Shown piece by piece: positions 1 through 64,000 of a stretch of 64,000 nucleotides of DNA. The first letter of the stretch is position 1. Each line of letters opens with the position of its first letter. The stretch is from a virus. Lineage: Duplodnaviria > Caudoviricetes. The stretch lies in IMG/VR virus record IMGVR_UViG_3300043177_000122, positions 64,001-128,000 of that record; one strand, written 5' to 3'. The notes below the pieces were generated by a model. That model saw only the letters and a list, made by a program, of their open reading frames with translations, had not been told where the DNA came from and made no database searches. The position numbers and the translations under genes were made by a program.

Positions 1-1
1 C

Positions 2-934
2 AGGTTATTATCAGAATCTCAGGTTGCGTCTTGCTGGAAGCGTGGCGAATCTTTACAAGATTTGACCAAAGCTCTTAAAGAGTATCAACCAGATATTATT
101 TGGATTCAACATGAATTTGGTTTATGGCCAAATGCTAGTTACTGGTTATCTATGATGAGTCGGTTATCAGATTATCGTGTAATTGTAACTATGCACTCCA
201 TTTTTCACCATAAAGACAAAACAATTGTGGAAGCGGCAATGCCAGAAATTGTTGCTCATTTAGAGGGCGGCCGTAAACTTCTCAAAGAAGAGAAGTGCAT
301 TACTTCCAAGGTACATGTAATTCCGCATGGCTGTTATAAGCTCGATAATGAGCGATTATGGAATTTCTACAAATCTGACAAGACATTCTTGCAGTTCGGG
401 TTTGGGTTCCGTTACAAAGGCTGGGAGAATTCTATAAAAGCTACCGCCATCCTTAAAGAAAAGTATCCTGACGTTTTCTTCACTGGTTTATTCTCTGAAT
501 CACCATACGCTAAGCTTGAGCATCAAGTGTACTACAACGAGCTAATGAATCTAATTAATGAACTAGGAATACAAGAGAATGTTGCCTTGTTGCGCGGTTA
601 CCAGTCAGATGAAGTATTAGATAGTTTCTTACGAACAAATCAAGCCACTATTTTCCCGTATGTATCTCATCCTAATCATGAAGTGTTCGGAGCATCTGGA
701 GCTGCTAGAATGGCCATGTCAAAAGGATTGCCAGTTGTAACATCTTCCGTTAATCATTTCTCAGATTTACCAACGATAAAAGCAGATACACCAGAAGATA
801 TTGCAAAGGCCCTGGAAAAGATTTTCACGTCCTACAAAGCAAAAGAAAAACAACTTCAAGTTCAAATGGCCTATCTTAATGAAAATACTTGGGAAAAAAT
901 TGGTCAGCGCTATATTGATATTTTTGAGGAGTGA
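2..934 (+). CDS. GT4-like (GT-B) glycosyltransferase, 5' end outside window
   Basis: Frame is open from position 2 (RLLSESQ...); IWIQHEFG, VIPHG, FG..YKG.E and the C-terminal W.......Y..IF end are typical of GT4. Confidence 0.75.
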   Translation, partial: RLLSESQVASCWKRGESLQDLTKALKEYQPDIIWIQHEFGLWPNASYWLSMMSRLSDYRVIVTMHSIFHHKDKTIVEAAMPEIVAHLEGGRKLLKEEKCITSKVHVIPHGCYKLDNERLWNFYKSDKTFLQFGFGFRYKGWENSIKATAILKEKYPDVFFTGLFSESPYAKLEHQVYYNELMNLINELGIQENVALLRGYQSDEVLDSFLRTNQATIFPYVSHPNHEVFGASGAARMAMSKGLPVVTSSVNHFSDLPTIKADTPEDIAKALEKIFTSYKAKEKQLQVQMAYLNENTWEKIGQRYIDIFEE

Positions 935-1011
935 AATTACTGATAAAAAACGATATGACCTATGAAATTAATGATATAGGGTGATTGACAGACAATTACA
1001 TAGGAGAAATC

Positions 1012-1971
1012 ATGTCAACCTCAAATTACACCCTAGAAATTATTAGCCACCACCCAAAATTTAATAACAAGTCCCTTCGCAAATACTACGTTGATGGAAT
1101 TGAAACGGTAGGTGTTTGGGGCGATGAGCCATTCGAAATTCGTTTTAAAAATAATACTTGGCAAAAAGTTCAAGTAAAGATTACATTAGATGGTACCGAT
1201 ATTTTAACCGGCAAACCAGGAGATACTGAAGTCTCTAAGGATATGTGGGTAGTTAATGGATATGGCACTCTCAACCTTAAAGCCTGGCCAGAAGATAATA
1301 ATGGTGGAGCTGGTTTTGTTTTTACAAGCGCCAACAATAGCGTAGCAGTACATACTCATGGTGATATGTCTAGTCGTGGCATTATTGCTGCGGCTGTTTT
1401 CGTAGAAGGACATGTTGAGCCTATTAGACTTACCTATACTCCACCAATCTACGAAACGCATCACCACCACCATCACTATGAGAGACGTAAGTGTTCCGAC
1501 CATTTTTATAGTCCAATTTGGATTGGTGGCACAGGCGGTACTACTTATGGGTCTAGTACGGGCGGATTTGTTGGTGGCACCTTATCTTCAAATACTATCA
1601 GCTTAAACAGTGTTCAGCCTGCCGCATCATCCGCATCAGTTGATTGCTACATGAACGAGGTATGTGATTCAGATTCTCGTGGACTAGATAGTTTAGTTTC
1701 TGTTGGGGCCGGTACTCATGTTGATCAAAAGATTGTAGAGGTTGCTGGACTGATTAAGCCAACCTTTACTGAAACTATCAGAGTAAAATATATGTGGTGG
1801 GATGATTTACAAGCTAAGTTACGTACTGGTACTCGGGCTAAGCCACAACCTTCAGGATTCCCTGGAGACCACAATAAAAAGAATATTGATCTAAAGGGAA
1901 CTCCACGTATTGGAGAGAAGCCTGGATCATTTCGTCGAGTAGAACAACCACAAGTGTTTGATCGATTCTAA
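1012..1971 (+). CDS. Hypothetical protein with His6 tract and Ser/Gly/Thr-rich linker
   Basis: AGGAG RBS before ATG 1012; long ORF; HHHHHH at 1459-1476. Confidence 0.6.
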   Translation: MSTSNYTLEIISHHPKFNNKSLRKYYVDGIETVGVWGDEPFEIRFKNNTWQKVQVKITLDGTDILTGKPGDTEVSKDMWVVNGYGTLNLKAWPEDNNGGAGFVFTSANNSVAVHTHGDMSSRGIIAAAVFVEGHVEPIRLTYTPPIYETHHHHHHYERRKCSDHFYSPIWIGGTGGTTYGSSTGGFVGGTLSSNTISLNSVQPAASSASVDCYMNEVCDSDSRGLDSLVSVGAGTHVDQKIVEVAGLIKPTFTETIRVKYMWWDDLQAKLRTGTRAKPQPSGFPGDHNKKNIDLKGTPRIGEKPGSFRRVEQPQVFDRF

Positions 1972-1979
1972 TTCGACCT

Positions 1980-2008
1980 TGAGGCGAAATGGTTTCGCCT
2001 CATTTTTT
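1980..2008 (+). terminator. Rho-independent terminator
   Basis: TGAGGCGAAA-TGG-TTTCGCCTCA perfect 10-bp stem followed by T6. Confidence 0.85.
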
Positions 2009-2020
2009 ATTGGATGCGCC

Positions 2021-2048
2021 TTGACAGCGCATTCGTAGAAATTATATT
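2021..2048 (+). promoter_or_regulatory. sigma70-like promoter
   Basis: TTGACA-N16-TATATT in intergenic DNA. Confidence 0.65.
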
Positions 2049-2069
2049 TGAAGCACGAGGTAAATTTCA

Positions 2070-2531
2070 TGTGGCTTTTATTTCAAAGCAAGAACAGATG
2101 CAATTAAATCTTGAGCAACTAAAAGTTGTGGCTGTTTAACTGGTGATTTGATTTCATCTGGAAATAAACTATCAAATAATTTGGGAGCCATTAATTTAGT
2201 AAGAAGGCACTACAAACATAATGCAAAGAAAAGGGATTTAATTTTCAAGTTATCAGAAAAAGAATTTGAAAATTTCATATTTGGGAATTGTCATTATTGT
2301 GGGGCTGAGCCCAAATTAGTGAAATTTGCTAGTAGCTCTGAAAATAGAAGAGATAAAGAGATTATCTATAATGGTATAGATAGGATTAATAATTCTGTAG
2401 GATATGTATTGTCTAATTGTGTTACATGCTGTTCAATTTGTAATACAGCTAAATCTGATCTTTCATTTGAAGAATTTAATGATTGGATAAAAAGATTAGT
2501 GAGATATAATGGCCAACAAAAAAGTTTCTAA
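2070..2531 (+). pseudogene. HNH/EndoVII-like homing endonuclease, 5' part broken
   Basis: CHYC...GIDRINNSVGY..SNCVTCCSICN..K; upstream in-frame CGFYFKARTDAIKS*ATKSCGCL has TGA at 2112-2114; no intact start. Confidence 0.65.
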
Positions 2532-4998
2532 ATTTCCGCCTAAACGTCCAGACAATTCACATATAATTAAAGCAAGATCGAAACATGACTGGTCAGATTA
2601 TCAGAAAGCAATTTTTCAAGATATTGCAAAGGGGAAAGATCACACTGTTGTAATTGCTAGGGCTGGCAGTGGGAAAACAAGCACTATTGTTGAAGGTTTT
2701 AGATATATTCCAAAAGGAACGAAAACTCTCATGGTTGCTTTTAATAAAAGTATAGCCGAGGAGTTAAAACAACGAGCCGCATCTTATATTGATGTAATGA
2801 CTCTTCATTCTTTGGGATTCAGAGCTATTAAACAAAGTTTTGGAACTGATGTTATTCTAGAGAATGACAAATGTAATATGCTTATCTCCACACTAATTGG
2901 AGATGATCGGGATATGTGGGAAGTGAATCAGAGCATTGCAAAGTGTGTTTCTCTTTGTAAGGGTTTTCTTGTAGATACTCCATCTAAAGTTGGAGATTTG
3001 ATTGACAAGTTTGGAATCGAAATATTCGATTATTCTAGAGAGAAATTTACTGAATTAGTCCTCAAGACATTAGCTTTGTGCAAAGCAAAGAAAAATGTCA
3101 TTGATTTTGACGATATGATTTGGTTTCCCTTCGTTTATCGTTTAAACGTAGGGAAATTCGATGTTGTTTTTGTTGACGAAGCTCAGGATCTAAATCAGGC
3201 ACAAATTGCCATGGTGTTATCGGCTTGTAAAGTAGATGGTCGCATTATTGCAGTTGGAGACCCGGCGCAATGTGTTGATGAAAATACTATGGTAAATGTT
3301 GACGGAGGTTGGGCTTCCGTTAAAGATTGTAAAGTTGGACAATATATACTTTGCTATAATAATAGCAAATTAGATAGTAAAAAAATTATCAACAAAGTAA
3401 AATCTAATTGGGAATATGGTTATGAAATAACAACGTATTCTGGTAAGAAATTATTGATGTCCCCGAACCATAAGATTTGGGCGTCTGCACCAATGCTTGA
3501 CGAACAATATATTGTTTATTTGATGTATAGACCAGATTTAGGTTTTAGAGTAGGTAAAACTAATACGTGGAAGGATACAAATTATCCATTTGGTTTAAGA
3601 GCTAATTCTGAAAATGCAACCAAACTTTGGGTTCTTGATATTGCAAACTCTAATGAAGAAGCTCTGTTATTGGAAGAGCAGTATTCTTTAAGATATAAAA
3701 TTCCTACATCTGTATTTAATGGTGAACATAGAAATATCAATCAAGAAAGATTAAATACAATTTTTGCAGAGTTTGGAAAAAATGGACACTTTCTTCTTAA
3801 AGATAAAAATCTGCATTTTGCATACCCACATTGGATGGCTTCCTCTAATTCTAAAATCAATAGAAGAACTGTTAGGGTAAATGCTCATTCTAAAAAAGGA
3901 ACTCAAGTAACTTTGGAGTGGAAAGACGACGCTTTAGATAAAGTGTTTATGAAACATGGGGTTATCTTTTCTAAAGGCAAGAATTCAAGAATTAGAAAAT
4001 ACTTCTCTGATTATACTAGCGCCTTATCGTTTGCAGGAATGATTGCACAACTTTCTGGCGGAGAAGTTAACGAAAGATTATCGATTAATGATAATCCATA
4101 TTTGATTACCGCATCAGGTCTTCATGTTGGAATGAAAGTATATTCTTTACTTAAAAATCAACTTGTTGATGATATGATTATCAGTATAGATAAAAAATCC
4201 GGCTCATTTTATGATTTGGAAGTAGAAGAATCGGCCAATTTCATTGGTAATAATATTCTGAGCCACAATTCTATTTACCAGTTCCGAGGAGCTGATAGTG
4301 AGGCTATTCCAAACTTTATTGATAAGCTTAAAGCCAAAACTTTACCATTGTCCGTTACCTACCGCTGTCCGATCAAGGTGGTAGACCTAGCGAAGGAAAT
4401 TGTACCTGACATTGAGGCGGCCGAGAATGCCAAGGATGGGGTGGTAGAAGAGGTTCCAGCAGAACAATTTCTTAAATTGGTTAGGCCGGGGGACTTTGTG
4501 CTCTCTAGGACGAACGCCCCTTTGATTAAACACTGTATGGCTTTGCTAAAAGCAGGGGTACCAGCCAATATTCAAGGAAGAGATGTTGGCGCCAATCTAC
4601 AATATTTCATTAAAAAATCCAAATCAAAGACTATTGTTCAATTTACAGAATATGTAAATGCATGGAGAGAACAAGAAGTTAAGCGACTATTGGCTGAGAA
4701 AAAAGATCCAATTGCAACTATCGATAAAGCAGAATGTTTATTGAACCTCTGTGAAGGAACCCTTACTATTAAGGACCTAAAAGAGACAATAGAAAAGCTG
4801 TTCAACGATGTTAATGATACTGCTAAAGTTATTTTTTCAACAACACATAAAGCCAAAGGTTTGGAACGCGATAGAGTCTTTGTTCTCACCAACACCTACC
4901 GAAAAGGAGCCGGAGGAGAAGAAGACAACCTCTGGTATGTCGCGGTAACTCGTAGTAAATCTGAGTTGTACCTGGTAAAGAAATACTTGAAGCAATAA
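2509..4998 (+). CDS. uvrD: SF1 UvrD/Rep-like helicase containing an intein
   Basis: Walker A ARAGSGKT, VDEAQD, GDPAQ|SIYQFRGA split by an insertion, STTHKAKGLE, YVAVTRSK. Confidence 0.9.
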   Translation: MANKKVSKFPPKRPDNSHIIKARSKHDWSDYQKAIFQDIAKGKDHTVVIARAGSGKTSTIVEGFRYIPKGTKTLMVAFNKSIAEELKQRAASYIDVMTLHSLGFRAIKQSFGTDVILENDKCNMLISTLIGDDRDMWEVNQSIAKCVSLCKGFLVDTPSKVGDLIDKFGIEIFDYSREKFTELVLKTLALCKAKKNVIDFDDMIWFPFVYRLNVGKFDVVFVDEAQDLNQAQIAMVLSACKVDGRIIAVGDPAQCVDENTMVNVDGGWASVKDCKVGQYILCYNNSKLDSKKIINKVKSNWEYGYEITTYSGKKLLMSPNHKIWASAPMLDEQYIVYLMYRPDLGFRVGKTNTWKDTNYPFGLRANSENATKLWVLDIANSNEEALLLEEQYSLRYKIPTSVFNGEHRNINQERLNTIFAEFGKNGHFLLKDKNLHFAYPHWMASSNSKINRRTVRVNAHSKKGTQVTLEWKDDALDKVFMKHGVIFSKGKNSRIRKYFSDYTSALSFAGMIAQLSGGEVNERLSINDNPYLITASGLHVGMKVYSLLKNQLVDDMIISIDKKSGSFYDLEVEESANFIGNNILSHNSIYQFRGADSEAIPNFIDKLKAKTLPLSVTYRCPIKVVDLAKEIVPDIEAAENAKDGVVEEVPAEQFLKLVRPGDFVLSRTNAPLIKHCMALLKAGVPANIQGRDVGANLQYFIKKSKSKTIVQFTEYVNAWREQEVKRLLAEKKDPIATIDKAECLLNLCEGTLTIKDLKETIEKLFNDVNDTAKVIFSTTHKAKGLERDRVFVLTNTYRKGAGGEEDNLWYVAVTRSKSELYLVKKYLKQ
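3271..4269 (+). mobile_element. 333-aa intein in helicase motif III
   Basis: Begins CVDENT after GDPAQ; block B SPNHKI; ends FYDLEV...NNILSHN before Ser+1 (SIYQFRG). Confidence 0.92.
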
Positions 4999-5015
4999 TC
5001 TCGCATCTAGCTGAG

Positions 5016-6266
5016 ATGACTCGCTATAAAATGGTTGCTAGGGATATCAATTCCAATCCCACACAATGGAGAACTTGGGTAGTTCAGGGACAGCCTGATT
5101 TTGACGGATATTATTATACCGGTTATAAATCAGGTCCTAACGCCTTTACGGAAGTACATGCTTATGCTATACCTGATACAGGCACTATAGCTGACTTTAA
5201 TCTTCCAGACCCTACTAATTGGGTAGCTACTACGGACCGTTTAAATTGGGATTTCCCAATTCGTAAGGTTTTGCCAGCTCCATTAGAGGATTCAGCTCTA
5301 GCTGTTCTTGATGGGTACATCTATATGTTTGGCGGTAAGATTACCGACAAGATTTATCGTGCTCATGTCAATAATCCTGCTGATTGGGAAGATACAGGTG
5401 CCGTATTACCCAATCCATTGTTTGGGTCCTCTTTGGCCATTGTGGATGGATACATCTATTTATTTGGAGGAAACAACGGAGTAGATGCTGTAAATGGCCT
5501 TGGTGCTATAGATAATATCTACTCTGCTCCGGTTAGTAATCCATTAGTTTGGACTAATCATGGCTCTTTATTACCACGTAGATTAGAATACTCTCATTTA
5601 GCAATGGATGGTTATCAACTCTATCTATTTGGTGGTAGAGAAATTAACTCAGCTACTAATCTTATTTTTACAGCCACCACTTCTAATCCTTTATCTTGGA
5701 CAATAACTGGCTCCACTTTACCATACAAAGTATATGGCGGAACTTTAGCTCAAATTAATAATAATTGGATGATATTTGGTGGTCTTCTTACTCCTGATTC
5801 CCCTACTAACACAATAATTACAGCGTCAGTTAATACTCCGTTATCTTGGACAACTACCGGATTACTACCATGGTCTACTGGATTCGGACAATTTGTTAAT
5901 ATTGGTGGTGATGGATATCTCATTGGACCAATGAATGGTGCAAATACCAATTTTACATCTATTCTGCGTTGTAATTTGAATAATCCAAATGCATGGGTTG
6001 ATCTTCAAGTTGTGGTGCGCGGTGTTGTCTCTCATTCACAGATAGCAATCATTGCAGATAGAGTATGGCTTTTTGGCGGATCAGGATTAACTGCAATTTT
6101 CGCATGTAACCAGATTACTAAATACAATATATTAGCGCCCAAAGCTATCAATTATGGAACCATTACACGTGTTACTGTGCCTAATACTGATAACATAAAT
6201 AGACCATATACTGCAACTGGTATGCCGTGGTGGAAAACTGATTATCCTTTTTATAATAGACCGTAA
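5016..6266 (+). CDS. Kelch-repeat beta-propeller protein
   Basis: Repeated YIY(M/L)FGG/LYLFGG/WLFGG units at about 50-aa spacing, with ..NPL.W motifs. Confidence 0.75.
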   Translation: MTRYKMVARDINSNPTQWRTWVVQGQPDFDGYYYTGYKSGPNAFTEVHAYAIPDTGTIADFNLPDPTNWVATTDRLNWDFPIRKVLPAPLEDSALAVLDGYIYMFGGKITDKIYRAHVNNPADWEDTGAVLPNPLFGSSLAIVDGYIYLFGGNNGVDAVNGLGAIDNIYSAPVSNPLVWTNHGSLLPRRLEYSHLAMDGYQLYLFGGREINSATNLIFTATTSNPLSWTITGSTLPYKVYGGTLAQINNNWMIFGGLLTPDSPTNTIITASVNTPLSWTTTGLLPWSTGFGQFVNIGGDGYLIGPMNGANTNFTSILRCNLNNPNAWVDLQVVVRGVVSHSQIAIIADRVWLFGGSGLTAIFACNQITKYNILAPKAINYGTITRVTVPNTDNINRPYTATGMPWWKTDYPFYNRP

Positions 6267-6285
6267 TTTAGTAAATAAAGCAGGG

Positions 6286-6313
6286 TTGACTTCCCTCTGA
6301 AAATGATTAGAAT
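6286..6313 (+). promoter_or_regulatory. sigma70-like promoter of the pth2-pheRS operon
   Basis: TTGACT-N16-TAGAAT. Confidence 0.65.
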
Positions 6314-6320
6314 TTGAATT

Positions 6321-6812
6321 ATGAAAGACTATGATACGCCAGAGGAGTGTGAAAAGAGAGCTTCTCAAGAAGATCCTATTGTTATGTACTTAATTGTTCA
6401 TGAAACATTGAATATGAGTACAGGTAAAACAGCAGCTCAATGCGCTCATGCATCTCAGATGTTAACGCTAGAGTACTTTGAAGCTAAAGATAAATCTCGT
6501 GAATTGCAAAAACAAATTCAAAAAACTACCGATCCTGATGAGTTGCTTGTAATGAAAAGTCTGTATGCCGATTATGGTCGCAAGTTATCTATTTTTGGTG
6601 AATGGATGGAAAACTCTTTCCGTAAAGTAGTGCTTCGAGCAGATGACAAAGAATGGGCAAAAATCAAGCAAGACTATGGCCAACATATGGTTATGGTGGT
6701 TGATGCTGGTTTGACAGAAATTCCCAGCGGCAGTGAGACGGTTATAGGTCTATGGCCTATGCGCAAAAGTCAGAGGCCAAAAACTGTTCAACACTTACAA
6801 GTCTTGAAATGA
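6321..6812 (+). CDS. pth2: Peptidyl-tRNA hydrolase, Pth2 (archaeal/eukaryotic-type) family
   Basis: GKTAAQCAHA, RKVVL, VDAGLTEI.SGSETVIG; catalytic K/D/T present. Confidence 0.85.
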   Translation: MKDYDTPEECEKRASQEDPIVMYLIVHETLNMSTGKTAAQCAHASQMLTLEYFEAKDKSRELQKQIQKTTDPDELLVMKSLYADYGRKLSIFGEWMENSFRKVVLRADDKEWAKIKQDYGQHMVMVVDAGLTEIPSGSETVIGLWPMRKSQRPKTVQHLQVLK

Positions 6813-7183
6813 TACATGGATTAGTGGTACAAGAGACACAAAATCGTGGCCTTGGTGTATTTGCCACAAAACCTTTTGAAAAGGGAGAACTCATTGAGTG
6901 CTGCCATGTTATTGTTGTACCACGCACAGAGATTATGATTGGCAATACCAGTTCAGTTATGAGACATTATGTAATTGATTGGGACGGTAAACTAGCTGTA
7001 CCAACTGGTTATGGTTGCTTTTATAATCATTCATATAAGCCCAATGCCATTCATTATAAGCATATAGATTTAAATCAAATTCATTTGCATGCTTTAAGAG
7101 ATATTCTTCCATTTGAAGAGATAACGTTCAATTATGGTGGATTTCCTGACTGCAATGAAACATTATGGTTTGAGGTTAAATGA
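6809..7183 (+). CDS. SET-domain lysine methyltransferase
   Basis: GLGVFAT..FEKGELI, YNHSYKPNA, ALRDI..EEITFNYG; ATGA overlap with pth2 stop. Confidence 0.85.
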   Translation: MIHGLVVQETQNRGLGVFATKPFEKGELIECCHVIVVPRTEIMIGNTSSVMRHYVIDWDGKLAVPTGYGCFYNHSYKPNAIHYKHIDLNQIHLHALRDILPFEEITFNYGGFPDCNETLWFEVK

Positions 7184-7204
7184 AATGTACATGTCCAGGC
7201 TGGT

Positions 7205-7789
7205 ATGGTACTAAGTATCCTTGGCCACTTAGCTTATGTTCAATCTGACGAAATTTCTTTGTTAATAACAAACTATCAAACATTGGATACTCAATCTTGG
7301 TTTGATAATAATCTTCAGAAGATGATAAGTGTGGCTGCTGGCGTTGCGTCTAGTACTTTTACTACCGAATCTTGGAGAATTTGGATGGATGAGGATACTC
7401 CAAGTTTAAAGAAAATAGTACCAGCAATTTTTGATGCTAGAGCTTTTGTCCTTCCAAAAGAAGATGTTGTCAACTATTTCTTATGGCGTCAGCAGGATGC
7501 TACTAGAAACTCTGTGCAAATGTTAGCCCGATCTCTGTATTCGCACAAAGAGTGCACTAATAAAAATAACTCTGAATTACAAGAGTTGATTTTCCAAAAG
7601 GGAATCAACTGAAATGACTGCCCAACGTCACAAAAGCGTGGACGCTGTATTGTTAAAAAGTATACCAAAAAGTCTACTTTGAATCCTAAAGTTCAACAAT
7701 ATGAAACGGCACTTCGTAGTGAGTGGGAGGTTGATAATGAGATTCCTATCTTTTCACAAGATAGAAACTATATCAATCAATATGTCTAA
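7205..7789 (+). pseudogene. Thg1-like (TLP) guanylyltransferase, N-terminus missing plus internal stop
   Basis: AYVQSDEISLL, FDARAF, YFLWRQQDATRNS, GIN*NDCP..KRG (TGA 7610-7612 where Trp is expected), continues to IPIFSQDRNYI; the RLDG motif is absent. Confidence 0.85.
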
Positions 7790-8117
7790 AAGTCAAATTA
7801 GAAAAGAACGCAAACGAAAACGTTTTAAACAAAAGAAAATAAACACTAAGCTAAAGAAGAAATTGTTTGGTCATCTGTTTATGGCGCCCTGTATTTATTG
7901 TAGGCGGGCCTTTTTATTATCTACATTAACAGTTGAACACATTACGCCATTATGCCTTGGTGGAACCAATGATCCATCTAATATTGCATTGGCATGCTTT
8001 CCTTGCAATAATGATAAGGGAAGAGAAGCTTGGTTCCAAAAACGTGAATTTAATAAGAAACACTATGAACAATATCACTCACAGTATCGAATTGAAAATT
8101 GGGAAAGGATTATATAG
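7782..8117 (+). CDS. HNH endonuclease
   Basis: CIYC...TVEHITPLCLGGTND.SNIALAC..CNNDKG. Confidence 0.8.
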   Translation: MSKSQIRKERKRKRFKQKKINTKLKKKLFGHLFMAPCIYCRRAFLLSTLTVEHITPLCLGGTNDPSNIALACFPCNNDKGREAWFQKREFNKKHYEQYHSQYRIENWERII

Positions 8118-9132
8118 GAACCCAGCACACCCTTTGTGTATTGTCAAAGAGATGGTTTTTGATTATTTTGAAGATTTATCACGAATCGAAATTGATAATC
8201 CATATGTGCCTATTGAATATAATTTCGATAGACTACGTGTACCTACCGATCATCCTTCAAGACGTCCAACTGATACCTACTACAAGGATGATAAGAACTG
8301 CCTCCGCACCCATATGACATGTTATTTATATCCATTTGGGAAATCAGATACTGGTCAAAGTAAGCTTAAGTATATTACATGTGGTGACGTCTATCGAAAA
8401 GATACTATTGATGCTACACATTATCCAGTGTTCCATCAGATGGATGCATTTTGTATGGTTCCAGATGATGTAGATGTAAGGCAAGATTTGCGCAATAGGT
8501 TGCAAGGTTTAGTAAAACATCTTTTTGGCGAAAGCACAGAATGTCAGTTCTTAGAAGATTCAGAATATGAAGAGGTTTACTTTCCTTTTACAATTGATTC
8601 TGTCGAAGTGAGTGTTTCTTTACCGGATGAGCATGGCAAAATTAAACAACTAGAAATTTTAGGAGCAGGAACTGTCCATCCCGACATTATGGCCGATCTT
8701 GGTTTGCCAGGTAAAAAAGCGTGGGCTTTTGGTTTAGGTCTAGAAAGATTAGCTATGGTTATGTTCGGCATTCCTGATATTAGATTATTTTGGAGCACAG
8801 ATAAAAGATTTTTAAGTCAATTTACGCCGGGCAAGATTACCAAATTTAATCCTTACTCAAAATATGAGTCATGTTATAAAGACATTTCATTTTTCTTAAG
8901 TGAAAAATTTTCTTATAACGACCTCTGCTCTATCGCTAGAGATGAAGATGAGAACAACATAATTGAATCTATTTCATTGATTGATGAGTTCCAGGTTAAA
9001 GGCCGAACTTCGCAGTGTTATAGAATTACATATCGCTCCATGGATGGTACGTTACGAAACTCTGATGTAAATACAATTCAAAAATCAATCAGAGACCGAA
9101 TTATCCAAGAGCTAGGAGTAGAAGTAAGATGA
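8065..9132 (+). CDS. pheS: Single-chain (mitochondrial-type) phenylalanyl-tRNA synthetase
   Basis: HPSRR..DTYY, LRTHMT, GDVYRKD.ID.THYPVFHQMD, FPFT, LEILGAG, WAFGLGLERLAM...IPDIRLFW fused to an FDX-ACB domain (SKY....KDISF, SQCYRITYRS...TL). Confidence 0.9.
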   Translation: MNNITHSIELKIGKGLYRNPAHPLCIVKEMVFDYFEDLSRIEIDNPYVPIEYNFDRLRVPTDHPSRRPTDTYYKDDKNCLRTHMTCYLYPFGKSDTGQSKLKYITCGDVYRKDTIDATHYPVFHQMDAFCMVPDDVDVRQDLRNRLQGLVKHLFGESTECQFLEDSEYEEVYFPFTIDSVEVSVSLPDEHGKIKQLEILGAGTVHPDIMADLGLPGKKAWAFGLGLERLAMVMFGIPDIRLFWSTDKRFLSQFTPGKITKFNPYSKYESCYKDISFFLSEKFSYNDLCSIARDEDENNIIESISLIDEFQVKGRTSQCYRITYRSMDGTLRNSDVNTIQKSIRDRIIQELGVEVR

Positions 9133-9647
9133 AAACTGTCTATATCTTTTTTGGAGAAATGGGAAGTGGTAAAAGCTATTGTGGTTCCCGCTATGCAGAG
9201 AAGCATGGTTTCAAGTTTTTCGAAGGAGATAGTGTGGTCACTCCTCGTATGTTAGAGCGAGTTTCTAAGTTCAAAGCTATCAGTGAAGATATCTTAGAAG
9301 AATATATGGATGTTTTGGCTGATGCAATTGCCGATCAAATGACAGATTGTGAACATCTTGTTGTATCACAAGCTTTATACCGAGATGAAGATAGAAAATC
9401 TATGATTACTTTTCTTGAGTGCTTAGGTTATCAAGTAAGAATGTGGTGGGTCCAAGTTAAATGGAATCGTAACATTCAGAACTTGCTTACTAGACCAAAC
9501 GGATGGAAATGGGTTTTGTATTGGTTAATTAATAAACCATTCTTTCAAAGGCCCACTCATGTCCATCAGTTGTTTTACAATATATATATGGGTGAGCACA
9601 ATGGAGAACAAGGAAACCTTTCAAGCCAGAATTCAACCTTACTTTAG
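9129..9647 (+). CDS. P-loop kinase (gluconate/shikimate kinase-like)
   Basis: GEMGSGKS, FFEGD; 3' end runs into the next gene over a TA repeat, so the true stop is uncertain. Confidence 0.6.
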   Translation: MKTVYIFFGEMGSGKSYCGSRYAEKHGFKFFEGDSVVTPRMLERVSKFKAISEDILEEYMDVLADAIADQMTDCEHLVVSQALYRDEDRKSMITFLECLGYQVRMWWVQVKWNRNIQNLLTRPNGWKWVLYWLINKPFFQRPTHVHQLFYNIYMGEHNGEQGNLSSQNSTLL

Positions 9648-10233
9648 TCCATCAGATCAATTGGACGTTAAACTGGCATATTGCTTAGCTAAGTTTGGTC
9701 ATCGCGCCCAAACAAGAAAAGAGCTTACGGAAGGTAAACCCACTAGATATTTTGAGCATGTACGTAGAGTAGCAATTGTTCTTATGGATGAAATGAAAAT
9801 CATTGATCGTGATATGATTATTACCGCTCTACTTCATGATTCAATCGAAGATACACATGATTTAACGCCAGAACTATTAGAGCATTGCTTTGGATCTGAT
9901 GTAATCACTATGATTAAGCTGCTTAGCAAAGTTCCCAAGGAAGGATACATTGAGAGATTAGGAAATTGCCATAACTGGAAAGTATTAGCAATTAAAGCTT
10001 GTGATAGATTAGATAATCTGCGATCTTTAATGATACCGGGGACCAGTTTGGAGTTTCAAAAGAAACAAATTGCAGAAACTAAAGAAAAGTATTTCCCTAT
10101 ATTTGACAAGCTGATTAATAATCTATGTCCTCAAGAACACGTTGAAAATGTTTCGAAGGTCCGAGATGAAATTAGAAGATTAATTGAGCGATATAATACC
10201 ATTATTGAATTTCAGGAAGGAAAAACTGCATGA
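9601..10233 (+). CDS. RelA/SpoT-type HD hydrolase (small alarmone hydrolase/MESH1-like)
   Basis: H..Q.RK...YFEH..RVA, LLHDSIEDT, IKACDRLDNLR. Confidence 0.8.
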   Translation: MENKETFQARIQPYFSPSDQLDVKLAYCLAKFGHRAQTRKELTEGKPTRYFEHVRRVAIVLMDEMKIIDRDMIITALLHDSIEDTHDLTPELLEHCFGSDVITMIKLLSKVPKEGYIERLGNCHNWKVLAIKACDRLDNLRSLMIPGTSLEFQKKQIAETKEKYFPIFDKLINNLCPQEHVENVSKVRDEIRRLIERYNTIIEFQEGKTA

Positions 10234-10823
10234 CTTGTATTGTAGGATTAGTACACGATGGTGATGTATACATTGGCGGAGATAGTGCCGGTGTAGCTGG
10301 ATTATCTATTTCCATCAGGGCTGACGAGAAGGTATTTGGTAATGGGCCATTCATTATGGGTTTTACTACCTCATTTCGTATGGGTCAGTTACTAAGGTAT
10401 AAGTTATCACCCCCTGCACAGACTGTACATCAATCTGATATGGAATATATGGTAACCAGTTTTATTGATTCATGTCGTCAATGTTTTGCTGGCAATGGTT
10501 TCGGCGATAAAGACGCCACTATGGGTGGTAACTTTTTAGTAGGATACAAAGGAAAGCTTTACAACATTGAAGGTGATTATCAAGTAGGTGTTCCTAAGTC
10601 CCCATTTGATGCAGTTGGTTGTGGTTCTGATTTAGCCCTTGGCGCCATGTATGCTACCGAAGGTTTAAAGCCAGAAGAAAGAATCAATGCTGCCTTAGCA
10701 GCCGCCAGTACTTTTAGTGCCGGTGTTGCTCCCCCTTTCATTATTTTGAAGCTAGAGGGCGAGAATAAGACCAAAGCCAAGTCCAAACCAAGGAAGAAGT
10801 CGGCCAAGAGATCGGTAAAGTAA
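10230..10823 (+). CDS. Ntn-hydrolase (proteasome beta/HslV-like) protein
   Basis: Starts M-TCIVG (Thr nucleophile position), IGGDS, DEKVF, AVGCGS..ALGA; basic C-terminal tail. Confidence 0.65.
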   Translation: MTCIVGLVHDGDVYIGGDSAGVAGLSISIRADEKVFGNGPFIMGFTTSFRMGQLLRYKLSPPAQTVHQSDMEYMVTSFIDSCRQCFAGNGFGDKDATMGGNFLVGYKGKLYNIEGDYQVGVPKSPFDAVGCGSDLALGAMYATEGLKPEERINAALAAASTFSAGVAPPFIILKLEGENKTKAKSKPRKKSAKRSVK

Positions 10824-10838
10824 TAAATTGTCGTGCCC

Positions 10839-10866
10839 TTGACTTGCCACACGACAGCCTTATGTT
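10839..10866 (+). promoter_or_regulatory. sigma70-like promoter with flanking inverted repeat
   Basis: TTGACT-N16-TATGTT; TGTCGTG (10829) / CACGACA (10850) brackets the -35. Confidence 0.6.
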
Positions 10867-10950
10867 ATAGCTAGGCTGATGGGAGAGGTGTGTCTTAGGC
10901 ACGCCCTTTTAACTGGACCGCACTTACCCAATCGTAATAAGGTGAAAAAA

Positions 10951-12825
10951 ATGACTCCGAATCGTATCAGAGAGTTAGAGAACAAGATTTTCAAAGCTCG
11001 TACGGACTACTACAACCATCAACCTACTGTTTCTGACAAGGTGTATGATGCTTGGGTAGATGAACTACGCACTCTTGACCCTTCTAACAAGGCCGTAACT
11101 GCCATTGGTGCTCCAGTTGTTCCTTCTGAATGGACTAAAGCTAAGCATCAGATTCCAATGGGATCCTTGGATAAAGTTAATACTCCTGCCGAATTCTCTA
11201 AATGGGTAGAGGATACGTATCCTGATGGTAAGCTTCTTATCACCGAAAAGCTTGATGGACTCTCCATTGAGGTTATTTATGAGAATGGGCATCTTGTTCA
11301 GGCCATTACTCGTGGTGATGGTGACATTGGTGAAGATATTACTGTCAACGTTGTCAAGATGGGAGGCGTTCACTCTCACCTAAAACACAATTTTACCGGC
11401 TCTTTACGTGGTGAAATCATTATGAAGAAGAGCATTCATAAGCAATTCTTTGCTGATAAAGCTAATCCGCGTAATGCAGCATCAGGCACTAGTAAGCGTT
11501 TGGATGGTGTGGGTGTCGATAAGCTCAACATTTTGTTCTATCAAGCACTTGGTGATGTTGATTTTGGTGTGGAGCAAGCTCAATTCGCCTGGCTTGTTAA
11601 CCAAGGGCTAGATACGCCTAACTGGTGGGTAGTTAAAACTGCCGATCAAGTCAATAAATTCTGGCGTGATTACCAAGATACCAAGCGTGACAACCTGGAT
11701 TATGATATTGACGGATTAGTTATTCGTGTTGATGATATGGCCAAGCAGATGGCTCTAGGCGAGAAAGACCTCCGTCCCAAAGGAGCAATTGCGTTCAAGT
11801 TTGAAAATGAAGCTCGCGAATCTATCATTCGAGACATTGTTTGGCAGGTTGGTAACTCTGGTCGCCTAACTCCTGTTGCCACTGTTGATCCTGTTCAATT
11901 AGTTGGCGCTACCATTACACGAGCCAGCCTCTATAATTACTCTTATATTGAAGAACTGAGTCTTGATATTGGCGCCACTGTTCTTGTGGCGCGAGCTAAT
12001 GACGTTATTCCTCGTATTGAAGAGACTATCAAGAAGACAGGTACTGTGGCTAAGCCGCCCAGCAAATGCCCTGAGTGTGATGGTAAGACTGTTTTCGATG
12101 GGGAGAATCTCGTCTGTACTAATACTGAGTATTGTCGAGCACAGATCATTGGTCGTATTAAAAATTGGATTAAAGAACTTAACCTTCTTGAGTGGGGCGA
12201 TACTCTTGTTGAGAAGTTAGTTGAGGCAAAGAAGGTCAAGAACATTGCTGACTTGTACAAATTGAAAGTGGATGATATCGCTAATCTTGACCGTCTTGGT
12301 GAAAAGACAGCAAAGAAGGTGCTAGATATTCTTTGGGCCAACAAGAAAGTGCCTTTAGAAGTTTTTCTAGGTGCATTATCCATTCCTCTTATTGGGCAGG
12401 CTTCGATTAAATTAATTATGAAAGCCGGCTGTGATACTTTAGAAAAGTTTGGGCAATTAAATGCCGATGCTTTTGAACAAGTTCCTGGTCTTGGTCCGAT
12501 TAAAGCAAAATCACTGGCTGACGGTCTTAAAAATAACCAACAACTCATTCTTGATTTATTAAAAAATGGCATTGAAATCAAAGAGGCAATTGATGGTAAA
12601 TTAACCGGCAAAAGCTTTGCCATTACTGGGACTCTTTCTATCAAGCGTGCAGAAGTTGAAAAGATGATTGTAGATAATGGAGGAGAGGTTAAAAGTAGCG
12701 TTGGAAAGGGATTATCTTATCTAATCATTGCCGATCCTCAATCTGCCAGTAGCAAGGCCCAGGCGGCACGCAAATTGGGAACAATTCTTATCGACGAAAA
12801 GCAGTTTTTGGAATTGATTAAGTAA
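10951..12825 (+). CDS. ligA: NAD+-dependent DNA ligase
   Basis: EKLDG, RGE, NPRNAASG, DGLV, AIAFKF, C4 Zn finger, HhH repeats, C-terminal BRCT (FAITGTL). Confidence 0.96.
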   Translation: MTPNRIRELENKIFKARTDYYNHQPTVSDKVYDAWVDELRTLDPSNKAVTAIGAPVVPSEWTKAKHQIPMGSLDKVNTPAEFSKWVEDTYPDGKLLITEKLDGLSIEVIYENGHLVQAITRGDGDIGEDITVNVVKMGGVHSHLKHNFTGSLRGEIIMKKSIHKQFFADKANPRNAASGTSKRLDGVGVDKLNILFYQALGDVDFGVEQAQFAWLVNQGLDTPNWWVVKTADQVNKFWRDYQDTKRDNLDYDIDGLVIRVDDMAKQMALGEKDLRPKGAIAFKFENEARESIIRDIVWQVGNSGRLTPVATVDPVQLVGATITRASLYNYSYIEELSLDIGATVLVARANDVIPRIEETIKKTGTVAKPPSKCPECDGKTVFDGENLVCTNTEYCRAQIIGRIKNWIKELNLLEWGDTLVEKLVEAKKVKNIADLYKLKVDDIANLDRLGEKTAKKVLDILWANKKVPLEVFLGALSIPLIGQASIKLIMKAGCDTLEKFGQLNADAFEQVPGLGPIKAKSLADGLKNNQQLILDLLKNGIEIKEAIDGKLTGKSFAITGTLSIKRAEVEKMIVDNGGEVKSSVGKGLSYLIIADPQSASSKAQAARKLGTILIDEKQFLELIK

Positions 12826-12867
12826 AAACTACGTATATTATGAGAAAACGAAAAGTTTATTTAGCAG

Positions 12868-13458
12868 ATGTTCCTAACTCCCCCCACATCACGAGCAGTT
12901 TATTTTAATGGCGCCATTTGGAAACCAGTGGTAGATGAAACTTACTACAATGTAGGTGAGCTTATTGAATGTCAGTTGAAAGCTGAATCAGGCGAGTCTG
13001 TTTTACTAGTTGGAGGCAAACTTCGTGGATATTTAGAAACCTGGTTTGAGGTTTTCCGAAATAAAGAAGCAAAAAAGTGCCGAATACAGGGTTGTGAAAT
13101 CGGACCACCTTTCATTCGTGAGTTATGTAATACTCATTACCAACGAGCACAAAGATGCGGTGATGAAAATTACGTTCCACAAATAGCTCCAAAGGGTACA
13201 GGATTTATAAACAAAGCCGGTTATCGTATAATTTTAGATGGTAATGGTGGTAAAATAAAAGAACACAGATTGGTAATGGAGCAGCATTTGGGAAGAAAAC
13301 TATTATCTCATGAGAATGTTCATCACAAAAATGGCAATAAATCTGATAATAGATTAGAAAATCTTGAATTGTGGAGCACAAAACAACCGCAGGGTAAGAG
13401 AATAGAAGATTTAATTTTTTATGCAAAAGAGATTTTATCTCTTTATGAAGGTGAATGA
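12868..13458 (+). CDS. HNH (HNH_3-like) endonuclease, possibly fused to a small upstream ORF
   Basis: C...GC...LC..HY, EHRLVME.HLGRKL...ENVHHKNG.KSDNRLENLELW. Confidence 0.75.
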   Translation: MFLTPPTSRAVYFNGAIWKPVVDETYYNVGELIECQLKAESGESVLLVGGKLRGYLETWFEVFRNKEAKKCRIQGCEIGPPFIRELCNTHYQRAQRCGDENYVPQIAPKGTGFINKAGYRIILDGNGGKIKEHRLVMEQHLGRKLLSHENVHHKNGNKSDNRLENLELWSTKQPQGKRIEDLIFYAKEILSLYEGE

Positions 13459-13868
13459 TGTGGTTTCGTAATTTGATTGAAAACATTAAATCATTTTGGT
13501 GGTATTCAAGTGAAGGTCAGTTTGGAGCATTAGAAATGGAAGGGCCCATCATCAAAAGAGACCCTTTAGATAAAGAGCGCCCCAATTTCTATATTGGTAA
13601 AATTACACCAGACAGTATGTTTGATTGGGAAGTAATAGAGATTATTGATGACAACAATATCAAAATAAAAGTATTGAAAATCTATCACGATCGTATGGAT
13701 AGATATCTTGATGAGGGCAAAGTGTATCCCGTATTCAAACATTCTGGATGGAATGATGCAACGATGCAGATATGGGAAATTGCCCCAGAACATATGAAGC
13801 GAGATGTTTCGCAGGTTATTCTTATGTGGGATAAGGGGGTTGGATGGAGTTGGGATTTAGATACATAG
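13455..13868 (+). CDS. Hypothetical protein
   Basis: ORF overlaps upstream stop; operon context only. Confidence 0.5.
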   Translation: MMWFRNLIENIKSFWWYSSEGQFGALEMEGPIIKRDPLDKERPNFYIGKITPDSMFDWEVIEIIDDNNIKIKVLKIYHDRMDRYLDEGKVYPVFKHSGWNDATMQIWEIAPEHMKRDVSQVILMWDKGVGWSWDLDT

Positions 13869-13881
13869 TCTATAGGGTTAA

Positions 13882-14229
13882 ATGTTCAATTCATTATTAT
13901 TGCAGGGCCTTTATCAAAAGTTTCCGCTCTTTACAAAATACATATTCTTGCATCCAGATGGTTATGAAGGCAAATTATTTAACTTCTCTTCTGATTTAGA
14001 GAAAATTGGCATAGAGTGGGACGTCTCAATTAGAAACGGAACTTATATAGATGTAATTTCAGAGCCAATAGAAATTACTAGGCCCCAATATGGCGCTATC
14101 TCTGTTGTTAAAATCAAAGCTGATGTAGCAACCGACTATCATACGATAATCAAAGAGTTTTGGGTGCCTATCACATGTGTCGTGAAAGTAGAAAACAATG
14201 CAATTGAAAGTTCTGAACTCTCAGATTGA
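13882..14229 (+). CDS. Hypothetical protein
   Basis: ORF in + strand operon. Confidence 0.45.
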   Translation: MFNSLLLQGLYQKFPLFTKYIFLHPDGYEGKLFNFSSDLEKIGIEWDVSIRNGTYIDVISEPIEITRPQYGAISVVKIKADVATDYHTIIKEFWVPITCVVKVENNAIESSELSD

Positions 14230-15064
14230 TCACTCAGTTAACTTTGTCGAAGAACAATTGGTGGGTTTTCTTGAATCGCGCTTCGTCCGGAAGTGTGATG
14301 AGTACTTTATTGCCTATCTGTCATCTCAGACAGGCTGTAACCGTGGTTGTACCTTCTGTCACTTGACGGCAACGGGCCAGACATCCTTTGTGGATACCAG
14401 TCACAATGACTTTATGGCCCAGGCCATTCAAGTCTTCAAGCATTACCGCAGTCAAAAGAAGCCTGCTAAGTACATGCACTACAACTTTATGGCTCGTGGA
14501 GAACCCCTTGCCAATCAAATCCTATTGGATTCTGGTGATGAGCTTCTATCCAAGCTAGGTCAAGTGGCTAAAGATGAGGGTTTGTCCGCTAAGTTCAACA
14601 TCTCTACCATTATGCCACTGACTCTAAAGAAGTCTTTGACCAGTGTTTTCAGTTACATCAACCCAACAATCTACTACTCGCTGTATCATACCGATGAAGT
14701 GTGGCGCAAGAAGTGGATGCCAGCAGCTATGCCCGTATCTGAAGCTCTTTTCATGCTAAAAGAGTACCAAGAATTTTCTAAGAAGATAGTCAAAATCCAT
14801 CACACCTTTATTGCAGGAGAGAATGATTCTGAAGAATCCGTTCACGCTGTGTGCGATGCTACTGAAAACCACAAGTTAATTTGTGAATTTAACTTAGTCC
14901 GCTATAATCCCGCATCAGAAGATCAAGGAATTGAAAGTTCCGATGAAATAATTAGTCGTAATATCGGCATTATGAAGGATAGATTTAGATTCAATACGAA
15001 GGTTCAAACAATTCCTCGTGTTGGGTTTGATGTTAAAGCTTCTTGTGGAATGTTTGTAGAATGA
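14198..15064 (+). CDS. RlmN/Cfr-like radical SAM enzyme
   Basis: LSSQTGCNRGCTFC (CxxxCxxC), MARGEPL, YYSL, NLVRYN, GFDVKASCGMF. Confidence 0.8.
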   Translation: MQLKVLNSQIDHSVNFVEEQLVGFLESRFVRKCDEYFIAYLSSQTGCNRGCTFCHLTATGQTSFVDTSHNDFMAQAIQVFKHYRSQKKPAKYMHYNFMARGEPLANQILLDSGDELLSKLGQVAKDEGLSAKFNISTIMPLTLKKSLTSVFSYINPTIYYSLYHTDEVWRKKWMPAAMPVSEALFMLKEYQEFSKKIVKIHHTFIAGENDSEESVHAVCDATENHKLICEFNLVRYNPASEDQGIESSDEIISRNIGIMKDRFRFNTKVQTIPRVGFDVKASCGMFVE

Positions 15065-15867
15065 AGGATAAATATCTTTGGTTTACAGATACACATCTCG
15101 ATAAGGTTCCACCTTGGGATCTTATTAGACTACTTTTGCATATCATAAAAGAGGATCCAAAAGGCATCTTTTTAACAGGAGATATCTCTAATGGACTTCT
15201 AACTCCATGGCATTTAAGAATGATTGCCACTTTTGTAAAGTGCCCAATCTATTTTGTGTTAGGAAATCATGATTATCATTTCTCTTCAATCGAGAAAACT
15301 CATCAAAAAGTTCGCGCCCTTTGTAAAGAATTTCCCAATCTTATTTGGATGACAGAGGCGGGCGTTGTTCATCTCAATGAAGAAGTGGCCTTAATTGGAA
15401 CTGAAGGCTGGTATGATGCCAATAATGGTAAACCAGAGTATCTTCAGTTCACTTTTGATTGGATGTTAACGGAAGATTTTCGTAAACTATCTGATATGAA
15501 AGCAAGAATTGAGGCTTGGCGAGCAATTGCTGATCAAAGTACCTACTATTTGGTTGATAAAATTGAAAAAGCCATCGAACAAGGCTATAAGAATATCTAT
15601 GTTCTAACACATTTCCCGCCTTGGAAAGAGGCAACTCGTGATGTTGGAACGGTTTTTGAAAAATTTTGGATGCCATATAATGTGAATGTACGCCTTGGTG
15701 TAGCCTTAGAAGAGGTCATGGTTAACCATAAAAAGAAACACATCACAGTATTGGCAGGCCACACTCACACTGATTGCTGGATTCACGTGTCTCGTAACAT
15801 TGAGTGTAAAGTAAGTAAAGCAAAGTACTATGTTGAAATTCGTAACGATGAGCACATTTTTATTTAG
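15061..15867 (+). CDS. Calcineurin-like metallophosphoesterase
   Basis: TDTHLD, TGDIS, LGNHD, THFPP, AGHTH. Confidence 0.8.
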   Translation: MKDKYLWFTDTHLDKVPPWDLIRLLLHIIKEDPKGIFLTGDISNGLLTPWHLRMIATFVKCPIYFVLGNHDYHFSSIEKTHQKVRALCKEFPNLIWMTEAGVVHLNEEVALIGTEGWYDANNGKPEYLQFTFDWMLTEDFRKLSDMKARIEAWRAIADQSTYYLVDKIEKAIEQGYKNIYVLTHFPPWKEATRDVGTVFEKFWMPYNVNVRLGVALEEVMVNHKKKHITVLAGHTHTDCWIHVSRNIECKVSKAKYYVEIRNDEHIFI

Positions 15868-16579
15868 CCTTCTAATTTCATGTCAACAAGAGGTAACTCC
15901 TGCCCCAGTTATACCATCTGAAGATATTGGAGCTATTTATATTCCACCGCCCACCCCACCCGTTGTACAACCAACTATTTGTTCTGAAGATATGGTATTC
16001 GTTTCTAATGGCAAATTTTGTATTGATAAATACGAATGGCCTAATAAGAAAAATACATTGCCAGATTTTGCAATGACGGCTTTTGAAGCAGAAAAATTAT
16101 GTGAAAGTATTAAAAAACGTTTATGTACTCATACTGAATGGCTTAATGCGTGTCTTGGAAAAGATAGCTTACGTTATGGGTATGGTAATTTTTGGCAAAA
16201 AGATGCCTGTAATGACAATACTAACACAAAATATATTCCTGTTAACTGGGGTAAAATGAATGAAGGTCGAGATGCCTGGAAATCATATGCGAAAACTCTA
16301 TATAAAGGAAAACCAAGCGGCTCAATGGAACAATGTTTTGTTAGCGAGGCCAATGATAGAGTTTATGATATGATTGGTAATGTCAGAGAGTGGGTTCGCG
16401 ATCCTGCAGGATATGGTGGATATGCTTTTGAATCTTCTTTTTGGCATGGAACTATGCAAGGTCCTCAAGGTTGTGGTTTTGTAGTCCGCTCTCATGCTCC
16501 TGAATTTGCTTCTTATGAAGTTGGAACACGTTGCTGTAAAGAGACAAACAATGTTAAAGATAATCACCAGCCACAATAA
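15848..16579 (+). CDS. Lipoprotein with formylglycine-generating-enzyme (FGE/SUMF1)-like domain
   Basis: Lipobox LISC; FCIDKYE, KRLCT..EW..AC, VYDMIGNVREWV, GTRCC. Confidence 0.7.
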   Translation: MSTFLFSLLISCQQEVTPAPVIPSEDIGAIYIPPPTPPVVQPTICSEDMVFVSNGKFCIDKYEWPNKKNTLPDFAMTAFEAEKLCESIKKRLCTHTEWLNACLGKDSLRYGYGNFWQKDACNDNTNTKYIPVNWGKMNEGRDAWKSYAKTLYKGKPSGSMEQCFVSEANDRVYDMIGNVREWVRDPAGYGGYAFESSFWHGTMQGPQGCGFVVRSHAPEFASYEVGTRCCKETNNVKDNHQPQ

Positions 16580-16778
16580 ACAAGACGTAACATATACTTT
16601 TACTATTGGGCAAAACTTTCCACAAATTGAAGGAAAGTTATTAAGTGTTGAGCTTAGTGGTAAAGAGCTAGAAAAATTCCTGGAAGTCCGAGAGGTTCCT
16701 GTGAATGAAATGAAATGTGCTACCTGGTGTAATGAATATGCTGGTCGTGTCTTGAAGTTATTACGAGAGATATTATGA
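16551..16778 (+). CDS. Hypothetical protein
   Basis: Short ORF overlapping its neighbours. Confidence 0.4.
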   Translation: MLKIITSHNKQDVTYTFTIGQNFPQIEGKLLSVELSGKELEKFLEVREVPVNEMKCATWCNEYAGRVLKLLREIL

Positions 16779-17083
16779 TTGAAGCTATCATTACATTTTT
16801 TGCGATCTATGGTTTAGCCTTCTTAATAAAAGAGAGTTCTGGCCCGTTTGATATTATGGATAAGACGCGTTCATGGCTTATGAGGAATAAGTATGTTGGA
16901 GTCTTCTTCTTTAAATTATTAGATTGTTACTTTTGTGTGGGTTGCCATTGTGGTTGGATCGTATACCTGCTAAGTCACGACTCTTATAAGTGGCATTTTT
17001 TTGTATTGTGGACCCTTGCGGGCGGAGCAATTAGCCTTATATTGAACGGGCTGTTGACGAAGCTACACTCTTCGCACGGCTAA
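16775..17083 (+). CDS. Small membrane protein (DUF1360-like)
   Basis: Hydrophobic helices; LLDCYFCVGCHCGW. Confidence 0.45.
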   Translation: MIEAIITFFAIYGLAFLIKESSGPFDIMDKTRSWLMRNKYVGVFFFKLLDCYFCVGCHCGWIVYLLSHDSYKWHFFVLWTLAGGAISLILNGLLTKLHSSHG

Positions 17084-17103
17084 TACTTTTAGCGCATAAG
17101 TAG

Positions 17104-17310
17104 GTGAAACACTGCCTACTTTTGTTGTTTCTATTGACGAGTTGTGTCAAATTTGCTGCCCCCGTCCCATGGAAACAATCAGACAAATCTACAATAATTT
17201 GTACTGGAGATACTTGCTGTTATCCCCATACTCCGCAGACTATGCAGTGTATTTACAGCCGGCCATTGAACGGTACTGTAATTGTTTATATTAGAGTTGT
17301 TGAAAAGTAA
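17104..17310 (+). CDS. Small Cys-rich lipoprotein
   Basis: Signal peptide with LTSC lipobox; four further Cys. Confidence 0.4.
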   Translation: MKHCLLLLFLLTSCVKFAAPVPWKQSDKSTIICTGDTCCYPHTPQTMQCIYSRPLNGTVIVYIRVVEK

Positions 17311-17333
17311 TTTGTCGAGAAAAAGTTTAGATT

Positions 17334-17559
17334 ATGTCATTGAAAAAATGAAAATGACGCACTTCGAAAACGTAGTGGTACAGTCAAAATCAATAGTAAG
17401 TTGGTAAGTTTCCTTTATGAAATAATGAGGGATCATTTGCCAACTGGTACAGTCGAAGAAATAGTTCGAGCATCAGAGCAAGAATCAGAAGTAATTTATA
17501 CTAATGGTTGGCTTGCACAATATGCTGAAGATTTAGCAAACCGCCTGAAAGATAAATAA
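17334..17559 (+). pseudogene. Small hypothetical gene, +1 frameshift
   Basis: Removing one A from A6 (17343-17348) gives MSLKNENDALRKRSGTVKINSKLVSFLYEIMRDHLPTG...TNGWLAQYAEDLANRLKDK. Confidence 0.55.
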
Positions 17560-17567
17560 GAGAAAAT

Positions 17568-19064
17568 ATGAGTTTACCTGTCATTAAGGACCAATCCGTT
17601 ATTGATCGTATTAAAGTTGTAGAGTCTGTCAAGGGATGGACTTTAAACTTTACTGACATTGTAAATAACAACAACAAGTTCTATAATCTTGAAGTTGTGA
17701 AATCGTCAGATAATAGTTTCTATCTGTATACTGTGTATGGAAGAGTTGGAGCTAGCGGTGCTAAAGAGTATCGCGCTTGTTCTTCTCTTGCTCAGGCAGA
17801 AAAAGAAGCTGAAAGCATTATCAAATCCAAGAACAAAAAGGGATATATTGAAGTTAAACTTGCTAAAGCAGATGTTGGGTCTGAACAAGGTAAAGAGAAA
17901 GTGGATATTTCTGTTACCGTTGAGTCTTTGAAAAAGGCTGGCGTTCAAGTAAAAGAGGAGCCGCAAGTTGCAAGCAAATTGCACCCCGAGGTTCAAGATC
18001 TAGTTCGTACTTGGTTCGGTGTTACACAAGAGTTCGTCGAGTTGAACTTGGATACTAAGAAGTGCCCGCTTGGTCAATTATCTCTTGATCAGATTGATAA
18101 AGCCAAACAGATTCTTGGTGAAGCAACCAAGATTGTTAATCTCAAGAAACCAGATGTTGATGAGCTTAACAGTTTGACTAGCCAATACTACTCTAACATT
18201 CCACACGTACTCCCACATAGAATTAATGCCGATCTTCTGCGCTTTGATGATATGGCAAAGATTACTAAAGCACAAGATATTCTTGATGTCTTTGCAGATG
18301 CTAAAAATGTTCAAGCAGTTATTTCCAAGAAAAGCGCTGTAGATTCACAGTACGCAACCTTAAACGCTGGACTTGAGTATGTAGAACCTACCGATCCAAC
18401 TTGGAAATGGCTTGAGGCAATGGTTCATGAAACCCGCGCTTCAAATCACTCTGGTTTAGGTAAGATTAAAGTTCATAAAATCTTCAAACTTGCTCGTAAT
18501 GATGAGCAAAAACATTTTCTTGAGACGGCTGGTAAGATTGCCAAAGAATGTGGAAATTGGAATCCCTCTCCAATCTACTCTAACTTGGTTAAGAGGCGCC
18601 CTGATGTTCCGAAGGAGTTACAAGAGCTTTATGCTAAAGCTAACATCCTTCCAGGTTGGCACGGCACTCGTAGAGCCAATATGATTGGTATTACTACTAA
18701 AGGGTTGTTGATTCGCCCATCTGGTGTTATCCATGCGGGGTCTATGTATGGTGATGGTATTTATTGGGCCGTTCATAGCACTAAGTCTATTAATTATTGT
18801 GATGTCAAAGGCTCTTACTGGGCTCAGGGTGCTAATAAAACCGCTTATCTCTTCTTAGGAGACGTAGCCTTCGGTAATCAAAAAATGGCTGGCGGATCCT
18901 ACATGTATACCAAGAAGAACATTGCTCCAAACCATTCGGTGTGGGCCAAGTCTGGTGGTTGCTCAGGTCTATACAACGATGAGCTGATTACATATACTGC
19001 ATCTGGTCATGGCCAACAGCATGTACTTCGTTATATCATCGAATTTGAAACGCAGGCTCGCTAA
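17568..19064 (+). CDS. Poly(ADP-ribose) polymerase-like protein: WGR + helical regulatory + ART domains
   Basis: NNKFYNLEV..YGRVG (WGR); CPLGQLS, YYSNIPH (regulatory); WHGTR..N, GSMYGDGIYWA...KSINY, LYNDELITY, LRYIIEF (H-Y-E triad). Confidence 0.9.
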   Translation: MSLPVIKDQSVIDRIKVVESVKGWTLNFTDIVNNNNKFYNLEVVKSSDNSFYLYTVYGRVGASGAKEYRACSSLAQAEKEAESIIKSKNKKGYIEVKLAKADVGSEQGKEKVDISVTVESLKKAGVQVKEEPQVASKLHPEVQDLVRTWFGVTQEFVELNLDTKKCPLGQLSLDQIDKAKQILGEATKIVNLKKPDVDELNSLTSQYYSNIPHVLPHRINADLLRFDDMAKITKAQDILDVFADAKNVQAVISKKSAVDSQYATLNAGLEYVEPTDPTWKWLEAMVHETRASNHSGLGKIKVHKIFKLARNDEQKHFLETAGKIAKECGNWNPSPIYSNLVKRRPDVPKELQELYAKANILPGWHGTRRANMIGITTKGLLIRPSGVIHAGSMYGDGIYWAVHSTKSINYCDVKGSYWAQGANKTAYLFLGDVAFGNQKMAGGSYMYTKKNIAPNHSVWAKSGGCSGLYNDELITYTASGHGQQHVLRYIIEFETQAR

Positions 19065-19535
19065 ATGAATATTTTTGTGTTAGATACAAATGTAAAACTA
19101 GCCGCCCAGGCTCATGTTGACAAGCATTGCGTCAAAATGATTTTAGAAACAACGCAGCTACTTAATAATGCGTTGATTGTTGGATCCCCTGGTTATCAAC
19201 CGGTGTATAAACAAACACACAAAAATCATCCATGTAGTATTTGGACAACTGAGTCTGTTGATAATTTTAATTGGCTAAATAATCTTGGGCTAGCTCTTTG
19301 TGAAGAATATACGTTTAGATACAGCAAAACACATAAATGTCAGCCAATCCTAGAGCAATTTTCTTCTCTTATCGGCACATTAACTTTGCCCAAAATTGGC
19401 ATGACTCAATTTCAACTTTGTATGCCAGACCAATACAAAGTTGATGATCCTGTAGAATCATATCGTAATTACTATCGTGGTGATAAGGCATACATTGCAA
19501 AGTGGTCTAAACGCGAAAAACCTACTTGGTGGTAA
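19065..19535 (+). CDS. Pyrimidine-dimer DNA glycosylase (DenV/Pyr_excise)-like protein
   Basis: MNIFVLD...AA..H.DKH.VKMILE..QLL, YK.TH.NHPC..W, CMPD.YK..DPV.SYR.YY. Confidence 0.65.
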   Translation: MNIFVLDTNVKLAAQAHVDKHCVKMILETTQLLNNALIVGSPGYQPVYKQTHKNHPCSIWTTESVDNFNWLNNLGLALCEEYTFRYSKTHKCQPILEQFSSLIGTLTLPKIGMTQFQLCMPDQYKVDDPVESYRNYYRGDKAYIAKWSKREKPTWW

Positions 19536-19559
19536 AATATATTACGTTGAATATCAAGT

Positions 19560-19783
19560 TTATAGAATATGATTCCAAGTAATTTTTCTAACGGCTCGTG
19601 AAATTGCTGACTCGCTCACATTATTATCAAAACCATATTTTCTAATGCTTTGATAAAGAGGTTTTTGTTTAGTTTTGTAAAAGCTTCATACTTATGACGA
19701 CTCCATCATCTTTTAAGATTATTGGTTTGCCCAACATAAAGCTTTGAATTAATATTATTGCGAATAATATAGATGTAATACAT
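19560..19783 (-). pseudogene. GIY-YIG homing endonuclease remnant
   Basis: MYYIYIIRNNINSKLYVGQTNNLKR*WSRH (TGA 19708-19706), frameshift to PLYQSIRKYGFDN, then a jump to the C-terminal VSESAISRAVRKITWNHI. Confidence 0.75.
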
Positions 19784-19804
19784 GCCTACTCCTATATTAC
19801 ATTA

Positions 19805-20317
19805 TTGATAGGGTGTGGTGGTGCAGGTGATGTTTTGATTGAAATAATTACAGGCGATTTTTTGGAAGCCAAAGAAAAATATATTGTACACCAGACTAAC
19901 TGTATCTCTACTAATGGGGCAGCCGGGATTGCGAAGGATATTTTCGATAAATATCCTTATGCAGACTGTTACGTATCTCGCACCGAACCAAGTAAGCCCG
20001 GTACAATTGATATCCGTGGCAACGGATTAGATCAAAGATTGATTGTTAATCTTTACGGTCAGGTTTATCCTGGGCGATGCAGATACCCACTTTCAAGTTT
20101 AGATGGACTGGTAGCTCGTGAGAAATACTTTTACCACGGGTTACTACGTCTGGCCAAGATTGAGGGGCTGGAAAGTATAGCATTGCCGTGGAGGGTGGGG
20201 TGTGGGATCGCTGGTGGGAACTGGGAACATTATCTTGGAACAATTAATAATTTCGCTCAATATGTTAAGGAAAAGGGCGTTGATGTTCGCATCTATCGTC
20301 GTTCAGGAGACGAATAA
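19805..20317 (+). CDS. Macrodomain (ADP-ribose hydrolase)
   Basis: ITGDFLEA, IVHQTNC, GIAKDIF..YP, IVNLYGQ, IALPWRVGCGIAGGNW. Confidence 0.82.
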   Translation: MIGCGGAGDVLIEIITGDFLEAKEKYIVHQTNCISTNGAAGIAKDIFDKYPYADCYVSRTEPSKPGTIDIRGNGLDQRLIVNLYGQVYPGRCRYPLSSLDGLVAREKYFYHGLLRLAKIEGLESIALPWRVGCGIAGGNWEHYLGTINNFAQYVKEKGVDVRIYRRSGDE

Positions 20318-20666
20318 TGTCTGATGAAAAGAAAAAGTCTTATCTAGACTATGATTTCAAAAATCAAGAAGCTCCATATCAAGCGGCCAAGACAAATATT
20401 CAATCTGAGATCGATGAGATTCACAAGGCCACTAAAGCTAATGGTACTCGTCTTCTTGAACAAAAAGTTACTATGCGCCCGGATTGGGATCTCAGATTTT
20501 GTTTAAATCTTTGATGACAGGCAGAAAATATCGTATGTTCATTTCTGATTTTCATGACATGATGCTTACAAAAAAGATGCAAGATAATGTTATTGAAGGC
20601 GAATTTACCTTTGTTAAAAAGGGCAGAGTGCAGGGATTTAGAATGATCCTGCCGCCCGCACCTTGA
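20317..20666 (+). other. Two overlapping partial ORFs, probable deletion junction
   Basis: MSDEKKK... switches frame near 20480 to GSQILFKSLMTGRKYRMFISDF...GEFTFVKKG; the second part has no RBS. Confidence 0.4.
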
Positions 20667-20690
20667 CTTTAATTATTGAAAATACAGATT
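20663..20690 (+). promoter_or_regulatory. sigma70-like promoter
   Basis: TTGACT-N16-CAGATT. Confidence 0.45.
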
Positions 20691-20726
20691 TAGTTATTAG
20701 CCGCGTAGCGGTGTAAGGAGAAACAA

Positions 20727-21161
20727 ATGTCTAATTTGGAAGATACAGTTCGTTCGGTTGTGCAGGATTTCATTAATCGTGAAGTTCTTTTCACGGCATT
20801 GGATGTTAGCAATTCGGTCAAGCAGAGCTTGCCCCAAGTTCGTCATCGTGAAGTGAGGGATGTTGTTCGTAGCATTTTCTCTACTGAGATTGAGACTCAA
20901 GGTTGGGCTCGTACGCCTATTACCGTAACCTTAGGTGATGGTACTGCGGCCGAAGCCCTCTTGTATCACCCATTAACTGACTCTTGGGATTTGGATAACA
21001 AATATAATACTCAGCAACGTCAAGCGGTCCCAGTCCGCCCAGTGCAGCAAGCTCAGGCTACAATCGCCGCACCCGCTCCTGTTGCAGTTCCTCTTCCAAC
21101 CGCCCGCACACTTTGGGACAGTTTGTTTCAGACACAACCATCTCTTTTCCCCAAAAAGTGA
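20727..21161 (+). CDS. Hypothetical protein with Ala/Pro-rich tail
   Basis: AAGGAG RBS; clean ORF. Confidence 0.55.
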   Translation: MSNLEDTVRSVVQDFINREVLFTALDVSNSVKQSLPQVRHREVRDVVRSIFSTEIETQGWARTPITVTLGDGTAAEALLYHPLTDSWDLDNKYNTQQRQAVPVRPVQQAQATIAAPAPVAVPLPTARTLWDSLFQTQPSLFPKK

Positions 21162-21164
21162 TTT

Positions 21165-21970
21165 ATGCAGCGCAATATAATTCTGTATCGAGGCATTGAC
21201 TTCGAAAAGGAAGAGTTGAGCGAAGCACACCAATTCTTTGAATGTACTAGACGCCGCCCAGATATTCGAAAGGACGATCTAGTTATTGGCAGGTATTCGC
21301 TTTTACCTTTCTATTTGGAACGGGCCAAAGACATTCAGTATGTAGGTGCAAAGCTGATTAACGATTATCAGCAGCATCGCTACATTGCTGACCTACAGAA
21401 CTATGTTGTTGATCTTTAAGAGTTGACTCCACGTATTTGGACGAGTCCTGCTGACTTGCCAGATAAAGGTCAATTCGTCCTAAAAAAGGCGAGACTAATT
21501 CTCGTAAGTCTAATTGGAAGCGAGATATGTTTGCGCCCGACAAAAAAGCTGCAATTGAGGTCTATTCTAGATTAATGGACGATAGTTTAATCTGACAGCA
21601 GAATATTTACATCCGCCGGTATGAACCTATGGTAACATACCTAGAAGGAGTTAATGGTATTCCGATTACCAAGGAGTTTAGATTTTTTATTTCCTATGGA
21701 CAAATTCTGAGTAGTGGTTACTATTGGGCTAACTATATTGATCAGTTGCCTGAAGTCCCATCTCCTGATGAAGTTCCTCGTGAATTTTTGCAAGAAGTTA
21801 TTGAGCGTGTTGGTAATCAATCTAACTTCTATACCATTGATGTAGGGCAATCAGTTTCTGGTAAATGGTTTGTAGTAGAATTGAATGATGGGCAACAAGC
21901 TGGGCTTTCATGCAATGATCCATTTACGCTATATAAGAATCTAGATAAAGCTATCAGAAATAAAAATTAA
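21165..21970 (+). pseudogene. ATP-grasp (R2K/DUF4343-like) protein with three lesions
   Basis: TAA 21417-21419, frameshift in A6 21482-21487 (LK/GETNSRK), TGA 21593-21595; C-terminus EFRFF, YTIDVG, VVELNDGQQAGL. Confidence 0.75.
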
Positions 21971-22572
21971 GTCTTAGTTTTATCATCAGGGCCGAGTTTA
22001 TTTTCTGGCCCTAGAAAGCTTCTTCTAGCCGCTGGTGGTGGTTCAGTTGGAGTTTCTGAGCCGGCACTTCCTGGTGGAACAATAAGAGGATGTTGAATCA
22101 TATAATCTTTTAGTTCAGTTGCTAACTGTTTCAAAGCATCAATACTACGAATCTGTGGATGCTGTAGTTGAGTACTGGTAACAAAATCTTCGTTAGTAAT
22201 TTTTAAATGGTGTTTAGCTAGAAAGTCTAAATTATCCAATATAATTTTAGTAGACCTATCAAAAACATACTGAACCAGCTTTTCAGCGGCCCTATAAGGT
22301 TTATCCTCTTGTATACTCTTGTTAATAGTAATTAGTTCTTGGTAAGTTTTTGCAAATAACGCGAACATTTTGTGGTCAAACTTACGCTCTTTGAGCATAT
22401 AAAGATTCCCGCCCATTTCATTAATAATAATGCGTAGTTGTCTAGTGAAATGGTCATAAAACTTAGAAAGTCTATTGCGCTGTTCTTGATACTGCTTATT
22501 GTTTGGAGAAGTGCCTTTATCAGCTAGAGTGACGAAATTTTCAGCCATTTCTAAGATTTTTTGGATAGACAT
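21967..22572 (-). CDS. Hypothetical protein (isolated minus-strand gene)
   Basis: 201-aa ORF with AGGT RBS; N-terminal IQKILEMAENFVTLA. Confidence 0.6.
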   Translation of the reverse strand: MSIQKILEMAENFVTLADKGTSPNNKQYQEQRNRLSKFYDHFTRQLRIIINEMGGNLYMLKERKFDHKMFALFAKTYQELITINKSIQEDKPYRAAEKLVQYVFDRSTKIILDNLDFLAKHHLKITNEDFVTSTQLQHPQIRSIDALKQLATELKDYMIQHPLIVPPGSAGSETPTEPPPAARRSFLGPENKLGPDDKTKT

Positions 22573-22591
22573 TTAGTTACCTAATAGTTAT

Positions 22592-23209
22592 ATGAAATTA
22601 TTCAATACTATTCAAGAGCTGTGGGATTATTGCAGGTATTGTCCCATTTGTACAAGAAATTGTCGCGAGGTAATGGTTTCTGTAGGGCCAGACTTTTCTT
22701 TCATTCTAATTTCTCATTCTAAAAAAGATACAAATTTAGTTTTACAATGTATGTATAAAAGAAAGGGTGACATCTATAACGTTGACTATCAAATTAACTG
22801 TATAGATAATACCTTTCATATTACAGAGCCTAAAGTGGTTCAATTGGCAACTGAACTTGCCAAGCCAGAAAAAGTTAAAGAAGCCTATTTCTATTTCTTT
22901 ATTGAGGGTTTGTGTAATGAGTGTAATAGCTCGTCCACAAATAGTCAAGATTTAGAATTTGATTTGGAGGGCGGAACGATTTCTAATATGGGTCTAGAGC
23001 GTGAGAATTTTTATCTCTTTGAGACAGAAGAAAAATTCCATATCACTTCCATTCACGACCGCAATATAATGCTGGTCAGCCGCCTCTATCAAAACGGGGA
23101 AATTAGCTTCTCTGAGAGCAAGACGATAGAATTACCTATAGTTAAACTTGATCTTTCTGATCAAGCAAAAACTGTTAACAAGCTTAAAACTTTAATTCTG
23201 TTTAGTTGA
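22592..23209 (+). CDS. Hypothetical protein with CxxC pairs; C-terminal KLKTLILFS motif
   Basis: CRYCPIC, CNEC; 205-aa ORF. Confidence 0.55.
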   Translation: MKLFNTIQELWDYCRYCPICTRNCREVMVSVGPDFSFILISHSKKDTNLVLQCMYKRKGDIYNVDYQINCIDNTFHITEPKVVQLATELAKPEKVKEAYFYFFIEGLCNECNSSSTNSQDLEFDLEGGTISNMGLERENFYLFETEEKFHITSIHDRNIMLVSRLYQNGEISFSESKTIELPIVKLDLSDQAKTVNKLKTLILFS

Positions 23210-23218
23210 AAGGAAATC

Positions 23219-23422
23219 ATGTCTACTTTCAGTGATGCAAATCAGGTGCGCCTTTTGTTAAAAATGAAACTATCTGTGTACGCATGGTATAGCTCCAGTA
23301 CAGTCGTTTCTATAGACGATGGTTTTGGTGTTGTTATTGGCGTTAAGCAGATGGATAATTCTATTCGGAAACTAATCCCTCCGGTTGTCAATGACATTTC
23401 TGTGAAGGCAGAAGTAGAATGA
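23219..23422 (+). CDS. Hypothetical protein
   Basis: AAGGA RBS. Confidence 0.5.
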   Translation: MSTFSDANQVRLLLKMKLSVYAWYSSSTVVSIDDGFGVVIGVKQMDNSIRKLIPPVVNDISVKAEVE

Positions 23423-23462
23423 AAATCAAACGTATTTCAGATCAATTTGTTAGGAATTTAAG

Positions 23463-24134
23463 ATGCGACTTTGCCATATTAGCGATACTCACGGCAAATT
23501 TCCTTGTCTCTATGGGCGATATGATGCCGTTATCCATACGGGAGATCTATTCCCAAACAGCAATGCTGTAATGGTCGGTGATCGTAATGCAGAAATGTCG
23601 TACCAACTCAAATGGCTGCGTAATAGTATGGAAGAAATAAAGTCCTGGCTGCAAGACCATCCATTTTTGTATGTTCCTGGTAACCATGACTTTTTACCCT
23701 CCAGTCTAATGGAATTTGAAATGCGTAGCGCTGGACTAGAAGCTTTTGATTTAACAGACAAAACGCTTATGTTCAAAGGTGTAAATTTCTATGGTTTTCC
23801 ATACGTACCATATATTTCTGGTATGTGGAATTACGAGCGCCATTTTCCCGAAATGCAAAAAGAAGTTGACAAAATGGTAACAGTAATCAATAAGGAATTT
23901 GTTGATGTTATTGCTTGTCATGCTCCGCCCTATAAACAGCTTGACCTAACCATGGGTAATAAGGTTGTAGGTTGCCAGACAATGGCTACGGCGCTAGACT
24001 ATAAGATCAGCAAAGATATGATGCCTTCATATTTCTTGTGTGGTCATATCCATGAAGCTAATGGAATGTCTGTTCGCAATGGAATGATGATTAGCAATGC
24101 GGCGACCACGCGACATATTATAGAAATAATATAG
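23463..24134 (+). CDS. Calcineurin-like metallophosphoesterase (MPPED-like)
   Basis: HISDTHG, HTGDL, VPGNHD, HAPP, CGHIHE. Confidence 0.85.
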   Translation: MRLCHISDTHGKFPCLYGRYDAVIHTGDLFPNSNAVMVGDRNAEMSYQLKWLRNSMEEIKSWLQDHPFLYVPGNHDFLPSSLMEFEMRSAGLEAFDLTDKTLMFKGVNFYGFPYVPYISGMWNYERHFPEMQKEVDKMVTVINKEFVDVIACHAPPYKQLDLTMGNKVVGCQTMATALDYKISKDMMPSYFLCGHIHEANGMSVRNGMMISNAATTRHIIEII

Positions 24135-24292
24135 TAATAAAAGGTTGAATGTACAGTTTACGCTATGAATGCCAAGGAAGCTCGCAAAAAACTTACCTCT
24201 TCTAAACCCTGGAATAAGACAAATACAGAAGATGAAATTTCAAGAATTGAACTTGATAATTGGAAAATCCTTGTTTCTCCTAAGGAGATATC

Positions 24293-24919
24293 ATGAAGGT
24301 CAAACCTAAAGAAGTAATGGTGAATCTCCCGGTGGCTCTTCTATTTGATGAGCCCTGGGAGATCATCTCCTTTGCCGCTAATATCAACACAATTCTACAC
24401 GGCAAAGTCAAATTGAAAGTTGAAGAGCTGGGTACACTTGGTGGAAGGCATGTTGGTATTTTCTACCTTGATCGTAATGGTGAGTATCATCAGATTCGTG
24501 ATGAATTCGTTCGTTTGATTGAGCAAGAAGAGATTGTGAATCATTCACCTCCAGCTTTAAGTGAAGAGGATCGGATTGCTGAACAATATGATGAGAATTT
24601 TGGTGACAATAAGCTTTGTTTATGTGGTCACCCTTATTATCGTCATTTTGACACTTATGATCATATGTCAGCTATAGGTTGTAAGTATTGTTACAAATAT
24701 ACTGACAGGCACGTCCTTGATAAAGAGTGCCCATACTTTAAAGAGCAGAAAGATTCTACGGCAGATAAACATCCAAGAGAAGAAGACAAATATGCTCATG
24801 GTCTGTGCCCAGATTGTGATGAGTATTCTATGCTCCATCAAAAAGGAGAAGACCATTGCCGATGCGGTAGCGAAATAAATAATGGCGTTTGTGAGGTTTT
24901 AAGGAAGCAATATGCGTAA
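24293..24919 (+). CDS. Cys/His-rich hypothetical protein
   Basis: AAGGAG RBS; CLCGH.YYRH, GCKYC, CPDC, CRCG. Confidence 0.5.
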   Translation: MKVKPKEVMVNLPVALLFDEPWEIISFAANINTILHGKVKLKVEELGTLGGRHVGIFYLDRNGEYHQIRDEFVRLIEQEEIVNHSPPALSEEDRIAEQYDENFGDNKLCLCGHPYYRHFDTYDHMSAIGCKYCYKYTDRHVLDKECPYFKEQKDSTADKHPREEDKYAHGLCPDCDEYSMLHQKGEDHCRCGSEINNGVCEVLRKQYA

Positions 24920-25407
24920 ACATCAAGTTACTTTTTATAGTCCTGGAACTTTTGTATCTGAAGCGACCACTCGCGATATCGATAGCTGGGATACCACACC
25001 CAACTTATCTTCATGTCTGCCGTCAAATTGACCAAACCCTTAAAGACCTAAAGCCATAGAAAGTAATCTCGGGCATGGCTTTAGGAGTGGACCAATGGGC
25101 AGCTAACATTGCATATAAGCTGGGCATCCCTTTTATTGCCGCTGTGCCTTTTGAGGGCCAGGAGAAGGCGTGGCCCGAGCAATCCCAGAAAGTATTTAAT
25201 ATATTGATTGGAAAGGTCGCAGAGGTGGTTATCGTCAGCCCCGGAGGTTACACTGCTTACAAGATGCAAGTTCGTAACGAGTGGATGGTTGACAGGGCGG
25301 ATAAGGTCATTGCTATTTGGGATGGAACGCCCGGTGGAACTGGCAATTGTGTAAATTACGCCAAGTCTAAAAATAAGGAAATTATTTTTATTAACCCGCG
25401 CGGTTGA
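24912..25407 (+). pseudogene. Chimera: N-terminus of a small ORF joined to a YspA/SLOG (DUF1273-like) gene with an internal stop
   Basis: MRKHQVTFYSPGTF... then PTYLHVCRQIDQTLKDLKP*KVISGMALGVDQWAA (TAG 25057-25059), RNEWMVD, WDGTPGGT.NCV.YA. Confidence 0.72.
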
Positions 25408-25431
25408 CCCGACGAAAAACTGTGTTACATT
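25404..25431 (+). promoter_or_regulatory. sigma70-like promoter upstream of the Leu tRNA block
   Basis: TTGACC-N16-TACATT. Confidence 0.6.
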
Positions 25432-25469
25432 GGGCAACTCTAGCAATAAAGATATATAGTAACACTATT

Positions 25470-25555
25470 GCCGAAGTGGTGGAATGGCAGACACAGAAGT
25501 CTCAAAAACTTCCGGGCGCAAGCCCATGTGGGTTCGACTCCCACCGTTGGCACCA
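25470..25555 (+). tRNA. tRNA-Leu(CAA)
   Basis: GAAGT-CT-CAA-AA-ACTTC arm, long V arm, GTTCGA, CCA; A6:G67 mismatch. Confidence 0.93.
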
Positions 25556-25585
25556 ATTCATTTCTAATTTTGATTAAATAATATC

Positions 25586-26047
25586 ATGAATCTAAAGAAT
25601 TTGTTGACCTTGACAATTCGCACCATGGATTTTAACTTGGTTGCGCAACAGCCAGAGCTTTTAGCAAAATTACGGAAACTTACACTAGATCCCTCTTCTG
25701 GAATGAATCATGAGTTGGATCGAATGTTAGAAGATGTAAAAACCCGTTCTGTTAATTGTACAGTTATTTTGGCTTATCGATTTAGTACATTAGTAGGTTG
25801 GAGCATTCTTTCTAAGGAAAATACCACCTACCATTTCTCGCGTGCTCCTGATGGATTTAATGCCGAACATGGTGTTATGTTTCAAGTCTTCGTAGACCCA
25901 GAGTACCGGCGCCAAGGTATTGCAACGGAACTTTATAAAAAGGCTCAGGCACTAGCAAAAACGGAATTGATCTATGTTTGCCCATGGGATACAAGAAGTC
26001 GTTTTTTCTATGAAAAATTCCCTGATGTCAAAACTAAATGGATGTAA
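25586..26047 (+). CDS. GNAT acetyltransferase
   Basis: VFVDPEYRRQGIATEL acetyl-CoA motif. Confidence 0.8.
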   Translation: MNLKNLLTLTIRTMDFNLVAQQPELLAKLRKLTLDPSSGMNHELDRMLEDVKTRSVNCTVILAYRFSTLVGWSILSKENTTYHFSRAPDGFNAEHGVMFQVFVDPEYRRQGIATELYKKAQALAKTELIYVCPWDTRSRFFYEKFPDVKTKWM

Positions 26048-26082
26048 TATCTAGTAATAATAGGTTATATACAGTACACGAT

Positions 26083-26166
26083 GCGGATATGGTGGAACGG
26101 CAGACACAGCAGTCTTAGAAGCTGCCGCCGAAAGGCGTGAGAGTTCAAGTCTCTCTATCCGCACCA
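26083..26166 (+). tRNA. tRNA-Leu(TAG)
   Basis: GCAGT-CT-TAG-AA-GCTGC, long V arm, CCA. Confidence 0.95.
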
Positions 26167-26195
26167 AAGTAAGATGAAGTATTCGAAAGTATTAC

Positions 26196-26282
26196 GTTCA
26201 TGTGGTGGAATGGCAGACACACCAGTCTCAGAAGCTGGCGTCCGTAAGGACATTGAGGGTTCGACTCCCTCCAGGAACACCA
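26196..26282 (+). tRNA. tRNA-Leu(CAG)
   Basis: CCAGT-CT-CAG-AA-GCTGG, long V arm, CCA; A5:G68 mismatch. Confidence 0.93.
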
Positions 26283-26285
26283 AAT

Positions 26286-26371
26286 GCGGTTGTGTCGTAA
26301 TGGCAGCCGAGCTAGAATGAGAGTCTAGTGCCCGAAAGGGCGTGTGGGTTCGAGTCCCACCAACCGCACCA
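26286..26371 (+). tRNA. tRNA-Leu(GAG)
   Basis: CTAGA-AT-GAG-AG-TCTAG (atypical A32), long V arm, CCA. Confidence 0.85.
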
Positions 26372-26440
26372 GTGATTAAATATTCTAAAGAGTTATTAGA
26401 AACTGCATCTCAAGCAGATGCTACTTAATCGTGAGAAGAT

Positions 26441-26836
26441 TTAAGAATATTTCTTAAGTAGTGAGTCAGTAACTTCAACACAAGCCTTCTTGGATTTCTT
26501 TTCAGATTTTCCAATACTTGGATACTTAGAATGAACTTTACGGCTGACTAAGTCCTGCAAACCTTTGAGACTTCCTGAGTACCAGGGTGGAGCAGAACTA
26601 TACTGATGGACGCGGGCCAAAGCATTACGTGCTTGATCTTCGTCATTAATTGGGAAATGGTCCTTCTTATCCTTAGCAGACTCAGCGGGCACACAAACGG
26701 TGCCTCTATTACGCACCTTAGCTTTAGGATCAAGTTTCTTCTTGTCCTTCTTCTTAGCTTCAGTCATTAAAGAATTGATAGCTGTTTTTTCAAAAGCAAT
26801 TGCTTGCTCTAAAACCTGTTCGACGTTATTTATCAT
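26441..26836 (-). CDS. Hypothetical basic protein (HFPI.D...ARNALAR, DUF6582-like)
   Basis: Lys-rich; N-terminal VEQVLEQAIAFEKTA. Confidence 0.55.
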   Translation of the reverse strand: MINNVEQVLEQAIAFEKTAINSLMTEAKKKDKKKLDPKAKVRNRGTVCVPAESAKDKKDHFPINDEDQARNALARVHQYSSAPPWYSGSLKGLQDLVSRKVHSKYPSIGKSEKKSKKACVEVTDSLLKKYS

Positions 26837-27614
26837 TGTGCTTCCCCTTCTTTTCTTGGCGGCGTTTGGTTCTAGAAGGAGATTTGAGTTTTAACTCTTT
26901 CTTCCATTCTGGATATGAACGCCCAAACACAGCTCTATCTTCTCCTTGATCGCGAATAATAACATATCCACCATCTGTCATGCTAAATGGCTTGGAAAGT
27001 TTACCTAACCAATCAAATTTAGCACCAGCAGGAGGGGCAGGATCAAACCAAGCAGGAAGGACAAAATTAGAAACTGTGACTGTAGCTCCATCAACCTCTA
27101 CATCATAGTAATCGCTCTCAACAGGGTCTGCCACTTCTAAAGCGTAACTTAATCCTTCTTTCCAATTATCTGCCCAATAGTTAGCCTGTGGGTCCATCAT
27201 AATTTCTAATACCTCATGTGACAATACGGTAGAAATAGGAAGATTGTGCTTTTGGGTAACTTTCACAAAGACGCGGCCATATGGTAATCCATCAGGCCCA
27301 TCAGAATGATAGCCAAGAGCACCCGCAATATCAGCATCATCGAACACTAAAACTTTGAACGCGCCAAGCTCAGTAACAGCTTCGGAGTCTCTATAAACAA
27401 CTTTAGGTGGTTTTAAATCCCAAGTTGGTGCAGCGTGCTCACGAGCCTGTTTCGCAACACCTAAAGTCATGAGTTTTACATCTTCATTTGAAATAATTGA
27501 AGATTTATTGATGACTGCAATAAGCATATTTCCATCTTCACCAAGATTTACAGGTGGTGAAGTAACGGTATTATTTGAGCCAGTAAGCCAATTCCAAAAC
27601 TTTTTAAAGCACAT
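26826..27614 (-). CDS. Zincin-like putative metallopeptidase
   Basis: GALGYH, SHEVLEIMMDP, LEVADPVE, VSNFVLPAWFDP. Confidence 0.6.
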   Translation of the reverse strand: MCFKKFWNWLTGSNNTVTSPPVNLGEDGNMLIAVINKSSIISNEDVKLMTLGVAKQAREHAAPTWDLKPPKVVYRDSEAVTELGAFKVLVFDDADIAGALGYHSDGPDGLPYGRVFVKVTQKHNLPISTVLSHEVLEIMMDPQANYWADNWKEGLSYALEVADPVESDYYDVEVDGATVTVSNFVLPAWFDPAPPAGAKFDWLGKLSKPFSMTDGGYVIIRDQGEDRAVFGRSYPEWKKELKLKSPSRTKRRQEKKGKHNDK

Positions 27615-27645
27615 AGTTTAATCCAATTTTTTTATTTGGTAGGTG

Positions 27646-27673
27646 TTGACGAAATAAAGGGGAGGGTTATATT
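27646..27673 (+). promoter_or_regulatory. sigma70-like promoter upstream of the His/Glu tRNAs
   Basis: TTGACG-N16-TATATT. Confidence 0.65.
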
Positions 27674-27712
27674 ACTTACTACTAATAATTAGGCAATAAT
27701 ATTGCTACGTAT

Positions 27713-27789
27713 GGTGGGCGTTTACATCTGGTGATGTTGCGAGATTGTGACCCTCGCTAGGCTCGGTTCGAATCCGGCCGTTCACCCCA
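27713..27789 (+). tRNA. tRNA-His(GTG) #1, G-1 encoded
   Basis: Loop TT-GTG-AC; G-1:C73; CCA. Confidence 0.9.
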
Positions 27790-27799
27790 ACACTTTTAT

Positions 27800-27876
27800 G
27801 GTGATCGTATCCGAGTGGTTTCAGGAGACTGGCTGTGACCCAGTTCACGCGGGTTCAATTCCCGTCGATCACCCCA
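27800..27876 (+). tRNA. tRNA-His(GTG) #2, G-1 encoded
   Basis: ACTGG-CT-GTG-AC-CCAGT; G-1:C73; CCA. Confidence 0.94.
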
Positions 27877-27880
27877 AGAT

Positions 27881-27956
27881 GGTCCCATCATCTAAAGGTT
27901 CAGGATGAGAGATTTTCACTCTCTTCATAGGGGTTCGAATCCCCTTGGGATCACCA
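27881..27956 (+). tRNA. tRNA-Glu(TTC)
   Basis: AGAGA-TT-TTC-AC-TCTCT; CCA. Confidence 0.93.
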
Positions 27957-27957
27957 A

Positions 27958-28380
27958 ATGAAAATTTGCAGTAAATGCAAAATTGATAAAGAATTAGAAG
28001 AGTTTAATAGAAATTCGACTAAACAAGATGGATCACAGACAATCTGCCGAGATTGTAGTAATAAAAAATCAGCACAGCATTACGCTGTAAATAAACAAGA
28101 TTATAGAGATAGTAAAAGAAAATCTGTCCAAACATTACGTGAATATGTTCTTAGTTATTTATTAGAACATCCTTGTATTGATTGCTCAGAATATGATCCA
28201 GTATGTTTAGATTTTGATCATGTATCTGGTGATAAAGTTAGAAATATTGCAGATATGATTCATGCAGGAGTATCATTAGATAATATCAAACTAGAAATTG
28301 AAAAATGTGTAGTTTGTTGTGCTAATTGCCATCGAAAGAAGACTGCGAAAGATTTTGATTGGTTTAAGAATCGAAAATGA
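27958..28380 (+). CDS. HNH-type homing endonuclease inside the tRNA array
   Basis: CSKC...CRDC, HPCIDC, LDFDHV, EIEKC.V.CANCHR..T. Confidence 0.8.
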   Translation: MKICSKCKIDKELEEFNRNSTKQDGSQTICRDCSNKKSAQHYAVNKQDYRDSKRKSVQTLREYVLSYLLEHPCIDCSEYDPVCLDFDHVSGDKVRNIADMIHAGVSLDNIKLEIEKCVVCCANCHRKKTAKDFDWFKNRK

Positions 28381-28559
28381 AAGTTCTAATTGCTTGTTTA
28401 TTTCTATCGGGTTGTTTTCTCACAAATCATCCACAATACTGCCACACTGATGGCGATTGTTTAAACGGCCAATGGTGTCCAACAATTAGGGCGCCATCTC
28501 AACCACCTGATATTTGTAAGGGAAAAGCAATTATTAATCACAATATTTTAGCTGACTAA
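28377..28559 (+). CDS. Small Cys-rich lipoprotein
   Basis: LSGC lipobox; CHTDGDCLNGQWC. Confidence 0.5.
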   Translation: MKVLIACLFLSGCFLTNHPQYCHTDGDCLNGQWCPTIRAPSQPPDICKGKAIINHNILAD

Positions 28560-28588
28560 CTGTCAATAAAGTGATATAAAATACGTAC

Positions 28589-28664
28589 GGCCCATTCGTC
28601 TAATGGTTTAGGACGGCAGCCTCTCACGTTGCTAATACGGGTTCGAACCCCGTATGGGTCGCCA
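28589..28664 (+). tRNA. tRNA-Glu(CTC)
   Basis: GCAGC-CT-CTC-AC-GTTGC; CCA. Confidence 0.94.
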
Positions 28665-28670
28665 GCATAC

Positions 28671-28745
28671 GCCTCTGTAGTCTAAGGGATAGGCACTCGC
28701 CTTCTAAGCGATTTAATGTAGGTTCGAATCCTACCAGAGGTGCCA
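28671..28745 (+). tRNA. tRNA-Arg(TCT) #1
   Basis: TCGC-CT-TCT-AA-GCGA; CCA. Confidence 0.92.
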
Positions 28746-28758
28746 AGTAAGTGTTTAT

Positions 28759-28834
28759 GCGTCTGTAATTCAATGGATAGAAATTTTGCCTTCTAAGCAA
28801 AAAGTTTGGGGTTCGAGTCCCTCCAGACGTGCCA
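28759..28834 (+). tRNA. tRNA-Arg(TCT) #2
   Basis: TTTGC-CT-TCT-AA-GCAAA; CCA. Confidence 0.92.
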
Positions 28835-28838
28835 AAAT

Positions 28839-28922
28839 GTTACTGTAACCTAATGGAGAGGTATCGGTCTACGAAACCGAAGCGCAAGCTAAATGCAGGT
28901 TCGAATCCTGCCAGTGACGCCA
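28839..28922 (+). tRNA. tRNA-Arg(ACG) #1 with long variable arm
   Basis: TCGGT-CT-ACG-AA-ACCGA; 14-nt V region AGC-GCAA-GCT-AAAT; CCA. Confidence 0.9.
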
Positions 28923-28925
28923 AAT

Positions 28926-29001
28926 GGGTCTGTAGCTCAATGGATAGAGCACTCCGCTACGAACGGAACGGTTGAAGGTTCAACTCCTTTCAGACCCGCC
29001 A
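28926..29001 (+). tRNA. tRNA-Arg(ACG) #2
   Basis: TCCG-CT-ACG-AA-CGGA; CCA. Confidence 0.93.
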
Positions 29002-29006
29002 ATTAT

Positions 29007-29082
29007 GTCTCCATAACTCAATGGATAGAGTACTTCGCTTCGAACGAAGAAGTTGTAGGTTCAAGTCCTACTGGAGATGCCA
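29007..29082 (+). tRNA. tRNA-Arg(TCG)
   Basis: TTCG-CT-TCG-AA-CGAA; CCA. Confidence 0.93.
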
Positions 29083-29121
29083 TAACACCGAAAGGTGCTA
29101 TTTTTGTTTTTGGAGTATGCA

Positions 29122-29526
29122 ATGGAACTACACGATATTTGCTCTGGCTGCAGCCGACACCTAAGTGTCTGTATGTGTTGTGTGTCTATTGGCCCAGAAG
29201 GGGCAACTCGTTCCAAACCTAATCCAACAAACCTAGCCGGCAAACTAAAAATTATTACCAATAATTCAAAAATGGAACATATTAAAGTTCAAACCCAACG
29301 CCTAGCTGATCAGCTTGTCTGGCGGGCCACCCAAGCCGCCAAACAAGGAAACTTTTCAATTAGTTTATGGTTAAGTGATTTAGGTATCACAAAAGAAGCT
29401 GCTGAATTGGTAGCAAAAGAGTTGGAGCAAGATGGCTTCAAATGTACCATCAGCAACGAAATCACAGCGCATTATTCTAATACGGATTATGACACTGATG
29501 ATCTTTTGTTAATAAGTTGGGAATAA
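29122..29526 (+). CDS. Hypothetical protein with N-terminal Cys cluster
   Basis: GGAG RBS; CSGC..HLSVC.CC. Confidence 0.5.
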   Translation: MELHDICSGCSRHLSVCMCCVSIGPEGATRSKPNPTNLAGKLKIITNNSKMEHIKVQTQRLADQLVWRATQAAKQGNFSISLWLSDLGITKEAAELVAKELEQDGFKCTISNEITAHYSNTDYDTDDLLLISWE

Positions 29527-29530
29527 TAAA

Positions 29531-30490
29531 ATGAGAATTCTGTCGGGTATACAACCGTCAGGAACAATTCACATCGGCAACTATTTTGGAATGATCAAGC
29601 CCTTGGTCGATTTACAAGGTAAGGGAGAAGTGTATTGTTTCCTTGCGGATTATCATTCAATGACATCATTGTTTGATGCAAAAGAACGTAAAGCAAATTC
29701 AATTGAAGCAGCAACTACACTGCTAGCGTGTGGCATGGATCCTAAAACTGTTTTGTTTCGACAGTCAGATAGTCAGTCAGTGACTGAGCTAGCATGGATG
29801 CTTTCTACTGTAACTCCAATGGGCCTTTTAGAAAGGTGTCATAGTTACAAAGATAAAACTTCTAAAGGCATCCCAACCAATCATGGTTTGTTTGCTTATC
29901 CTGTTTTGATGGCGGCTGATATCCTACTATACCAATCTAATTTGGTACCAGTAGGAAAAGATCAACTTCAGCATTTGGAAGTGACGCGAGATATTGCCGT
30001 CAAGTTCAATACTACGTATGGGGAAATATTTACACTCCCCGAGCCCTATATTCAAGAAGCGGTAGCAACTGTTCCTGGAACTGATGGACAGAAGATGTCT
30101 AAAAGTAATGGTAACACTATCGAAATCTTTGGAGATGAAAAAGTTCTTAAGAAAAAGATAATGTCTATTGTGATGGATAGCCGCTCGCTGGCCACGCCAA
30201 AACCAGATGCAGATAAGAATATTGCAATTCAACTTCTAAAATTAGTAGCTCCGATGAATGTTGCTGAAGAATATGAAATGGAATTGCGAGATGGCTATCT
30301 TGGTTATGGTCAGCTTAAGAATGTTCTATTCGAACAATATTTTAGTTATTTTGAGAAACCAAGAGCATTGTATCAGGAATTGAAGAAGAATCCGGACTAT
30401 GTAGAGCAAATTCTTCAAGAAGGTGCAGAACATGCCCGCTATCAAGCCCATCGTACGATGGAAAAAGTAAGAGAAGTAGTGGGTTTATGA
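29531..30490 (+). CDS. trpS: Tryptophanyl-tRNA synthetase (bacterial type)
   Basis: GIQPSG.IHIGNY, YPVLMAADIL, VPVGKDQLQHLE, KMSKS. Confidence 0.96.
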   Translation: MRILSGIQPSGTIHIGNYFGMIKPLVDLQGKGEVYCFLADYHSMTSLFDAKERKANSIEAATTLLACGMDPKTVLFRQSDSQSVTELAWMLSTVTPMGLLERCHSYKDKTSKGIPTNHGLFAYPVLMAADILLYQSNLVPVGKDQLQHLEVTRDIAVKFNTTYGEIFTLPEPYIQEAVATVPGTDGQKMSKSNGNTIEIFGDEKVLKKKIMSIVMDSRSLATPKPDADKNIAIQLLKLVAPMNVAEEYEMELRDGYLGYGQLKNVLFEQYFSYFEKPRALYQELKKNPDYVEQILQEGAEHARYQAHRTMEKVREVVGL

Positions 30491-30762
30491 GAGTAGTACA
30501 CTGTAAGAAGGAACCATATGATGTCTATATTGGTAGACCATCAAAGTGGGGAAACCCATATACTCATCTAGAAAACACTTCCACACCATATGTGGTTGAC
30601 AGCCGTGAGGATGCGGTTAGATTATTCGAGGAATGGATCCGTTCACAGCCAGAGCTAATGGAGGCCGCCAAGAAAGAACTTAAAGGAAAAGTTTTGGGTT
30701 GTTGGTGCGCCCCATTAGCTTGTCATGGCGATGTACTTATAAGGATTGCTAATGAAGACTAA
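30487..30762 (+). CDS. DUF4326-family protein
   Basis: VVHCKK..YDVYIGRPSKWGNP, LKGKVLGCWCAP..CHGDVL. Confidence 0.8.
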   Translation: MRVVHCKKEPYDVYIGRPSKWGNPYTHLENTSTPYVVDSREDAVRLFEEWIRSQPELMEAAKKELKGKVLGCWCAPLACHGDVLIRIANED

Positions 30763-30928
30763 AGAATGGCTTTTACAGCGCAAGAAAGAGCTTGAAGAAG
30801 AGCTTATGGAATCACTCAAAGTAGTTGAAAAAGCATTAAAAGCCCTTGAGCCGAAAAAGGAGAAGACCGAATGTAATGGTTGTCCTGGCGGATGTGATAT
30901 CTGTCGTACCGGACCTTACTATAGATAA
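30752..30928 (+). CDS. Small coiled-coil/Cys-rich hypothetical protein
   Basis: C..CPGGCD.C tail. Confidence 0.4.
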   Translation: MKTKEWLLQRKKELEEELMESLKVVEKALKALEPKKEKTECNGCPGGCDICRTGPYYR

Positions 30929-30932
30929 AATC

Positions 30933-31616
30933 ATGAATAAATTAGTTGTATTTGATATCGCTGGCACCACAATTGAAGACAATGATGCGGTTGGTCAAGC
31001 TTTTTTGAAAGCTTTTTTATCGTTCGGGTTAAATCCAACCACTGAACAAATTAATAATGTGATGGGACTATCCAAACCACAATCTATCAAGATTATTCTG
31101 AAAGAGCTAGATAACACTACTCCAATTGCTGAAATACACGATCAGTTTTTAAAGAATATGATTGAGCATTATAGTCTTGATGAAAATATAAAAGAAATAC
31201 CTGGAGCTGCTGAAACATTCAACACCCTACATGAAATGGACTATTATGTAGCTCTTGATACTGGATTTAGTCGAGACATTACAAATATCATTCTAGATAA
31301 GCTAGGATGGGTTAACCAAGGATTAGTAGATGCTGTTGTTAGCAGCGATCAAGTCAAATATGGAAGACCTTATCCATATATGATATTCAAGTTAATGGAG
31401 ACGCTCCATATCAAAAGCGTCCATGATGTTGTAAAAGTTGGCGATACTGTCGCCGATATTTATGAAGGTTTAAATGCTGGGTGTGATGTAGTAATAGGCG
31501 TCACTACTGGAACAGAGACTAAACAATCTTTCAAAGAAAAATTATCCGGGTGTCACTACTGTGTAATGGATGACATTACAGAAGTGCCCGCTTGTTTACA
31601 TTACACTCCTATTTGA
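30933..31616 (+). CDS. Phosphonatase-like (PhnX-like) HAD hydrolase
   Basis: VVFDIAGTT, ALDTG, GRPYPYMI, VKVGDT..DI.EG.NAG. Confidence 0.75.
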   Translation: MNKLVVFDIAGTTIEDNDAVGQAFLKAFLSFGLNPTTEQINNVMGLSKPQSIKIILKELDNTTPIAEIHDQFLKNMIEHYSLDENIKEIPGAAETFNTLHEMDYYVALDTGFSRDITNIILDKLGWVNQGLVDAVVSSDQVKYGRPYPYMIFKLMETLHIKSVHDVVKVGDTVADIYEGLNAGCDVVIGVTTGTETKQSFKEKLSGCHYCVMDDITEVPACLHYTPI

Positions 31617-31623
31617 GGAAGTC

Positions 31624-32835
31624 ATGTCTAATATATTCGAAGATTTGGAGCAGCGTGGTTTGATTAAACAAACAACCAACGCAGATAAGTTGCGTCAACT
31701 ATTTAACTCAAATACTCCAGTCACGTTTTACATTGGATTTGACCCCACTTCTGATAGTTTACATATAGGCCACTTACTTCAAGTAGTAACAGCTAAGCGA
31801 CTAGTCCAAGCTGGGCATCGAGCTATCATGTTAGTTGGCGGAGCAACCGCTTTGATTGGAGATCCGACAGGCAAGTCAGAAATGCGAAAAATGCTTTCTC
31901 ATTCTGATATTAGGGTAAATGGTGAAGCCATCGGCGCCCAGATTCAAAAAATAATGGGAAGAGAAATTGAATTAGTCAATAACCTAACTTGGTTTGATGA
32001 TGCTGATTTTCTTTCTCTTTTGCGTACCATTGGCCCCTTTTTCTCTGTTAATAATATGTTGCGAGCTGAGTGCTTCAAAAGTCGAATGGAGCATGGACTC
32101 TCATTTTTAGAGTTCAATTACATGATTATGCAGGCGCAAGACTTCCGAATGCTTCATTTGGAAGAGGGCTGCATTTTACAAATTGGCGGTGATGATCAGT
32201 GGTCTAATATCTTAGCTGGTATTGATTTGATTCACAAAAAGCATGGGCACGAAGTATTCGGTCTAACACTTCCTTTGTTAGTCAATTCTGATGGAATCAA
32301 AATGGGAAAGACGGAAAAAGGAGCGGTGTGGTTGGGTCCGGCTAAAACTTCTCCCTCTGAGTTTTTTCAATTTTGGAGAAATATTCCTGACGATCAAGTA
32401 GAAAAATGTCTTCTTTTCTTTACTGATATGAAACCGGGTGAGTTGATTGAATCGTCTTTTAATATCAACCATCACAAAAAAAATCTAGCATTTGAAATTA
32501 CGAAATTGGTTCATGGCGAATCAATAGCACGACAGGCGCTCGAGCAGGCAGAAGCCTTGTTCGAGAAACAAGATACTTCTACTCTTGAAGCAATTTCTAT
32601 CCAAGAAGGCACGCACATTCTTGATTTACTTATGGTATGTGGTTTTGCAAAATCACGTACAGGTGGTAGAAATTTAATCAATAATAGAGGGATCTCAATA
32701 AACCAAGATGTTCTTACTGACCCTACGATTGTAATTTCCAGAAATCAGTTTGGAAATGAATTAATTGTGAAAAAGGGCAAGAAGAATTTCTGTCGCCTGC
32801 TTATTGAGGATAAATGCCAAGACCAAGTACCGTAA
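31624..32835 (+). CDS. tyrS: Tyrosyl-tRNA synthetase (bacterial type, S4 C-domain)
   Basis: YIGFDPT.DSLHIGH, EF.Y..MQA.DF, QIGGDDQW.NI, KMGKT, KKGKK. Confidence 0.96.
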   Translation: MSNIFEDLEQRGLIKQTTNADKLRQLFNSNTPVTFYIGFDPTSDSLHIGHLLQVVTAKRLVQAGHRAIMLVGGATALIGDPTGKSEMRKMLSHSDIRVNGEAIGAQIQKIMGREIELVNNLTWFDDADFLSLLRTIGPFFSVNNMLRAECFKSRMEHGLSFLEFNYMIMQAQDFRMLHLEEGCILQIGGDDQWSNILAGIDLIHKKHGHEVFGLTLPLLVNSDGIKMGKTEKGAVWLGPAKTSPSEFFQFWRNIPDDQVEKCLLFFTDMKPGELIESSFNINHHKKNLAFEITKLVHGESIARQALEQAEALFEKQDTSTLEAISIQEGTHILDLLMVCGFAKSRTGGRNLINNRGISINQDVLTDPTIVISRNQFGNELIVKKGKKNFCRLLIEDKCQDQVP

Positions 32836-33122
32836 CTAATGAAGACCTACTAAGATGGTCTGACACAATTGATAATGATCCACTAATGTCTAAAGGTTTG
32901 GCCCAGAATCCCATTATTCGGGAAGTTTGTTATGCTGGCCAATGGTTAGCTGATAAACTAGCTGAGCTAAACTGTCCAGATAATTTAATTGGTAGGATGA
33001 TGTTTACTGCGGGTCGATTATCTTTTGGTCGCCCAGACCCTTGGGAAGTTCATTTGGATATTCTTAATCGCTTTATTGATGGAACTTTGGAATTCGAAAC
33101 GGATCCCGAAGAAATTAACTAA
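32814..33122 (+). CDS. Hypothetical protein
   Basis: GAGGA RBS; clean ORF. Confidence 0.55.
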   Translation: MPRPSTVTNEDLLRWSDTIDNDPLMSKGLAQNPIIREVCYAGQWLADKLAELNCPDNLIGRMMFTAGRLSFGRPDPWEVHLDILNRFIDGTLEFETDPEEIN

Positions 33123-33185
33123 GAATTTTCTTAAAATTCTTATCGCTTAATGTAGGGAATCATTAATCTTTTTCTTTTGTTTGGG

Positions 33186-33213
33186 TTGACGCCAATCCTA
33201 GCATGAGTATATT
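33186..33213 (+). promoter_or_regulatory. sigma70-like promoter
   Basis: TTGACG-N16-TATATT; upstream AAGAATTTT-ctt-AAAATTCTT palindrome at 33121-33141. Confidence 0.65.
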
Positions 33214-33248
33214 GTTTAGTGAGCCCTTTTTATTTAGGAAGGAAAATT

Positions 33249-34379
33249 ATGCCAACTCCGCAACAGCCACAAATGGCCACGTCAGATTTCAATCTGCAAA
33301 AACTGAATACGAAAGAATTATCAGAGCATGTTTCTACGACCATTCAAATGGGAGGAAACATTGCTGTATTTGGCCGTCGTGGTACGGGCAAAACAGAAAT
33401 CTCTAAAACAGAAATCAAAAGGTTAGACTGTAAAGAAGTCTATATGAACCTTTCTGTTATGGAGCGCCCTGACTTAGGAGGCTATCCTGATGTTACTGCG
33501 CCTAATCGTGGCAGCGAATATGTTAATTTTTTGCTGCCTCGTTTCTATGAAGAGATGGTGGATGGCAAACAAGATGTAGTTGCCCTCCTAGATGAAGTTG
33601 ATAAGGCAGACCCATCTCTGTGGGCGCCTCTATTAGAGTTTGTCCAGTTTAGAAGTATTAACGGTAAGCCTCTGCCAAATCTGCAAGCTATTATCATGAC
33701 TGGTAACCTTATTTCTGAAGGTGGTCAGCGCCCAAGCCTACCTCTGCTAGATAGAACTGAAAAGTTCTTAGTTGAGGCAGACGCTGCTTCTTGGTTGGAT
33801 TGGGCCGGTAAATCTGGTCGTATTCATCCATCTGTTACTGCATATATTCATGATCATACAAAAGATTTGTTTGGTGCAGTAGACCCAGAAGAAAGATATG
33901 CTGACCCATCTCCTCGTGGATGGGATAGAGCTTCTCAGATTTTGTTTGCAGGCGAAGACCGAGGATGGAACCCCTCTCTTTTAAATAAGAAGGTTTCAGG
34001 TTGTGTTGGTAAAGATGCAGGTATCAAATACGCAAACTACTATGATCATTACCTAGAGGTAATTCCAATGGTAGAAAAGATTTATGCCGGGCAGAGTGTG
34101 ACTAATGAGTATCTTGCTATGCCTCCGACCAAGCAATTGGTCACCTGTATGATTGCTTGCACTCGTCTTGCAAATCAACTTGATCAGGTTGAGTTGGGCG
34201 GCGAATTACCTCCAGCCGTTAGACACATTGGTAAATTCTTGCATAAAGTCTCTCACGAAAATGTTTTGGTAGCTGTTCGCAGTCAGGTTCAAATTGAACG
34301 ACTTTGTAAGTTTAATCTAGATGAGCATCCAGATTGGGCTGATGTTCTTGGCAGAATCAACAAAGAAGTTGATCAATAA
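33249..34379 (+). CDS. MoxR-like AAA+ ATPase (paralog 1)
   Basis: GRRGTGKT, LLDEVDKA, MTGN, LLDR, PSPRGW. Confidence 0.85.
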   Translation: MPTPQQPQMATSDFNLQKLNTKELSEHVSTTIQMGGNIAVFGRRGTGKTEISKTEIKRLDCKEVYMNLSVMERPDLGGYPDVTAPNRGSEYVNFLLPRFYEEMVDGKQDVVALLDEVDKADPSLWAPLLEFVQFRSINGKPLPNLQAIIMTGNLISEGGQRPSLPLLDRTEKFLVEADAASWLDWAGKSGRIHPSVTAYIHDHTKDLFGAVDPEERYADPSPRGWDRASQILFAGEDRGWNPSLLNKKVSGCVGKDAGIKYANYYDHYLEVIPMVEKIYAGQSVTNEYLAMPPTKQLVTCMIACTRLANQLDQVELGGELPPAVRHIGKFLHKVSHENVLVAVRSQVQIERLCKFNLDEHPDWADVLGRINKEVDQ

Positions 34380-34418
34380 TTGCTTTTTTGCTAAGATATA
34401 TGATCCAATGGAGCTTTA

Positions 34419-36098
34419 ATGAAATTTAGCAAAGTAATAGGTAAAATAGATCCAAAATTAGTATCTCAAGCAGAAGATAAGCTGTCTAAGGTATTTTTGG
34501 AATTAGCTGTTAGATATAACAATGAGCACGTATCATCCGGTATGGGCGGGGATCCATTAATCTTTAGCCTAATGTATCCGGTGGAACATGTTTGTACTTT
34601 GAATATTCCTACTGCAGCTACTGATGGTAAGAGATATTATTGGAACCCAAGGTTCATTCTTAAACTCTCACACAGAGGATTGAGAATTGTTTGCGCCCAT
34701 GAGGCATGGCATGCTATCTATATGCATCCGTCTCGTAGAGGCTCTAGAAATCCTGAGCTATGGAATATTGCTGTTGACTATATTGTTAATGGTACAGCAA
34801 TGGAAGATTTTAAAGCTCGCAAGAAAGATGCATCAGTAGAATTTACCAAGAATCTTGGCCGATACATGCCGTTTGATACTTTCTGTCAGTTTGTAAAAAA
34901 TCCATTTGCTAAGATTCCTGGCTTTGAAGATATTAGTCCTGGTATTGAAGACCCGAATGGAAATAACCCGTCTTGTAATCTTCCTGCTCCACAGGAAGAC
35001 CGCGAGTTAACTGTTCAAGAACGTAAAGAACTAGAGAAGCGTGAAAAGGGTGTTAGATTTTATTATGCCGATCCTAACCTCGATGAGGATATGAAGAAGC
35101 CTGAAAAAATCTATGATATTCTTTATGCTCTTTTACCAAAATGTTCCAAATGTGGTCGTTTAGGAGTTTATCATAAGCCCAATCAAAAGAAGGGGCAAAA
35201 AGGGCAGCAAGGGCAACAAAAGGGACAGGGCCAAGGCCAACAACCAAACCAGAATGGTCAGCCTGGACATGGTGAACACGATCATGGTGATGGACAAGCC
35301 TGTGACTGTCCAGACCATCAGGGTCAAGGGCAAGGTCAACCAAATCAGACTCAAGGACAAGGTAACGGGCCTTGCGATGAATGTGGTGGCGGCATTGATA
35401 TTTTTGGTTTAGGTGGCACCGTAGATGATCATATGGACTCCGAGGAGTCTGAGGAAAAGCTGGCCAAGCGAATTTCTGAAGCCATGGAAGCGGCAAAGAA
35501 AATGGCAGGCTATGTCCCCGCAGCCCTAGAGGAGGAACTTGGTAAATTGACTGCGCCCAGAATAACTTGGCAAGATATTATTCGCACTCGCCTCCTCAAA
35601 GCTCGTGCTGGTAGTGGGCGTAATGATTGGACTAGATTTAGAACTCGCCCAATGTTTAGTGGACTTATGGTTCCTAAGAGAAAAAATTACTATGCTCACT
35701 TTGGGTGCTTGTTAGATACTTCCGGATCTATGAGTAAAGACGATATGGCTTTCGGACTATCTCAGCTTCAATCATTGGACGAGCGCTCTGAAGGCACTAT
35801 TGTACCAGCCGACGCAACTATCTATTGGGACGAAGCAACTAAGATTAAGAAAGCTGTTGCTGAAGAAATCACTAAGGTTAAAGTCGTTGGTCGAGGCGGA
35901 ACTAAGTATGCTGAATTCTTTACTGATTATGAAAAAAATATTGGTCATTGTGATTTCTTAATTGTAATTACTGATGGTTTCTTATTAGATACTGACATAG
36001 CAGAAATGAAACATCCTGGTATCGACGTTATTTGGTTGATTACCAGCGGTAGTGTTTTTAATCCACCATTTGGTCGTGCTTTTGATTTACGTGCATAA
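34419..36098 (+). CDS. Metallopeptidase-vWA protein (DUF2201-like)
   Basis: TAATDG, AHEAWH (HExxH), WNIAVD, Gln/Gly linker, MIDAS LDTSGS, GRGGT, ITDG. Confidence 0.85.
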   Translation: MKFSKVIGKIDPKLVSQAEDKLSKVFLELAVRYNNEHVSSGMGGDPLIFSLMYPVEHVCTLNIPTAATDGKRYYWNPRFILKLSHRGLRIVCAHEAWHAIYMHPSRRGSRNPELWNIAVDYIVNGTAMEDFKARKKDASVEFTKNLGRYMPFDTFCQFVKNPFAKIPGFEDISPGIEDPNGNNPSCNLPAPQEDRELTVQERKELEKREKGVRFYYADPNLDEDMKKPEKIYDILYALLPKCSKCGRLGVYHKPNQKKGQKGQQGQQKGQGQGQQPNQNGQPGHGEHDHGDGQACDCPDHQGQGQGQPNQTQGQGNGPCDECGGGIDIFGLGGTVDDHMDSEESEEKLAKRISEAMEAAKKMAGYVPAALEEELGKLTAPRITWQDIIRTRLLKARAGSGRNDWTRFRTRPMFSGLMVPKRKNYYAHFGCLLDTSGSMSKDDMAFGLSQLQSLDERSEGTIVPADATIYWDEATKIKKAVAEEITKVKVVGRGGTKYAEFFTDYEKNIGHCDFLIVITDGFLLDTDIAEMKHPGIDVIWLITSGSVFNPPFGRAFDLRA

Positions 36099-36592
36099 TG
36101 AATAAAAAACATTGCATATCTGGCTGTGATCATGAGAGACACGAGTCTCATCGTGAAAAATTTGCTCAGGCTAAAAAAGCCGCACTAGAAGGCCAATATT
36201 ATTGGTGTGTAGCTAGATATGTAACAGATCGAAACATTTCTCCATCAGACGCTGATGATTTAGAGTTTTTCCAAGACTCTGTCTTTGAAAGCCCTTGGGG
36301 ACGTATTCATATCTTTTTTTATGAGTGGATGTTTAAAAAGTATTATCAGACAAATCCTGATTGGTACATACTCGTTTTTACAAGCTATTTAGGGTATTTA
36401 GATAAGATATCTCCACTCTTTTCACAAGATGCTTTTTATTTTGTATTTAAGCAAAATAATATTTACCTAATAGAAGGCTTGCTTAAAATAATGCCGTTTG
36501 AAATTAAGCTACGATTCATTAAAGCGGCAGAAAAATATCCAGATATGATCCATAAAGTTCCTAAACTTAAGTTGTATAACTTATTTTCCTGA
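36098..36592 (+). CDS. Hypothetical protein; C-terminal KLKLYNLFS motif
   Basis: Overlaps vWA stop; AT-rich ORF. Confidence 0.5.
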   Translation: MNKKHCISGCDHERHESHREKFAQAKKAALEGQYYWCVARYVTDRNISPSDADDLEFFQDSVFESPWGRIHIFFYEWMFKKYYQTNPDWYILVFTSYLGYLDKISPLFSQDAFYFVFKQNNIYLIEGLLKIMPFEIKLRFIKAAEKYPDMIHKVPKLKLYNLFS

Positions 36593-36599
36593 CGAACTA

Positions 36600-36628
36600 T
36601 TGACAGTCACGCTCGGCATGCTTATCTT
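36600..36628 (+). promoter_or_regulatory. sigma70-like promoter
   Basis: TTGACA-N17-TATCTT. Confidence 0.55.
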
Positions 36629-36652
36629 GTAAGGTGTGTTATATTCACTAAT

Positions 36653-37123
36653 GTGAATAATGTAATCTTCATCGAGTTTTATAATAAACAAAATTTCCCT
36701 CCTGGCAAATGGATTTCAGAACCAGATTTGTGTTTTTGGGAAAACCAATTACCATGTTTAGCTATTCGTGACATGGGGATGGGTATCTGGAAAGGTTTTG
36801 TTGCTGTAGATAAAAGCCATCCATTGTATGGTAAGTCAGTAGAAGATATGCTGACACAATCGGTAATGCGGGATATTTTTATAGCAGTTTATGGTGGTTT
36901 AAGTGGAGCCGGGCGATTACCCATTAAATACAAAGAGTTTGCTAAAGATTCTTGGTGGATTGGCATTGAGACCTCTCATGGCGGCGATTTAATGCCCTTA
37001 CTTAATTTGGACAATAGTGATCCAAATATGGCTAAACTAATATCAACACAGACGTATAAAGATTTGCACTTTATTCGAAAAGAAACTAATAAATTGGCGA
37101 AGTTGATTTCGAAACTAAAATGA
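36653..37123 (+). CDS. Phage-type hypothetical protein
   Basis: G.WKGFVAV...HPLYG, YGGL, WWIGI...HGGD. Confidence 0.55.
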   Translation: MNNVIFIEFYNKQNFPPGKWISEPDLCFWENQLPCLAIRDMGMGIWKGFVAVDKSHPLYGKSVEDMLTQSVMRDIFIAVYGGLSGAGRLPIKYKEFAKDSWWIGIETSHGGDLMPLLNLDNSDPNMAKLISTQTYKDLHFIRKETNKLAKLISKLK

Positions 37124-37206
37124 CCATGACTGGTTTTATTATTCTAGACATATTACTAACTATTGGTCTCTTTTATAATTTAAGTAAAGATACCTATCGG
37201 TAATTC

Positions 37207-37518
37207 ATGAGAAAGACACCTATGACTGGTGCTACCCCGCGCTATCGATTAGAGGGAGTGAAGGGTGAGTTTTTTGATGTATTTGCTAAAAAAGCAAATG
37301 CTATTAAAGCGGCTATTCAAATGGCTACTGAATATCCAGGAACTACATTTCTAGTGGTTCGCACAACTTTTCTCAAAAAGAAAATTGTGTTTCGATTCAA
37401 ATTAGAAATTGAGTTTCAGTTTGACGATTTACAAGACGTTTATCGTGGAATCCTTGACGTTTATCAAGGCAAATTAGATAAAACCAAATATTGGAGAAAA
37501 CCAGATGTTTCTACTTGA
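37207..37518 (+). CDS. Hypothetical protein
   Basis: ORF in operon. Confidence 0.5.
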   Translation: MRKTPMTGATPRYRLEGVKGEFFDVFAKKANAIKAAIQMATEYPGTTFLVVRTTFLKKKIVFRFKLEIEFQFDDLQDVYRGILDVYQGKLDKTKYWRKPDVST

Positions 37519-37996
37519 AATTGCATTAACCGGTGGAATCTTAGCGATTCTTGTATTCATTCACTTTTTTGTAGATTGGATTTTTCAATCGCATGCCGAG
37601 GCAATGGTTAAGCACAATACCCCTAGAGTACGTGCCAAACACTGCTTTATTTATACATTGGGGTTTGCTCCAATCTTGATGTTGTTCCATCTAACATCAT
37701 TTGAATTATTCTTTGCTCTCAATCTTTTATTCTGGTCGCATTTTGCTGAAGACACCTATCTCCCCGTTTATCTTTGGGCAAAGTATATTCGTAAACCGCC
37801 TGAAATGACTGAACCTCGTAAAGTTGTTGGCACTGATGGTTATGTTTCAGTTCTTCCTCCTGATCCCAAAGCGGGGTTTGTCGAGTTTGTTCAAACTCCG
37901 ATGGGAAAGATTCTAATGATCGCTATTGATCAAATCATTCACATCGCATTTCTTATTCCTATTGCCTGGATGATGATGTGTCACCTAGCAGACTAA
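37505..37996 (+). CDS. DUF3307-like membrane protein
   Basis: HFFVDWIFQ, HCFIY, SHFAED, IDQIIH. Confidence 0.6.
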   Translation: MFLLEIALTGGILAILVFIHFFVDWIFQSHAEAMVKHNTPRVRAKHCFIYTLGFAPILMLFHLTSFELFFALNLLFWSHFAEDTYLPVYLWAKYIRKPPEMTEPRKVVGTDGYVSVLPPDPKAGFVEFVQTPMGKILMIAIDQIIHIAFLIPIAWMMMCHLAD

Positions 37997-38011
37997 ATTT
38001 ACGGAACTAAT

Positions 38012-38368
38012 ATGAAGTGGTCAGAATTCAATTCTCTAATTTTGAGAAATCTTACAGAATAAAGTCTCTAATACTTATGGTCACTGTTATGTAGCAAGCG
38101 AAGCGGCTTACTATCTTCTTGGCGGTAAAGAAGAAGGTTGGAAGCCAATGCACATGAAGCATTTAGGATCATCTCATTGGTTTTTAAAACATGAGTCTGG
38201 ATATATCTTAGATTTAACTAGTAATCAATTCAAAGTACCACTAGACTATAATAAGGCACGTGGTGCCGCTTTTTGACCAAAGAATCTAGCAAAAGGGCAA
38301 AGAAACTTCTAATTCGCATCAAAGATTCTCGCGCCCTTGACACTCTTATTTCTAAGAATAGATTGTAA
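38012..38368 (+). pseudogene. Hypothetical gene with two frame breaks
   Basis: MKWSEF..NLTE*, then GHCYVASEAAYYLLGG...HWFL...DLT..QF...Y..ARG, and a -1 break in T5 (38270-38274) to FLTK.SSKRA. Confidence 0.6.
38337..38364 (+). promoter_or_regulatory. sigma70-like promoter of rIIA/B
   Basis: gcgccc-TTGACA-N16-TAGATT. Confidence 0.65.
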
Positions 38369-38420
38369 GGCGTGGTGCTCGGTGAGAGTGCGTTGGTAAA
38401 CCAGAGAGTTATATTGAATA

Positions 38421-40514
38421 ATGAAACTGTCCGAAGCTAAGCCGTATTTCGAATCTTCTGGAGAGATGCAAGAACATTTCTTTTCAATTCAAGATCAGGG
38501 TATGTTGTTCGACATCTTGCGTAGCAAGATGTACTCGAATCCGATCCTAGCAATTTGTCGTGAGATTACTAGTAATGCTCGCGATGCACATCGTGAAATT
38601 GGAATGGCTGATAAGCCAATTCATATCCATTTGCCATCTGGATTGGAGCCTCATTACAAGATTAAAGATTTTGGTCCAGGTATTAGTCCAGATCGAATGG
38701 TTAATATTTTCATCAAATATACCGCCTCCACCAAGCGTGAAGATAATGTTCAGACTGGTGGATTTGGTCTAGGAGCCAAGACTCCATTTTCATACTCTGA
38801 TACATTTCAGGTAACCACCGTTCATGATGGAACTCGGTACAGTTATGCTTGTTTGATTGATGATACCAAGGTTGGTAAATTGGTTCTTCTAGATCAGAGA
38901 GCAACCACAGAACCTAATAGTACGGAAATCTCCATTCCAGTCAAGCCAGTTGATTATAATCTTTTTAGGCAGTATACAGAGCAAGCATGTCGTCATTGGG
39001 ATGTTAAGCCAGTCATTACTGGCGGCAACATTGATTGGCAAAAGCTCAATAAGATTGCAGAGGGTCCTGGTTGGGCAATCACTGCCACTCATGATTATAA
39101 TCGTCATGCTAAGTTAGTCATTGACGGTATTGAGTACCCACTTCCCCTTGATGACCTTCGTAAGTATGCTGACCCCAAACTAATTGATTCTTGTCGAGGC
39201 GACTTCATTATGTACTTTGGCGTCGGTGAGCTTAGCTTATCTGCCACCCGAGAAAACATTTTCTTGGATAAACCAACCCATGATAAAATCAAAGCCAGAA
39301 TTGATCAAATCACTACAGAGTTTAGAAAAACAATTTCTGATAAGATTGATACGTTTCCGAATTTGTGGGCGGCTAACGTCTACTATTGTAAAGAACTGAC
39401 ATCTGTATTCAATAATTTACATTTCTTGGGTAAGTTGTACTGGAAGACCCATGAATTGCATAATGGGTATGTGAACGTTAAATGTGGACTGTTCGAATTT
39501 ACTAAAGGGAAGTATTCTCGTCGTCACGGTAATGACCCTAATAAACTAACTCGCTCTGGTCATGCTATTGGACCTCGCTCGCTTCACTTTGAAGAGAATG
39601 TAGAGTTGTGGCTGAATGACTTGCCTATCAAAGAGCCAACTCCTCGACATGTCAAAAAGGCTTTCGAGGATGACCCTAATTTGAAACGCATTCTTGTAAT
39701 TTGTCCCACTGACAAATATACTGAAGCGGATTTGAATAAGGATATTCATCTTGATGAGATGAAGCCAAAGAGGTTGTCGTCCATTACTAAGGCATCTGGC
39801 CGAGCCTATACTCCTCCGGCTTCTAGGTTGCTTGTTTTTAAATTTGATCTGACTGCTAGCTCTTTCCGCCAAGTGAGTTACGATAACATGGAGGAAGATA
39901 CAAACGACAAAGTTTTGTGTCTTTTAAGTCGTGATCAATCGTATGGGCGTTTGGCTACGCTTAGTAATAAACAAAATTTAAGCGTGTCAGCTTTCAAGTC
40001 TCTTTTGGAACAAAATCCCAAAATTTCTTTCTATGGAGTGGATAAAGAAACTGACCCCAAACGTCTAGAAGAAGAATTCAATGATTTCGAGACTTTGGAT
40101 AATTTTATTGATAAAAAGGTTTTCAATAATAAGTCAATCAATTATGTCGAGATTAAGTTCGCGCAACAACATACTTATTGTGTAGATGAGCGAATGCTTA
40201 AGCATTATGACGTATTAGCTCCGCTTATCACTGACAAGAGTAGTTCATTCCTAGTTCGATTAGAACTTCACAAAGTTATTAAAAAACTTAGTGGGAATGA
40301 CCGAAGCTTGTTAGATATCTACGAAGCGGCTAAGGGCGAGATTAAAGAAGTTGCTCTGAAACAATTCGTGAAAGATAACCCTAACTGGGACATTGAGAGT
40401 ATCAACCGAGCCTACGAAAAGAAGTATCCATTGTTGACTGCAATCAACACATATAATATGCATCAAGTACTTGATCATGTGGCTCATTATGTAAATATGG
40501 TCGATAAGATTTAA
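38421..40514 (+). CDS. rIIA: rIIA-like protein (N-terminal GHKL/Hsp90-like ATPase)
   Basis: LRSKMYSNP..AICREI.SNARDAH, IKDFGPGI, STK, GGFGLG.K.PF.YSD.F. Confidence 0.87.
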   Translation: MKLSEAKPYFESSGEMQEHFFSIQDQGMLFDILRSKMYSNPILAICREITSNARDAHREIGMADKPIHIHLPSGLEPHYKIKDFGPGISPDRMVNIFIKYTASTKREDNVQTGGFGLGAKTPFSYSDTFQVTTVHDGTRYSYACLIDDTKVGKLVLLDQRATTEPNSTEISIPVKPVDYNLFRQYTEQACRHWDVKPVITGGNIDWQKLNKIAEGPGWAITATHDYNRHAKLVIDGIEYPLPLDDLRKYADPKLIDSCRGDFIMYFGVGELSLSATRENIFLDKPTHDKIKARIDQITTEFRKTISDKIDTFPNLWAANVYYCKELTSVFNNLHFLGKLYWKTHELHNGYVNVKCGLFEFTKGKYSRRHGNDPNKLTRSGHAIGPRSLHFEENVELWLNDLPIKEPTPRHVKKAFEDDPNLKRILVICPTDKYTEADLNKDIHLDEMKPKRLSSITKASGRAYTPPASRLLVFKFDLTASSFRQVSYDNMEEDTNDKVLCLLSRDQSYGRLATLSNKQNLSVSAFKSLLEQNPKISFYGVDKETDPKRLEEEFNDFETLDNFIDKKVFNNKSINYVEIKFAQQHTYCVDERMLKHYDVLAPLITDKSSSFLVRLELHKVIKKLSGNDRSLLDIYEAAKGEIKEVALKQFVKDNPNWDIESINRAYEKKYPLLTAINTYNMHQVLDHVAHYVNMVDKI

Positions 40515-40526
40515 TAGGAGATAGAA

Positions 40527-41462
40527 ATGCAAAAGAGAGTTAATTGGGCGATTACCGATAATAACGTTTCGGTAAATTATGAAGGCGAATCACACATTGT
40601 GCCTCGTTCGGATGCTTTGGCCGATCGTTTGATCAAAGCAATTAAAGAGGGTCGTTTACAGGAGATTCCTGCTCTTGTTTCAGTCGCCAAACGTATCGAG
40701 ATTTTCTCGAAAGGTAACTTCAAGGTTGAGAATGGCCAGGTTTTGGTTAATGGTGTGGCCGTACCTCATGCGTTAAGCAACAAAATCATTCGTTTCTCGA
40801 ATGATGGTCTTCCATTTCAGCCATTGGTTAAGTTTGCGGAGAATCTACAGAAGAATCCTTCTTTCCGAGCTGTAAACGAATTGTTTACATTCTTGGAGAA
40901 GAATGACCACCCTATCACAGAAAACGGAAACTTCATTGCTTATAAGCGTGTTCGTTCTACGTTCAAGGATATCCACTCCAATACTATGGATAATTCTGTA
41001 GGTAAGACTGTGGAAATTCCTCGCAATCAAGTAGATGAAGACTCTAGCCGTACTTGTAGTTATGGTCTACATGTTGCTAATTGGGACTATGCTCACTTGC
41101 ATTTTGCTAGTTCAGACTCTGCCTCTGACGTTATGTTAGAAGTTGAAGTCAATCCTGCTGATGTTGTTGCTATCCCTATCGATTACAACAACTCCAAAAT
41201 GCGCGTTTGCAAGTACAAGGTTCTAGGAGTTGTCACGACTCCATACGAGCCAAGCCGGATGCTTCGAGTGGTTGATGAGTCATATGACCCTTCCAGTGAA
41301 TATGAGGATCTCTCAGAAGATGAGGATTGCGAATATTGTGGCGAAGAGGTATATGATGGTGACCGCCTCTGTACTGAATGTAAGTACGATGAGGGATCTG
41401 ATGAAGACGAGGATGATGTCGAAGAAGATCGTTATCCTTACGAAGACGAAATTGAGGGCTAA
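40527..41462 (+). CDS. rIIB: rIIB-like protein with acidic tail
   Basis: AYKRV, DIHS.T.DNS.G, PRNQVDED..RTCSYGLHV, VNPADVV.IP.DY...KMRVCKY. Confidence 0.87.
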   Translation: MQKRVNWAITDNNVSVNYEGESHIVPRSDALADRLIKAIKEGRLQEIPALVSVAKRIEIFSKGNFKVENGQVLVNGVAVPHALSNKIIRFSNDGLPFQPLVKFAENLQKNPSFRAVNELFTFLEKNDHPITENGNFIAYKRVRSTFKDIHSNTMDNSVGKTVEIPRNQVDEDSSRTCSYGLHVANWDYAHLHFASSDSASDVMLEVEVNPADVVAIPIDYNNSKMRVCKYKVLGVVTTPYEPSRMLRVVDESYDPSSEYEDLSEDEDCEYCGEEVYDGDRLCTECKYDEGSDEDEDDVEEDRYPYEDEIEG

Positions 41463-42598
41463 TGCCAAATATCGCAATCCTTGGAGCAATGTGGGGAGAC
41501 GAGGGTAAAGGACACATTACCCATCGTCTTTCCCGTGGCTATGACTGGGTTATTCGTTTCAACGGTGGGGCCAATGCTGGTCACACCATCTACCGTGATG
41601 GAGTAAAGTTTGTTCATAACCTTCTGCCATCAGTAGACTTTAGGTATTCTAATGTCAAGGCATACTTGGGCTCAGGTATGGTTATTGATTTAGAAAAGCT
41701 TAGAGATGAGGTAGTAGAAGCTACTAAAACATATCCTGGGGTTGGATTAAGAATATTTGTCGACAATGATGCTTTTATTGTTGAAGCCAAACACAAAGAA
41801 GATAAAATATCTAATGGTCATATTGGCTCAACCAACAGGGGCATTGGGCCGGCTTACAAAGATAAAATCTCACGCTCAGGGAAAAGAGTTGGTGATTTGA
41901 TTTTTGGTGATGATGGTTTGGTAAATGAATACTATTCTATCATGAATGAGTTAATGGGTTTGGGCGTTACTTTTACAACTGTTTTGCAAATGGAAAAGCA
42001 TTTCCAGGTGAGTAAGCTTTTGTTTGAAGGTGCCCAGGGTGTACTCCTTGATATTAACCATGGCATATATCCTTATGTTAGTTGTAGTGATGCCACTATT
42101 GGAGGAATTATTGCCTCAGGATTTGCTTTTGCTAAATTAGATAAAGTTTATGGTGTAGCTAAGTGTTATACTACTAAGGTTGGTGAAGGTCCATTTCCTA
42201 CTGAAATTCATGGAGAATCGGCCAACGACTTGAGAAAAATAGGTAACGAGTTTGGCGCAACTACTGGCCGCCCGAGACGTGTTGGTTGGTTAGATTTACC
42301 GGCACTGCAATATGCTGTCAAGAAAGGTGGAATTACACATCTTATTCTTACTAAGTTTGATATTCTAAATGGCTTATCACAAGTTCCAATTTGTCTAAGT
42401 TATGAGTATCCTATTACCCGTGGTTATGATTTCTTTGATGCTCGCCCACAAATTACAACAATGCCTGGTTGGTCCGACGCAAAACAACCAAATCAACTTG
42501 AAACTTTCATCAAGTTGATTGAGTCTGTCGTTAATGTTCCGGTTGAATACATTTCTTGCGGCACTGACGAGTCAGATATAATAGATTGGGCGGCCTGA
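41462..42598 (+). CDS. purA: Adenylosuccinate synthetase
   Basis: WGDEGKG, GGANAGHT, RGIGPAY.DK, FEGAQG, GATTGRPRRVGWLD. Confidence 0.92.
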   Translation: MPNIAILGAMWGDEGKGHITHRLSRGYDWVIRFNGGANAGHTIYRDGVKFVHNLLPSVDFRYSNVKAYLGSGMVIDLEKLRDEVVEATKTYPGVGLRIFVDNDAFIVEAKHKEDKISNGHIGSTNRGIGPAYKDKISRSGKRVGDLIFGDDGLVNEYYSIMNELMGLGVTFTTVLQMEKHFQVSKLLFEGAQGVLLDINHGIYPYVSCSDATIGGIIASGFAFAKLDKVYGVAKCYTTKVGEGPFPTEIHGESANDLRKIGNEFGATTGRPRRVGWLDLPALQYAVKKGGITHLILTKFDILNGLSQVPICLSYEYPITRGYDFFDARPQITTMPGWSDAKQPNQLETFIKLIESVVNVPVEYISCGTDESDIIDWAA

Positions 42599-42610
42599 TA
42601 TAAATCAGAT

Positions 42611-43639
42611 ATGTTTATACTTGATAAAGTAGACCTTCAATTCAGGCTGATGGCCGATAAATTATTCTTTACTGATAATACAGATTTAGATTTATCCAAT
42701 TTCAAATCTTTATTTGAGAGTAATGAGTTTCATTATAATTACTTACTAGATCGATTTCATCGTAGCTTAGAGATATTTTGGGATGAAAATTTTTGGATTG
42801 ATCGTTTGGATACGCTTCTATCTTTGAATTCCAAACGACTTGATTCTGAAGTTGGTCAAATTCTACTATCTAGATTTAAAAGGATGATTGATATTCGTAT
42901 CAATCCAACTCCGAAAATAGATAGTGAATTTGTCCAATTTAATGCTTGGACCAAAGTTCGTGTCGCTAGAAAAGAAGAAATTATCTCCATCAGGGATTTT
43001 TTTACTAACCTAGTATATACTGTTAAAGTTGGTAAGCTAACTAATATCATTGGTCATTTTATTCCTCATTTGTTCCAAAATATGGAGGAGTATCTTTGTT
43101 TATTGGGCAAGAGGGTGGCTGAATCTGCTCGTAGCTTTGAAGTACTTCAGCAATTGGAGGGCCAAGGCATAACAATTGATAAAGCTCCCCTTTTTAAACT
43201 ATCTAAAAACTTGCTCTTAAAAAGAGCTTTGAATAAACCAAATAAGCGTTCACTTTTTGTTTTAATGAGCGATCCCGCTATTATGGATCATCTCAAATCA
43301 GAGTATAGCTCAAATGATCGTGGTAGGCTTATTGCCATTATTAAATCTTGTGAGCACAAAGATATTGAAGAGAATCACTTACGAAATGTGAAAAATCTAT
43401 TAGAGTTAGATCCTTCAATTGCTGATGAGTTATTTGTTATTTATGCTAACAAATTATGGGCTCGTGGCACAGGTAATCGTGGAGCTAATGTGAAAAAACT
43501 TGTTAGACTTTGCAAAACATTTCCTATTTTCTCTCCAAAAAAAGCATTAGTTTATCTTTCTACTACAGGCAAAATGGCTGACATCAAAACTCTGATAACG
43601 GCATTTCCTGAACTAAAAACATTGGCCCCATTCATATGA
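42611..43639 (+). CDS. Hypothetical helical protein; C-terminal ELKTLAPFI motif
   Basis: 342-aa AT-rich ORF. Confidence 0.55.
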   Translation: MFILDKVDLQFRLMADKLFFTDNTDLDLSNFKSLFESNEFHYNYLLDRFHRSLEIFWDENFWIDRLDTLLSLNSKRLDSEVGQILLSRFKRMIDIRINPTPKIDSEFVQFNAWTKVRVARKEEIISIRDFFTNLVYTVKVGKLTNIIGHFIPHLFQNMEEYLCLLGKRVAESARSFEVLQQLEGQGITIDKAPLFKLSKNLLLKRALNKPNKRSLFVLMSDPAIMDHLKSEYSSNDRGRLIAIIKSCEHKDIEENHLRNVKNLLELDPSIADELFVIYANKLWARGTGNRGANVKKLVRLCKTFPIFSPKKALVYLSTTGKMADIKTLITAFPELKTLAPFI

Positions 43640-43830
43640 TTTGGAATGAACTACCATATGAGCTACAACAAAAAGTTATCAATAGAATTGTAACATTATT
43701 AGAACATGAAGACGATGATTTGATGCAAGATGGTCTGATTGCCGCAGTTCATGAATTGGAAGTGTGGAGTAATACTCCTTGTGAAATAATGGGAGAATAT
43801 GGTTTCCCAGAAAAGGATCCCTTCAAATGA
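43636..43830 (+). CDS. Small hypothetical protein
   Basis: ATGA overlaps on both sides. Confidence 0.45.
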   Translation: MIWNELPYELQQKVINRIVTLLEHEDDDLMQDGLIAAVHELEVWSNTPCEIMGEYGFPEKDPFK

Positions 43831-44162
43831 TATTAGTAACAGAGAAGGCCGCTCTTAAAATCAAAGATATTTCAGATTCGGAAGGAATTGGACACTATAA
43901 TGTTCGCATTCGAGTTGTAGGTGGTGGTTGTGCCGGATTCACTCACGATATGTACTTTGAAGAGAAGATAAATGACATGGATGAAGTAGTAGAATTAACC
44001 GACTTCTACGGCACTATTAAAGTGGTCGTAGATCCAGTTTCTTTTCAATATTTAGAAAATGTAACAATAGATTGGGAAGATAGAGATTTTGCGTCAGGCT
44101 TTAGATTTATTAATCCTAATGTTACAGGCTCTTGCGGTTGTGGTAGCTCTGTGTCGTTTTAA
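43827..44162 (+). CDS. A-type Fe-S carrier (IscA/ErpA/HesB) #1
   Basis: VVGGGCAG, F.F.NPN...SCGCGSS. Confidence 0.9.
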   Translation: MILVTEKAALKIKDISDSEGIGHYNVRIRVVGGGCAGFTHDMYFEEKINDMDEVVELTDFYGTIKVVVDPVSFQYLENVTIDWEDRDFASGFRFINPNVTGSCGCGSSVSF

Positions 44163-44170
44163 GGTTAGTT

Positions 44171-44482
44171 ATGGAGAATTTAGAAGAAGCATTATCTTGG
44201 TTGAAAAATACTGATAATCACCATGCGTTTGCCAGTAATCGTTTTGATAGTAATAGTGATGCTATTGAATTTGTAGAGACACTTTATGCTGCTGGTGCAA
44301 CTAAAGTTGAAATAGAAGTTGATGATTATCGAGATGACGATTACGCAGACACAATCTATATTACTTTGCCTGATGATCTTCATAAGCGCCTAGATATTGT
44401 TCCTATAGTTTTCAGATATAGACCAGATGAATTTGATGATGATTGGAATGGTACAGAACCAATTAGATTATGGTGGGATTAA
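44171..44482 (+). CDS. Acidic hypothetical protein
   Basis: Clean ORF ending IRLWWD. Confidence 0.55.
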   Translation: MENLEEALSWLKNTDNHHAFASNRFDSNSDAIEFVETLYAAGATKVEIEVDDYRDDDYADTIYITLPDDLHKRLDIVPIVFRYRPDEFDDDWNGTEPIRLWWD

Positions 44483-44485
44483 ATT

Positions 44486-44809
44486 ATGGTAATTGTGGTT
44501 CCGCAAATGCAAAATCAAAAAAACATGTGATGGCTCTTTCGTTCGCATTCCATCTGAAAAACTAAAGAATGGCGTAAAAGTATTTGGTCCAAAATCTTTG
44601 GCTACAAAGAGCGTCCCGAACCAACTGATGAAGAACTTATAAAAATGCATGAGGGCAGCGGCACTCCAGGACTGATTTGGTTTCCAGAAACTTTCTGGAT
44701 TGACTATAGGTATGAGAAAAATATAGAAGTTGCCCATCGCCTACTCAATGCAGCCTCATATGCAGATGAGGTGGCCGTCTCTACACAAGATTTAGAAAGA
44801 TTGATATGA
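44486..44809 (+). pseudogene. Frameshifted hypothetical gene
   Basis: Coherent C-terminal frame (KEWRKSIWSKIFGY...AHRLLNAASYADEV) reachable only through A-run shifts. Confidence 0.45.
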
Positions 44810-45120
44810 ATTCTTGGTCGTTAGCAGAAGCTTTGGTTTTTGCTAATTCATTTCGTGAATTCTTAATACCACTAGGTTTTGATATTGCTTTAACCAGAAG
44901 TGTTCTGACTAAAGGTTTCAGCGAAAAGGATATAGATATAATAATCTATCCTTTAAAGAAGATATCATCTAACTACACTAAACTATTAGAAGAGCTTCCT
45001 AAATTTGGTTTGAAATATATCCGACTTCCTAATCATAATAAAGGTTATCAGGATGATGGAAAGAATGTTCAAGTTTGGGAATACAAAAATAAACGTGCAG
45101 ATTTATTCTTTTGGAGTTAA
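44806..45120 (+). CDS. Minimal nucleotidyltransferase-like protein (GS motif altered to RS)
   Basis: IALTRSVL.KG.SEKDIDII. Confidence 0.45.
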   Translation: MNSWSLAEALVFANSFREFLIPLGFDIALTRSVLTKGFSEKDIDIIIYPLKKISSNYTKLLEELPKFGLKYIRLPNHNKGYQDDGKNVQVWEYKNKRADLFFWS

Positions 45121-45122
45121 CT

Positions 45123-46235
45123 ATGAATAAGCATCCTGTACTAGATTTAATTGTGAAAAAGAGTCCGCACCTAAGCTGGATTCAAGATAACACCGCGCTA
45201 TTAGTGCGTCATGGCTCTCATGCTTATGGCACTAACACTCCCTCTTCTGACGAAGACTTTAAGGGCATTGCAATCCCTACTAAGAAGTATTTCTTGGGCA
45301 CTATGCATCGTTTTGAGCAAGCCGAATTAAAAGCGCCTGATCCTGATGCTGTCATCTATGACATTAGGAAGTTTTTCAATTTGGCCGCTGATTGTAATCC
45401 TAACATCATTGAGGTATTGCATACTGATCCGTCTGACCATTTTCTTGTAAGCCCTATTGGTGAAGAAATTCTGGCTCATAAGGACGATTTTCTTTCCAAG
45501 AAGATCAAGTTTACCTTTATGGGTTATTCAGTAGCTCAACTTAAGAGAATCAAGACTCATAAGCGATGGATTATGAATCCACCCAAAGAACCACCAACGA
45601 GAGCTAGTTTGGGTTTACCTGAACAAACTTTGATTCCTGCTGACCAGTTAATGGCAGCCCAAGCCGAAGTGCAAAAAGAATTGGATAGATTCCAGTTTGA
45701 TTTCATGGAAGGTATGGAAGAGTCTGCTAAGGTCGGTTTGCGCAGTACGGTCTCAGAGATGTTAGCGGAATTGAAAATTACTTCCGATCAGCACTGGGAG
45801 GCTGCCGCTCGTAAGATTGGGTTAAGTGATAACCTAATTCTTGTTATGCAACGAGAACGCGAGTATGCTGGCGCCAAACGAGAATGGGACCAATATCAGA
45901 ATTGGAAGAAGACCCGTAACCCAGCTAGGGCCGCTTTGGAAGAAAAGTCTGGTTATGATACCAAACATGCTTATCATTTAGTTAGACTGATTCGTATGTG
46001 CCGCGAAATTCTAACTACTGGCAAGGTTTTAGTAAAACGACCTGACAGAGAAGAGTTGCTCACTATTCGTAATGGAGCTTGGTCGTATGAACAGTTGATT
46101 GAATTCGCTGACCGAGAGGAAAGAGAATTAAATGAATTGTATAATACTACCACAATCCTTCCTAAGATGCCTGATAAAGATAAACTAGATCAGTTGTGTA
46201 TTCGATTGGTTGAGCGCTCTTTGTCTGGTGTATAA
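45123..46235 (+). CDS. Pol-beta superfamily nucleotidyltransferase (RlaP/NrdC.11-like)
   Basis: GSHAYG.NT.SSDEDFKG, YDIRKF..L...NPN..E.L, GYDTKHAYHLVRL. Confidence 0.85.
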   Translation: MNKHPVLDLIVKKSPHLSWIQDNTALLVRHGSHAYGTNTPSSDEDFKGIAIPTKKYFLGTMHRFEQAELKAPDPDAVIYDIRKFFNLAADCNPNIIEVLHTDPSDHFLVSPIGEEILAHKDDFLSKKIKFTFMGYSVAQLKRIKTHKRWIMNPPKEPPTRASLGLPEQTLIPADQLMAAQAEVQKELDRFQFDFMEGMEESAKVGLRSTVSEMLAELKITSDQHWEAAARKIGLSDNLILVMQREREYAGAKREWDQYQNWKKTRNPARAALEEKSGYDTKHAYHLVRLIRMCREILTTGKVLVKRPDREELLTIRNGAWSYEQLIEFADREERELNELYNTTTILPKMPDKDKLDQLCIRLVERSLSGV

Positions 46236-46253
46236 TTTCGTATCTAAGTACAT

Positions 46254-46601
46254 ATGGAAACCGAGAAAACTAATCACATTTCTATCTCATTTGCTGCTGC
46301 TGAACAAGTTAAGTTGCAACTTGAAAAGCGAGCAACTCCAGAGTCTTATATAAGGCTTGGAATTAAGGGTGGTGGTTGTTCTGGATTTTCATACGTACTT
46401 AGATTCGAGGATGATTCTCCAAAAGACCGCGATGTTGTGTTTGAACAATATGGTGTTAAAATTGTAGTTGATAAAAAGAGCTTAGTTTATCTTAACGGAG
46501 CCACACTAGATTGGGAGAAGACACTGATGAAACAAGGTTTCAAATTTGTTAATCCAAACGAAAAAGCTAGTTGTGGTTGCGGTCACTCTTTTACAGTCTA
46601 A
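46254..46601 (+). CDS. A-type Fe-S carrier (IscA/HesB) #2
   Basis: IKGGGCSG, GFKF.NPN...SCGCGHSF. Confidence 0.92.
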   Translation: METEKTNHISISFAAAEQVKLQLEKRATPESYIRLGIKGGGCSGFSYVLRFEDDSPKDRDVVFEQYGVKIVVDKKSLVYLNGATLDWEKTLMKQGFKFVNPNEKASCGCGHSFTV

Positions 46602-46614
46602 TAAAGGAATACAT

Positions 46615-46839
46615 ATGATTCACGGAATCTACTTGAGAAGCACGCCAAAAACCAAGTGGCTTTTGGTATCTCAGACCATTTCGCCAGAGATGGCCCATAT
46701 GGAAGTTGAAGCACTCAAAAAGCAGGCGGCCGAAGATGGTTTTGATCGTGCTGAAGTGGCTATTCAAACTTTTGATTCCGCTTTCTATATTCCAGAAACA
46801 TTAGTTGAACTCAAGGAACGGGAAATTCTGTTTAATTAA
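46615..46839 (+). CDS. Hypothetical protein
   Basis: AAGGA RBS before ATG 46615. Confidence 0.45.
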   Translation: MIHGIYLRSTPKTKWLLVSQTISPEMAHMEVEALKKQAAEDGFDRAEVAIQTFDSAFYIPETLVELKEREILFN

Positions 46840-46841
46840 TC

Positions 46842-47765
46842 ATGAGTAAATTTGAAGATCTTCTTTATCAATTAGAAGAGGATAGTATAACTAAGAAGCA
46901 AATAGATCGTTTTGTATCATTCTTTAAGAATGACAATCTCTATAAGCCATTATTTGATAGTTACGTTTCACGGCGGCTACACAATAATATCCACCCTGAA
47001 CGACTATTAAATATGGCTTACAATATGGAAAAACACGAAACTACAAAATATCTTAGTGAGGCAATCAATGACCGGATAGCTGATAGTATAATTCTTAAAG
47101 ACGAGAATTATGATCAGTTTTATTTTATGTATCGACACGATACTCGTGATGAGTATCACATATTCAAAACTTTATTATCTAAACTAGGAGATCGTTTAGA
47201 TGATAATGTTATTAAAGTAATAAACACAATTGCTCCTATTATTAAACGAGACAAATTTGATTTGATGATTGAAGCTTTGGGGACTTTTGAATTTGGAAAT
47301 TTTCGAACCATACTATTTATGGATCGACTTTCGGCTGAAGAGCAATATTTATTAGTATCCAAAGCTTTAGAGAAAGAAAGTATTGCCGGTCTTCGTATGC
47401 TTAGATTGTCTAACAATAACCTAAAAAACGAAATACAGAAAAAAGTTGATAACGATGGAGACAAAAGTATTTTTGCCACAGCACTTAAGAATACTCTCAT
47501 TCCAATTGATACGTTAGAGGGCAATGAGTTTATAAATTTTGTTATTTCTATGTATGGAGATAAGATGCCTGCTACATTAGGTAGATTATATGTGCGGGCA
47601 GAAAAAGAGAATAGATATGAATATCTAATTACTCTTGGGAAACATAAAAATAAGAAAGATGTATTACGGACTATTTGTAAGGCCAATGATAAAAAGCTGA
47701 TTGATCGTTTCTTTTCCATCTATAAGAATAGTCCAGAGGTCAAACATCTAGTTCCTTTCTTGTGA
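46842..47765 (+). CDS. Hypothetical helical protein; C-terminal EVKHLVPFL motif
   Basis: 307-aa AT-rich ORF. Confidence 0.55.
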   Translation: MSKFEDLLYQLEEDSITKKQIDRFVSFFKNDNLYKPLFDSYVSRRLHNNIHPERLLNMAYNMEKHETTKYLSEAINDRIADSIILKDENYDQFYFMYRHDTRDEYHIFKTLLSKLGDRLDDNVIKVINTIAPIIKRDKFDLMIEALGTFEFGNFRTILFMDRLSAEEQYLLVSKALEKESIAGLRMLRLSNNNLKNEIQKKVDNDGDKSIFATALKNTLIPIDTLEGNEFINFVISMYGDKMPATLGRLYVRAEKENRYEYLITLGKHKNKKDVLRTICKANDKKLIDRFFSIYKNSPEVKHLVPFL

Positions 47766-47804
47766 GATATCTGTTATATAGTCATGTGATATCCTAAGGG
47801 AAAC

Positions 47805-48911
47805 ATGACAAATGCGTTAAACTTACAAGAATTAGATCAAGAGCAGGCGCTCAATCTTACTAAATTCTTTATCCAATCAAAACATAATGTCTTTTTATTT
47901 GGAAGGCGTGGTGTTGGCAAGACTGATATTGCAATTCAAGCTGCTAAAGAATGTGGCTATAAAGTTAATTATATTAACCTAAGTGTAATAGAAAGACCAG
48001 ATTTAGCGGGCTATCCAGATATGAATGCGCCAGGTGATGTGATTAATTTCAAATCGCCTTATTTCTTACCCAAACTATTAGATGGTTATGAATCGGATAG
48101 TGTAATTCTTTTTGATGAAGTAGACAAGGCACAACCAGAAGTAACGGCTCCATTGTTGGAAATTCTACTATTCAAAAAAATCAATGGTATGCCAATCAAC
48201 GCAACCTCTTGTATATTAACCGGCAATCTAGCAAATGAAGGCGCCTATTCCAATGAGATAAGTTCAGCACTCTTGGATCGTGGCGCCAAATTCATTTTGC
48301 AATTTAATTTTGAGAAATGGGTTGATTGGGCCAAAGCACATAATGTACATGATCTTATTTTAGGGTTTTTACGCAGCGATCCTGAGTTTGCATGTGGGAA
48401 AGAAGAAAATACACTTTACGCCTCACCATCTCCAAGAAGTTGGACATGGGCATCAGATGCGCTACTGCGTGCCAAAGACCTCAAAGTGTCGGATATAGAC
48501 TCCGTCACCCAAATCATTTCTGGATATGTTGGAAGTGAGGCCGGGCTGAGATTCAAAATATGGTATGAACATTATCGTAAATTTGAACCTCACGTTCATT
48601 CTTTAATTGACCGTAGCGAAATGTCTCTCAATTATAGCGACTTAATGCCCACTGAAAAAGTAGTCTTTGTAGTGTCGGCATGTTATTACACAAAACAACG
48701 TGTCTTCAAAGACAGATCTAAGAATAGGTTTGCATATCTAGAGAACCTATGTAACTTCTTTCAACAATGTAAGGTAGAGCCTGAAGTTCAAATTATGGGG
48801 CTTCATAACTCTTTTGATTTTGATATGATTAGAGAACACAATTTGTATAAGTGTAAACCCTTTTTCGATCTCTTTACTAAGCTGAGTGAAAACGTTACGT
48901 TCAAGAAGTAA
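47805..48911 (+). CDS. MoxR-like AAA+ ATPase (paralog 2)
   Basis: GRRGVGKT, NLSVIERPDLAGYPD, LFDEVDKA, LTGN, LLDR, PSPRSW. Confidence 0.85.
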   Translation: MTNALNLQELDQEQALNLTKFFIQSKHNVFLFGRRGVGKTDIAIQAAKECGYKVNYINLSVIERPDLAGYPDMNAPGDVINFKSPYFLPKLLDGYESDSVILFDEVDKAQPEVTAPLLEILLFKKINGMPINATSCILTGNLANEGAYSNEISSALLDRGAKFILQFNFEKWVDWAKAHNVHDLILGFLRSDPEFACGKEENTLYASPSPRSWTWASDALLRAKDLKVSDIDSVTQIISGYVGSEAGLRFKIWYEHYRKFEPHVHSLIDRSEMSLNYSDLMPTEKVVFVVSACYYTKQRVFKDRSKNRFAYLENLCNFFQQCKVEPEVQIMGLHNSFDFDMIREHNLYKCKPFFDLFTKLSENVTFKK

Positions 48912-48921
48912 TGACGCGCCC

Positions 48922-48949
48922 TTGACATCCTAATTATAGGATTTATGTT
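48922..48949 (+). promoter_or_regulatory. sigma70-like promoter
   Basis: gcgccc-TTGACA-N16-TATGTT. Confidence 0.65.
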
Positions 48950-48966
48950 CTTATTTGTGAGGTTGT

Positions 48967-49290
48967 ATGAGTAATGTTGTTCATGTAGATGATAAAAATT
49001 TCGAAACTGAAGTCCTTCAATCTGAAGTCCCGGTTTTGGTAGATTTTGGAGCCGCGTGGTGCGGACCTTGTCAAAGACAACTACCTATTGTTGAAAAGTT
49101 TGCAACCGATAACGGAAACGTAAAAGTTTGCAAAGTAGATATTGATGATGCTCCAGTTGTAGCTTCTAAGCTCGGTATTCGTGGAGTTCCCACTTTAATG
49201 CTTTTTAATGAAGGGAAGTTTGTTGGTTCAAAAGTTGGATTAACTTCCCTAGCTGAGATTAGTAACTTTGTGCTTACTAAAACTGGCTGA
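48967..49290 (+). CDS. trxA: Thioredoxin
   Basis: LVDF.A.WCGPC, IRGVPTL. Confidence 0.92.
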   Translation: MSNVVHVDDKNFETEVLQSEVPVLVDFGAAWCGPCQRQLPIVEKFATDNGNVKVCKVDIDDAPVVASKLGIRGVPTLMLFNEGKFVGSKVGLTSLAEISNFVLTKTG

Positions 49291-49321
49291 GATTGCTAAA
49301 TTACAATTTAATATGAAATGA

Positions 49322-49345
49322 GGGCCGGCGTTTGCTGGCTTTTTA
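49322..49345 (+). terminator. Probable intrinsic terminator
   Basis: GCCGGC-GTTT-GCTGGC followed by a T run. Confidence 0.55.
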
Positions 49346-49349
49346 CTTT

Positions 49350-49607
49350 ATGGATATTCATACTGCTGCTAAATATATGTCCCATGGTTATAGGATAAAA
49401 CGAGCTGATTGGGATTCAAGAGTTTACCTATTCATTGGTTATCATGGTGGAGTTTTACAAGTAGATAGATGTATTCATCTCAATGGTGCGCCTGACACTT
49501 ACGAACCCGGCGATTGGTATCCAAGAATCCATGATATGATTGCTGATGATTGGGAATTAATTACTGAAGGTATTGTTATGTACTTTCCAGTTACTTACGA
49601 TAAATAA
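49350..49607 (+). CDS. DUF2829-like small protein
   Basis: GYRIKRADW ... DMIADDWE. Confidence 0.45.
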   Translation: MDIHTAAKYMSHGYRIKRADWDSRVYLFIGYHGGVLQVDRCIHLNGAPDTYEPGDWYPRIHDMIADDWELITEGIVMYFPVTYDK

Positions 49608-49609
49608 TC

Positions 49610-50006
49610 ATGTTTACATTTTTAATAATTGTATTTAGTATAATTATCTACCTTGCTATAGCAGGCACAACACATGGTTATGCAAAACATCGTTGGCCGC
49701 CAAATGTCGTTAGGAGACAAGTTCTAGTAAACTACAGGTGGGAATGGCAAGACCATGATACTAATAGTGGTAACAGAAGTGCGTCCACTATATTTTGGCC
49801 TTTTTATTGGGTTTTTTATTTGGCCATTTACCAAGATGAATGAGATAGCTTTCTCTAAAATTGAGAAAAGTGCAGGAGCCAAAGTTGCTAAGAATAAAGT
49901 TCGTATTGCCGAACTGCGGGCAACTCGTGATCAGCTTAAATCATCTAATGATGAATTAGAGCAGGCCGAAGCTGAATTGGAAAAAGAAATTGCTGAATCT
50001 ATGTAA
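49610..50006 (+). pseudogene. Membrane/coiled-coil protein split by a +1 frameshift
   Basis: Removing one T from T6 (49812-49817) joins ...FWPFYWVF to IWPFTKMNE... Confidence 0.55.
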
Positions 50007-50014
50007 GAGGGAAT

Positions 50015-50949
50015 ATGTCTCAAGTAAAAATGGTTGTTGGATTTCCAGCGTCTGGTAAAAGTACAGTTACAAAAGATCTAATTAAGAGTGGCGCAGTATC
50101 TCTCAACAGAGATACTGAAGGTGGAACCATTGCTAGTTTGCTCCCAAAATTAGAGCATCTTTTAAAAGACGGCAAGGATGTTGTACTTGATAATACTTTT
50201 CCTACCATTGAAGTTCGCAAACCATTTATTGAGCTGGCTAAAAAATATAATGCAGATATTAATTGTACACTAATGAGTACTTCAATTGAAGATGCTCAAT
50301 TCAATGTTGTGCAGCGTGCAATTGGTTTGATCGGAGAATTTCCAACACCAGAAACTATCAAGAAAGCTAAACATACAAACATTTTTCCTCCTACCGTCTT
50401 GTTTAAATACAAAAAAAGTTTCAAAAGCCGACCGTAGAAGAAGGGTTCTCTAAAGTAGAGATACATAAGTTTGTTCGACAGATCAATCCTGACTTTACTA
50501 ATAAGGCTTTGATTGTAGACTATGACGGCACTTTGCGCGAGTGTATTGGTGGAAATGGTAAATTTCCGGTAACCAAGGCTGAGATTGAAATTAAACCGGG
50601 ACGTACCAAAGTACTAGAAGAGTACCAAAAGAAAGGGTATCGTTTATTGGGAATTTCTAATCAAAGTGGTATAGCTAAGGGCGAGCTAAGTGATGTGGTA
50701 GCTCGTAGACTTTTTGAAGTAACTAACGACATGTTAGGCGTTGATATTGAAATTAGATACTGCCCTCATCAGTCAAATCCCATTGCGTGTTATTGCAGAA
50801 AGCCACAAACAGGTGTTTTGGTGGAATTTATGTTGAAGCATAAGCTAAATCTTAAAGAGTGTCTATTTGTAGGGGATATGACTACAGATGCAACCTGTGC
50901 TAAAAGGGCAGGGGTTCCATATGTAGATCAAGCAGAATTCTTTAAGTGA
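50015..50949 (+). pseudogene. Kinase-HAD phosphatase (PNKP-like) split by a -1 frameshift
   Basis: GFPASGKST; break at A7 (50411-50417); FQKPT.EEGF, VDYDGTLR, SNQSG, C.CRKP, FVGD. Confidence 0.8.
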
Positions 50950-50966
50950 TCTACTAATTTTTTGAT

Positions 50967-51002
50967 ATGTAGGAAACCAATTCTTAAAAAGGTTTCCTAC
51001 AT
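50967..51002 (+). promoter_or_regulatory. Hairpin sequestering the RBS and start codon of the HNH gene
   Basis: ATGTAGGAAACC-N12-GGTTTCCTACAT perfect 12-bp inverted repeat. Confidence 0.72.
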
Positions 51003-51528
51003 GAGTAATGTTAGAAGATGTATTCGCTGCAAAAAAGAAAAATCAGTTTCTGATTTTTATAATGAAAAAAGATGTCAATCCTGCAAAGATTACTATGATA
51101 CTTATTACAAGATCCATAGACAGCGGGAAATAGATCGAGCTAAAAATGTTCAGAATAAAGATAGAAATAAAACTAACGCCTATAAAAGAAAGCTCAATCG
51201 ACAAACTCCTCTAAACATTTGTTTACAGCAAGCTCGTAGGAGAGCTAAGTTAAAAGGTGTACCATTTGATATTACAATTGATGATTTAGAAATTCCTGAT
51301 GTATGTCCGGTTTTAGGAATACCCCTTCAAGTTAATACGGGTCATGCTAAAGAAAATTCTTACTCGCTTGATCGTATTATCCCAGAAAGGGGATATGTAA
51401 AAGGCAACGTTGCTGTTATAAGCTACAAAGCCAACACAATTAAGAATAATGCCACAATTGAAGATTTAGAAAAAGTTTTACAATGGTTAAGGTCCATTAA
51501 TGATAGCAATCATAGCACTACTAGTTAG
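51001..51528 (+). CDS. HNH/EndoVII-like homing endonuclease
   Basis: CIRC..CQSC, CPVLGI, SLDRIIPERGYVKGNV.VIS.KAN..K. Confidence 0.8.
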   Translation: MSNVRRCIRCKKEKSVSDFYNEKRCQSCKDYYDTYYKIHRQREIDRAKNVQNKDRNKTNAYKRKLNRQTPLNICLQQARRRAKLKGVPFDITIDDLEIPDVCPVLGIPLQVNTGHAKENSYSLDRIIPERGYVKGNVAVISYKANTIKNNATIEDLEKVLQWLRSINDSNHSTTS

Positions 51529-51934
51529 TATAACTAGTTTATTTTTTACCATAATTTCTTTTTGGAAAAACTCTGCCAGAGTTAACATGAAAGTAACAAG
51601 AGGCAAAATAGGATGCATAGGACCATTGTGGAAAAATGCTCATGAAGTTTTGTATTTTACAGTAGCTAATGTTGGTGGTAAAAGGGTCAAACTGAATAAT
51701 ATTGTTATGATGGCTCTTGGTAAATCAGGAGGAATATTAGTAACTCCACATTTAACTCACGCCTTTACTCCCCAAGATATTGATCCTGGACAAGATGTTT
51801 CGTTTGAATTAGCTTTAAATTCAACTGTCGCGCCTGAATATATTAGGCTTATAAAATATGGGTATGAGTTTTATGGCTGCTTAAATGATGGTCGTCAAAT
51901 AAAATTTGAAGGTGATTTAGGAGTTTTCAAATGA
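51500..51934 (+). CDS. Membrane-anchored hypothetical protein
   Basis: N-terminal hydrophobic helix. Confidence 0.45.
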   Translation: MIAIIALLVSITSLFFTIISFWKNSARVNMKVTRGKIGCIGPLWKNAHEVLYFTVANVGGKRVKLNNIVMMALGKSGGILVTPHLTHAFTPQDIDPGQDVSFELALNSTVAPEYIRLIKYGYEFYGCLNDGRQIKFEGDLGVFK

Positions 51935-52191
51935 AACGTAAATTCAAAATCACATTTGAAGTCGATTGTAAATATCCTTATATTGAAAAGGAAACTGAAA
52001 AGTTATCAAAAGCATTTGATCAATGGCTCAAAGACTGGTCCTCCCCCGACAGTTCTGGGCGTGATATAATCCCTGTATTATATGATAGGACAGATGAACA
52101 TCAACCGAATGGTACAGTTAGGGTTAAGATTATACGAGATGGAGAAGAGATTCTCAATGCTTGGTGGGATGAATTATCAAATGATTTCTGA
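51931..52191 (+). CDS. Hypothetical protein
   Basis: ATGA overlap, GGAG RBS. Confidence 0.45.
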   Translation: MKRKFKITFEVDCKYPYIEKETEKLSKAFDQWLKDWSSPDSSGRDIIPVLYDRTDEHQPNGTVRVKIIRDGEEILNAWWDELSNDF

Positions 52192-52459
52192 AGATGATTT
52201 AAAACCAGTTATCGAAATTGGTGAGGGCTTGATAAGTGCCGTTTATTACAACGATTTGTCTGGCGAAATAAGTATTGAGAATGAAGATTATGACCAAATC
52301 TTTTTCAGAGATGATGGTAAGCTTAAGCATCATATAGAATATTTAGAAGAAGAGATTGAAGCTTTGAAAAAAGCTTATTTCAATAATATGAAAGTTTTTA
52401 AACGCGCCATTTTTCTTTTGAAAAAAGAACAAGCTAAATTTAAAAAGGCAAAGAAATGA
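52181..52459 (+). CDS. Hypothetical protein
   Basis: Overlaps both neighbours. Confidence 0.45.
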   Translation: MISEDDLKPVIEIGEGLISAVYYNDLSGEISIENEDYDQIFFRDDGKLKHHIEYLEEEIEALKKAYFNNMKVFKRAIFLLKKEQAKFKKAKK

Positions 52460-53397
52460 TTAAAGTAGAAATGTTAGTTGGTATCCCTGGTTCGGGTAAG
52501 TCTACTTACGCTAAGCAGGTGGTTGCCAAAGACCCAAACAACTGGGTTCGAGTGAACAACGATGATTTGCGTGCTATGATGAATGGCAACGTGTGGAGTG
52601 CAGACTATGAAAAGATGGTTACGGATGCTCGCAACTATCTTATCCGAGATGCTTTGAAGCGTGGCAAAAATGTTATTATCGACAACTTGAATCTTAACCG
52701 TCGTCATTTTGATGATGTGTGTAAGATTGCTAAGTCAGTCAATGCTGATATTCAGGTTTTTGAAAAAGCATTCTACGTAGAACTTGATGAGGCTATGGTT
52801 CGCAATGCTGCTCGTACTGGTGCGGCCCGAGTTCCTGATGAAGCTATGAAGAAGTGGTGGAAGGAATCTGGTGGCAAGCAGTTCAAATTCTACAAGCCGC
52901 GTGTAGAAATCTACAAAGAACGCCAAGGGTCTGCTCCAGAGTTTGCACCTCCGGTTTGGCACGATACTCTTAAAACAGCCGTTCTTTGCGACCTTGATGG
53001 TACTTTGGCTTTGATTCATAATCGCAGTCCATATGATGCCACTGATTGTGATGTCAAAGATTTGCCAAACTGGCCAGTTATTGAGACAATTATTGCTCAC
53101 TATAATGCGGGCCGCAAAATCATTTTCTGTTCTGGACGTGAAGATAAACACCGTGAGGCCACTATTAGGTTTATTGAGAAATATTGCCTAGTGGATGGTA
53201 AACCCATCGAATATGAACTTTATATGCGCAAGACTGATGACTTCCGTAAAGATTCTATCATTAAAGAAGAAATCTACCAGCAGCATATTGCAAACCAGTA
53301 CAATGTGCTGTGCGTCCTTGATGACCGTGACCAAGTAGTTGAATTCTGGCGACGGATGGGATTAGCTTGTTTTCAGGTCGCTCCCGGCAATTTCTAA
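52456..53397 (+). CDS. pseT: Polynucleotide 5'-kinase/3'-phosphatase (T4 PseT-like)
   Basis: GIPGSGKST, NNDDLR, CDLDGTLA, FCSGR, RKD..IK.E, LDDR. Confidence 0.9.
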   Translation: MIKVEMLVGIPGSGKSTYAKQVVAKDPNNWVRVNNDDLRAMMNGNVWSADYEKMVTDARNYLIRDALKRGKNVIIDNLNLNRRHFDDVCKIAKSVNADIQVFEKAFYVELDEAMVRNAARTGAARVPDEAMKKWWKESGGKQFKFYKPRVEIYKERQGSAPEFAPPVWHDTLKTAVLCDLDGTLALIHNRSPYDATDCDVKDLPNWPVIETIIAHYNAGRKIIFCSGREDKHREATIRFIEKYCLVDGKPIEYELYMRKTDDFRKDSIIKEEIYQQHIANQYNVLCVLDDRDQVVEFWRRMGLACFQVAPGNF

Positions 53398-53760
53398 CCA
53401 GTTTTAGTGTAACGTGCGGGGTTCTGTTTGTTGGTTCGTTCTCTGTGACAATTAGCACATACAACTTCGCACTTTACTAACTCTTCTTTAATTTTATCGA
53501 AGGACATTCTTCGCCTGCGCATTGTACTAAGTTTCAAAAACTTGTTGCTTGGATTTACATGATCCAAATCCATTACGTAAGGCGGATACTTGATACCACA
53601 ATCTGCGCAGGGTTTGTCTTTGTATGAATTGATTAGTTCATCAAGCTCTTTGTCACGTTTCTTGGCTTGTTTGAAATAACGCTCTTTGTTCTCTTGATAG
53701 TTTTGTCTACCGGCAGCACGATGACACTCTACACAGTAGTGACTACGTTCGGGATTTTTG
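53394..53760 (-). pseudogene. HNH endonuclease, 5' end missing
   Basis: YCVECH, KPCADCG, MDLDHV, KCEVVCANCHR.RT; no credible start. Confidence 0.7.
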
Positions 53761-53787
53761 GATGGGTTAATTTTTGTTAAAATAACT

Positions 53788-54029
<242 letters not shown>

Positions 54030-54047
54030 ACTTTTCGGTTGCCGGCC

Positions 54048-54075
54048 TTGACGCCCTATTTATGAGAATTATGGT
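54048..54075 (+). promoter_or_regulatory. sigma70-like promoter
   Basis: gccggcc-TTGACG-N16-TATGGT; separated from the next + gene by an antisense LAGLIDADG gene. Confidence 0.45.
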
Positions 54076-54728
54076 ATAGGTGTGAGCGAGAATTTCTCGT
54101 ATTTCCGGGCCAGATAAATTGTAGCTTCGTTATAGAGATAATGGTAAATCTTTTTAATATCATCCTTTTTTCATAGCTGAGATAATATGGCCATTATCTT
54201 GTGTATAATGATGTAATTCTACTTTAAGCTCCTCTTCTATAATAGATTTGATTTTCATTAGAAATGAAAGCGAAACACTATACATACTAAATATTTTAGA
54301 CTTTTCATCACTGCGTATGTAGATGCAACCATCGCCATCAAAGAAGCCGCGAATAAAATCTCGTCTAAATTCTTTTGGAAGACTATTTGGATATTGTAAA
54401 CTGAAACTTTTATTTGGAATACATCCCCATTTATTAAGCTGTTGACATAAATATCGGCTTGCTATGCGAAGTGAGACCATCTTACTTTTATTTCGCGTTC
54501 TATAAGAAATAGGATGATTGGCACATAGATGCTTTTTCATAAGTAACAAATGTTCGCTATCATTTGCAGATAACTCTATTGTTAATTCGTCTCCCGTGTT
54601 ACAGGCGTCTGCCATACAAAAGCCCAACCAATACGCTTTAATTGAATTTTCGATTTCATCGAAGAACGATTCATCAAACGAATATTTTTTAGTGGCGTAT
54701 TTAGAACATTATTAATTCTGGCACACAT
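54069..54728 (-). pseudogene. LAGLIDADG homing endonuclease, frameshifted
   Basis: SFFDEIENSIKAYWLGFCMAD, FIRGFFDGDG; +1 in run 54166-54171 cuts off KIYHYLYNEATIYLARKYEKF. Confidence 0.78.
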
Positions 54729-54785
54729 CTAATTGACCGGATGCCATTATATAACATTTCTGTTTCACAAGGAGTATAAAGAGCT

Positions 54786-55046
54786 ATGGGCGCTATTGTA
54801 TTAGGTCTAATCTTCCTAATGGTAATTTGGGTTCTTTGGAAGATGTTTATTGATGGGTGGCTTTTTAAAGCTATTCTATTTTTCGCTGGGTGGGTCGGAC
54901 TATACGTGCTTCTAGCAGTTTATGTTGATGGAGCAAAGAATGTCGCATTCACCATGAGTAATGGGTTTTCTATGAGCTGGGCTGCGGTAGTTCCAACCAT
55001 TATTTGTTTCCTTTGTTTATTGTGTACGAAAGTTTCAAGTGAATAA
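54786..55046 (+). CDS. Small membrane protein
   Basis: Three hydrophobic segments; AAGGAG upstream. Confidence 0.5.
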   Translation: MGAIVLGLIFLMVIWVLWKMFIDGWLFKAILFFAGWVGLYVLLAVYVDGAKNVAFTMSNGFSMSWAAVVPTIICFLCLLCTKVSSE

Positions 55047-55237
55047 TGTATTGCATGAATTGTGGTGAGATTTGGCATGATTGCATTTGTATTCCTTGGT
55101 GTTGGGATCACGATTCGGTAGAGCCTTGTCAAACTTGCCAGTTTCTTAGAAAAGAAAAATTAGAAAAGGAAGCTATGTTAGCTCCTTTCTTAGTGCCTTG
55201 GTATAAACACATAATAAAGTATTTAACAGGAAAATAG
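55046..55237 (+). CDS. Small Cys-rich protein
   Basis: C..C...C.C...C..H....C..C. Confidence 0.4.
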   Translation: MYCMNCGEIWHDCICIPWCWDHDSVEPCQTCQFLRKEKLEKEAMLAPFLVPWYKHIIKYLTGK

Positions 55238-55239
55238 CC

Positions 55240-55452
55240 ATGAATAAAATGTTTACAGACAATGGATTTATTTCTGAAGAAGGTAAAAAGGTTTTACAAC
55301 CACTACATGATGGCTTAATGGAAGTTGTTCGTGCTCCCGAAGTGCAAGCTATGTCTGTACAAGAGCTGCGAACTTTACAGGCTAACTTGGCTAAACTGAT
55401 TGGCGAAGTTATGTCTGGAGAGATTTTTATTCGTAATAAGCAAGGAAAGTAA
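55240..55452 (+). CDS. Hypothetical protein
   Basis: AGGA RBS. Confidence 0.5.
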   Translation: MNKMFTDNGFISEEGKKVLQPLHDGLMEVVRAPEVQAMSVQELRTLQANLAKLIGEVMSGEIFIRNKQGK

Positions 55453-55453
55453 C

Positions 55454-56698
55454 ATGAAGCTTTTAGTCCAGGAATATCTGGAAACTCATTCATTTGGAGA
55501 TTTGGCACGTGAACATGGAGTATATGCGTCATTCTCTAAATCTGGCCACAAGTTTTCATTAAACTATGATCAGATTGAAGCAAAGGAATCTAATCCATTA
55601 GCACAACAATGCCGCGGATTGATCTTATCTTCTGTTGATGGTAAACCATATGCATGGAATCCAACACCAGATGGTAAATTGTCCCGCGATGATATTAAAC
55701 CAGGACCAACCAAAATTCTCGCTTATCCGATGAATAGATTTTTCAATCATGGTCAGGGTGCAGCTGCCGACATTGATTGGTCTGATCCTAAATTGGCCGT
55801 TCTAGAAAAATTGGATGGAACCCTATGTATTGTTTATTGGGATGAATTCGTTAACAAATGGTGTGTGGCAACTCGTTCTGTGCCTGAGGCAGATCTACTA
55901 ATGGATAATGGTATCTATACTTTTCGAACTCTGTTTGAAAAAGCTTTTGTGGATACTACCGGATATGAATTCGATGTGTTTACTAGGTACTTAGCAAAGG
56001 AATGCACCTACTGTTTTGAATTAACTACGCCATACAACCGTATCGTAGTTGAATATAAAACCAATGGTGTGGCTTTACTGGCCATTAGAAATCTCGTTAC
56101 TCTAAACGAAATCGCAACGGATCACCCATATTGGGACACTCTGCCAAGGAGCCTTCCATTCGTACAGGCATACACGTACACGTCTGTGGAAGATTTGGTT
56201 AATTGGGTATCGTCATTGAATCCAATTGAACACGAAGGTGTTGTTGTTCGAGACTCAAAATTCAATCGAATTAAAGTCAAGAATGCGGCCTATGTAGCTT
56301 ATAATAAACTTCATGATCGTCTAGGTTCATCAGAACGTAACTGTATGGAATTTGTTCTTTTAGAGAAGGATGATGATGTTGCTCCATTCATGCCCCCAGA
56401 AATTGTAGAGAATATGCAAAAACTGAAAAAAGGTTTACAAAAATCCTTTATGAAGTATGATAGTGTTTATAATTTAATTACACTAAACTTGAAGGCTTCA
56501 GGTCTAGAAGGTAATAAGAAAGAGTTTGCTCTTCTTGTTACAAAACATAAAGACTTATGGCATGCACCTTTCTTCGCAATGTGGGATGGTAAAGCATCAT
56601 CTTTGAAGGATTTTATTCAACAAAATCGCAAAGATGGCACCTGGGGTGATGGTTTTTTGGATAGACTTTTAGATTTATCAAAAAAATCTTTACCGTGA
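55454..56698 (+). CDS. RNA ligase, T4 Rnl1-like
   Basis: CRGLIL, RFFN, motif I EKLDG, FELT.P.NRIVV, EGVVV, IKVKN. Confidence 0.85.
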   Translation: MKLLVQEYLETHSFGDLAREHGVYASFSKSGHKFSLNYDQIEAKESNPLAQQCRGLILSSVDGKPYAWNPTPDGKLSRDDIKPGPTKILAYPMNRFFNHGQGAAADIDWSDPKLAVLEKLDGTLCIVYWDEFVNKWCVATRSVPEADLLMDNGIYTFRTLFEKAFVDTTGYEFDVFTRYLAKECTYCFELTTPYNRIVVEYKTNGVALLAIRNLVTLNEIATDHPYWDTLPRSLPFVQAYTYTSVEDLVNWVSSLNPIEHEGVVVRDSKFNRIKVKNAAYVAYNKLHDRLGSSERNCMEFVLLEKDDDVAPFMPPEIVENMQKLKKGLQKSFMKYDSVYNLITLNLKASGLEGNKKEFALLVTKHKDLWHAPFFAMWDGKASSLKDFIQQNRKDGTWGDGFLDRLLDLSKKSLP

Positions 56699-56719
56699 TA
56701 TATACGCAAATTGGAGGGG

Positions 56720-56748
56720 TTGACGCCATCGTCGGTCGACGTTACCCT
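56720..56748 (+). promoter_or_regulatory. Possible promoter of hsp20
   Basis: TTGACG-N17-TACCCT. Confidence 0.4.
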
Positions 56749-56798
56749 TCTAAATGACCTTCCATGGTCTTAACCTTTTTATTTTTTCGGAGGTAATT

Positions 56799-57251
56799 AT
56801 GTTATCACTTTGGAATCCATTTATTCCTGTTGTTAGGGATCGTTCTGATAGTAGAATTTCTACTAAGAACTATTTTGATCGTTTGTTTGAAGATACTTTT
56901 ACTACTATGACTCAAGACCTGTTTAATGGTCATTTGACAGGGTTAGGCATTGAGCAAAAGAAAAATGAAGATGGGTCACTTGCTGTATCCATTGACATAC
57001 CTGGCATTAAAGAAGAGGACATCACTATTGAGGTTGAAGACAATATAGTGCGTGTTAAAGGTGAACGTAAAACCGCTACCTCTTCTTATGCAGTTAATAA
57101 GAGCATTCTTATTCCAGAAGGATATTCTTCTGACGATGTAAAAGCAGAGCTTGTTGATGGTGTCTTATCTCTAACTTTGGCAGCCAAACAGTTACCACAA
57201 AAAGAGATAAAAAAGATAGCTATAAGCTCATCTCCTAAACAACTGAAGTAA
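56799..57251 (+). CDS. Small heat-shock protein Hsp20
   Basis: GGAGG RBS; IDIPGIKEEDI.IEV....V.GE, A.L.DGVL.LTL. Confidence 0.9.
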   Translation: MLSLWNPFIPVVRDRSDSRISTKNYFDRLFEDTFTTMTQDLFNGHLTGLGIEQKKNEDGSLAVSIDIPGIKEEDITIEVEDNIVRVKGERKTATSSYAVNKSILIPEGYSSDDVKAELVDGVLSLTLAAKQLPQKEIKKIAISSSPKQLK

Positions 57252-57260
57252 TATAGGGAA

Positions 57261-57295
57261 AGAGGTCGGTTGATTTAACCGGCCTTTTTGTTTTT
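57261..57295 (+). terminator. Rho-independent terminator
   Basis: AGGTCGGTT-GATTT-AACCGGCCT followed by TTTTGTTTTT. Confidence 0.78.
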
Positions 57296-57323
57296 GTACT
57301 AGTAATTACGATATATACTATGT

Positions 57324-58040
57324 ATGAACAAATACATGTTTGAGAGTGATTACAGTGGAGATTCTCTACGATGGCTTACAAAAATAACTGATACGAATCT
57401 TCATCTTAATGAATATCAAAAGCTTGAAGATTTTCAAAACGAAATCATCAAGAATAAAGATTCAGCGCTAGCGTATTTTTTTGCTGCAGAGTTTGGTAAA
57501 TATAAACCGCATAGAATGCAGCAAGTAATTCTGGATAAAAAAGATCCTAAATATGCTTTTGCATTTGCGCAGTCAATACCAAATGCAGATATTAAAGCGC
57601 TACAAAATGTGGTAGTAGAGTCTAAGAAAATTAAGTATGTTACTAAATTTGCTTGTTTTATCAAAGCTGCTGATAGAAAGTTATTAGAAGACTTGATTAT
57701 CAAATCAAAAAATGTCAAGTATGCTCACATGTATCTTAAACATGTAAAAGGTGCTGATGTTAAAAAGTTCAAGCAAATTATTCTAAGTTCAGGAAAACCC
57801 AGATATCTATTCGAATTAGCAAAACATCTTACATCAGATTCTGAGCTTGAAATGGTGGAAGATTTGATTATCGCTTCACAATCATTTACATATATGAGAT
57901 TGTTTGCTGAGAAAATAAAAAAAGCTAACGTTGATAAAATTGAACAAGCGGTACTAGCAACTGACAATGGGCCTGAGATTAAGAAATTTGCCAAATATGT
58001 TCGTAAGTCTAAGATGAAACAATTCTTATTGGTAATGTAA
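57324..58040 (+). CDS. 28-aa tandem-repeat helical protein; C-terminal KMKQFLLVM motif
   Basis: At least five repeats of KY...FA..I..AD...L...I..SK. Confidence 0.65.
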   Translation: MNKYMFESDYSGDSLRWLTKITDTNLHLNEYQKLEDFQNEIIKNKDSALAYFFAAEFGKYKPHRMQQVILDKKDPKYAFAFAQSIPNADIKALQNVVVESKKIKYVTKFACFIKAADRKLLEDLIIKSKNVKYAHMYLKHVKGADVKKFKQIILSSGKPRYLFELAKHLTSDSELEMVEDLIIASQSFTYMRLFAEKIKKANVDKIEQAVLATDNGPEIKKFAKYVRKSKMKQFLLVM

Positions 58041-58070
58041 GATGGATTCTCCCAAATATAATAGGACGTA

Positions 58071-58292
58071 TCATTTCCCGTTTTCACCGGGGGCGACAAA
58101 TGACGACAAGATAGCTACGTCAATGGATGCCCTACATTTCTTTATTTCCTTATTAGATTTTAGGAAGATTGAGGCGCATTTGCGTCCGCAAAACTTTTGA
58201 TTTTCGTCTCGTTTGCGTTTGATGGAAAAGTGATTATAACAGTTTAAACAGGACTTGTCGGATGTTTTTGGATAGTTTATAACTCTATTCAA
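58071..58292 (-). pseudogene. Zn-finger remnant of a homing-endonuclease-type gene
   Basis: CLNC..F.......KFCGRKC with no catalytic domain. Confidence 0.35.
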
Positions 58293-58339
58293 AGTTATTG
58301 ATAGACTAAATCACATTTATTATAAAGGTCATTGGAAAC

Positions 58340-58561
58340 ATGAAAATTACAACTGAAGCTGAGAAAGAATGTCGGCGATATCTTAAGAAACGCGGATATA
58401 GAGGTCGTAATAATTTTGATATCAAAATTATTGCTGGTAACAAACCGCCTCACTTAGTCGGAGATAGTTGGCATTACGAAACACGTGGTGGAAGATGGAT
58501 TAAATATCCATCAGCTTACTCCAAGTCTGGTTGGAGTAATATGGTTTATTGCAATATTTAG
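58340..58561 (+). CDS. Basic hypothetical protein (possibly frameshifted, continuing to 58641)
   Basis: GGA RBS; a second frame continues after 58560. Confidence 0.4.
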   Translation: MKITTEAEKECRRYLKKRGYRGRNNFDIKIIAGNKPPHLVGDSWHYETRGGRWIKYPSAYSKSGWSNMVYCNI

Positions 58562-58649
58562 TTATCTGTTCTGCTAATCACGTACAAATTTCAGAACATT
58601 GGAAAGACCAGGAAATCATTAGGAATAAATTGAAAACCTAATGCGGTGC

Positions 58650-58678
58650 TTGACTCCTCGTGGCACAATCCTTATTAT
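58650..58678 (+). promoter_or_regulatory. sigma70-like promoter
   Basis: gcggtgc-TTGACT-N17-TATTAT. Confidence 0.55.
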
Positions 58679-58728
58679 GTGAATATTAAGATATCAAATG
58701 TACGAGGGGAACTAACAAGGAAAAACAT

Positions 58729-58992
58729 ATGGGTTTACGTAGATTTCATTTCGAAAGAACTGAAGATGCGTCCGGTGTAAGTGGTTGTGGACGAGTAGCG
58801 GAAGGTTGTCTGTTTACGGACACAGGCGAAGCAGTAGTTCATTGGTTAGGAAGCCACGGCAGCATTAACGTTTATCACTCAATTGATGACATCATTTATG
58901 TTCACGGACATGAAGGTCGTACTAGAATCGTATTTGATGATCCTCAGCCTACTAATGAAGCTAAGGAAGAGTTAAAGAAGGATGGAAACTAA
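58729..58992 (+). CDS. Phage-type hypothetical protein
   Basis: R.ED.SGVSG.G.VAEG..F, VHGHEG.T.IV. Confidence 0.6.
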   Translation: MGLRRFHFERTEDASGVSGCGRVAEGCLFTDTGEAVVHWLGSHGSINVYHSIDDIIYVHGHEGRTRIVFDDPQPTNEAKEELKKDGN

Positions 58993-60193
58993 GCGTACCA
59001 TATTTATTGGTGATATTCACGGGTGTATTGAAGAGTTCAATGAACTTTTAGACAAAGTCTCCTACAGCCCTAGTGAAGACCGAGTTATTTTACTTGGAGA
59101 CTTGATTGACCGAGGACCAGACTCCGTGGGTGTCGTGCGTAGAGCACGAGAACTAAAACTTGAATGTGTAATGGGAAACCATGAACACAAATTTATCAAG
59201 TGGTTCCGCTCGCAAGGCACCCGCGTTGGCGTCTATGATCGACGGGATTTTTATTCTCAATTATCAGATCAAGATGTAACATATATTCAAGACATGCCGC
59301 TCTACATTGAGCTGCCAGATGTTATTGCCGTTCATGCCGGGCTCAAACCCGGTATTTCCTTATCTAATCAAACAAAAGATGATCTGATGTATTTGAGATA
59401 CACTGATTCAGATAGAAAATTTATTAGCTTGAAAAAAATTAACAAGCTAGGTAAGGAAGCAACTGGGGCGAAATTCTGGACAGAGTTTTGGCAAGGTCCA
59501 AAAAGCGTTGTGTATGGTCATAACGTTCCCTCTTATGAAGACCCGCTAATCGAAGAGGCGGCGCCCGGTATATTTTGTTACGGCATTGACACCGGCTGTT
59601 GTTTCGGCGGAAGACTTTCGGCATTAATTTGGGAAACTAAAGAAATAATACAAGTGCAAGCTAAGCAGGTATACTATCAGTCAAATTTTGAATCAAATAG
59701 GCAAGGAGAGAAAAAACTATTTAATGTATCTCATGTTAGTAAGGCAGGATCTGTCAAGCGACTATTGAAAGAAATAGAAAAATGTGATTTGGTCTGTTCT
59801 AATTGTCATAGGATTAGAACACATAGTCGTAAGGAACAAAAAATGAATTACTCCCAAAATCAACTAAAGCAATTAGCACAGAATAATCCACGAGAATTAA
59901 CACGAATTTTAACCAGCCCCAATGCCGACACCCACACGTTGACATTTGGGGCTGAACTTTTAGGTGATGTTACTGATGAGCGGTTGGTACTTCCAACTCT
60001 TAGGATGCTTCTCAAACATGTTAATGCGGTTGTACGAGAAGGAGCTATGATGGGATTATCTTCGTTCTATATGGAACGAAAGCCGCCACAGGACGTTTTA
60101 GAGAAACTTCGGTTAATGTCTAAAAGCGACCCATCACCTAGCAACAAAGAATTTGCGGAAACTCTATTGAGGGATTTTGAGGTGCTTCCATGA
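58982..60193 (+). CDS. PPP/ApaH-like metallophosphatase read through into an HNH remnant and a HEAT-like ORF
   Basis: GDIHG, GDLIDRGP, GNHE, HAG, IDTGC.FGG.LS (to about 59690); EIEKCDLVCSNCHR; internal AAGGA+ATG at 59843. Confidence 0.8.
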   Translation: METKRTIFIGDIHGCIEEFNELLDKVSYSPSEDRVILLGDLIDRGPDSVGVVRRARELKLECVMGNHEHKFIKWFRSQGTRVGVYDRRDFYSQLSDQDVTYIQDMPLYIELPDVIAVHAGLKPGISLSNQTKDDLMYLRYTDSDRKFISLKKINKLGKEATGAKFWTEFWQGPKSVVYGHNVPSYEDPLIEEAAPGIFCYGIDTGCCFGGRLSALIWETKEIIQVQAKQVYYQSNFESNRQGEKKLFNVSHVSKAGSVKRLLKEIEKCDLVCSNCHRIRTHSRKEQKMNYSQNQLKQLAQNNPRELTRILTSPNADTHTLTFGAELLGDVTDERLVLPTLRMLLKHVNAVVREGAMMGLSSFYMERKPPQDVLEKLRLMSKSDPSPSNKEFAETLLRDFEVLP

Positions 60194-60705
60194 AAGAGAA
60201 AAAGGCTGATTTGTTTGAGATGATTTACGAAGATGGCGTCGATGCTATCTGTATCACCACTAATGGTATGTATTTGACTGATGGTCGAGCTGCTATGGGT
60301 GGTGGATGCGCTGGAGTATGTGCCAAGCGCTGGCCCGAGACTGCTATGCGATTGGGCAAGTGTTTGAAAAATTTCCTAACCAATGTTCCATTTGTTATTG
60401 GGGCTCTAGATGAGAAAGGCGATTATATTGAGCCAACTCTCAAAATGATCAAAGAAAAGAAATTCAAAACCCTTATCTTTAGTTACCCCACTATTGATGA
60501 TTTAATGAGCGGAGCCAAGATTGATTTAATTAAAAAATCTGCACAAGAGTTAAAAATTCTGGTGGATCGTTTTGGGCTTAAAGGGGTTGTAGTGCCGCGA
60601 CCAGGTGTTGGTATTGGTGGCCTATCATGGGGTGATGTTAAAGCCGTAATTGAACCTTATATGGATGATAGGTTTACTGTTGTCTCATTTGATCATGAGG
60701 AATAA
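60190..60705 (+). CDS. Macrodomain (DarG/TARG1-like)
   Basis: DLF, CITTNG, AMGGG.A, YPT, VPRPGVGIGGLSW..V. Confidence 0.72.
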   Translation: MKEKKADLFEMIYEDGVDAICITTNGMYLTDGRAAMGGGCAGVCAKRWPETAMRLGKCLKNFLTNVPFVIGALDEKGDYIEPTLKMIKEKKFKTLIFSYPTIDDLMSGAKIDLIKKSAQELKILVDRFGLKGVVVPRPGVGIGGLSWGDVKAVIEPYMDDRFTVVSFDHEE

Positions 60706-60706
60706 G

Positions 60707-60952
60707 ATGACCAAATCTATAACTAAATATAGAGTTCGCATTTCTTTTGTTGATGATTCATATTGGGATGACGGGTCCAGATGGGCCAGTGAAACATTCA
60801 AATTTAATAAACGGCAGGAAGCTATTAATTTTGCAAATAATGCTATTGCTAAAGGCATCGTAGTTGACGGTCAAAGCGGCAAAGTAGATGTTAGGTCAGA
60901 TAAAAGAGATGTTACCATCTTTAAAGACACTTCCTCAGAAATCGATTTCTGA
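60707..60952 (+). CDS. Hypothetical protein
   Basis: GAGG RBS. Confidence 0.45.
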   Translation: MTKSITKYRVRISFVDDSYWDDGSRWASETFKFNKRQEAINFANNAIAKGIVVDGQSGKVDVRSDKRDVTIFKDTSSEIDF

Positions 60953-60967
60953 GATATATAAAGTAGC

Positions 60968-61123
60968 ATGAAACTACTTAAGTGCAAAATTTGTATGGGC
61001 GAGGTTGATCTAATCAACAACGATCACTCTGTTAATCGAAAAGTAAAATGCCGCAAATGTGACTTTACTAACGAAAACAAAGGACCAGAAATTGTTGTAA
61101 TTAGAAAGCGTCCCGTTCTATAA
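60968..61123 (+). CDS. 51-aa Zn-ribbon protein (not in the ORF track)
   Basis: MKLLKCKICMG...VKCRKCDF. Confidence 0.45.
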   Translation: MKLLKCKICMGEVDLINNDHSVNRKVKCRKCDFTNENKGPEIVVIRKRPVL

Positions 61124-62054
61124 TTAATTTTTTATTGTGGCGATACCAATCAATAGTACGGATTATGCCAGTTCTCAAATTGGTTTCCGCGTTCCAATCT
61201 AGCATCTCTTTAGCGCGAGTGATATCTAACATTCTCTTAGGCTGACCATCTGATACGCTGCCATTGAAAACAATTTCTCCAGTAAATCCGGTTAGCTCTT
61301 TAATTAGGTAAGCTAAATCCCTAATAGAAATATCTGTACCCGTGCCAAGGTTAATTGGTAAGTCTGTATCTAATCCCATCACTATAGCTTTGACAATGGC
61401 GTTAGCCGCATCTCCAGCATAAAGAAATTCTCTAGTTGCCTCACCTGTACCCCAACATTCAACGGTTGAAGACTTGGTTTCAATAGCCGCTTCAAACTTG
61501 CGAATTAAGGCGGGAATAACATGGCTATTAATAAGATTGAAATGATCATGCTCGCCATATAAATTAACTGGTATCAAATGTGCACCACCAATATTATATT
61601 GCTGTCTGTATGTCTGTCCTAACATTAAAAGAGTGCGCTTAGCTATTCCATATGGAGCATTAGTTTCCTCTGGATATCCATTCCATAAATCATCCTCTTT
61701 AAATGGAACAGAGCAAAATTTAGGATATGCGCATACACTTCCTAAAGTATATATTTTTGTACATCCTGCTTGACGGGCAGCTTCAAATAGGTTACTAGCC
61801 ATTTCTATATTTTTTTGCAAAAAATCGGCGGGACTATTTTTATTAGCCAAGATGCCGCCACAAACAGCAGCCATATGCAGAATTATATCTGGTTTTTGTG
61901 CTACAACCATTCTAATTGCAAATTCTCGATCTAGGAGGTTCAAACCTTTACTAGATGGGCGTATCAAATCTAATTGGTTAAAACTAAATTCGGTAAAACG
62001 TTTTGCAACATGCTTACCAAGAAAGCCTGTGCCGCCAGTAATCAAAAGTTTCAT
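61101..62054 (-). CDS. fcl: GDP-L-fucose synthase (GDP-4-keto-6-deoxymannose epimerase/reductase)
   Basis: TGGTGFLG, AAVCGGI.AN, GSVCAYPK, YGIAK, PVNLYG, SHVIPALI, WG.G...REFL, DGQP.R. Confidence 0.9.
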   Translation of the reverse strand: MKLLITGGTGFLGKHVAKRFTEFSFNQLDLIRPSSKGLNLLDREFAIRMVVAQKPDIILHMAAVCGGILANKNSPADFLQKNIEMASNLFEAARQAGCTKIYTLGSVCAYPKFCSVPFKEDDLWNGYPEETNAPYGIAKRTLLMLGQTYRQQYNIGGAHLIPVNLYGEHDHFNLINSHVIPALIRKFEAAIETKSSTVECWGTGEATREFLYAGDAANAIVKAIVMGLDTDLPINLGTGTDISIRDLAYLIKELTGFTGEIVFNGSVSDGQPKRMLDITRAKEMLDWNAETNLRTGIIRTIDWYRHNKKLIIERDAF

Positions 62055-63058
62055 TTGTGATGGTCCTTAATAGTTTTTTCTCTACGTGCTAATTCTAAAT
62101 CAGAATCAACCATTTCTTGAACTAGATCCATAAAACTATAGCTAGGAGACCAGCCAAGCCGAGTCCTTAGTTTAGTAGAATCGCCACATAATGCGTCTAC
62201 CTCTGATGGCCTTAGATATTTAGCATCGAACTCAATATATTGTGAGTAGTCTAAACCTAGTATTCCAAAAACCATTTTAGCGAACTCTAATACTGAGTAC
62301 ATCTCACCGGAGGCCACTACGTAATCGTCTGGCTGTGGTGCTGTAATAATCTTATACATTGCATCAGCTACATCGGCGGCATGGGACCAGTCACGTCTTG
62401 CGTCCAAATTTCCTAAATAAAGCTTGTCTTGCAAACCCAATTTGATTCGGGTCGCAGCTCTAGTAATTTTACGAGTAACAAACGTTTCTCCACGTCTTGG
62501 GCTTTCGTGATTGAAAGAAATGGCATTACAAGCATGTAGACCATAAGCCTCGCGATAATTTACAGTTGCATAATATCCTGCAACTTTAGCTACACCATAA
62601 GGACTGCGAGGATGAAATGGCGTTTGTTCATTTTGTGGTGGCGGGTGTGAGCCAAACATTTCTGAACTAGATGCAGTGAGAAATCTAGTTTGTGGACTGT
62701 TTTTACGGATAGCTTCTAATACTCGCATTACTCCAGTTCCTGTAATATCCATAGTATACTCTGGAATATCAAAGCTAACTCGAACATGACTTTGCGCAGC
62801 CATGTTAAAAAATAAATCTGGTTTAATATCGCCAATCCAATTAGCTAGAGACGAATAATCAGATAAATCGCCGTAGACCATCTCTAGCTTTCCACTATCG
62901 ATATGTGGATCTACATAAACGTGATCAATACGTTCTGTATTTAATGAGCTACTACGGCGCTTAAGTCCATATACTTTATATCCTTTTGATAATAGCAAAT
63001 CACATAAGTATGAACCTGTTTGACCTGTAATGCCAGTAATGCATGCTGTATCTGTCAT
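62051..63058 (-). CDS. gmd: GDP-mannose 4,6-dehydratase
   Basis: GITGQTG.YL, AQSHV.VSF, ASSSEMFG, PRSPYG.AK, FNHESPRRG.TFVTRKI, RDW.HA.D. Confidence 0.95.
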   Translation of the reverse strand: MTDTACITGITGQTGSYLCDLLLSKGYKVYGLKRRSSSLNTERIDHVYVDPHIDSGKLEMVYGDLSDYSSLANWIGDIKPDLFFNMAAQSHVRVSFDIPEYTMDITGTGVMRVLEAIRKNSPQTRFLTASSSEMFGSHPPPQNEQTPFHPRSPYGVAKVAGYYATVNYREAYGLHACNAISFNHESPRRGETFVTRKITRAATRIKLGLQDKLYLGNLDARRDWSHAADVADAMYKIITAPQPDDYVVASGEMYSVLEFAKMVFGILGLDYSQYIEFDAKYLRPSEVDALCGDSTKLRTRLGWSPSYSFMDLVQEMVDSDLELARREKTIKDHHK

Positions 63059-63738
63059 TAACTTATCCTTACCGCAAAAGCGACACCCGGTTTATTTTCT
63101 CTATAAGAAATGTATCTGAAGTTAGGGAATGTTTTAACTAGAGCATCCCAAACTCCTTGCAGACCTTCGCAATCAATTATATCATCAAAGACCATTACAC
63201 CGCCAACATTAATATGTGGCATAGTATCCATTAAGTCTTGATAGGCTCCGTCTACTGTATGATCTCCATCCACCAAGATCATATCAAACATTTTGTCTGG
63301 GAATTGATTAAAAAATGTTGACAGTGTTACATGAGAATCGCCGCTTATAAAATTAATTGGTTTTTTGTAGCCAAATTTTGCCAACTCAGATTGTACAAAA
63401 GATGGTCCAGGGTTAGCTGAACCGCCATAATTTTCATGCCATTCATCAAATGCATAAACTTCGCACTCAGGTGATGCTATAATAACTGATGCAGTAGACC
63501 ACCCCCTACGAACGCCTACTTCAAGAAAACTTTCAGGCATGATTTGTCGAGCCAGAAATGTCATAAAGGTTCTAGTTTCTGGCTTTCCATTTTTAATCAA
63601 ATCAAGTGTGTGTGGTCCATAAACAGTATCTGTTTTAATCATATCTTCTAATAAAAGAGTGTTTTTAATATTCTCGGCTGACTTAATAGCATTTAATATT
63701 TGCTCTTCTGGTAATACAGATAAATTATGAACTCTCAT
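63058..63738 (-). CDS. Class I SAM methyltransferase (Methyltransf_24-like)
   Basis: LEVGVRRGWS, GDSH, DMILVDGDH, GGVMVFDD. Confidence 0.72.
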   Translation of the reverse strand: MRVHNLSVLPEEQILNAIKSAENIKNTLLLEDMIKTDTVYGPHTLDLIKNGKPETRTFMTFLARQIMPESFLEVGVRRGWSTASVIIASPECEVYAFDEWHENYGGSANPGPSFVQSELAKFGYKKPINFISGDSHVTLSTFFNQFPDKMFDMILVDGDHTVDGAYQDLMDTMPHINVGGVMVFDDIIDCEGLQGVWDALVKTFPNFRYISYRENKPGVAFAVRIS

Positions 63739-64000
63739 GGGCTAAATACTCCGTTAATATATTCATTGGCAGCATTAATGATATATGTTTGCTCTTCGGA
63801 TGTTAATTCTGGAAAGCTCGGTAAAATAAAACATTCTTTGTTTAGAAGGTCGGCTACTGTACAAACCGTACCACCATCAACATTTGGGTTCTCTGCCAAG
63901 TGGCTATGGTTATATATAGAATAGAACATTGGTCTAATTTCTATTCCACGGGCGGCAAAGAAACTTTCCGCATCTGAATATGCATTTTGTCCAATGACAC
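63735..64000 (-). CDS. DegT/DnrJ/EryC1/StrS sugar aminotransferase, C-terminal part (gene starts beyond window)
   Basis: Open from the window edge: ...ARGIEIRPMFY...H.........LPSFPELT.EEQ.YI. Confidence 0.7.
   Translation of the reverse strand, partial: VIGQNAYSDAESFFAARGIEIRPMFYSIYNHSHLAENPNVDGGTVCTVADLLNKECFILPSFPELTSEEQTYIINAANEYINGVFSP

Follow-up and report, generated by a model that had tools for sequence, protein, structure and literature searches.

Organization of the gene block

Eight genes lie in a row on the + strand of a freshwater phage genome of 359 kb (360-490 kb in the explanation proposed below), in the order Pth2, SET, Thg1-like protein (TLP), HNH, PheRS, P-loop kinase, small alarmone hydrolase (SAH) and Ntn peptidase. 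They fall within the window, that is, the whole 64,000-nt stretch of DNA that was analysed. The genes and their flanking promoters are:

6286..6313, + strand, sigma-70-like promoter (TTGACT-16-TAGAAT), the top-scoring site within 4500-13500
6321..6812, + strand, Pth2-type peptidyl-tRNA hydrolase, 163 aa (PF01981, 73.1 bits, cut-off 23; phrog_1866)
6809..7183, + strand, minimal SET-domain methyltransferase, 124 aa (PF00856, 59.8 bits)
7205..7788, + strand, TLP pseudogene with an N-terminal deletion and an in-frame TGA at 7610-7612
7782..8117, + strand, free-standing HNH homing-endonuclease gene, 111 aa (PF14279 and PF01844, E about 1e-13)
8065..9132, + strand, monomeric mitochondrial-type PheRS, 355 aa (PF01409, tRNA-synt_2d, 170 bits; PF03147, FDX-ACB, 63 bits)
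9129..9647, + strand, P-loop kinase of gluconokinase fold, 172 aa (AAA_33, 29 bits)
9601..10233, + strand, SAH, 210 aa (PF13328 HD_4, 40.7 bits, cut-off 27.2)
10230..10823, + strand, HslV/proteasome-beta-like Ntn peptidase, 197 aa (phrog_1040 'peptidase HslV family', E 7e-25)
10839..10866, + strand, next sigma-70-like promoter (TTGACT-16-TATGTT), in the gap after the Ntn gene

The first-pass annotation had named the Pth2, SET, Thg1-like, PheRS, kinase, HD and Ntn domains, and all seven were found on the + strand where it had placed them; its gene list was incomplete in leaving out the HNH gene at 7782-8117. Adjoining genes overlap by 4, 7, 53, 4, 47 and 4 nt, with a single gap of 21 nt, and the upstream promoter site is kept in relatives, which bears out the earlier description of one promoter followed by tightly overlapping genes. 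This promoter sits in the 54-nt gap 3' of a Kelch gene, and a short GC hairpin carries its -35 hexamer in the loop. Of 11 relatives, 10 retain the -35 hexamer and most of the ATGATTAGNNT -10 region; the flanks drift, and the hairpin shows changes on both arms. It is this conservation that makes the site credible, since sites of this kind in general are not enriched over shuffled sequence (27 observed, 28.5 in shuffles). The promoter at 10839-10866 is kept 5' of LigA in relatives and marks the downstream limit of the unit. No clear terminator was found after the upstream Kelch gene, so read-through from that gene is possible. Promoter hairpins were seen at only three promoters in the window. 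UvrD, encoded 1.3 kb upstream, contains an intein.

The proximal genes

The Pth2 protein carries an insertion of ~45 aa. Its matches to Pth2 chains of the PDB (E 8e-8) include an aligned DAGLT motif, and its NCBIfam equivalog scores were well under the cut-offs; these scores and the insertion mean that the substrate could differ. Pth2 was found in 14 of the 14 relatives evaluable for the upstream flank. The SET protein, 124 aa when begun at the ATG overlapping the stop codon of Pth2, has PBCV-1 vSET as its closest solved structure (1n3j, E 5e-13, full length). Like this minimal viral lysine methyltransferase (A612L), it consists of the SET core alone (~120 aa), and the NHS and C-terminal Tyr motifs are common to both. 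Unlike vSET, it has bacterial SET proteins of 115-130 aa as its nearest non-phage homologues, and its setting is a bacterial host without histone H3. Its phage clade contains homologues of ~125 aa, and bacteria have more distant ones; among the IMG/VR relatives the gene was found in 4 of 14.

The TLP gene is dead in this genome. DNA alignment indicated that ~75-80 N-terminal codons are deleted, with the junction at about 7184-7228. The TGA at 7610-7612, seen in contigs from both runs, is a TGG>TGA change at a Trp conserved in the four relatives read there. The open part (7205-7612) matches PF04446 (43.5 bits) and phrog_4717 (E 6e-47), covering only profile positions 65-130 of 130 and 69-190 of 250, respectively. 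The intact TLPs of the relatives checked are open frames of 265-297 aa that start MSNDSLGDRMKSYE and carry RxDG. Among 17 close relatives, TLP is intact in 10 and lost or degraded in five besides this genome. The earlier assignment of a TLP to the operon is thus correct for the Thg1-like domain and wrong for a working gene. A second, distant TLP, which is intact, lies at genome position 139.4 kb, 11 kb beyond the window. The following HNH gene matched many HNH PHROGs and is predicted to be a selfish homing endonuclease. It separates TLP from PheRS in 6 of the 17 relatives; elsewhere TLP adjoins PheRS directly.

A single-chain PheRS encoded by phages

PheRS is, in our view, the most interesting member of the unit. 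Its catalytic core is fused to an FDX-ACB anticodon-binding domain, and it scored 260.8 bits against NCBIfam pheS_mito (cut-off 258.35) and E 1e-65 against human mitochondrial PheRS structures. Similarly to human FARS2 (PDB 3cmq, 8p8x; NCBIfam TIGR00469), the protein combines a class-II core and a C-terminal FDX-ACB domain in one chain; it is 45-47% identical to the enzymes of locust, fission yeast and fern. It differs from mitochondrial PheRS in being without a transit peptide, in having a shorter N-terminus and insertion region (355 versus about 415 aa) and in being a phage gene product. When the tree is rooted, the viral sequences group by themselves, next to the eukaryote-containing group and outside it. 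Homologues of 354-357 aa number in the hundreds, on contigs of 0.3-0.5 Mb, and the gene is present in all 17 close relatives. PheT was not found anywhere in the record, and the phage genome has two tRNA-Phe(GAA) genes.

The distal genes

The P-loop kinase is predicted to have a gluconokinase-like fold. Its AF2 model (pLDDT 88.8) gave E. coli GntK as the top Foldseek match (1knq, TM 0.74, E 2e-9); its score against NCBIfam gluconokinase is 30 bits (cut-off 114). The family comprises 107 proteins of a phage clade, with a length of about 155 aa in relatives, and the gene is found in 3 of the 17.

The SAH is a Mesh1/SpoT-type HD hydrolase without a synthetase domain and the sole HD_4 gene of the record. 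Drosophila Mesh1 is the nearest structure (3nqw, E 1e-12), ahead of Rel hydrolase domains and SAH structures. The motifs LLHDxxEDT and DRLDNLR are readable, and the gene is intact in 13 of the 17 relatives. The phage protein resembles the SAHs that neutralise toxSAS (Jimmy et al. 2020, PMC7229694; Kurata et al. 2021) in being a single-domain RSH hydrolase with HDxxED. Unlike toxSAS-paired SAHs, it has no adjoining toxSAS gene and is therefore not the antitoxin of a TA pair. With MESH1 or ATfaRel SAHs, tRNA pyrophosphorylated by FaRel2 regains aminoacylation (Kurata et al. 2021 preprint, bioRxiv 10.1101/2021.04.30.441581), so the biochemistry behind the earlier statement that SAHs counter toxSAS is real; the same preprint cites MESH1 as an NADPH phosphatase.

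The Ntn peptidase begins Met-Thr, and 11 orthologues share MTC...GGDSAG without change. Its closest Atlas clusters bear the name HslV-like, with PF00227 in 12-18% of their members; the protein itself gave no Pfam, NCBIfam or PDB sequence match. It is present in 11 of the 17 relatives. No link to translation was found for either SET or the Ntn peptidase.

Gene turnover and genomic context

Gene turnover, like the gene identities, the pseudogene and the promoter conservation described above, was observed directly, in a presence matrix of 17 close relatives in which Pth2 and SET were scored in 14. LigA, the downstream gene, is nearly always present. Elsewhere, the slots of the variable genes hold LAGLIDADG, PLD-like, DUF444, HNH_3 or glutamine synthetase genes, or members of a 215-aa and a 90-125-aa family. 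The order Pth2 ... PheRS-SAH-LigA is kept down to about 70% PheRS identity, which could reflect selection for co-expression and not just descent. At greater distance, eight huge phages carry the same PheRS type but none of the unit's neighbours within 7 kb, and a ninth locus (L011) has none within 8 kb. The synteny in related jumbo phages that the first-pass annotation proposed to check extends to Pth2, PheRS, LigA and usually SAH, and not to the other genes or to distant huge phages. Across the clade, Pth2, PheRS and SAH are open, 47-95% identical and conserved in their catalytic motifs, indicating purifying selection; all three look catalytically intact.

The window contains TrpRS, TyrRS, RlaP, PNKP, Rnl1 and three calcineurin-like phosphatases, in agreement with the spare synthetases, RlaP, Rnl1 and phosphatases listed previously; ARAGORN found 12 tRNAs, not 13. 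Adenylosuccinate synthetase and HAD hydrolase genes are also present. The genome further carries a second Pth2, IF3, the TrpRS and TyrRS, 57 tRNAs and the second TLP. Since these translation genes are scattered over >100 kb, a few that adjoin are to be expected.

That Pth2, Thg1 and alarmone hydrolases of jumbo phages act against translation-targeting defence is, from the relevant passages of a survey, an idea already published (Iyer, Anantharaman, Krishnan, Burroughs & Aravind 2021, PMC7824862). Those passages present PTH2, Thg1 and an 'HD-alarmone PDEase' as counter-defence or ribosome-rescue genes, and also list IF3, a Ro/TROVE protein, RlaP, Rnl1, PNK-HAD and many tRNAs as counters to translation-targeting host immunity. 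The phage here shares these families, including the archaeo-eukaryotic PTH2 and the HD-alarmone phosphodiesterase, but the Thg1 gene of its block is a pseudogene. [quoted passage not shown]

A proposed loose cassette around tRNA-maintenance genes

We favour, with a probability of roughly 0.6, the explanation that the block is one sigma-70-type unit holding a loose cassette of independently acting genes, not an integrated system. The enzymatic activities, the expression timing and the link to defence in this explanation are what we infer. The unit would lie in a variable accessory region and be transcribed by host RNA polymerase of the sigma-70 type, probably early, a sigma-70 match alone being no proof of timing. 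The most likely role of the conserved, intact Pth2, PheRS and SAH is to maintain a usable tRNA pool in the infected cell. Pth2 would free tRNA from dropped-off or stalled peptidyl-tRNA, and the single-chain PheRS would charge tRNA-Phe, supplied by the two phage genes, without the host two-subunit enzyme. SAH would act on (p)ppGpp or (pp)pApp by taking off the 3'-pyrophosphate, perhaps doing the same at the CCA ends of pyrophosphorylated tRNA, and would in this way dampen both toxSAS-type shut-off and the stringent response. The SET methyltransferase, the P-loop kinase and the Ntn peptidase would be recent, exchangeable passengers, and the job of the dead TLP has presumably been taken over by the TLP at 139.4 kb.

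We consider it unlikely that the block is a co-adapted anti-defence operon, with each product directed at one class of translation-targeting toxin (Pth2 at GNAT tRNA acetylators, SAH at toxSAS, TLP at 5'-end damage and PheRS at aaRS-directed kinases). The single conserved promoter, the tight packing and the RNA-repair genes elsewhere in the window agree with such an operon, as do the biochemical precedent of SAHs acting on toxSAS and the PTH2/Thg1 proposal in the survey passages; anti-defence loci, moreover, typically show a high turnover of genes. However, only a TLP pseudogene is left here and five more relatives have lost the gene or carry a degraded copy, and SET, the Ntn peptidase and the gluconokinase-like kinase are optional and without a known toxin counterpart. 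Elsewhere the slots hold glutamine synthetase, homing endonuclease, PLD and DUF444 genes, co-occurrence of the neighbours is confined to the immediate clade, and PADLOC gave no matches except generic HNH similarity. The earlier proposal that the phage may hold one antidote per toxin class is not supported at the level of this operon, with TLP dead and SET, kinase, HNH and Ntn optional. The block reads as a loose, fast-changing mix with a dead TLP, a putatively selfish HNH and unrelated passengers; a co-adapted operon or tuned antidote set is therefore not supported by the sequences.

More doubtful still is a metabolic reprogramming cassette for nucleotide supply, with the translation genes as incidental neighbours. 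On this view the HD protein would dephosphorylate NADPH or nucleotides, the kinase would supply the pentose-phosphate route as a gluconokinase-like enzyme, and the nearby adenylosuccinate synthetase and HAD genes would act alongside the unit. Gluconokinase is indeed the nearest fold and family of the kinase, MESH1 is cited as an NADPH phosphatase (Kurata et al.), and both partner genes lie in the window; yet the kinase occurs in just 3 of 17 relatives and scores far under the gluconokinase cut-off, SAH retains the readable RSH hydrolase motifs (LLHDxxEDT and DRLDNLR), and the most stable members, Pth2 and PheRS, are translation enzymes. We find it equally improbable that the genes share only a location, a hot spot of recombination and homing recognisable by its promoter hairpin cassettes and its HNH or LAGLIDADG genes, with most genes of little or no benefit. 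The three kinds of homing endonuclease in slots across relatives, the UvrD intein, the decaying TLP and the hairpin-embedded promoters all point that way, but the purifying selection on Pth2, PheRS and SAH argues against it.

The loose cassette favoured here has a counterpart in the plastic regions of T4-type phages, which contain free-standing homing endonucleases and promoter stem-loop cassettes. As in those regions, HNH or LAGLIDADG genes are wedged among conserved genes whose neighbours turn over, and sigma-70-like promoters lie within short hairpins at module borders. The phage here differs from T4-type cassettes in that just three promoters of the window carry a hairpin.

Gene content and limits of the cassette

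The cassette at 6286-10823 carries eight closely packed genes on the + strand, the direction of nearly all long open reading frames. Its genes are listed below by window position, strand, product and main evidence.

Genes of the cassette
6321-6812, +, Pth2; PF01981, 73 bits
6809-7183, +, minimal SET domain protein; PF00856, 60 bits
7205-7612, +, Thg1-like (TLP) fragment; PF04446 positions 65-130 only, phrog_4717 positions 69-190 of 250
7782-8117, +, HNH endonuclease; missing from the first-pass annotation
8065-9132, +, PheRS; tRNA-synt_2d and FDX-ACB
9129-9647, +, P-loop kinase; AAA_33
9601-10233, +, HD_4 hydrolase (small alarmone hydrolase, SAH); PF13328
10230-10823, +, putative HslV-family peptidase (Ntn); phrog_1040, E 7e-25

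The starts chosen for PheRS (8065, 355 aa) and for the HD_4 hydrolase (9601) fit the lengths and N-termini of their homologues. The first-pass annotation had seen a promoter followed by tightly overlapping genes, an observation that was largely right but incomplete, as the HNH gene went unlisted and the TLP is a pseudogene.

Within 4500-13500 the best sigma-70-like site is 6286-6313 (TTGACT-16-TAGAAT), which lies in a gap of 54 nt behind a Kelch-repeat gene. This match alone means little, because such sites are no commoner than in shuffled sequence (27 observed vs 28.5). The -35 hexamer and a ATGATTAG-type -10 region are retained in 10 of 11 relatives, the surrounding spacer drifting, and a similar site at 10839-10866, in the gap before the next gene downstream (LigA), is likewise conserved. 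With one conserved promoter before the unit and a second after it, the limits drawn in the first pass are reasonable; transcription could also read through into the unit from upstream.

Gene turnover in related phages

Two IMG/VR scans gave 25 loci for comparison, 17 with a PheRS at least 69% identical to that of the window and eight with one 36-47% identical. Retention of the genes among the closer loci varied widely.

Retention among the 17 loci with PheRS at least 69% identical
Pth2: 14/14 loci with enough flank
LigA: almost all of 17
SAH, intact: 13/17
Ntn: 11/17
TLP, intact: 10/17 (missing from four, reduced to a 26-residue stump in one)
HNH: 6/17
SET: 4/17
Kinase: 3/17

Loci without SET have a 215-aa family next after Pth2, and loci without the kinase have a 90-125-aa family next after PheRS. 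The slots between Pth2, PheRS, SAH and LigA are otherwise occupied by a LAGLIDADG endonuclease, a PLD-like protein, DUF444, an HNH_3 endonuclease or glutamine synthetase; slot occupants in three of the relatives lie at L022 6204-7004, at L023 2894-3583, 4774-5874 and 8467-9051, and at L017 9314-10333. None of the unit's neighbours was found within 7 kb of PheRS in the eight loci with 36-47% identity. Precomputed Pfam annotation of two distant-PheRS contigs agrees, with GlxRS, Rnl1 and PNKP near PheRS in one and unrelated genes in the other. A ninth distant PheRS locus (L011) also lacks these neighbours, within 8 kb.

Gene co-occurrence among these loci does not extend beyond shared descent, as it would in a co-adapted anti-defence operon: only Pth2, PheRS, LigA and, mostly, SAH persist in the clade, the other genes being optional. 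In a huge-phage accessory region, close packing of genes after a single promoter is not in itself a sign of a functional system, since in this unit half of them can be exchanged for others and one is dead.

The TLP gene is a pseudogene

The dead gene is the TLP. The Thg1-like profile is matched at positions 65-130 of 130 only, and a complete palm domain with its N-terminal RxDG segment, which carries the first metal-binding Asp of the TLP palm, was not found in the gene. The TLPs of relatives have about 80 more residues in front, opening with MSNDSLGDRMKSYE...R(V/I)DGKAFH, and nine relatives have uninterrupted frames of 265-297 aa. DNA alignment shows that about 230 nt coding the TLP N-terminus are gone in the window, directly after the SET stop codon. 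The frame is also closed by an in-frame TGA at 7610-7612, within the conserved GINWND, where four relatives have TGG; beyond 7612 it runs on through the TGA into a match to the C-terminal part of phage TLPs. The stretch is present in two freshwater metagenome DNA runs, possibly its source, and contigs of both carry the deletion and the TGA; these contigs match the sequence, though not as independent evidence. Together, the N-terminal deletion and the in-frame TGA make the TLP of this unit a pseudogene.

Reading TGA as Trp (code 4) would instead fuse SET and the N- and C-terminal parts of the TLP in one frame. We rejected this reading because TGA ends 28 of 68 long + strand open reading frames, often as ATGA overlaps, because the TGA of PheRS falls exactly at the end of the human enzyme, because the genome's suppressor tRNAs are CUA only, reading UAG and not UGA, and because the relatives have TGG at the TLP position. 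The genome encodes a second TLP at position 139.4 kb, which is intact and 30% identical.

In one of the two runs (X2), long contigs break at 7228/7229, exactly the deletion junction. Both sides of it are reached by two short unitigs, a 60-nt one at depth 13.5 and a 325-nt one at depth 4.6, the longer of which adds 265 bases. They give a hint, and only that, of deleted and undeleted alleles coexisting in the sample, because the unitigs (7199-7258) overlap the long contigs by only 30 nt per side, less than the overlap required for bridging.

Pth2 and SAH keep their active-site motifs

Pth2 matches the whole PF01981 domain (profile positions 2-115 of 115; 73.1 bits vs a cut-off of 23) and scores under the NCBIfam equivalog cut-offs (59 vs 126 and 49 vs 82). 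Enzymes of this family carry their catalytic residues in a GK..AQ..HA motif near the N-terminus and on a DAG.T strand; the corresponding motifs, STGKTAAQCAHAS and VVDAGLTEIPSGSETV, are readable in alignment with the PDB Pth2 chain 24bt. A 45-aa insertion is present, and the motifs aligned to solved Pth2 enzymes are retained.

The SAH, a protein of 210 aa, is the sole HD_4 gene in the record (40.7 bits vs 27.2). Only the hydrolase part of spoT_relA is matched, and the protein contains no synthetase domain. Its motifs LLHDSIEDT (HDxxED) and CDRLDNLR (DRLxN) align to Mesh1 and Rel; among solved structures Drosophila Mesh1 comes closest (E 1e-12), ahead of Rel hydrolase domains and SAH structures. 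Its candidate substrates are (p)ppGpp and (pp)pApp, and perhaps tRNA 3'-pyrophosphate.

Kurata et al. showed that FaRel2-modified tRNA regains aminoacylation through the SAHs MESH1 and ATfaRel. For jumbo phages, Iyer et al. (2021; PMC7824862) name PTH2, Thg1, HD-alarmone phosphodiesterase, IF3, Ro, RlaP, RNA ligases and PNK, and read these genes as answers to host attacks on translation. Given these gene lists and the SAH result, the proposal of one antidote per class of toxin applies a concept already published; the gene arrangement is what sets the present unit apart, and it is unstable. An antidote role is plausible for individual genes, and it is the unit as a designed antidote panel that does not hold up. 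If Pth2, SAH and PheRS work as proposed, they would make a compact example of huge phages insuring their own translation, in this case against tRNA loss, stringent shut-down and tRNA-end modification. Pth2, SAH and the one-chain PheRS offer three small, clonable candidates for tests against known toxins.

The kinase, SET and peptidase genes

The kinase model is confident (pLDDT 88.8), and its nearest structure is E. coli gluconate kinase (1knq; TM 0.74, 16% identity). At 30 bits vs a TIGR01313 (GntK/IdnK) cut-off of 113.75 the protein scores far too low for that family, and it shares only the fold with gluconokinase; its own family is a small one of the phage clade, with proteins of about 155 aa. 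The present genome has lost the stop at which the frame ends in all relatives (about 155 aa), and the open reading frame (9129-9647) runs on for 18 codons, with an overlap of 47 nt into the SAH start.

SET scores 59.8 bits against PF00856 (cut-off 22.4) and has the NHS motif and C-terminal Tyr (FYNHSYKPNA and ITFNYGG) in alignment with vSET, the minimal SET protein of chlorella virus PBCV-1 and its closest solved structure. The closest sequences are proteins of about 125 aa from the same phage clade, then bacterial proteins.

Ntn has a Thr directly after the initiator Met, and MTC(I/V)(V/I)GL is invariant in 11 orthologues. The phrog_1040 match (E 7e-25), nearest Atlas clusters that partly carry PF00227, and the invariant Met-Thr start suggest a putative HslV-like peptidase. 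Pfam, NCBIfam and PDB gave no sequence match, and the AF2 model, made with 11 close orthologues, is poor (pLDDT 43).

A single-chain PheRS of the mitochondrial type

PheRS carries the PF01409 catalytic core and the PF03147 FDX-ACB domain on a single chain and scores 260.8 bits vs 258.35 for the mitochondrial equivalog TIGR00469. It aligns full-length to human FARS2 (8p8x; E 1e-65). No PheT beta subunit was found in the 359-kb record (about 83% complete) beyond the FDX-ACB tail of PheRS itself, and the genome has two tRNA-Phe(GAA) genes. PheRS also matches, full-length, NF051887 ('PheS-related mystery ligase SrmL'), an NCBIfam family of bacterial one-chain PheS-like proteins, at 194 bits, short of the cut-off of 300; our literature search on SrmL found no paper.

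An exhaustive profile search at E<=1e-30 returned 241 cluster representatives. Outside the phage clade, the closest sequences that carry a name are the mitochondrial PheRS of locust, fission yeast and fern (45-47% identity). In a quick IQ-TREE phylogeny of 64 representatives, rooted on four bacterial PheS from GenBank records, with modest support and most rows unnamed, the monomeric family is monophyletic (SH-aLRT 99), the viral-contig sequences all fall within one 33-row group (SH-aLRT 87) and the eukaryote sequences within a neighbouring group of 27 rows (SH-aLRT 83). One compact row in the latter group belongs to the alveolate Vitrella. We advance as speculative, and on balance unlikely, the proposal that the single-chain PheRS found here and in many other huge phages is of one lineage with the mitochondrial enzyme, the phage branch being the source of mitochondrial PheRS or a sister sharing a source. 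The deepest named row comes from an Oligoflexia MAG, and transfer could have run in either direction. Phage-related mitochondrial enzymes include the T7-like RNA polymerase, Twinkle and Pol gamma; if the proposal were true, an aminoacyl-tRNA synthetase would join them. Beyond this unit, PheRS is relevant to where the mitochondrial enzyme came from, and it may also be usable in engineering as a compact tRNA synthetase.

Genomic context

The record is a linear IMG/VR virus sequence of 358,993 bp (completeness estimate 83%) with 57 tRNA genes (ARAGORN), and the window spans its bases 64001-128000. Searches of the GenBank phage collection with DNA and with PheRS protein gave no close relative, only short TLP or HslV matches and bacterial-type pheS. 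Rfam gave no match at E<=1 within 4500-13500, PADLOC none except a generic HNH similarity to PtuB, and no RNA run containing the stretch was found among the sequencing runs listed.

Elsewhere in the window lie an intein-bearing UvrD helicase, a PARP, TrpRS, TyrRS, RlaP, PNKP, Rnl1 and three calcineurin-like phosphatases, and just beyond it a second Pth2, IF3 and two tRNA-CUA genes. The translation genes are dispersed over a span exceeding 100 kb, with DNA-repair and other genes in between. The window's three aminoacyl-tRNA synthetases cover the three aromatic amino acids (Phe 8065-9132, Trp 29531-30490, Tyr 31570-32835); the record has two tRNA-Phe genes, one tRNA-Tyr and no tRNA-Trp. The UvrD-like helicase (2509-4998) contains its intein at residues 284-587 (Intein_splicing), and the insert of about 330 residues is missing in four related loci (L003-L006). 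The PARP (17568-19064) is complete and eukaryote-style, with WGR, regulatory and catalytic domains.

Promoter hairpins and the LigA leader

Three sigma-70-like promoters (2021, 6286 and 10839) have their -35 hexamers in the loops of short GC-rich hairpins, whose stems vary among relatives with both arms changed (e.g., AGGG/CCCT, CAGG/CCTG and GCGGGC/GCCCGC). They resemble the promoter stem-loop cassettes described in T4-type phages. A general promoter-in-hairpin rule was rejected because a genome-wide search for TTGAC[TA] within GC hairpins found only a handful.

A leader of about 80 nt (10868-10955) separates the promoter at 10839-10866 from what is probably the true start of LigA (ATG 10951, MTPNRIREL). 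Its consensus fold is weak (-4.6 kcal/mol, little covariation), and Rfam gave no match to it. Within the leader lies a box, TTTTAACTGGAnCGCACTTACCCA, which hardly varies across 14 relatives and exceeds the conservation of the flanking coding DNA (leader alignment A5, loci L013-L030); it may act as a regulatory RNA or bind a protein.

Follow-up and report, generated by a model that had tools for sequence, protein, structure and literature searches.

A working phenylalanyl-tRNA synthetase (PheRS) of the mitochondrial type (PheRS-M), made of one polypeptide and presumably active as a monomer, is very probably encoded by an uncultivated huge tailed phage from freshwater, whose genome measures roughly 430–480 kb. 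Judged by sequence and structure together, the phage protein is a member of PheRS-M, though it is not an organellar protein, since it is encoded by a phage and its chain begins 16 residues before the catalytic core, with no presequence extension. The gene lies in a 64,000-nt stretch of DNA, here called the window, which is part of a 358,993-bp record.

The plus-strand frame from 8065 to 9132 is free of stops on translation and yields 355 aa, in which Pfam recognizes two domains only, a class II PheS-type core and an FDX-ACB (ferredoxin-fold anticodon-binding) domain, and no B3/B4 editing domain (Table 1). A preliminary description made from the sequence had likewise placed core and C-terminal FDX-ACB in one chain lacking the editing domain, and the strings it quoted (RFLSQF, FNPYSKY, KDISF and SQCYRITYRS) are all present in the translation. 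Within the core we read motif 2 (GDVYRKD...FHQMD), FPFT and motif 3 (WAFGLGLERL), while the FDX-ACB domain matches positions 698–798 of the pheT model, being a homolog of B8, the C-terminal domain of bacterial PheT. The start codon, ATG 8065, lies inside the upstream HNH gene. A longer frame starting at TTG 7933 was considered and set aside, as most homologs do not use such a start and are mostly 355 aa long; the copies examined in phages span 338–367 aa.

Table 1. Coordinates, within the window, of the PheRS gene, its domains and other genes discussed in the text.
Feature	Position	Strand	Basis and remarks
Single-chain (PheRS-M type) phenylalanyl-tRNA synthetase gene	8065..9132	+	355 aa plus stop
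Class II PheS-type catalytic core, residues 17-253	8113..8823	+	Pfam PF01409 tRNA-synt_2d, E 4.8e-50
FDX-ACB domain, residues 265-355	8857..9129	+	Pfam PF03147, E 2.7e-17
HNH endonuclease ORF	7701..8117	+	Pfam HNH and HNH_5; 3' end runs 53 nt into the PheRS gene
Pth2-type peptidyl-tRNA hydrolase, conserved neighbour	6321..6812	+	PF01981, NF003314, TIGR00283; syntenic in L004-L007
Short Thg1-like protein, conserved neighbour	7205..7612	+	PF04446 Thg1; syntenic in L004-L007
AAA_33 / gluconokinase-like P-loop kinase	9129..9647	+	PF13671 (weak), TIGR01313 at 3.8e-07
Stand-alone RelA/SpoT-type HD hydrolase (HD_4), conserved neighbour	9559..10233	+	PF13328; TIGR00691, N-terminal part, 1.2e-15
Tryptophanyl-tRNA synthetase, second phage aaRS	29531..30490	+	TIGR00233, 282.7 bits vs cut-off 176.75; PF00579
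Tyrosyl-tRNA synthetase, third phage aaRS	31570..32835	+	TIGR00234, 369 bits vs cut-off 113.8; PF00579

The assignment to the family was examined with curated profiles and with a structural model. Against NCBIfam TIGR00469 (pheS_mito) the phage protein scores 260.8 bits, a margin of just 2.4 bits over the cut-off of 258.35, and other phage and giant-virus members score 280–331 bits; the bacterial PheS model TIGR00468 gives 166.8 bits for a cut-off of 237.45, with only profile positions 66–323 covered. Human mtPheRS matches the phage protein at E 1e-65, compared with 3e-36 for the best bacterial alpha subunit, and named eukaryotic mitochondrial PheRS, at 45–47% identity, are its nearest named cellular relatives. 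The AF2 model (pLDDT 93.9, pTM 0.90) was compared using Foldseek with the two reference structures of human mtPheRS, PDB 3CMQ (closed) and 3TUP (open, with tRNA): it superposes over both domains on the closed state, with a TM of 0.89 and an rmsd of 2.6, against 0.65 for the open one. In the model, the anticodon-binding domain is predicted to form a ferredoxin-like fold packed against the core, as in 3CMQ.

Comparison of homologous sequences indicates that strong purifying selection acts on the gene: dN/dS is 0.027 with respect to a homolog of 91% identity, and in the remaining homologs compared synonymous sites are saturated, yet protein identity stays at 70–86%. Residues H83, R111, Q125, D127, F173, F175, T176, A221 and R228 are invariant across 121 homologs, a set that includes the FPFT motif and the alanine equivalent to E. 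coli A294, and within the clade the anticodon-binding domain matches the core in conservation (mean identity 0.73 versus 0.77). Throughout this clade the glutamate of the FHQxEG motif is replaced by aspartate (D127), a conservative change at a position which, judging from the T. thermophilus enzyme, we take to be substrate-binding.

The mitochondrial enzymes (human FARS2 and yeast Msf1; 'PheRS-M' in AARS Online; TIGR00469) share with the phage protein the two-domain chain and the absence of both beta subunit and editing domain. Differences are nevertheless found, as the phage enzyme is the product of a bacteriophage gene and not of a nuclear one, starts about 16 residues ahead of the core with no N-terminal presequence, lacks the roughly 30-residue insertion that follows motif 2 in the human enzyme, and has Asp for Glu in FHQxEG. 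Bacterial PheS (TIGR00468) has a homologous core, 36–38% identical over phage residues 13–253, but unlike it the phage enzyme is devoid of the N-terminal helical arm, and no PheT partner or (alpha-beta)2 assembly is encoded. Indeed, the absence of pheT from the window noted in the preliminary description extends to the full 358,993-bp record, where the sole match to the pheT model is the FDX-ACB domain of PheRS itself, and to five related huge-phage genomes, each at least 93% complete, in which PheT was also searched for and not found. A gene of 1.07 kb would do the job for which the usual bacterial form needs two genes.

That the carrier is a prokaryotic-style phage, as first proposed, is borne out by genes sharing its contig with PheRS, which encode a terminase large subunit (TerL, phrog_675, 1.2e-57), a tail sheath and a head protease. 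It is distant from described phages, its TerL being at most 27% identical to that of any deposited phage, and 20 kb of the window, compared by megablast with the phages in GenBank, gave no match; the PheRS locus is present in two freshwater DNA metagenome sequencing runs, possibly the source samples, and among the runs listed as containing it there was no RNA run, which speaks neither for nor against expression. Several neighbour genes are of families often seen in eukaryotes and giant viruses, which might suggest that the contig is chimeric, or a eukaryotic or giant-virus contaminant miscalled as phage. Besides the phage structural and packaging genes, this is contradicted by a ten-gene order repeated on independent contigs, one of which is a 480,838-bp record rated 100% complete, by an identical PheRS gene in two separate Logan assemblies, and by the lack of matches to NCLDV capsid families in 13 related records, in a search run without a positive control. 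A chimeric origin is ruled out by the recurrence of the PheRS block on contigs obtained independently from other samples; the artefact reading is already refuted and its probability is negligible.

The neighbourhood of the gene combines conserved and variable elements. The HD_4 hydrolase is syntenic in the related loci L004–L008, with 77–91% identity, whereas the AAA_33 kinase, the start of which overlaps the PheRS stop, is missing in L007 and L008. The HNH ORF occurs in L004–L006 and is missing from L007, a relative of 70% identity, and it is probably a mobile insertion. Genes for PARP, SET, Kelch and NAD ligase proteins are also found nearby. More broadly, the phage carries 57 tRNA genes, among them two for tRNA-Phe(GAA), located at genome C1:23823-23982, both with G1-C72 and A73. 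Such features are reported as determinants for monomeric mtPheRS, which charges bacterial tRNA-Phe too (PMC4394434).

By analogy with the human enzyme, whose structure is solved, the class II core would bind Phe and ATP and form Phe-AMP, after which the C-terminal FDX-ACB domain, packed on the core in a resting 'closed' state, would swing out and read the GAA anticodon, and Phe would be passed to A76 of tRNA-Phe. As there is neither a beta subunit nor an editing domain, only the active site would secure accuracy. In infected cells the enzyme would probably maintain Phe-tRNA-Phe for the two tRNA-Phe(GAA) of the phage, and probably charge host tRNA-Phe as well, being one piece of a large phage translation kit that may comprise the 57 tRNAs, TyrRS, TrpRS and Pth2. 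Catalytic activity, monomeric state, domain swing and role in infection are all inferred here; the earlier suggestion that the enzyme provides a compact bypass, should host PheRS be inactivated, is plausible.

Architecture by itself is no proof of tRNA-Phe charging, because a sister family of the same architecture, SrmL ('PheS-related mystery ligase', NF051887), is listed in NCBIfam as a ligase with no assigned function. It likewise consists of a PheS-like core and a C-terminal domain in a single chain of ~350 aa, and it also occurs in a huge phage (ORF of LR745206), SrmL of this layout being carried by a phage of 634 kb. One may therefore envisage that the present protein is a repurposed paralog, either a ligase for another acceptor, a decoy for host defences that target PheRS or tRNA-Phe, or an SrmL-like enzyme, and its conserved block with genes of tRNA repair and rescue (Pth2, Thg1-like, the HD_4 alarmone-type hydrolase and NAD ligase), as well as the clade-wide E-to-D change at residue 127, would fit such a role. 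Nevertheless, the phage protein scores 193.7 bits against the SrmL model, below its cut-off of 300 and compared with 423 bits for the genuine phage SrmL of LR745206, whereas it passes the pheS_mito cut-off, and in the tree SrmL forms a long separate branch. Also, the catalytic and Phe-pocket positions are invariant, including the A294-equivalent alanine and FPFT, the anticodon-binding domain is conserved, and cognate tRNA-Phe genes are present in the phage genome, all of which make repurposing a quite improbable alternative to a genuine PheRS.

The single-chain form has a broader distribution than its mitochondrial label implies. It is found in at least six divergent huge-phage lineages of 208–519 kb with terminase matches, mutually 39–54% identical in PheRS. 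Giant viruses carry it too, as had been stated beforehand: GVMAG contigs and a 1,473,573-bp viral record encode copies with 35–40% identity to the query, the giant-virus label resting on contig names (GVMAG) and gene context. These Nucleocytoviricota enzymes belong to the same family as the phage one and form their own tight clade, in viruses of eukaryotes. Among bacteria, 19 of the 301 Patescibacteria genomes sampled have the single-chain form; within the Saccharibacteria class it is present in 16/81, exactly those without a full PheT. The CPR copies are ~380–430-aa open frames of the same architecture and similar length, 33–45% identical to the phage protein over full length, and they replace PheS/PheT in the sampled Saccharibacteria-class genomes that carry them, being cellular housekeeping genes as opposed to a viral accessory gene. 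In an alignment-based search of genome contigs, the matches listed were mainly canonical PheS, and only the Saccharibacteria match was informative. Protein matches in the phage collection searched were for the most part standard bacterial pheS from records that are contaminated or unverified, pheT lying beside one of them, and such sequences were employed solely as outgroup. Two general statements of the preliminary description need revision accordingly. That bacteria use an (alpha-beta)2 PheRS is too broad, a subset of CPR bacteria having the single-chain form, and that the latter is typical of organelles is outdated because some of these bacteria rely on it as their sole PheRS. The occurrence of the form in several huge-phage lineages, giant viruses and some ultra-small bacteria means that it is not organelle-specific.

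In the phylogeny, the phage PheRS groups with the organellar enzymes and not with ordinary bacterial PheS. Viruses and eukaryotes form one clade, supported at 99/93 and 96/97 in two trees, outside which fall bacterial PheS and the CPR single-chain clade (100/98), the latter as sister. The giant-virus copies (100/97 to 100/99) group with phage lineages in the viral part, and the phage enzyme would sit in a virus-borne branch of several huge-phage lineages and a giant-virus clade, a branch placed together with the organellar PheRS of eukaryotes. The preliminary description had proposed that a phage lineage may be a relative or the source of the organellar enzyme. The first part stands, as the identity of 45–47% and the joint clade identify the phage enzyme as a close relative; the second is unproven, since the branching order of phages, giant viruses and eukaryotes within the clade varies with the data set, and one all-virus clade beside the eukaryotes is not rejected by an AU test (p 0.558), the constrained tree being even slightly better.

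Two histories compete to explain this clade. Giant viruses may have taken mitochondrial PheRS from their hosts and huge phages may later have acquired the gene, from these viruses or from eukaryotes, where their habitats overlap, for example in bacteria-carrying protists, the phage copy being the derived one. Such a capture would agree with eukaryotic mtPheRS being the nearest named cellular relatives, with the tight giant-virus clade adjoining the phage lineages, with the eukaryote and giant-virus flavour of the neighbours PARP, SET, Kelch and Pth2, and with two of the four careful trees, in which all viruses fall in a single clade amid poorly ordered eukaryotic lineages (85/70 and 88/79). 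We consider it possible but doubtful: viruses are not nested with support in any specific eukaryotic group, the giant-virus clade arises among phage lineages and not vice versa (95/84), and the gene is carried by at least six distinct huge-phage lineages, so that capture requires either one old transfer or many. Gene flow from eukaryotes to phages is, moreover, rare.

The opposite direction, in which a lineage resembling huge phages gave eukaryotes the PheRS of their mitochondria and plastids, has proposed precedents, phages having been put forward as the source of the phage-type mitochondrial RNA polymerase and of the Twinkle helicase. It draws on the joint clade of viruses and eukaryotes with the CPR clade outside, and on the other two trees, in which eukaryotes are one clade arising amid poorly ordered phage lineages, a placement that none of the tests rejects. 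At the base of the eukaryotes both of these place phage L058 (323 kb; 92/83 in the first), joined in the second by phage L050 (208 kb; 93/77 and 94/91). The deep divergence of the phage lineages also suggests a long residence in phages. Against it stand the poorly resolved backbone, the two trees and the AU result that favour or allow virus monophyly, the fast evolution of the viral sequences, and a root on bacterial PheS, which is alignable over the core only. A clean shared insertion or deletion was not obtained either; the motif 2–FPFT insertion was discarded as a shared-derived marker, the eukaryotes spanning 44 to 121 residues there and many lacking the insertion. On balance a phage source for the eukaryotic enzymes is rather unlikely.

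In the searched literature no paper on a mitochondrial-type PheRS in phages was found; phage aaRS genes are portrayed as related to host ones, and Al-Shayeb 2020 treats them in general terms, with one 'alpha subunit' annotation in the supplements searched. The nearest enzymes to the present phage PheRS are, by contrast, those of eukaryotic organelles and giant viruses, and the origin of mitochondrial PheRS thereby becomes testable with real outgroups. Such genes carry the label 'PheS alpha chain' at JGI and no name in most other sources, a point of relevance for annotation. The phages are also a source of single-chain PheRS variants that are compact and presumably soluble, with possible uses in biochemistry, in orthogonal-pair engineering and in the study of accuracy without editing. 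A proofreading-free minimal PheRS, long regarded as peculiar to mitochondria, is widely distributed among huge phages. It is conceivable, if only as a tentative proposal, that single-chain PheRS is no organellar invention but an old bacterial and phage-borne enzyme, and that the eukaryotic ancestor received its mitochondrial PheRS from a huge-phage-like virus; if true, a translation enzyme would join the mitochondrial RNA polymerase and helicase of phage derivation.

The PheRS gene is an uninterrupted open reading frame of 355 codons, in whose translation all the peptide strings cited in the preliminary description are found. Its class II PheS core is joined through an 11-residue linker to a ferredoxin-fold anticodon-binding (FDX-ACB) domain, and the NCBIfam pheT model meets the protein solely via its C-terminal domain. 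The open frame reaches upstream as far as TTG 7933, and since 355 residues is the length of most among the 120 closest homologs, this comparison makes ATG 8065 the likely start. This codon sits 53 nt inside an upstream HNH endonuclease ORF which, being absent from L007 (a 70%-identity relative), looks like a mobile insertion.

Coordinates and scores of the PheRS gene and related features (C1, whole record or contig of the named genome; L, compared locus; G, compared genome)
Feature	Position	Evidence or remark
PheRS ORF	window 8065-9132 (+)	355 codons
tRNA-synt_2d, class II PheS core	residues 17-253	Pfam E 4.8e-50
FDX-ACB domain	residues 265-355	Pfam E 2.7e-17
TIGR00469 pheS_mito, phage PheRS		260.8 bits, cut-off 258.35 (NCBIfam)
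NF051887 SrmL, phage PheRS		193.7 bits, cut-off 300 (NCBIfam)
TIGR00468 bacterial pheS, phage PheRS		166.8 bits, cut-off 237.45 (NCBIfam)
HNH endonuclease ORF	window 7701-8117	
Pth2 to NAD-dependent DNA ligase, conserved block including PheRS	window 6321-12825	
UvrD-type helicase with intein	window 2509-4998	829 aa; Pfam Intein_splicing among matches
WGR, PARP regulatory and PARP catalytic protein	window 17568-19064	498 aa
TrpRS	window 29531-30490	above NCBIfam cut-off
TyrRS	window 31570-32835	above NCBIfam cut-off
tRNA-Phe(GAA), two genes	C1:23823-23898; C1:23908-23982	G1-C72, A73 then CCA in both
CUA-anticodon tRNAs, two adjacent genes	C1:144353-144509	outside window; ARAGORN label Pyl
PheT OB-domain-like small ORFs	G001:C1:475090-475329; G004:C1:102840-103058; G005:C1:229506-229763	weak, E 1.5e-5 to 4.5e-3
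SrmL of LR745206.1 (634,780-bp uncultured phage)	L011:2863-3939	423 bits, cut-off 300 (NCBIfam)
Saccharibacteria-class PheRS, example	L065:4001-5029	
PheRS of IMGVR_UViG_3300035162_000991	L051:3001-4083	33 kb, filed as viral

The source record (358,993 bp, 83% complete by CheckV, 38% G+C) has densely packed ORFs, 341 of 403 being on one strand; genes for a terminase large subunit (phrog_675, E 1.2e-57), for a tail sheath and for a head-maturation protease identify the carrier as a tailed, contractile-tail phage. The lineage is uncultivated; its terminase has at most 27% identity to that of any GenBank phage, DNA searches against GenBank phages gave no match, and the sequencing runs containing the PheRS locus are freshwater metagenomes only. 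Close relatives (PheRS identity 70–91%) occur on contigs of up to 480,838 bp, one of them rated 100% complete. The gene order Kelch-Pth2-(SET)-Thg1-like-(HNH)-PheRS-(AAA_33 kinase)-HD_4 hydrolase-(197-aa ORF)-NAD ligase recurs on five independent contigs, the most divergent of which is devoid of HNH and kinase. The recurrence of this block rules out a chimeric contig, and together with the tailed-phage genes it removes the concern, raised in the preliminary description, that the contig could be a eukaryotic chimera. Conserved next to PheRS are genes for a Pth2 peptidyl-tRNA hydrolase, for a Thg1-like protein and for a stand-alone SpoT-type HD hydrolase, and RNA ligases and PNK-like genes lie near it in other phage lineages, which suggests a tRNA-maintenance setting. 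Elsewhere in the window are a UvrD-type helicase with an intein and a protein with the full PARP domain set, which is unusual in a phage of bacteria.

Absence of a beta subunit, as claimed for the window at the outset, was borne out on a wider scale: PheT was not found anywhere in the whole record, nor in five related huge-phage genomes that are 93–100% complete, where in each case the pheT model has its only strong match in the FDX-ACB part of the single-chain PheRS. Small ORFs in related complete huge phages show weak matches confined to profile positions 42–123 of PheT, its N-terminal tRNA-binding OB domain, and could encode a stand-alone tRNA-binding helper. Among solved structures, sequence search ranks human mitochondrial PheRS first (225 bits, E 1e-65), the top-scoring bacterial alpha subunit being at E 3e-36. 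An AlphaFold2 model from an alignment of 30 sequences (mean pLDDT 93.9, pTM 0.90) superimposes over both domains on the closed human enzyme 3CMQ (TM 0.89, rmsd 2.6 Å), and with TM 0.65 on the tRNA-bound open form 3TUP. The dN/dS is 0.027 in comparison with a 91%-identity homolog; more distant homologs have saturated synonymous sites, yet retain 70–86% protein identity. All positions checked in 121 clade members are invariant, namely H83 and T85 (LRTH-T), R111 (motif 2), Q125, F173, F175 and T176 (FPFT), A221 and R228 (motif 3), and conservation of the anticodon-binding domain equals that of the core. These active-site positions map onto T. thermophilus and E. coli residues, A221 being the equivalent of E. 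coli A294. Asp127 is fixed across the query clade, other lineages having there the Glu of FHQxEG.

The phage record contains 57 tRNA genes, of which two are tRNA-Phe(GAA); the GAA anticodon, G1-C72 and A73 are determinants for monomeric mitochondrial PheRS, and bacterial tRNA-Phe is an efficiently used charging substrate of the human mitochondrial enzyme (both reviewed in PMC4394434). Taken together, the lack of PheT, the match to human mitochondrial PheRS, the fold, the selection, the active site and the cognate tRNAs argue that the phage protein is very probably an active PheRS with no need for a partner subunit. As in the human enzyme, the core would form the adenylate, the anticodon-binding domain would make a large swing leading to anticodon reading, and there would be no proofreading step. 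The phage also encodes TrpRS and TyrRS, and therefore has a synthetase for each of the three aromatic amino acids; a tRNA-Trp gene was not found in the 83%-complete record. The complete relative has one additional class II Asp/Asn/Lys-type synthetase, and the tRNA-synt_1, 1c, 1d and 2b families were not found. Two adjacent CUA-anticodon tRNAs, which belong to the set of 57, are predicted amber suppressors. In respect to use in infection, the enzyme might specifically bypass an attack directed at host PheRS; a more modest reading is that it would contribute to the general independence in translation that has been described in huge phages (PMC7162821).

Protein search among 1.84 billion cluster representatives returned 241 matches at E 1e-30 or better. 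The nearest named relatives are eukaryotic mitochondrial PheRS (locust 47%, Schizosaccharomyces Msf1 45%, fern 45%), and unnamed forms of 330–380 residues lie on huge-phage contigs of 494/388, 519, 430, 323, 236 and 208 kb, each of which has terminase matches and of which the 519-kb one has terminal repeats. Additional copies are found on phage-like contigs of 340, 31 and 29 kb, on GVMAG-named contigs and a 1.47-Mb viral record (giant viruses), and, likewise assigned to giant viruses, on contigs with ubiquitin, ankyrin, zinc-finger and class I aaRS genes. The 634-kb phage LR745206 carries not this form but SrmL ('PheS-related mystery ligase'), by its score a clear member of that different single-chain PheS family. 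Among bacteria, an Oligoflexia MAG protein groups with the bacterial single-chain PheRS, and a match at E 1e-40 or better was obtained in 19 of 301 sampled Patescibacteria (CPR) genomes. The single-chain gene is present in a Saccharibacteria MAG in which PheT was not found; of 81 sampled genomes of this class (G014-G094; loci such as L065 and L148-L159) 16 carry the single-chain form, and full PheT is missing in exactly those 16, 64 of the remaining 65 matching PheT beyond its C-terminal domain. In these lineages, a switch from the two-subunit to the one-chain enzyme seems to have taken place. The premise that the single-chain form is typical of organelles needs correcting: some CPR bacteria have it as their sole PheRS, and it is common among large viruses, both those of bacteria and those of eukaryotes.

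The relation to the organellar enzyme was analyzed in four careful IQ-TREE runs (LG+C20+F+G4 PMSF, 90–95 rows, 353–365 columns); three bacterial PheS cores, aligned over the core only, served as root, and rows with long branches, fragmentary rows and some of the eukaryotic sequences had been removed beforehand. Bacterial single-chain PheRS was represented by two rows in trees one and two and by a sampled CPR-type clade in trees three and four. Amino-acid composition deviates in several rows, and ultrafast bootstraps fell short of full convergence. Single-chain proteins stand apart from bacterial PheS in all four trees (100/100), and bacterial single-chain sequences always fall outside a virus-plus-eukaryote clade (99/97, 100/98, 99/93, 96/97), within which the query's own clade has 100/100 and the giant-virus clade 100/97 to 100/99. 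An insertion after motif 2 was considered as a phylogenetic marker and is not usable. The PheRS of L051 is nested in a eukaryotic subgroup, pairing with a 429-aa representative (100/81); either a eukaryote-infecting virus acquired it recently, or a eukaryotic contig has been misfiled as viral.

How phage lineages, giant viruses and eukaryotes branch relative to one another differs between trees. In two, a eukaryotic clade emerges from a poorly separated set of phage lineages, as expected if a phage were the source of the organellar enzyme; in both of these, the trees that include CPR sequences, L058 (323-kb phage G009) is basal to the eukaryotic clade, joined there in the second by L050 (208-kb phage G008) (support 92/83 in the first, 93/77 and 94/91 in the second). 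The other two have one virus clade (85/70, 88/79) amid poorly separated eukaryotic lineages, and a single clade of all 42 viral rows is not rejected by the AU test (p 0.558), the constrained tree exceeding the free one by 5 log-likelihood units. Of the evolutionary proposal in the preliminary description, kinship with the organellar enzyme holds through the joint clade; an origin of that enzyme from a phage we consider unlikely.

A phage single-chain PheRS had been correctly recognized in the preliminary description: by sequence, structure and phylogeny it is a member of the mitochondrial-type family (PheRS-M), and not an organellar protein. We found no description of such an enzyme in phages in the papers searched. 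The phage proteins matter chiefly because they supply outgroups for tracing where mitochondrial PheRS came from, L050 and L058 being the key lineages for testing whether its origin lies in phages.

Follow-up and report, generated by a model that had tools for sequence, protein, structure and literature searches.

The stretch of DNA analysed here, hereafter the window, is 64,000 nt long and belongs to IMG/VR virus record IMGVR_UViG_3300043177_000122 (359 kb, ~83% complete); because the record is an IMG/VR virus record, we take the genome to be that of a phage. The window contains a PARP gene followed on the same strand by a gene of the Pyr_excise family, a macrodomain gene (macro1) and the remnant of a NADAR gene, and a second macrodomain-like gene (macro2) lies 41 kb from the PARP locus (table 1). 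The genes for UvrD and an NAD+-dependent DNA ligase (LigA) lie upstream, as stated in the original prediction made for this DNA.

Table 1. Coordinates of genes, domains and gene remnants in the window
Feature	Coordinates	Strand	Description
UvrD	2509–4998		Upstream of PARP; carries intein
NAD+-dependent DNA ligase (LigA)	10879–12825	+	C-terminal BRCT; 4.7 kb upstream of PARP
PARP gene	17568–19064	+	498 aa, WGR-HD-ART; PARP2/3-like core, no zinc fingers or BRCT
WGR domain	17640–17858	+	aa 25–97; Pfam E 2e-18
Helical regulatory domain (HD/PARP_reg)	17973–18347	+	aa 136–260; Pfam E 4e-18
ART catalytic domain	18411–19061	+	aa 282–498
Pyr_excise-family (T4 endonuclease V/DenV-like) gene	19065–19535	+	156 aa; start abuts PARP stop
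Decayed GIY-YIG homing-endonuclease remnant	19560–19801	-	In-frame TGA 19706–19708, frameshift, truncated
macro1	19835–20317	+	160-aa macrodomain; predicted ALC1-like class, SCO6735/BT1257-like
NADAR remnant	20317–20514	+	65-aa ORF; residues ~20–74 of a 143–147-aa NADAR left, at 20329–20490
T4 Rnl1-type RNA ligase	55400–56698	+	Near macro2; Pfam RNA_lig_T4_1 E 2e-13
Metallophosphoesterase-HNH fusion	58982–60193	+	Translationally coupled to macro2; Pfam Metallophos E 8e-16
macro2	60190–60705	+	171-aa macrodomain-like protein; start overlaps stop of upstream phosphoesterase gene

Three Pfam domains support the complete WGR-HD-ART architecture that had been proposed for the PARP, with the PARP catalytic model matching aa 282–461 (E 7.5e-19). 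No zinc fingers or BRCT domain were found in the protein by Pfam, and 24 aa precede the WGR domain. The best solved relatives are WGR-CAT fragments of PARP1 and PARP2 (phmmer E 1.5e-26; Foldseek E ~1e-23), which the AF2 model matches with a Foldseek probability of 1.0, and the protein matches phrog_23333 (E 2e-33). The model is moderate overall (pLDDT 68.7), with the WGR region at about 80–88; the HD, which aligns with that of PARP1 in a phmmer search of the PDB, is all-helical with parts at low confidence. Within the WGR motif (Y57-G58-R59-V60-G61), the last four residues are invariant in our alignment and the aromatic position is Y, W or F. The H-Y-E triad that had been read from the motifs WHG, GIYWA and NDEL is present as H365 (codon 18660–18662), Y399 (18762–18764) and E472 (18981–18983), and does not vary within the clade or in five distant phage PARPs, even those that are only 29% identical. 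Together with S407 and Y410, these residues are likewise invariant in alignments of 12 and 18 sequences (29–87% identity), and with H365-G366 they make up an intact NAD+ site. The motifs WHG, GIY and NYC are covered by the PDB phmmer alignment to PARP1, and the strand E-x-I-[TV]-[YF] corresponds in the alignment to PARP1 EYIVY. More than 500 homologues were identified on contigs of up to 496 kb with a within-clade identity of 66–97%, and the gene is under purifying selection across this set. Judging from its sequence, the product is a genuine ADP-ribosyltransferase of the PARP2/3 type, and this enzyme is probably active.

The phage protein shares its domain order, the H-Y-E triad, the Ser and Tyr of the nicotinamide site and the lack of zinc fingers with human PARP2 and PARP3 as well as with bacterial WGR-PARPs such as those of Herpetosiphon aurantiacus and Clostridioides difficile (CD160). 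However, it is only about 20–24% identical to the human PARPs, and it differs from PARP2/3 and the bacterial WGR-PARPs in the replacement of W by Y in the WGR motif, in a clade-specific helical insert of ~40 aa before H365 (about aa 313–357, in which AF2 predicts three helices) and in a very short acceptor loop of 8 residues. Because this loop is much shorter than that of PARP1 and the model is only moderate, polymer synthesis is uncertain. Phage PARPs have already been noted in comparative papers (PMC7824862, PMC9503650, PMC11662467) and are among the commoner viral ADP-ribosyltransferases in comparative surveys; the present gene is a further phage PARP of the catalogued type, and the sequence observation is confirmatory rather than surprising. 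XacN1 BBA65562, Cellulophaga phage phi17:2 gp031 and Klebsiella phage FBKp34 gp111 share its architecture, its catalytic residues and a large-phage context rich in NAD+/ADP-ribose enzymes, but the clade PARP is 26–30% identical to these proteins (the FBKp34 PARP is 29% identical to that of the window) and about 80–110 aa longer.

A DenV-like gene had been predicted directly after the PARP gene; indeed, it starts at the next base past the PARP stop codon and its match to Pyr_excise is above the Pfam cut-off (PF03013, 27.4 bits vs. 23, E 4.4e-6, profile positions 1–80 of 81). The encoded protein matches phrog_624 (E 3e-55), and 95 of its 100 Atlas neighbours fall in Pyr_excise clusters (90–94% Pyr_excise). 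A PDB sequence search yielded no match, solved endonuclease V included, and for that reason no reliable residue alignment to the N-terminal amine nucleophile Thr2 and the catalytic Glu23 of the T4 enzyme could be made; E28 (MILETTQ) is a candidate for the Glu. PARP, glycosylase and macrodomain do not form the three-gene unit that had been proposed: only 9 of 21 loci have the glycosylase-like gene in the slot between PARP and macro1, and this slot is often occupied by homing endonucleases or a radical-SAM gene. The macrodomain itself, said to follow immediately, was confirmed as such, but it is separated from the glycosylase-like gene by a gap of 270 nt that contains the decayed homing-endonuclease gene, three-frame translations of which include MYYIYIIRNN..KLYVGQTNNLKR*WSRHKYEAF and KPLYQSIRKYGFDN. 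An intact GIY-YIG/NUMOD3 gene (221 aa) adjoins macro1 in one relative (L040).

Macro1 probably starts at the TTG at 19835 and not at 19805, because its homologues, which JGI names O-acetyl-ADP-ribose deacetylase, are 159–161 aa. Pfam alone made no macrodomain call for macro1 (E 0.085) or macro2 (E 0.065). The macro1 family profile matches BT1257 (E 3e-4), nsP3 macrodomains and DarG, and the AF2 model (pLDDT 92.4) matches nsP3 (VEEV, E 1e-9), DarG (TM 0.74), TARG1 and Poa1p with a Foldseek probability of 1.0; the protein also matches phrog_335 (E 1e-21). H19, N22 and G127-G128 are invariant and Q76 is conserved in at least 90% of the sequences. In the profile alignment H19, N22 and Q76 align with H, N and Q of BT1257, and the loop following strand 69–73 was found to hold no invariant Lys that could correspond to the catalytic lysine (DarG K80/TARG1 K84). 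A single-sequence phmmer alignment to DarG placed S87 at the K80 position, and this assignment was overruled in favor of Q76 by the BT1257 profile alignment and the secondary structure of the model. On the profile alignment, macro1 appears to be of the SCO6735/BT1257 type, in which Gln replaces the lysine of DarG and TARG1, and we infer from PMC9411070 that the Gln of BT1257 is Gln85 of SCO6735. Macro1 has the macro fold, the H-x-x-N motif, the Gln and the G-C-G-x-A-G-G phosphate loop in common with BT1257 and SCO6735 from Streptomyces coelicolor, but the similarity is weak (the profile E value given above) and an additional invariant loop, Y-P-G...P-x-S-x-x-D-G, which these proteins do not share, follows the Gln in macro1. 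SCO6735-type macrodomains remove protein-linked ADP-ribose, and the ALC1-like class, to which this lysine-less type belongs, reverses thymidine ADP-ribosylation in DNA (PMC9411070). Macro1 may serve the phage PARP, block host defence, or both.

The predicted linkage of PARP and macrodomain is borne out by synteny. Macro1 lies downstream of PARP on the same strand at a distance of 0.1–2.4 kb in 23 of 24 related loci (19 of 20 PARP-anchored and 4 of 4 macro1-anchored loci), and the linkage persists where the glycosylase, a radical-SAM gene or homing endonucleases have been inserted between the two; one relative (L002) has kept PARP with no macro1 nearby. Because the whole region is syntenic, adjacency within the clade is partly inherited and is not independent evidence. 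In the unrelated Klebsiella phage FBKp34, FBKp34_105 is a homologue of macro1 (BLASTP E 2e-7; hhalign probability 94.7%; NLYGQ and LD motifs common to both) and is encoded 2.4 kb from PARP. Moreover, a Macro-like match was found in every PARP-encoding phage genome tested, five above the Pfam cut-off and two weak ones below it (FBKp34, E 1.4e-3; phi17:2, E 5e-3 with Pfam and 1e-3 with the macro1 profile); the macrodomain rate published for jumbo phages is 56% (PMC9503650). The position of the clade PARP near macro1, and near NADAR in relatives, is fixed, whereas in most phages with earlier-annotated PARPs the macrodomain is far from PARP (10–200 kb in four other PARP phage lineages). ORFs of 154–166 aa just 3' of PARP in distant phages (FBKp34_112, phi17:2 gp030, L024 and L026) were considered as hidden macrodomains and rejected, as they show no relationship among themselves or with macro1 or macro2.

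A full-length NADAR gene lies 0–1.3 kb 3' of macro1 in 19 of the 24 relatives (Pfam NADAR E 2e-35 for the orthologue in L001), with the two genes overlapping or directly adjoining each other in L006, L010, L015, L016 and L037/38; L040 has an intact NADAR at 9217–9648. The present genome has a remnant only, found by tblastn with the intact NADAR genes of the relatives (E 1e-11); the Pfam NADAR model has no match in the 359-kb record, in which the complete domain of ~145 aa is absent. This arrangement raises the possibility, which we regard as real but doubtful, that macro1 and the NADAR of its relatives form an orphan-antitoxin-like counter-defence island in which the macrodomain would strip DarT2 thymidine marks and NADAR would strip DarT1 guanosine marks from phage DNA, with PARP being a separate function that is a neighbor by synteny. 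The NADAR that adjoins macro1 in relatives has a parallel in AdfN, the NADAR of T4, and experiments have shown that phage AdfN acts against DarTG1 and the phage macrodomain AdfM against DarTG2 (PMC11825919, PMC13309987). The activity of the lysine-less SCO6735 type on thymidine fits the same reading, and 429 records of cultured phages have macrodomains of the macro1 type, vs. 16 with PARP; the family clearly works without PARP. However, macro1, a single-domain phage macrodomain like AdfM (PhiKZ gp104) and DarG2 and structurally similar to DarG, does not have the lysine that AdfM and DarG2 need (DarG K80/AdfM K78, absent from macro2 as well), and its SCO6735-type reading comes from the profile alignment. 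In addition, chance is hard to invoke for the same macrodomain subfamily near PARP in FBKp34, and in the present genome NADAR has decayed and macro1 is intact near PARP.

The position of LigA (Pfam DNA_ligase_aden E 7e-42, OB, HHH and BRCT E 3e-10) upstream of PARP is conserved among relatives, and a DNA ligase is found near PARP independently in phi17:2. Thus, the conserved neighbourhood consists of LigA(BRCT), PARP, macro1 and, in relatives, NADAR. The bacterial systems have a PARG partner (PMC8120803), whereas the phage has the putative SCO6735-type macrodomain and, elsewhere in the genome, an ARH hydrolase gene 39 kb upstream of PARP, at positions 41445–42281 of the genome. Microbial PARG (PF10021) had no match in the 359-kb record at its ~83% completeness; the eukaryotic PARG model PF05028 also had none, but a control search with PF05028 likewise matched nothing anywhere, which makes its negative result uninformative. 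A scan for sigma-70 promoters and terminators around the genes gave results not above shuffled expectation. The PARP locus is situated among early-type, non-structural genes. The NADAR of the relatives, the ARH hydrolase and the Gln active site of macro1 had been missed by the original prediction.

The second macrodomain, said to be DarG/TARG-like, does have DarG (5m31, E 5e-6) and TARG1 (E 2e-3) as its nearest solved relatives in profile searches, but it is linked to RNA-ligase and phosphoesterase genes and not to PARP, and an invariant I102 occupies the DarG K80 position, with N25 kept. Macro2 matches phrog_335 (E 3e-19) and has 383 homologues with 70–100% identity; the metallophosphoesterase-HNH fusion matches the PHROGs for NinI-like phosphatase and HNH. 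Because it is grouped with the RNA ligase and phosphoesterase genes, macro2 probably acts in a pathway other than that of PARP, and its setting suggests a role in the repair of RNA or in the processing of ADP-ribose metabolites. Paralogy of macro1 and macro2 is undetectable outside the phosphate loop (BLASTP; hhalign probability 22%). Neither macro2 nor the glycosylase-like gene is an obligatory member of the PARP system.

Four functions had been suggested for the locus, namely repair, host-protein modification, NAD+ draining and reversal of DarT defence, and sequence alone decides among them only in part. The best explanation, to which we give an even chance, is that of a break-sensing PARP that sets a mark for phage nick sealing, with macro1 as the likely eraser. 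The WGR domain would bind nicks or ends of replicating or damaged phage DNA and thereby release the auto-inhibition exerted by the HD, so that PARP would use NAD+ to modify acidic residues, both its own and those of nearby proteins, with ADP-ribose; bacterial WGR-PARPs require DNA for activity (PMC8120803). The ADP-ribose mark would direct the enzymes with which the phage itself seals nicks to the lesion and would be reset by macro1, which most likely strips protein-proximal ADP-ribose. Because ADP-ribose on the thymidines of DNA is another substrate of this enzyme class, macro1 and the NADAR of relatives may also clear host DarT-type damage.

Alternatively, PARP could be an effector of host takeover or anti-defence similar to T4 Alt/Mod or AcrIF11 that ADP-ribosylates host proteins independently of breaks or depletes NAD+. 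Comparative papers suggest that phage PARPs may resemble other phage ARTs in action (PMC7824862), and a place among early-type genes is compatible with such a role. We nevertheless find it improbable, as the WGR domain and the HD, whose sole known role is DNA-dependent gating, are fully kept and conserved, and PARP is neither fused to nor near head or portal genes, unlike injected ARTs (PMC9503650). Draining of NAD+ is itself unlikely, because the phage's own ligase requires NAD+ and NAMPT, the enzyme searched for as a sign of NAD+ salvage, was not found in the genome; a drain would be self-harming. Phosphates at DNA ends are among the substrates that human PARP1–3 can modify, and macrodomains of the TARG1 class undo such marks. 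The phage PARP could by analogy ADP-ribosylate terminal phosphates at DNA ends or nicks as a cap or mark, which macro1 would remove before ligation or packaging. The linked DNA ligase and the presence of eraser classes that act on DNA (PMC9411070) agree with this proposal, but the default activity of PARPs is protein auto-modification and NADAR is specific for bases and not phosphates (PMC11125620), and we rate DNA capping as very improbable.

Returning to the break-sensing reading, we consider it unlikely, though conceivable, that the conserved block of LigA(BRCT), PARP, the SCO6735-type macrodomain and NADAR forms a self-sufficient circuit by which the phage signals DNA breaks. PARP would sense nicks or ends in phage DNA and attach ADP-ribose to itself or to the DNA ends, this mark would be read by the BRCT domain of the phage's NAD+ ligase, which would thereby be recruited, and macro1, NADAR and ARH would erase the phage's own marks together with those of host DarT type. 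If true, bacterial viruses would have a counterpart of the eukaryotic PARP-XRCC1-Lig3 pathway, which might even have evolved from such a circuit. More generally, break-dependent activity and the identity of the eraser, if shown, would inform the role of PARPs in a prokaryotic setting and bear on the proposed origin of eukaryotic PARPs from phage/bacterial conflict systems.

The clade consists of uncultured phages with genomes of 430–500 kb. A megablast search of 50,697 phage records with the locus found no match; therefore, the clade is without a cultured or deposited close relative. It is widespread, with PARP as one of its conserved genes, and offers an abundant and well-conserved example of a phage PARP with a fixed and mechanistically unusual macrodomain neighbor (Gln for Lys). 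Natural variants within the clade include loci without macro1, loci without NADAR and loci with a second PARP.

The 498-aa protein is the only PARP encoded in the genome, and it matches the Pfam models WGR (aa 25–97, E 2e-18), PARP_reg (aa 136–260, E 4e-18), and PARP catalytic domain (aa 282–461, E 7.5e-19). Its closest solved relatives by sequence are WGR-CAT fragments of PARP1 (E 1.5e-26) and PARP2 (E 3.5e-23); the AF2 model is of moderate confidence only (pLDDT 68.7), and its top Foldseek matches are PARP1 and PARP2 on DNA breaks (E ~1e-23, probability 1.0). The three Pfam matches and these relatives bear out the complete WGR-HD-ART architecture of the original prediction. Because zinc finger and BRCT domains are absent from the protein, the layout is PARP2/3-like or bacterial, unlike that of PARP1. 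Phage PARPs are already known and catalogued, and this is one more of them: XacN1 is an example in comparative work (PMC7824862), "PART (PARP)" is among the most frequent viral ARTs (PMC9503650), and a role as DNA-damage sensor has been proposed in gut jumbo phages (PMC11662467). In the literature searched, we found neither a biochemical study of any phage PARP nor a description of a PARP–macrodomain–NADAR neighborhood.

Features in and near the PARP region (window coordinates unless marked)
Feature	Coordinates	Strand	Remarks
ARH/DraG-family ADP-ribosylglycohydrolase	genome 41445–42281		about 39 kb upstream of PARP, ~22.5 kb before window start
UvrD-type helicase	2509–4998	+	intein-interrupted; Pfam Intein_splicing over aa 284–587
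Kelch-repeat beta-propeller protein	5016–6266	+	416 aa
Phenylalanyl-tRNA synthetase	7933–9132	+	single-chain; C-terminal FDX-ACB anticodon-binding domain
NAD+-dependent DNA ligase LigA			with BRCT; 4.7 kb upstream of PARP
PARP	17568–19064	+	498 aa; Pfam WGR, PARP_reg, PARP catalytic
Pyr_excise-family (glycosylase-like) ORF	19065–19535		first base directly after PARP stop; Pfam Pyr_excise just over cut-off
Decayed GIY-YIG homing-endonuclease gene	19560–19801	-	in the 270-nt gap between glycosylase-like gene and macro1
macro1 (macrodomain)	19835–20317	+	
NADAR remnant	20317–20514	+	65-aa ORF; only residues ~20–74 recognizable
R2K-clade ATP-grasp gene	21165–21970	+	apparently broken
tRNA genes	25470–29082		12 genes
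macro2 (macrodomain)	60190–60705	+	profile matches DarG (E 5e-6), TARG1 (E 2e-3)

When PARPs of this clade of phages (66–87% identical) were aligned to five more distant phage homologs (about 29% identical), H365-G366, G397, Y399, K406-S407, Y410, N470, and E472 proved invariant, as did G58-R59-V60-G61 of the WGR motif, with Y, W, or F at the aromatic position. HMMER left the final ART strand unaligned to PARP1. In two of the distant phage PARPs, E-x-I-[TV]-[YF] takes the form EYIVY, the PARP1 strand whose first residue is the catalytic Glu (usually numbered E988). On that basis we take E472 as the catalytic Glu, with a one-residue insertion (D471) just before it, and the earlier reading of WHG, GIYWA, and NDEL as the triad motifs is therefore right. 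Specific to the clade are an insert of ~40 aa (about aa 313–357) that separates the first ART strand from H365 and is predicted to form three helices, and an acceptor loop of only eight residues.

Searches with the PARP gave 521 matches on contigs of up to 496 kb, the best 120 of which are at least 70% identical. The predicted pairing with a macrodomain recurs in relatives: macro1 lies 0.1–2.4 kb downstream of PARP in 19 of the 20 PARP-anchored loci with downstream sequence present, and in all four loci for which the most divergent macro1 homologs served as anchor, PARP lies 0.8–2.3 kb upstream of macro1. A full-length NADAR gene (Pfam E 2e-35) follows macro1 by 0–1.3 kb, overlapping it in some cases, in 19 of 24 loci; most relatives have an intact 143–147-aa NADAR where the window has the remnant. 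Because the whole region (LigA, metallophosphoesterase, PARP, macro1, and so on) is collinear, conservation within the clade is by itself weak evidence of function. The PARP–macro1 interval is an insertion hot spot for LAGLIDADG, HNH, and GIY-YIG endonucleases, a radical-SAM gene, and the glycosylase. The last, predicted as DenV-like, is a Pyr_excise-family protein by Pfam, by a strong phrog_624 match (E 3e-55), and by its ESM Atlas neighbors, and is present in 9 of 21 loci; it has no sequence match to solved endonuclease V. The GIY-YIG gene carries an in-frame TGA (19706–19708) and a frameshift and is shortened to about 85 codons; the related locus L040 has an intact 221-aa GIY-YIG/NUMOD3 gene flanking macro1. 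In L039, a 486-kb relative, PARP was called as two ORFs (together 5717–7227), WGR+HD and then ART, but is intact (503 aa) in a second assembly; a second PARP paralog lies about 8 kb downstream (15591–16504).

Macro1 was missed by Pfam. It most likely starts at TTG 19835, preceded by AGGTGA, because its homologs measure 159–161 aa. A 31-sequence profile matches BT1257, alphavirus nsP3 macrodomains, and DarG, and the AF2 model (pLDDT 92.4) retrieves macrodomains at probability 1.0, with a TM of 0.74 to Mycobacterium tuberculosis DarG. Its motifs, H19-x-x-N22 and the phosphate loop G-C-G-x-A-G-G-x-W, assign macro1 to the ALC1-like class (TARG1, DarG, SCO6735). An invariant lysine is missing at the position of DarG K80 and TARG1 K84; a profile alignment to BT1257 and the model secondary structure place a nearly invariant Q76 there, paralleling SCO6735 Gln85, which stands in for the lysine. 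SCO6735 is active on proteins and also strips ADP-ribose from thymidine in DNA (PMC9411070), so homology does not discriminate between macro1 as an eraser of a PARP product and as an eraser of DarT2 damage.

The reading we favor, with about an even chance of being correct, is that PARP acts as a writer gated by DNA breaks and that macro1 resets its mark. Its main rival, possible though distinctly less probable, is that macro1 and NADAR form a counter-defence island independent of PARP; this is serious because AdfN (a phage NADAR; PMC11825919) and AdfM (a phage macrodomain; PMC13309987) have been proven to counteract DarTG. The two may both hold, since SCO6735-type enzymes act on both substrates. 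Counting against dedicated pairing, 429 phage records contain macro1-like genes and 16 contain PARP. The strongest independent evidence for a functional pair comes from Klebsiella phage FBKp34: 2.4 kb upstream of its PARP (29% identical to ours), a "putative phosphatase" is a macro1 homolog (BLASTP E 2e-7; hhalign probability 94.7%) sharing the NLYGQ and LD motifs. A Macro-like match was obtained in each of the seven PARP-encoding phage genomes tested: five exceed the Pfam cut-off, and two (FBKp34 and the Cellulophaga phage phi17:2) are weak and below it. All five genomes tested for NADAR encode one. The macrodomain lies 10–200 kb from PARP in XacN1, Xoo-sp13, RAS14, phi17:2, LR756511, and LR756500, and because the Macro base rate among jumbo phages is 56% (PMC9503650), co-occurrence within a genome is only suggestive. 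A DNA ligase lies near PARP both in our clade and in phi17:2, where it is ATP-dependent and 0.5 kb downstream.

No microbial PARG was found in the single 358,993-bp IMG/VR virus record (~83% complete by CheckV), of which the window spans bases 64001–128000. The ARH/DraG hydrolase (E 8e-68; Pfam E 1e-66) has counterparts in LR756511 (4 kb from PARP) and LR756500, the two remaining huge PARP phages, and in none of five cultured PARP phages tested; only some 5% of jumbo phages encode an ARH (PMC9503650). The original prediction stands in part: the PARP and macrodomain observation holds, as does the DarG/TARG-like character of macro2, but macro2 probably lies outside the PARP cycle. Macro2 carries an invariant Ile where the lysine would be, its start overlaps the stop of a metallophosphoesterase-HNH fusion gene, and an Rnl1-type RNA ligase lies 3.5 kb away. 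These genes (55400–60705, + strand) likely form an RNA-repair or ADP-ribose-processing group, and we read macro2 as acting in RNA repair or ADP-ribose metabolite processing.

Nearly all genes share one strand. NCBI names for P0132 and P0331, homologs of macro1 and macro2, derive from a metagenome-assembled genome labeled Candidatus Saccharimonadales, a bacterial bin that probably took in a phage contig; the label is at most a weak hint to the host. The Kelch-repeat protein is uncommon for a phage. The R2K-clade gene, compared with the intact 275-aa L040 ortholog, has an in-frame TAA (21417–21419), a frame change near 21485, and one more in-frame stop. The phenylalanyl-tRNA synthetase, in a phage that also encodes 12 tRNAs, has the mitochondrial-type layout of a single chain with FDX-ACB.
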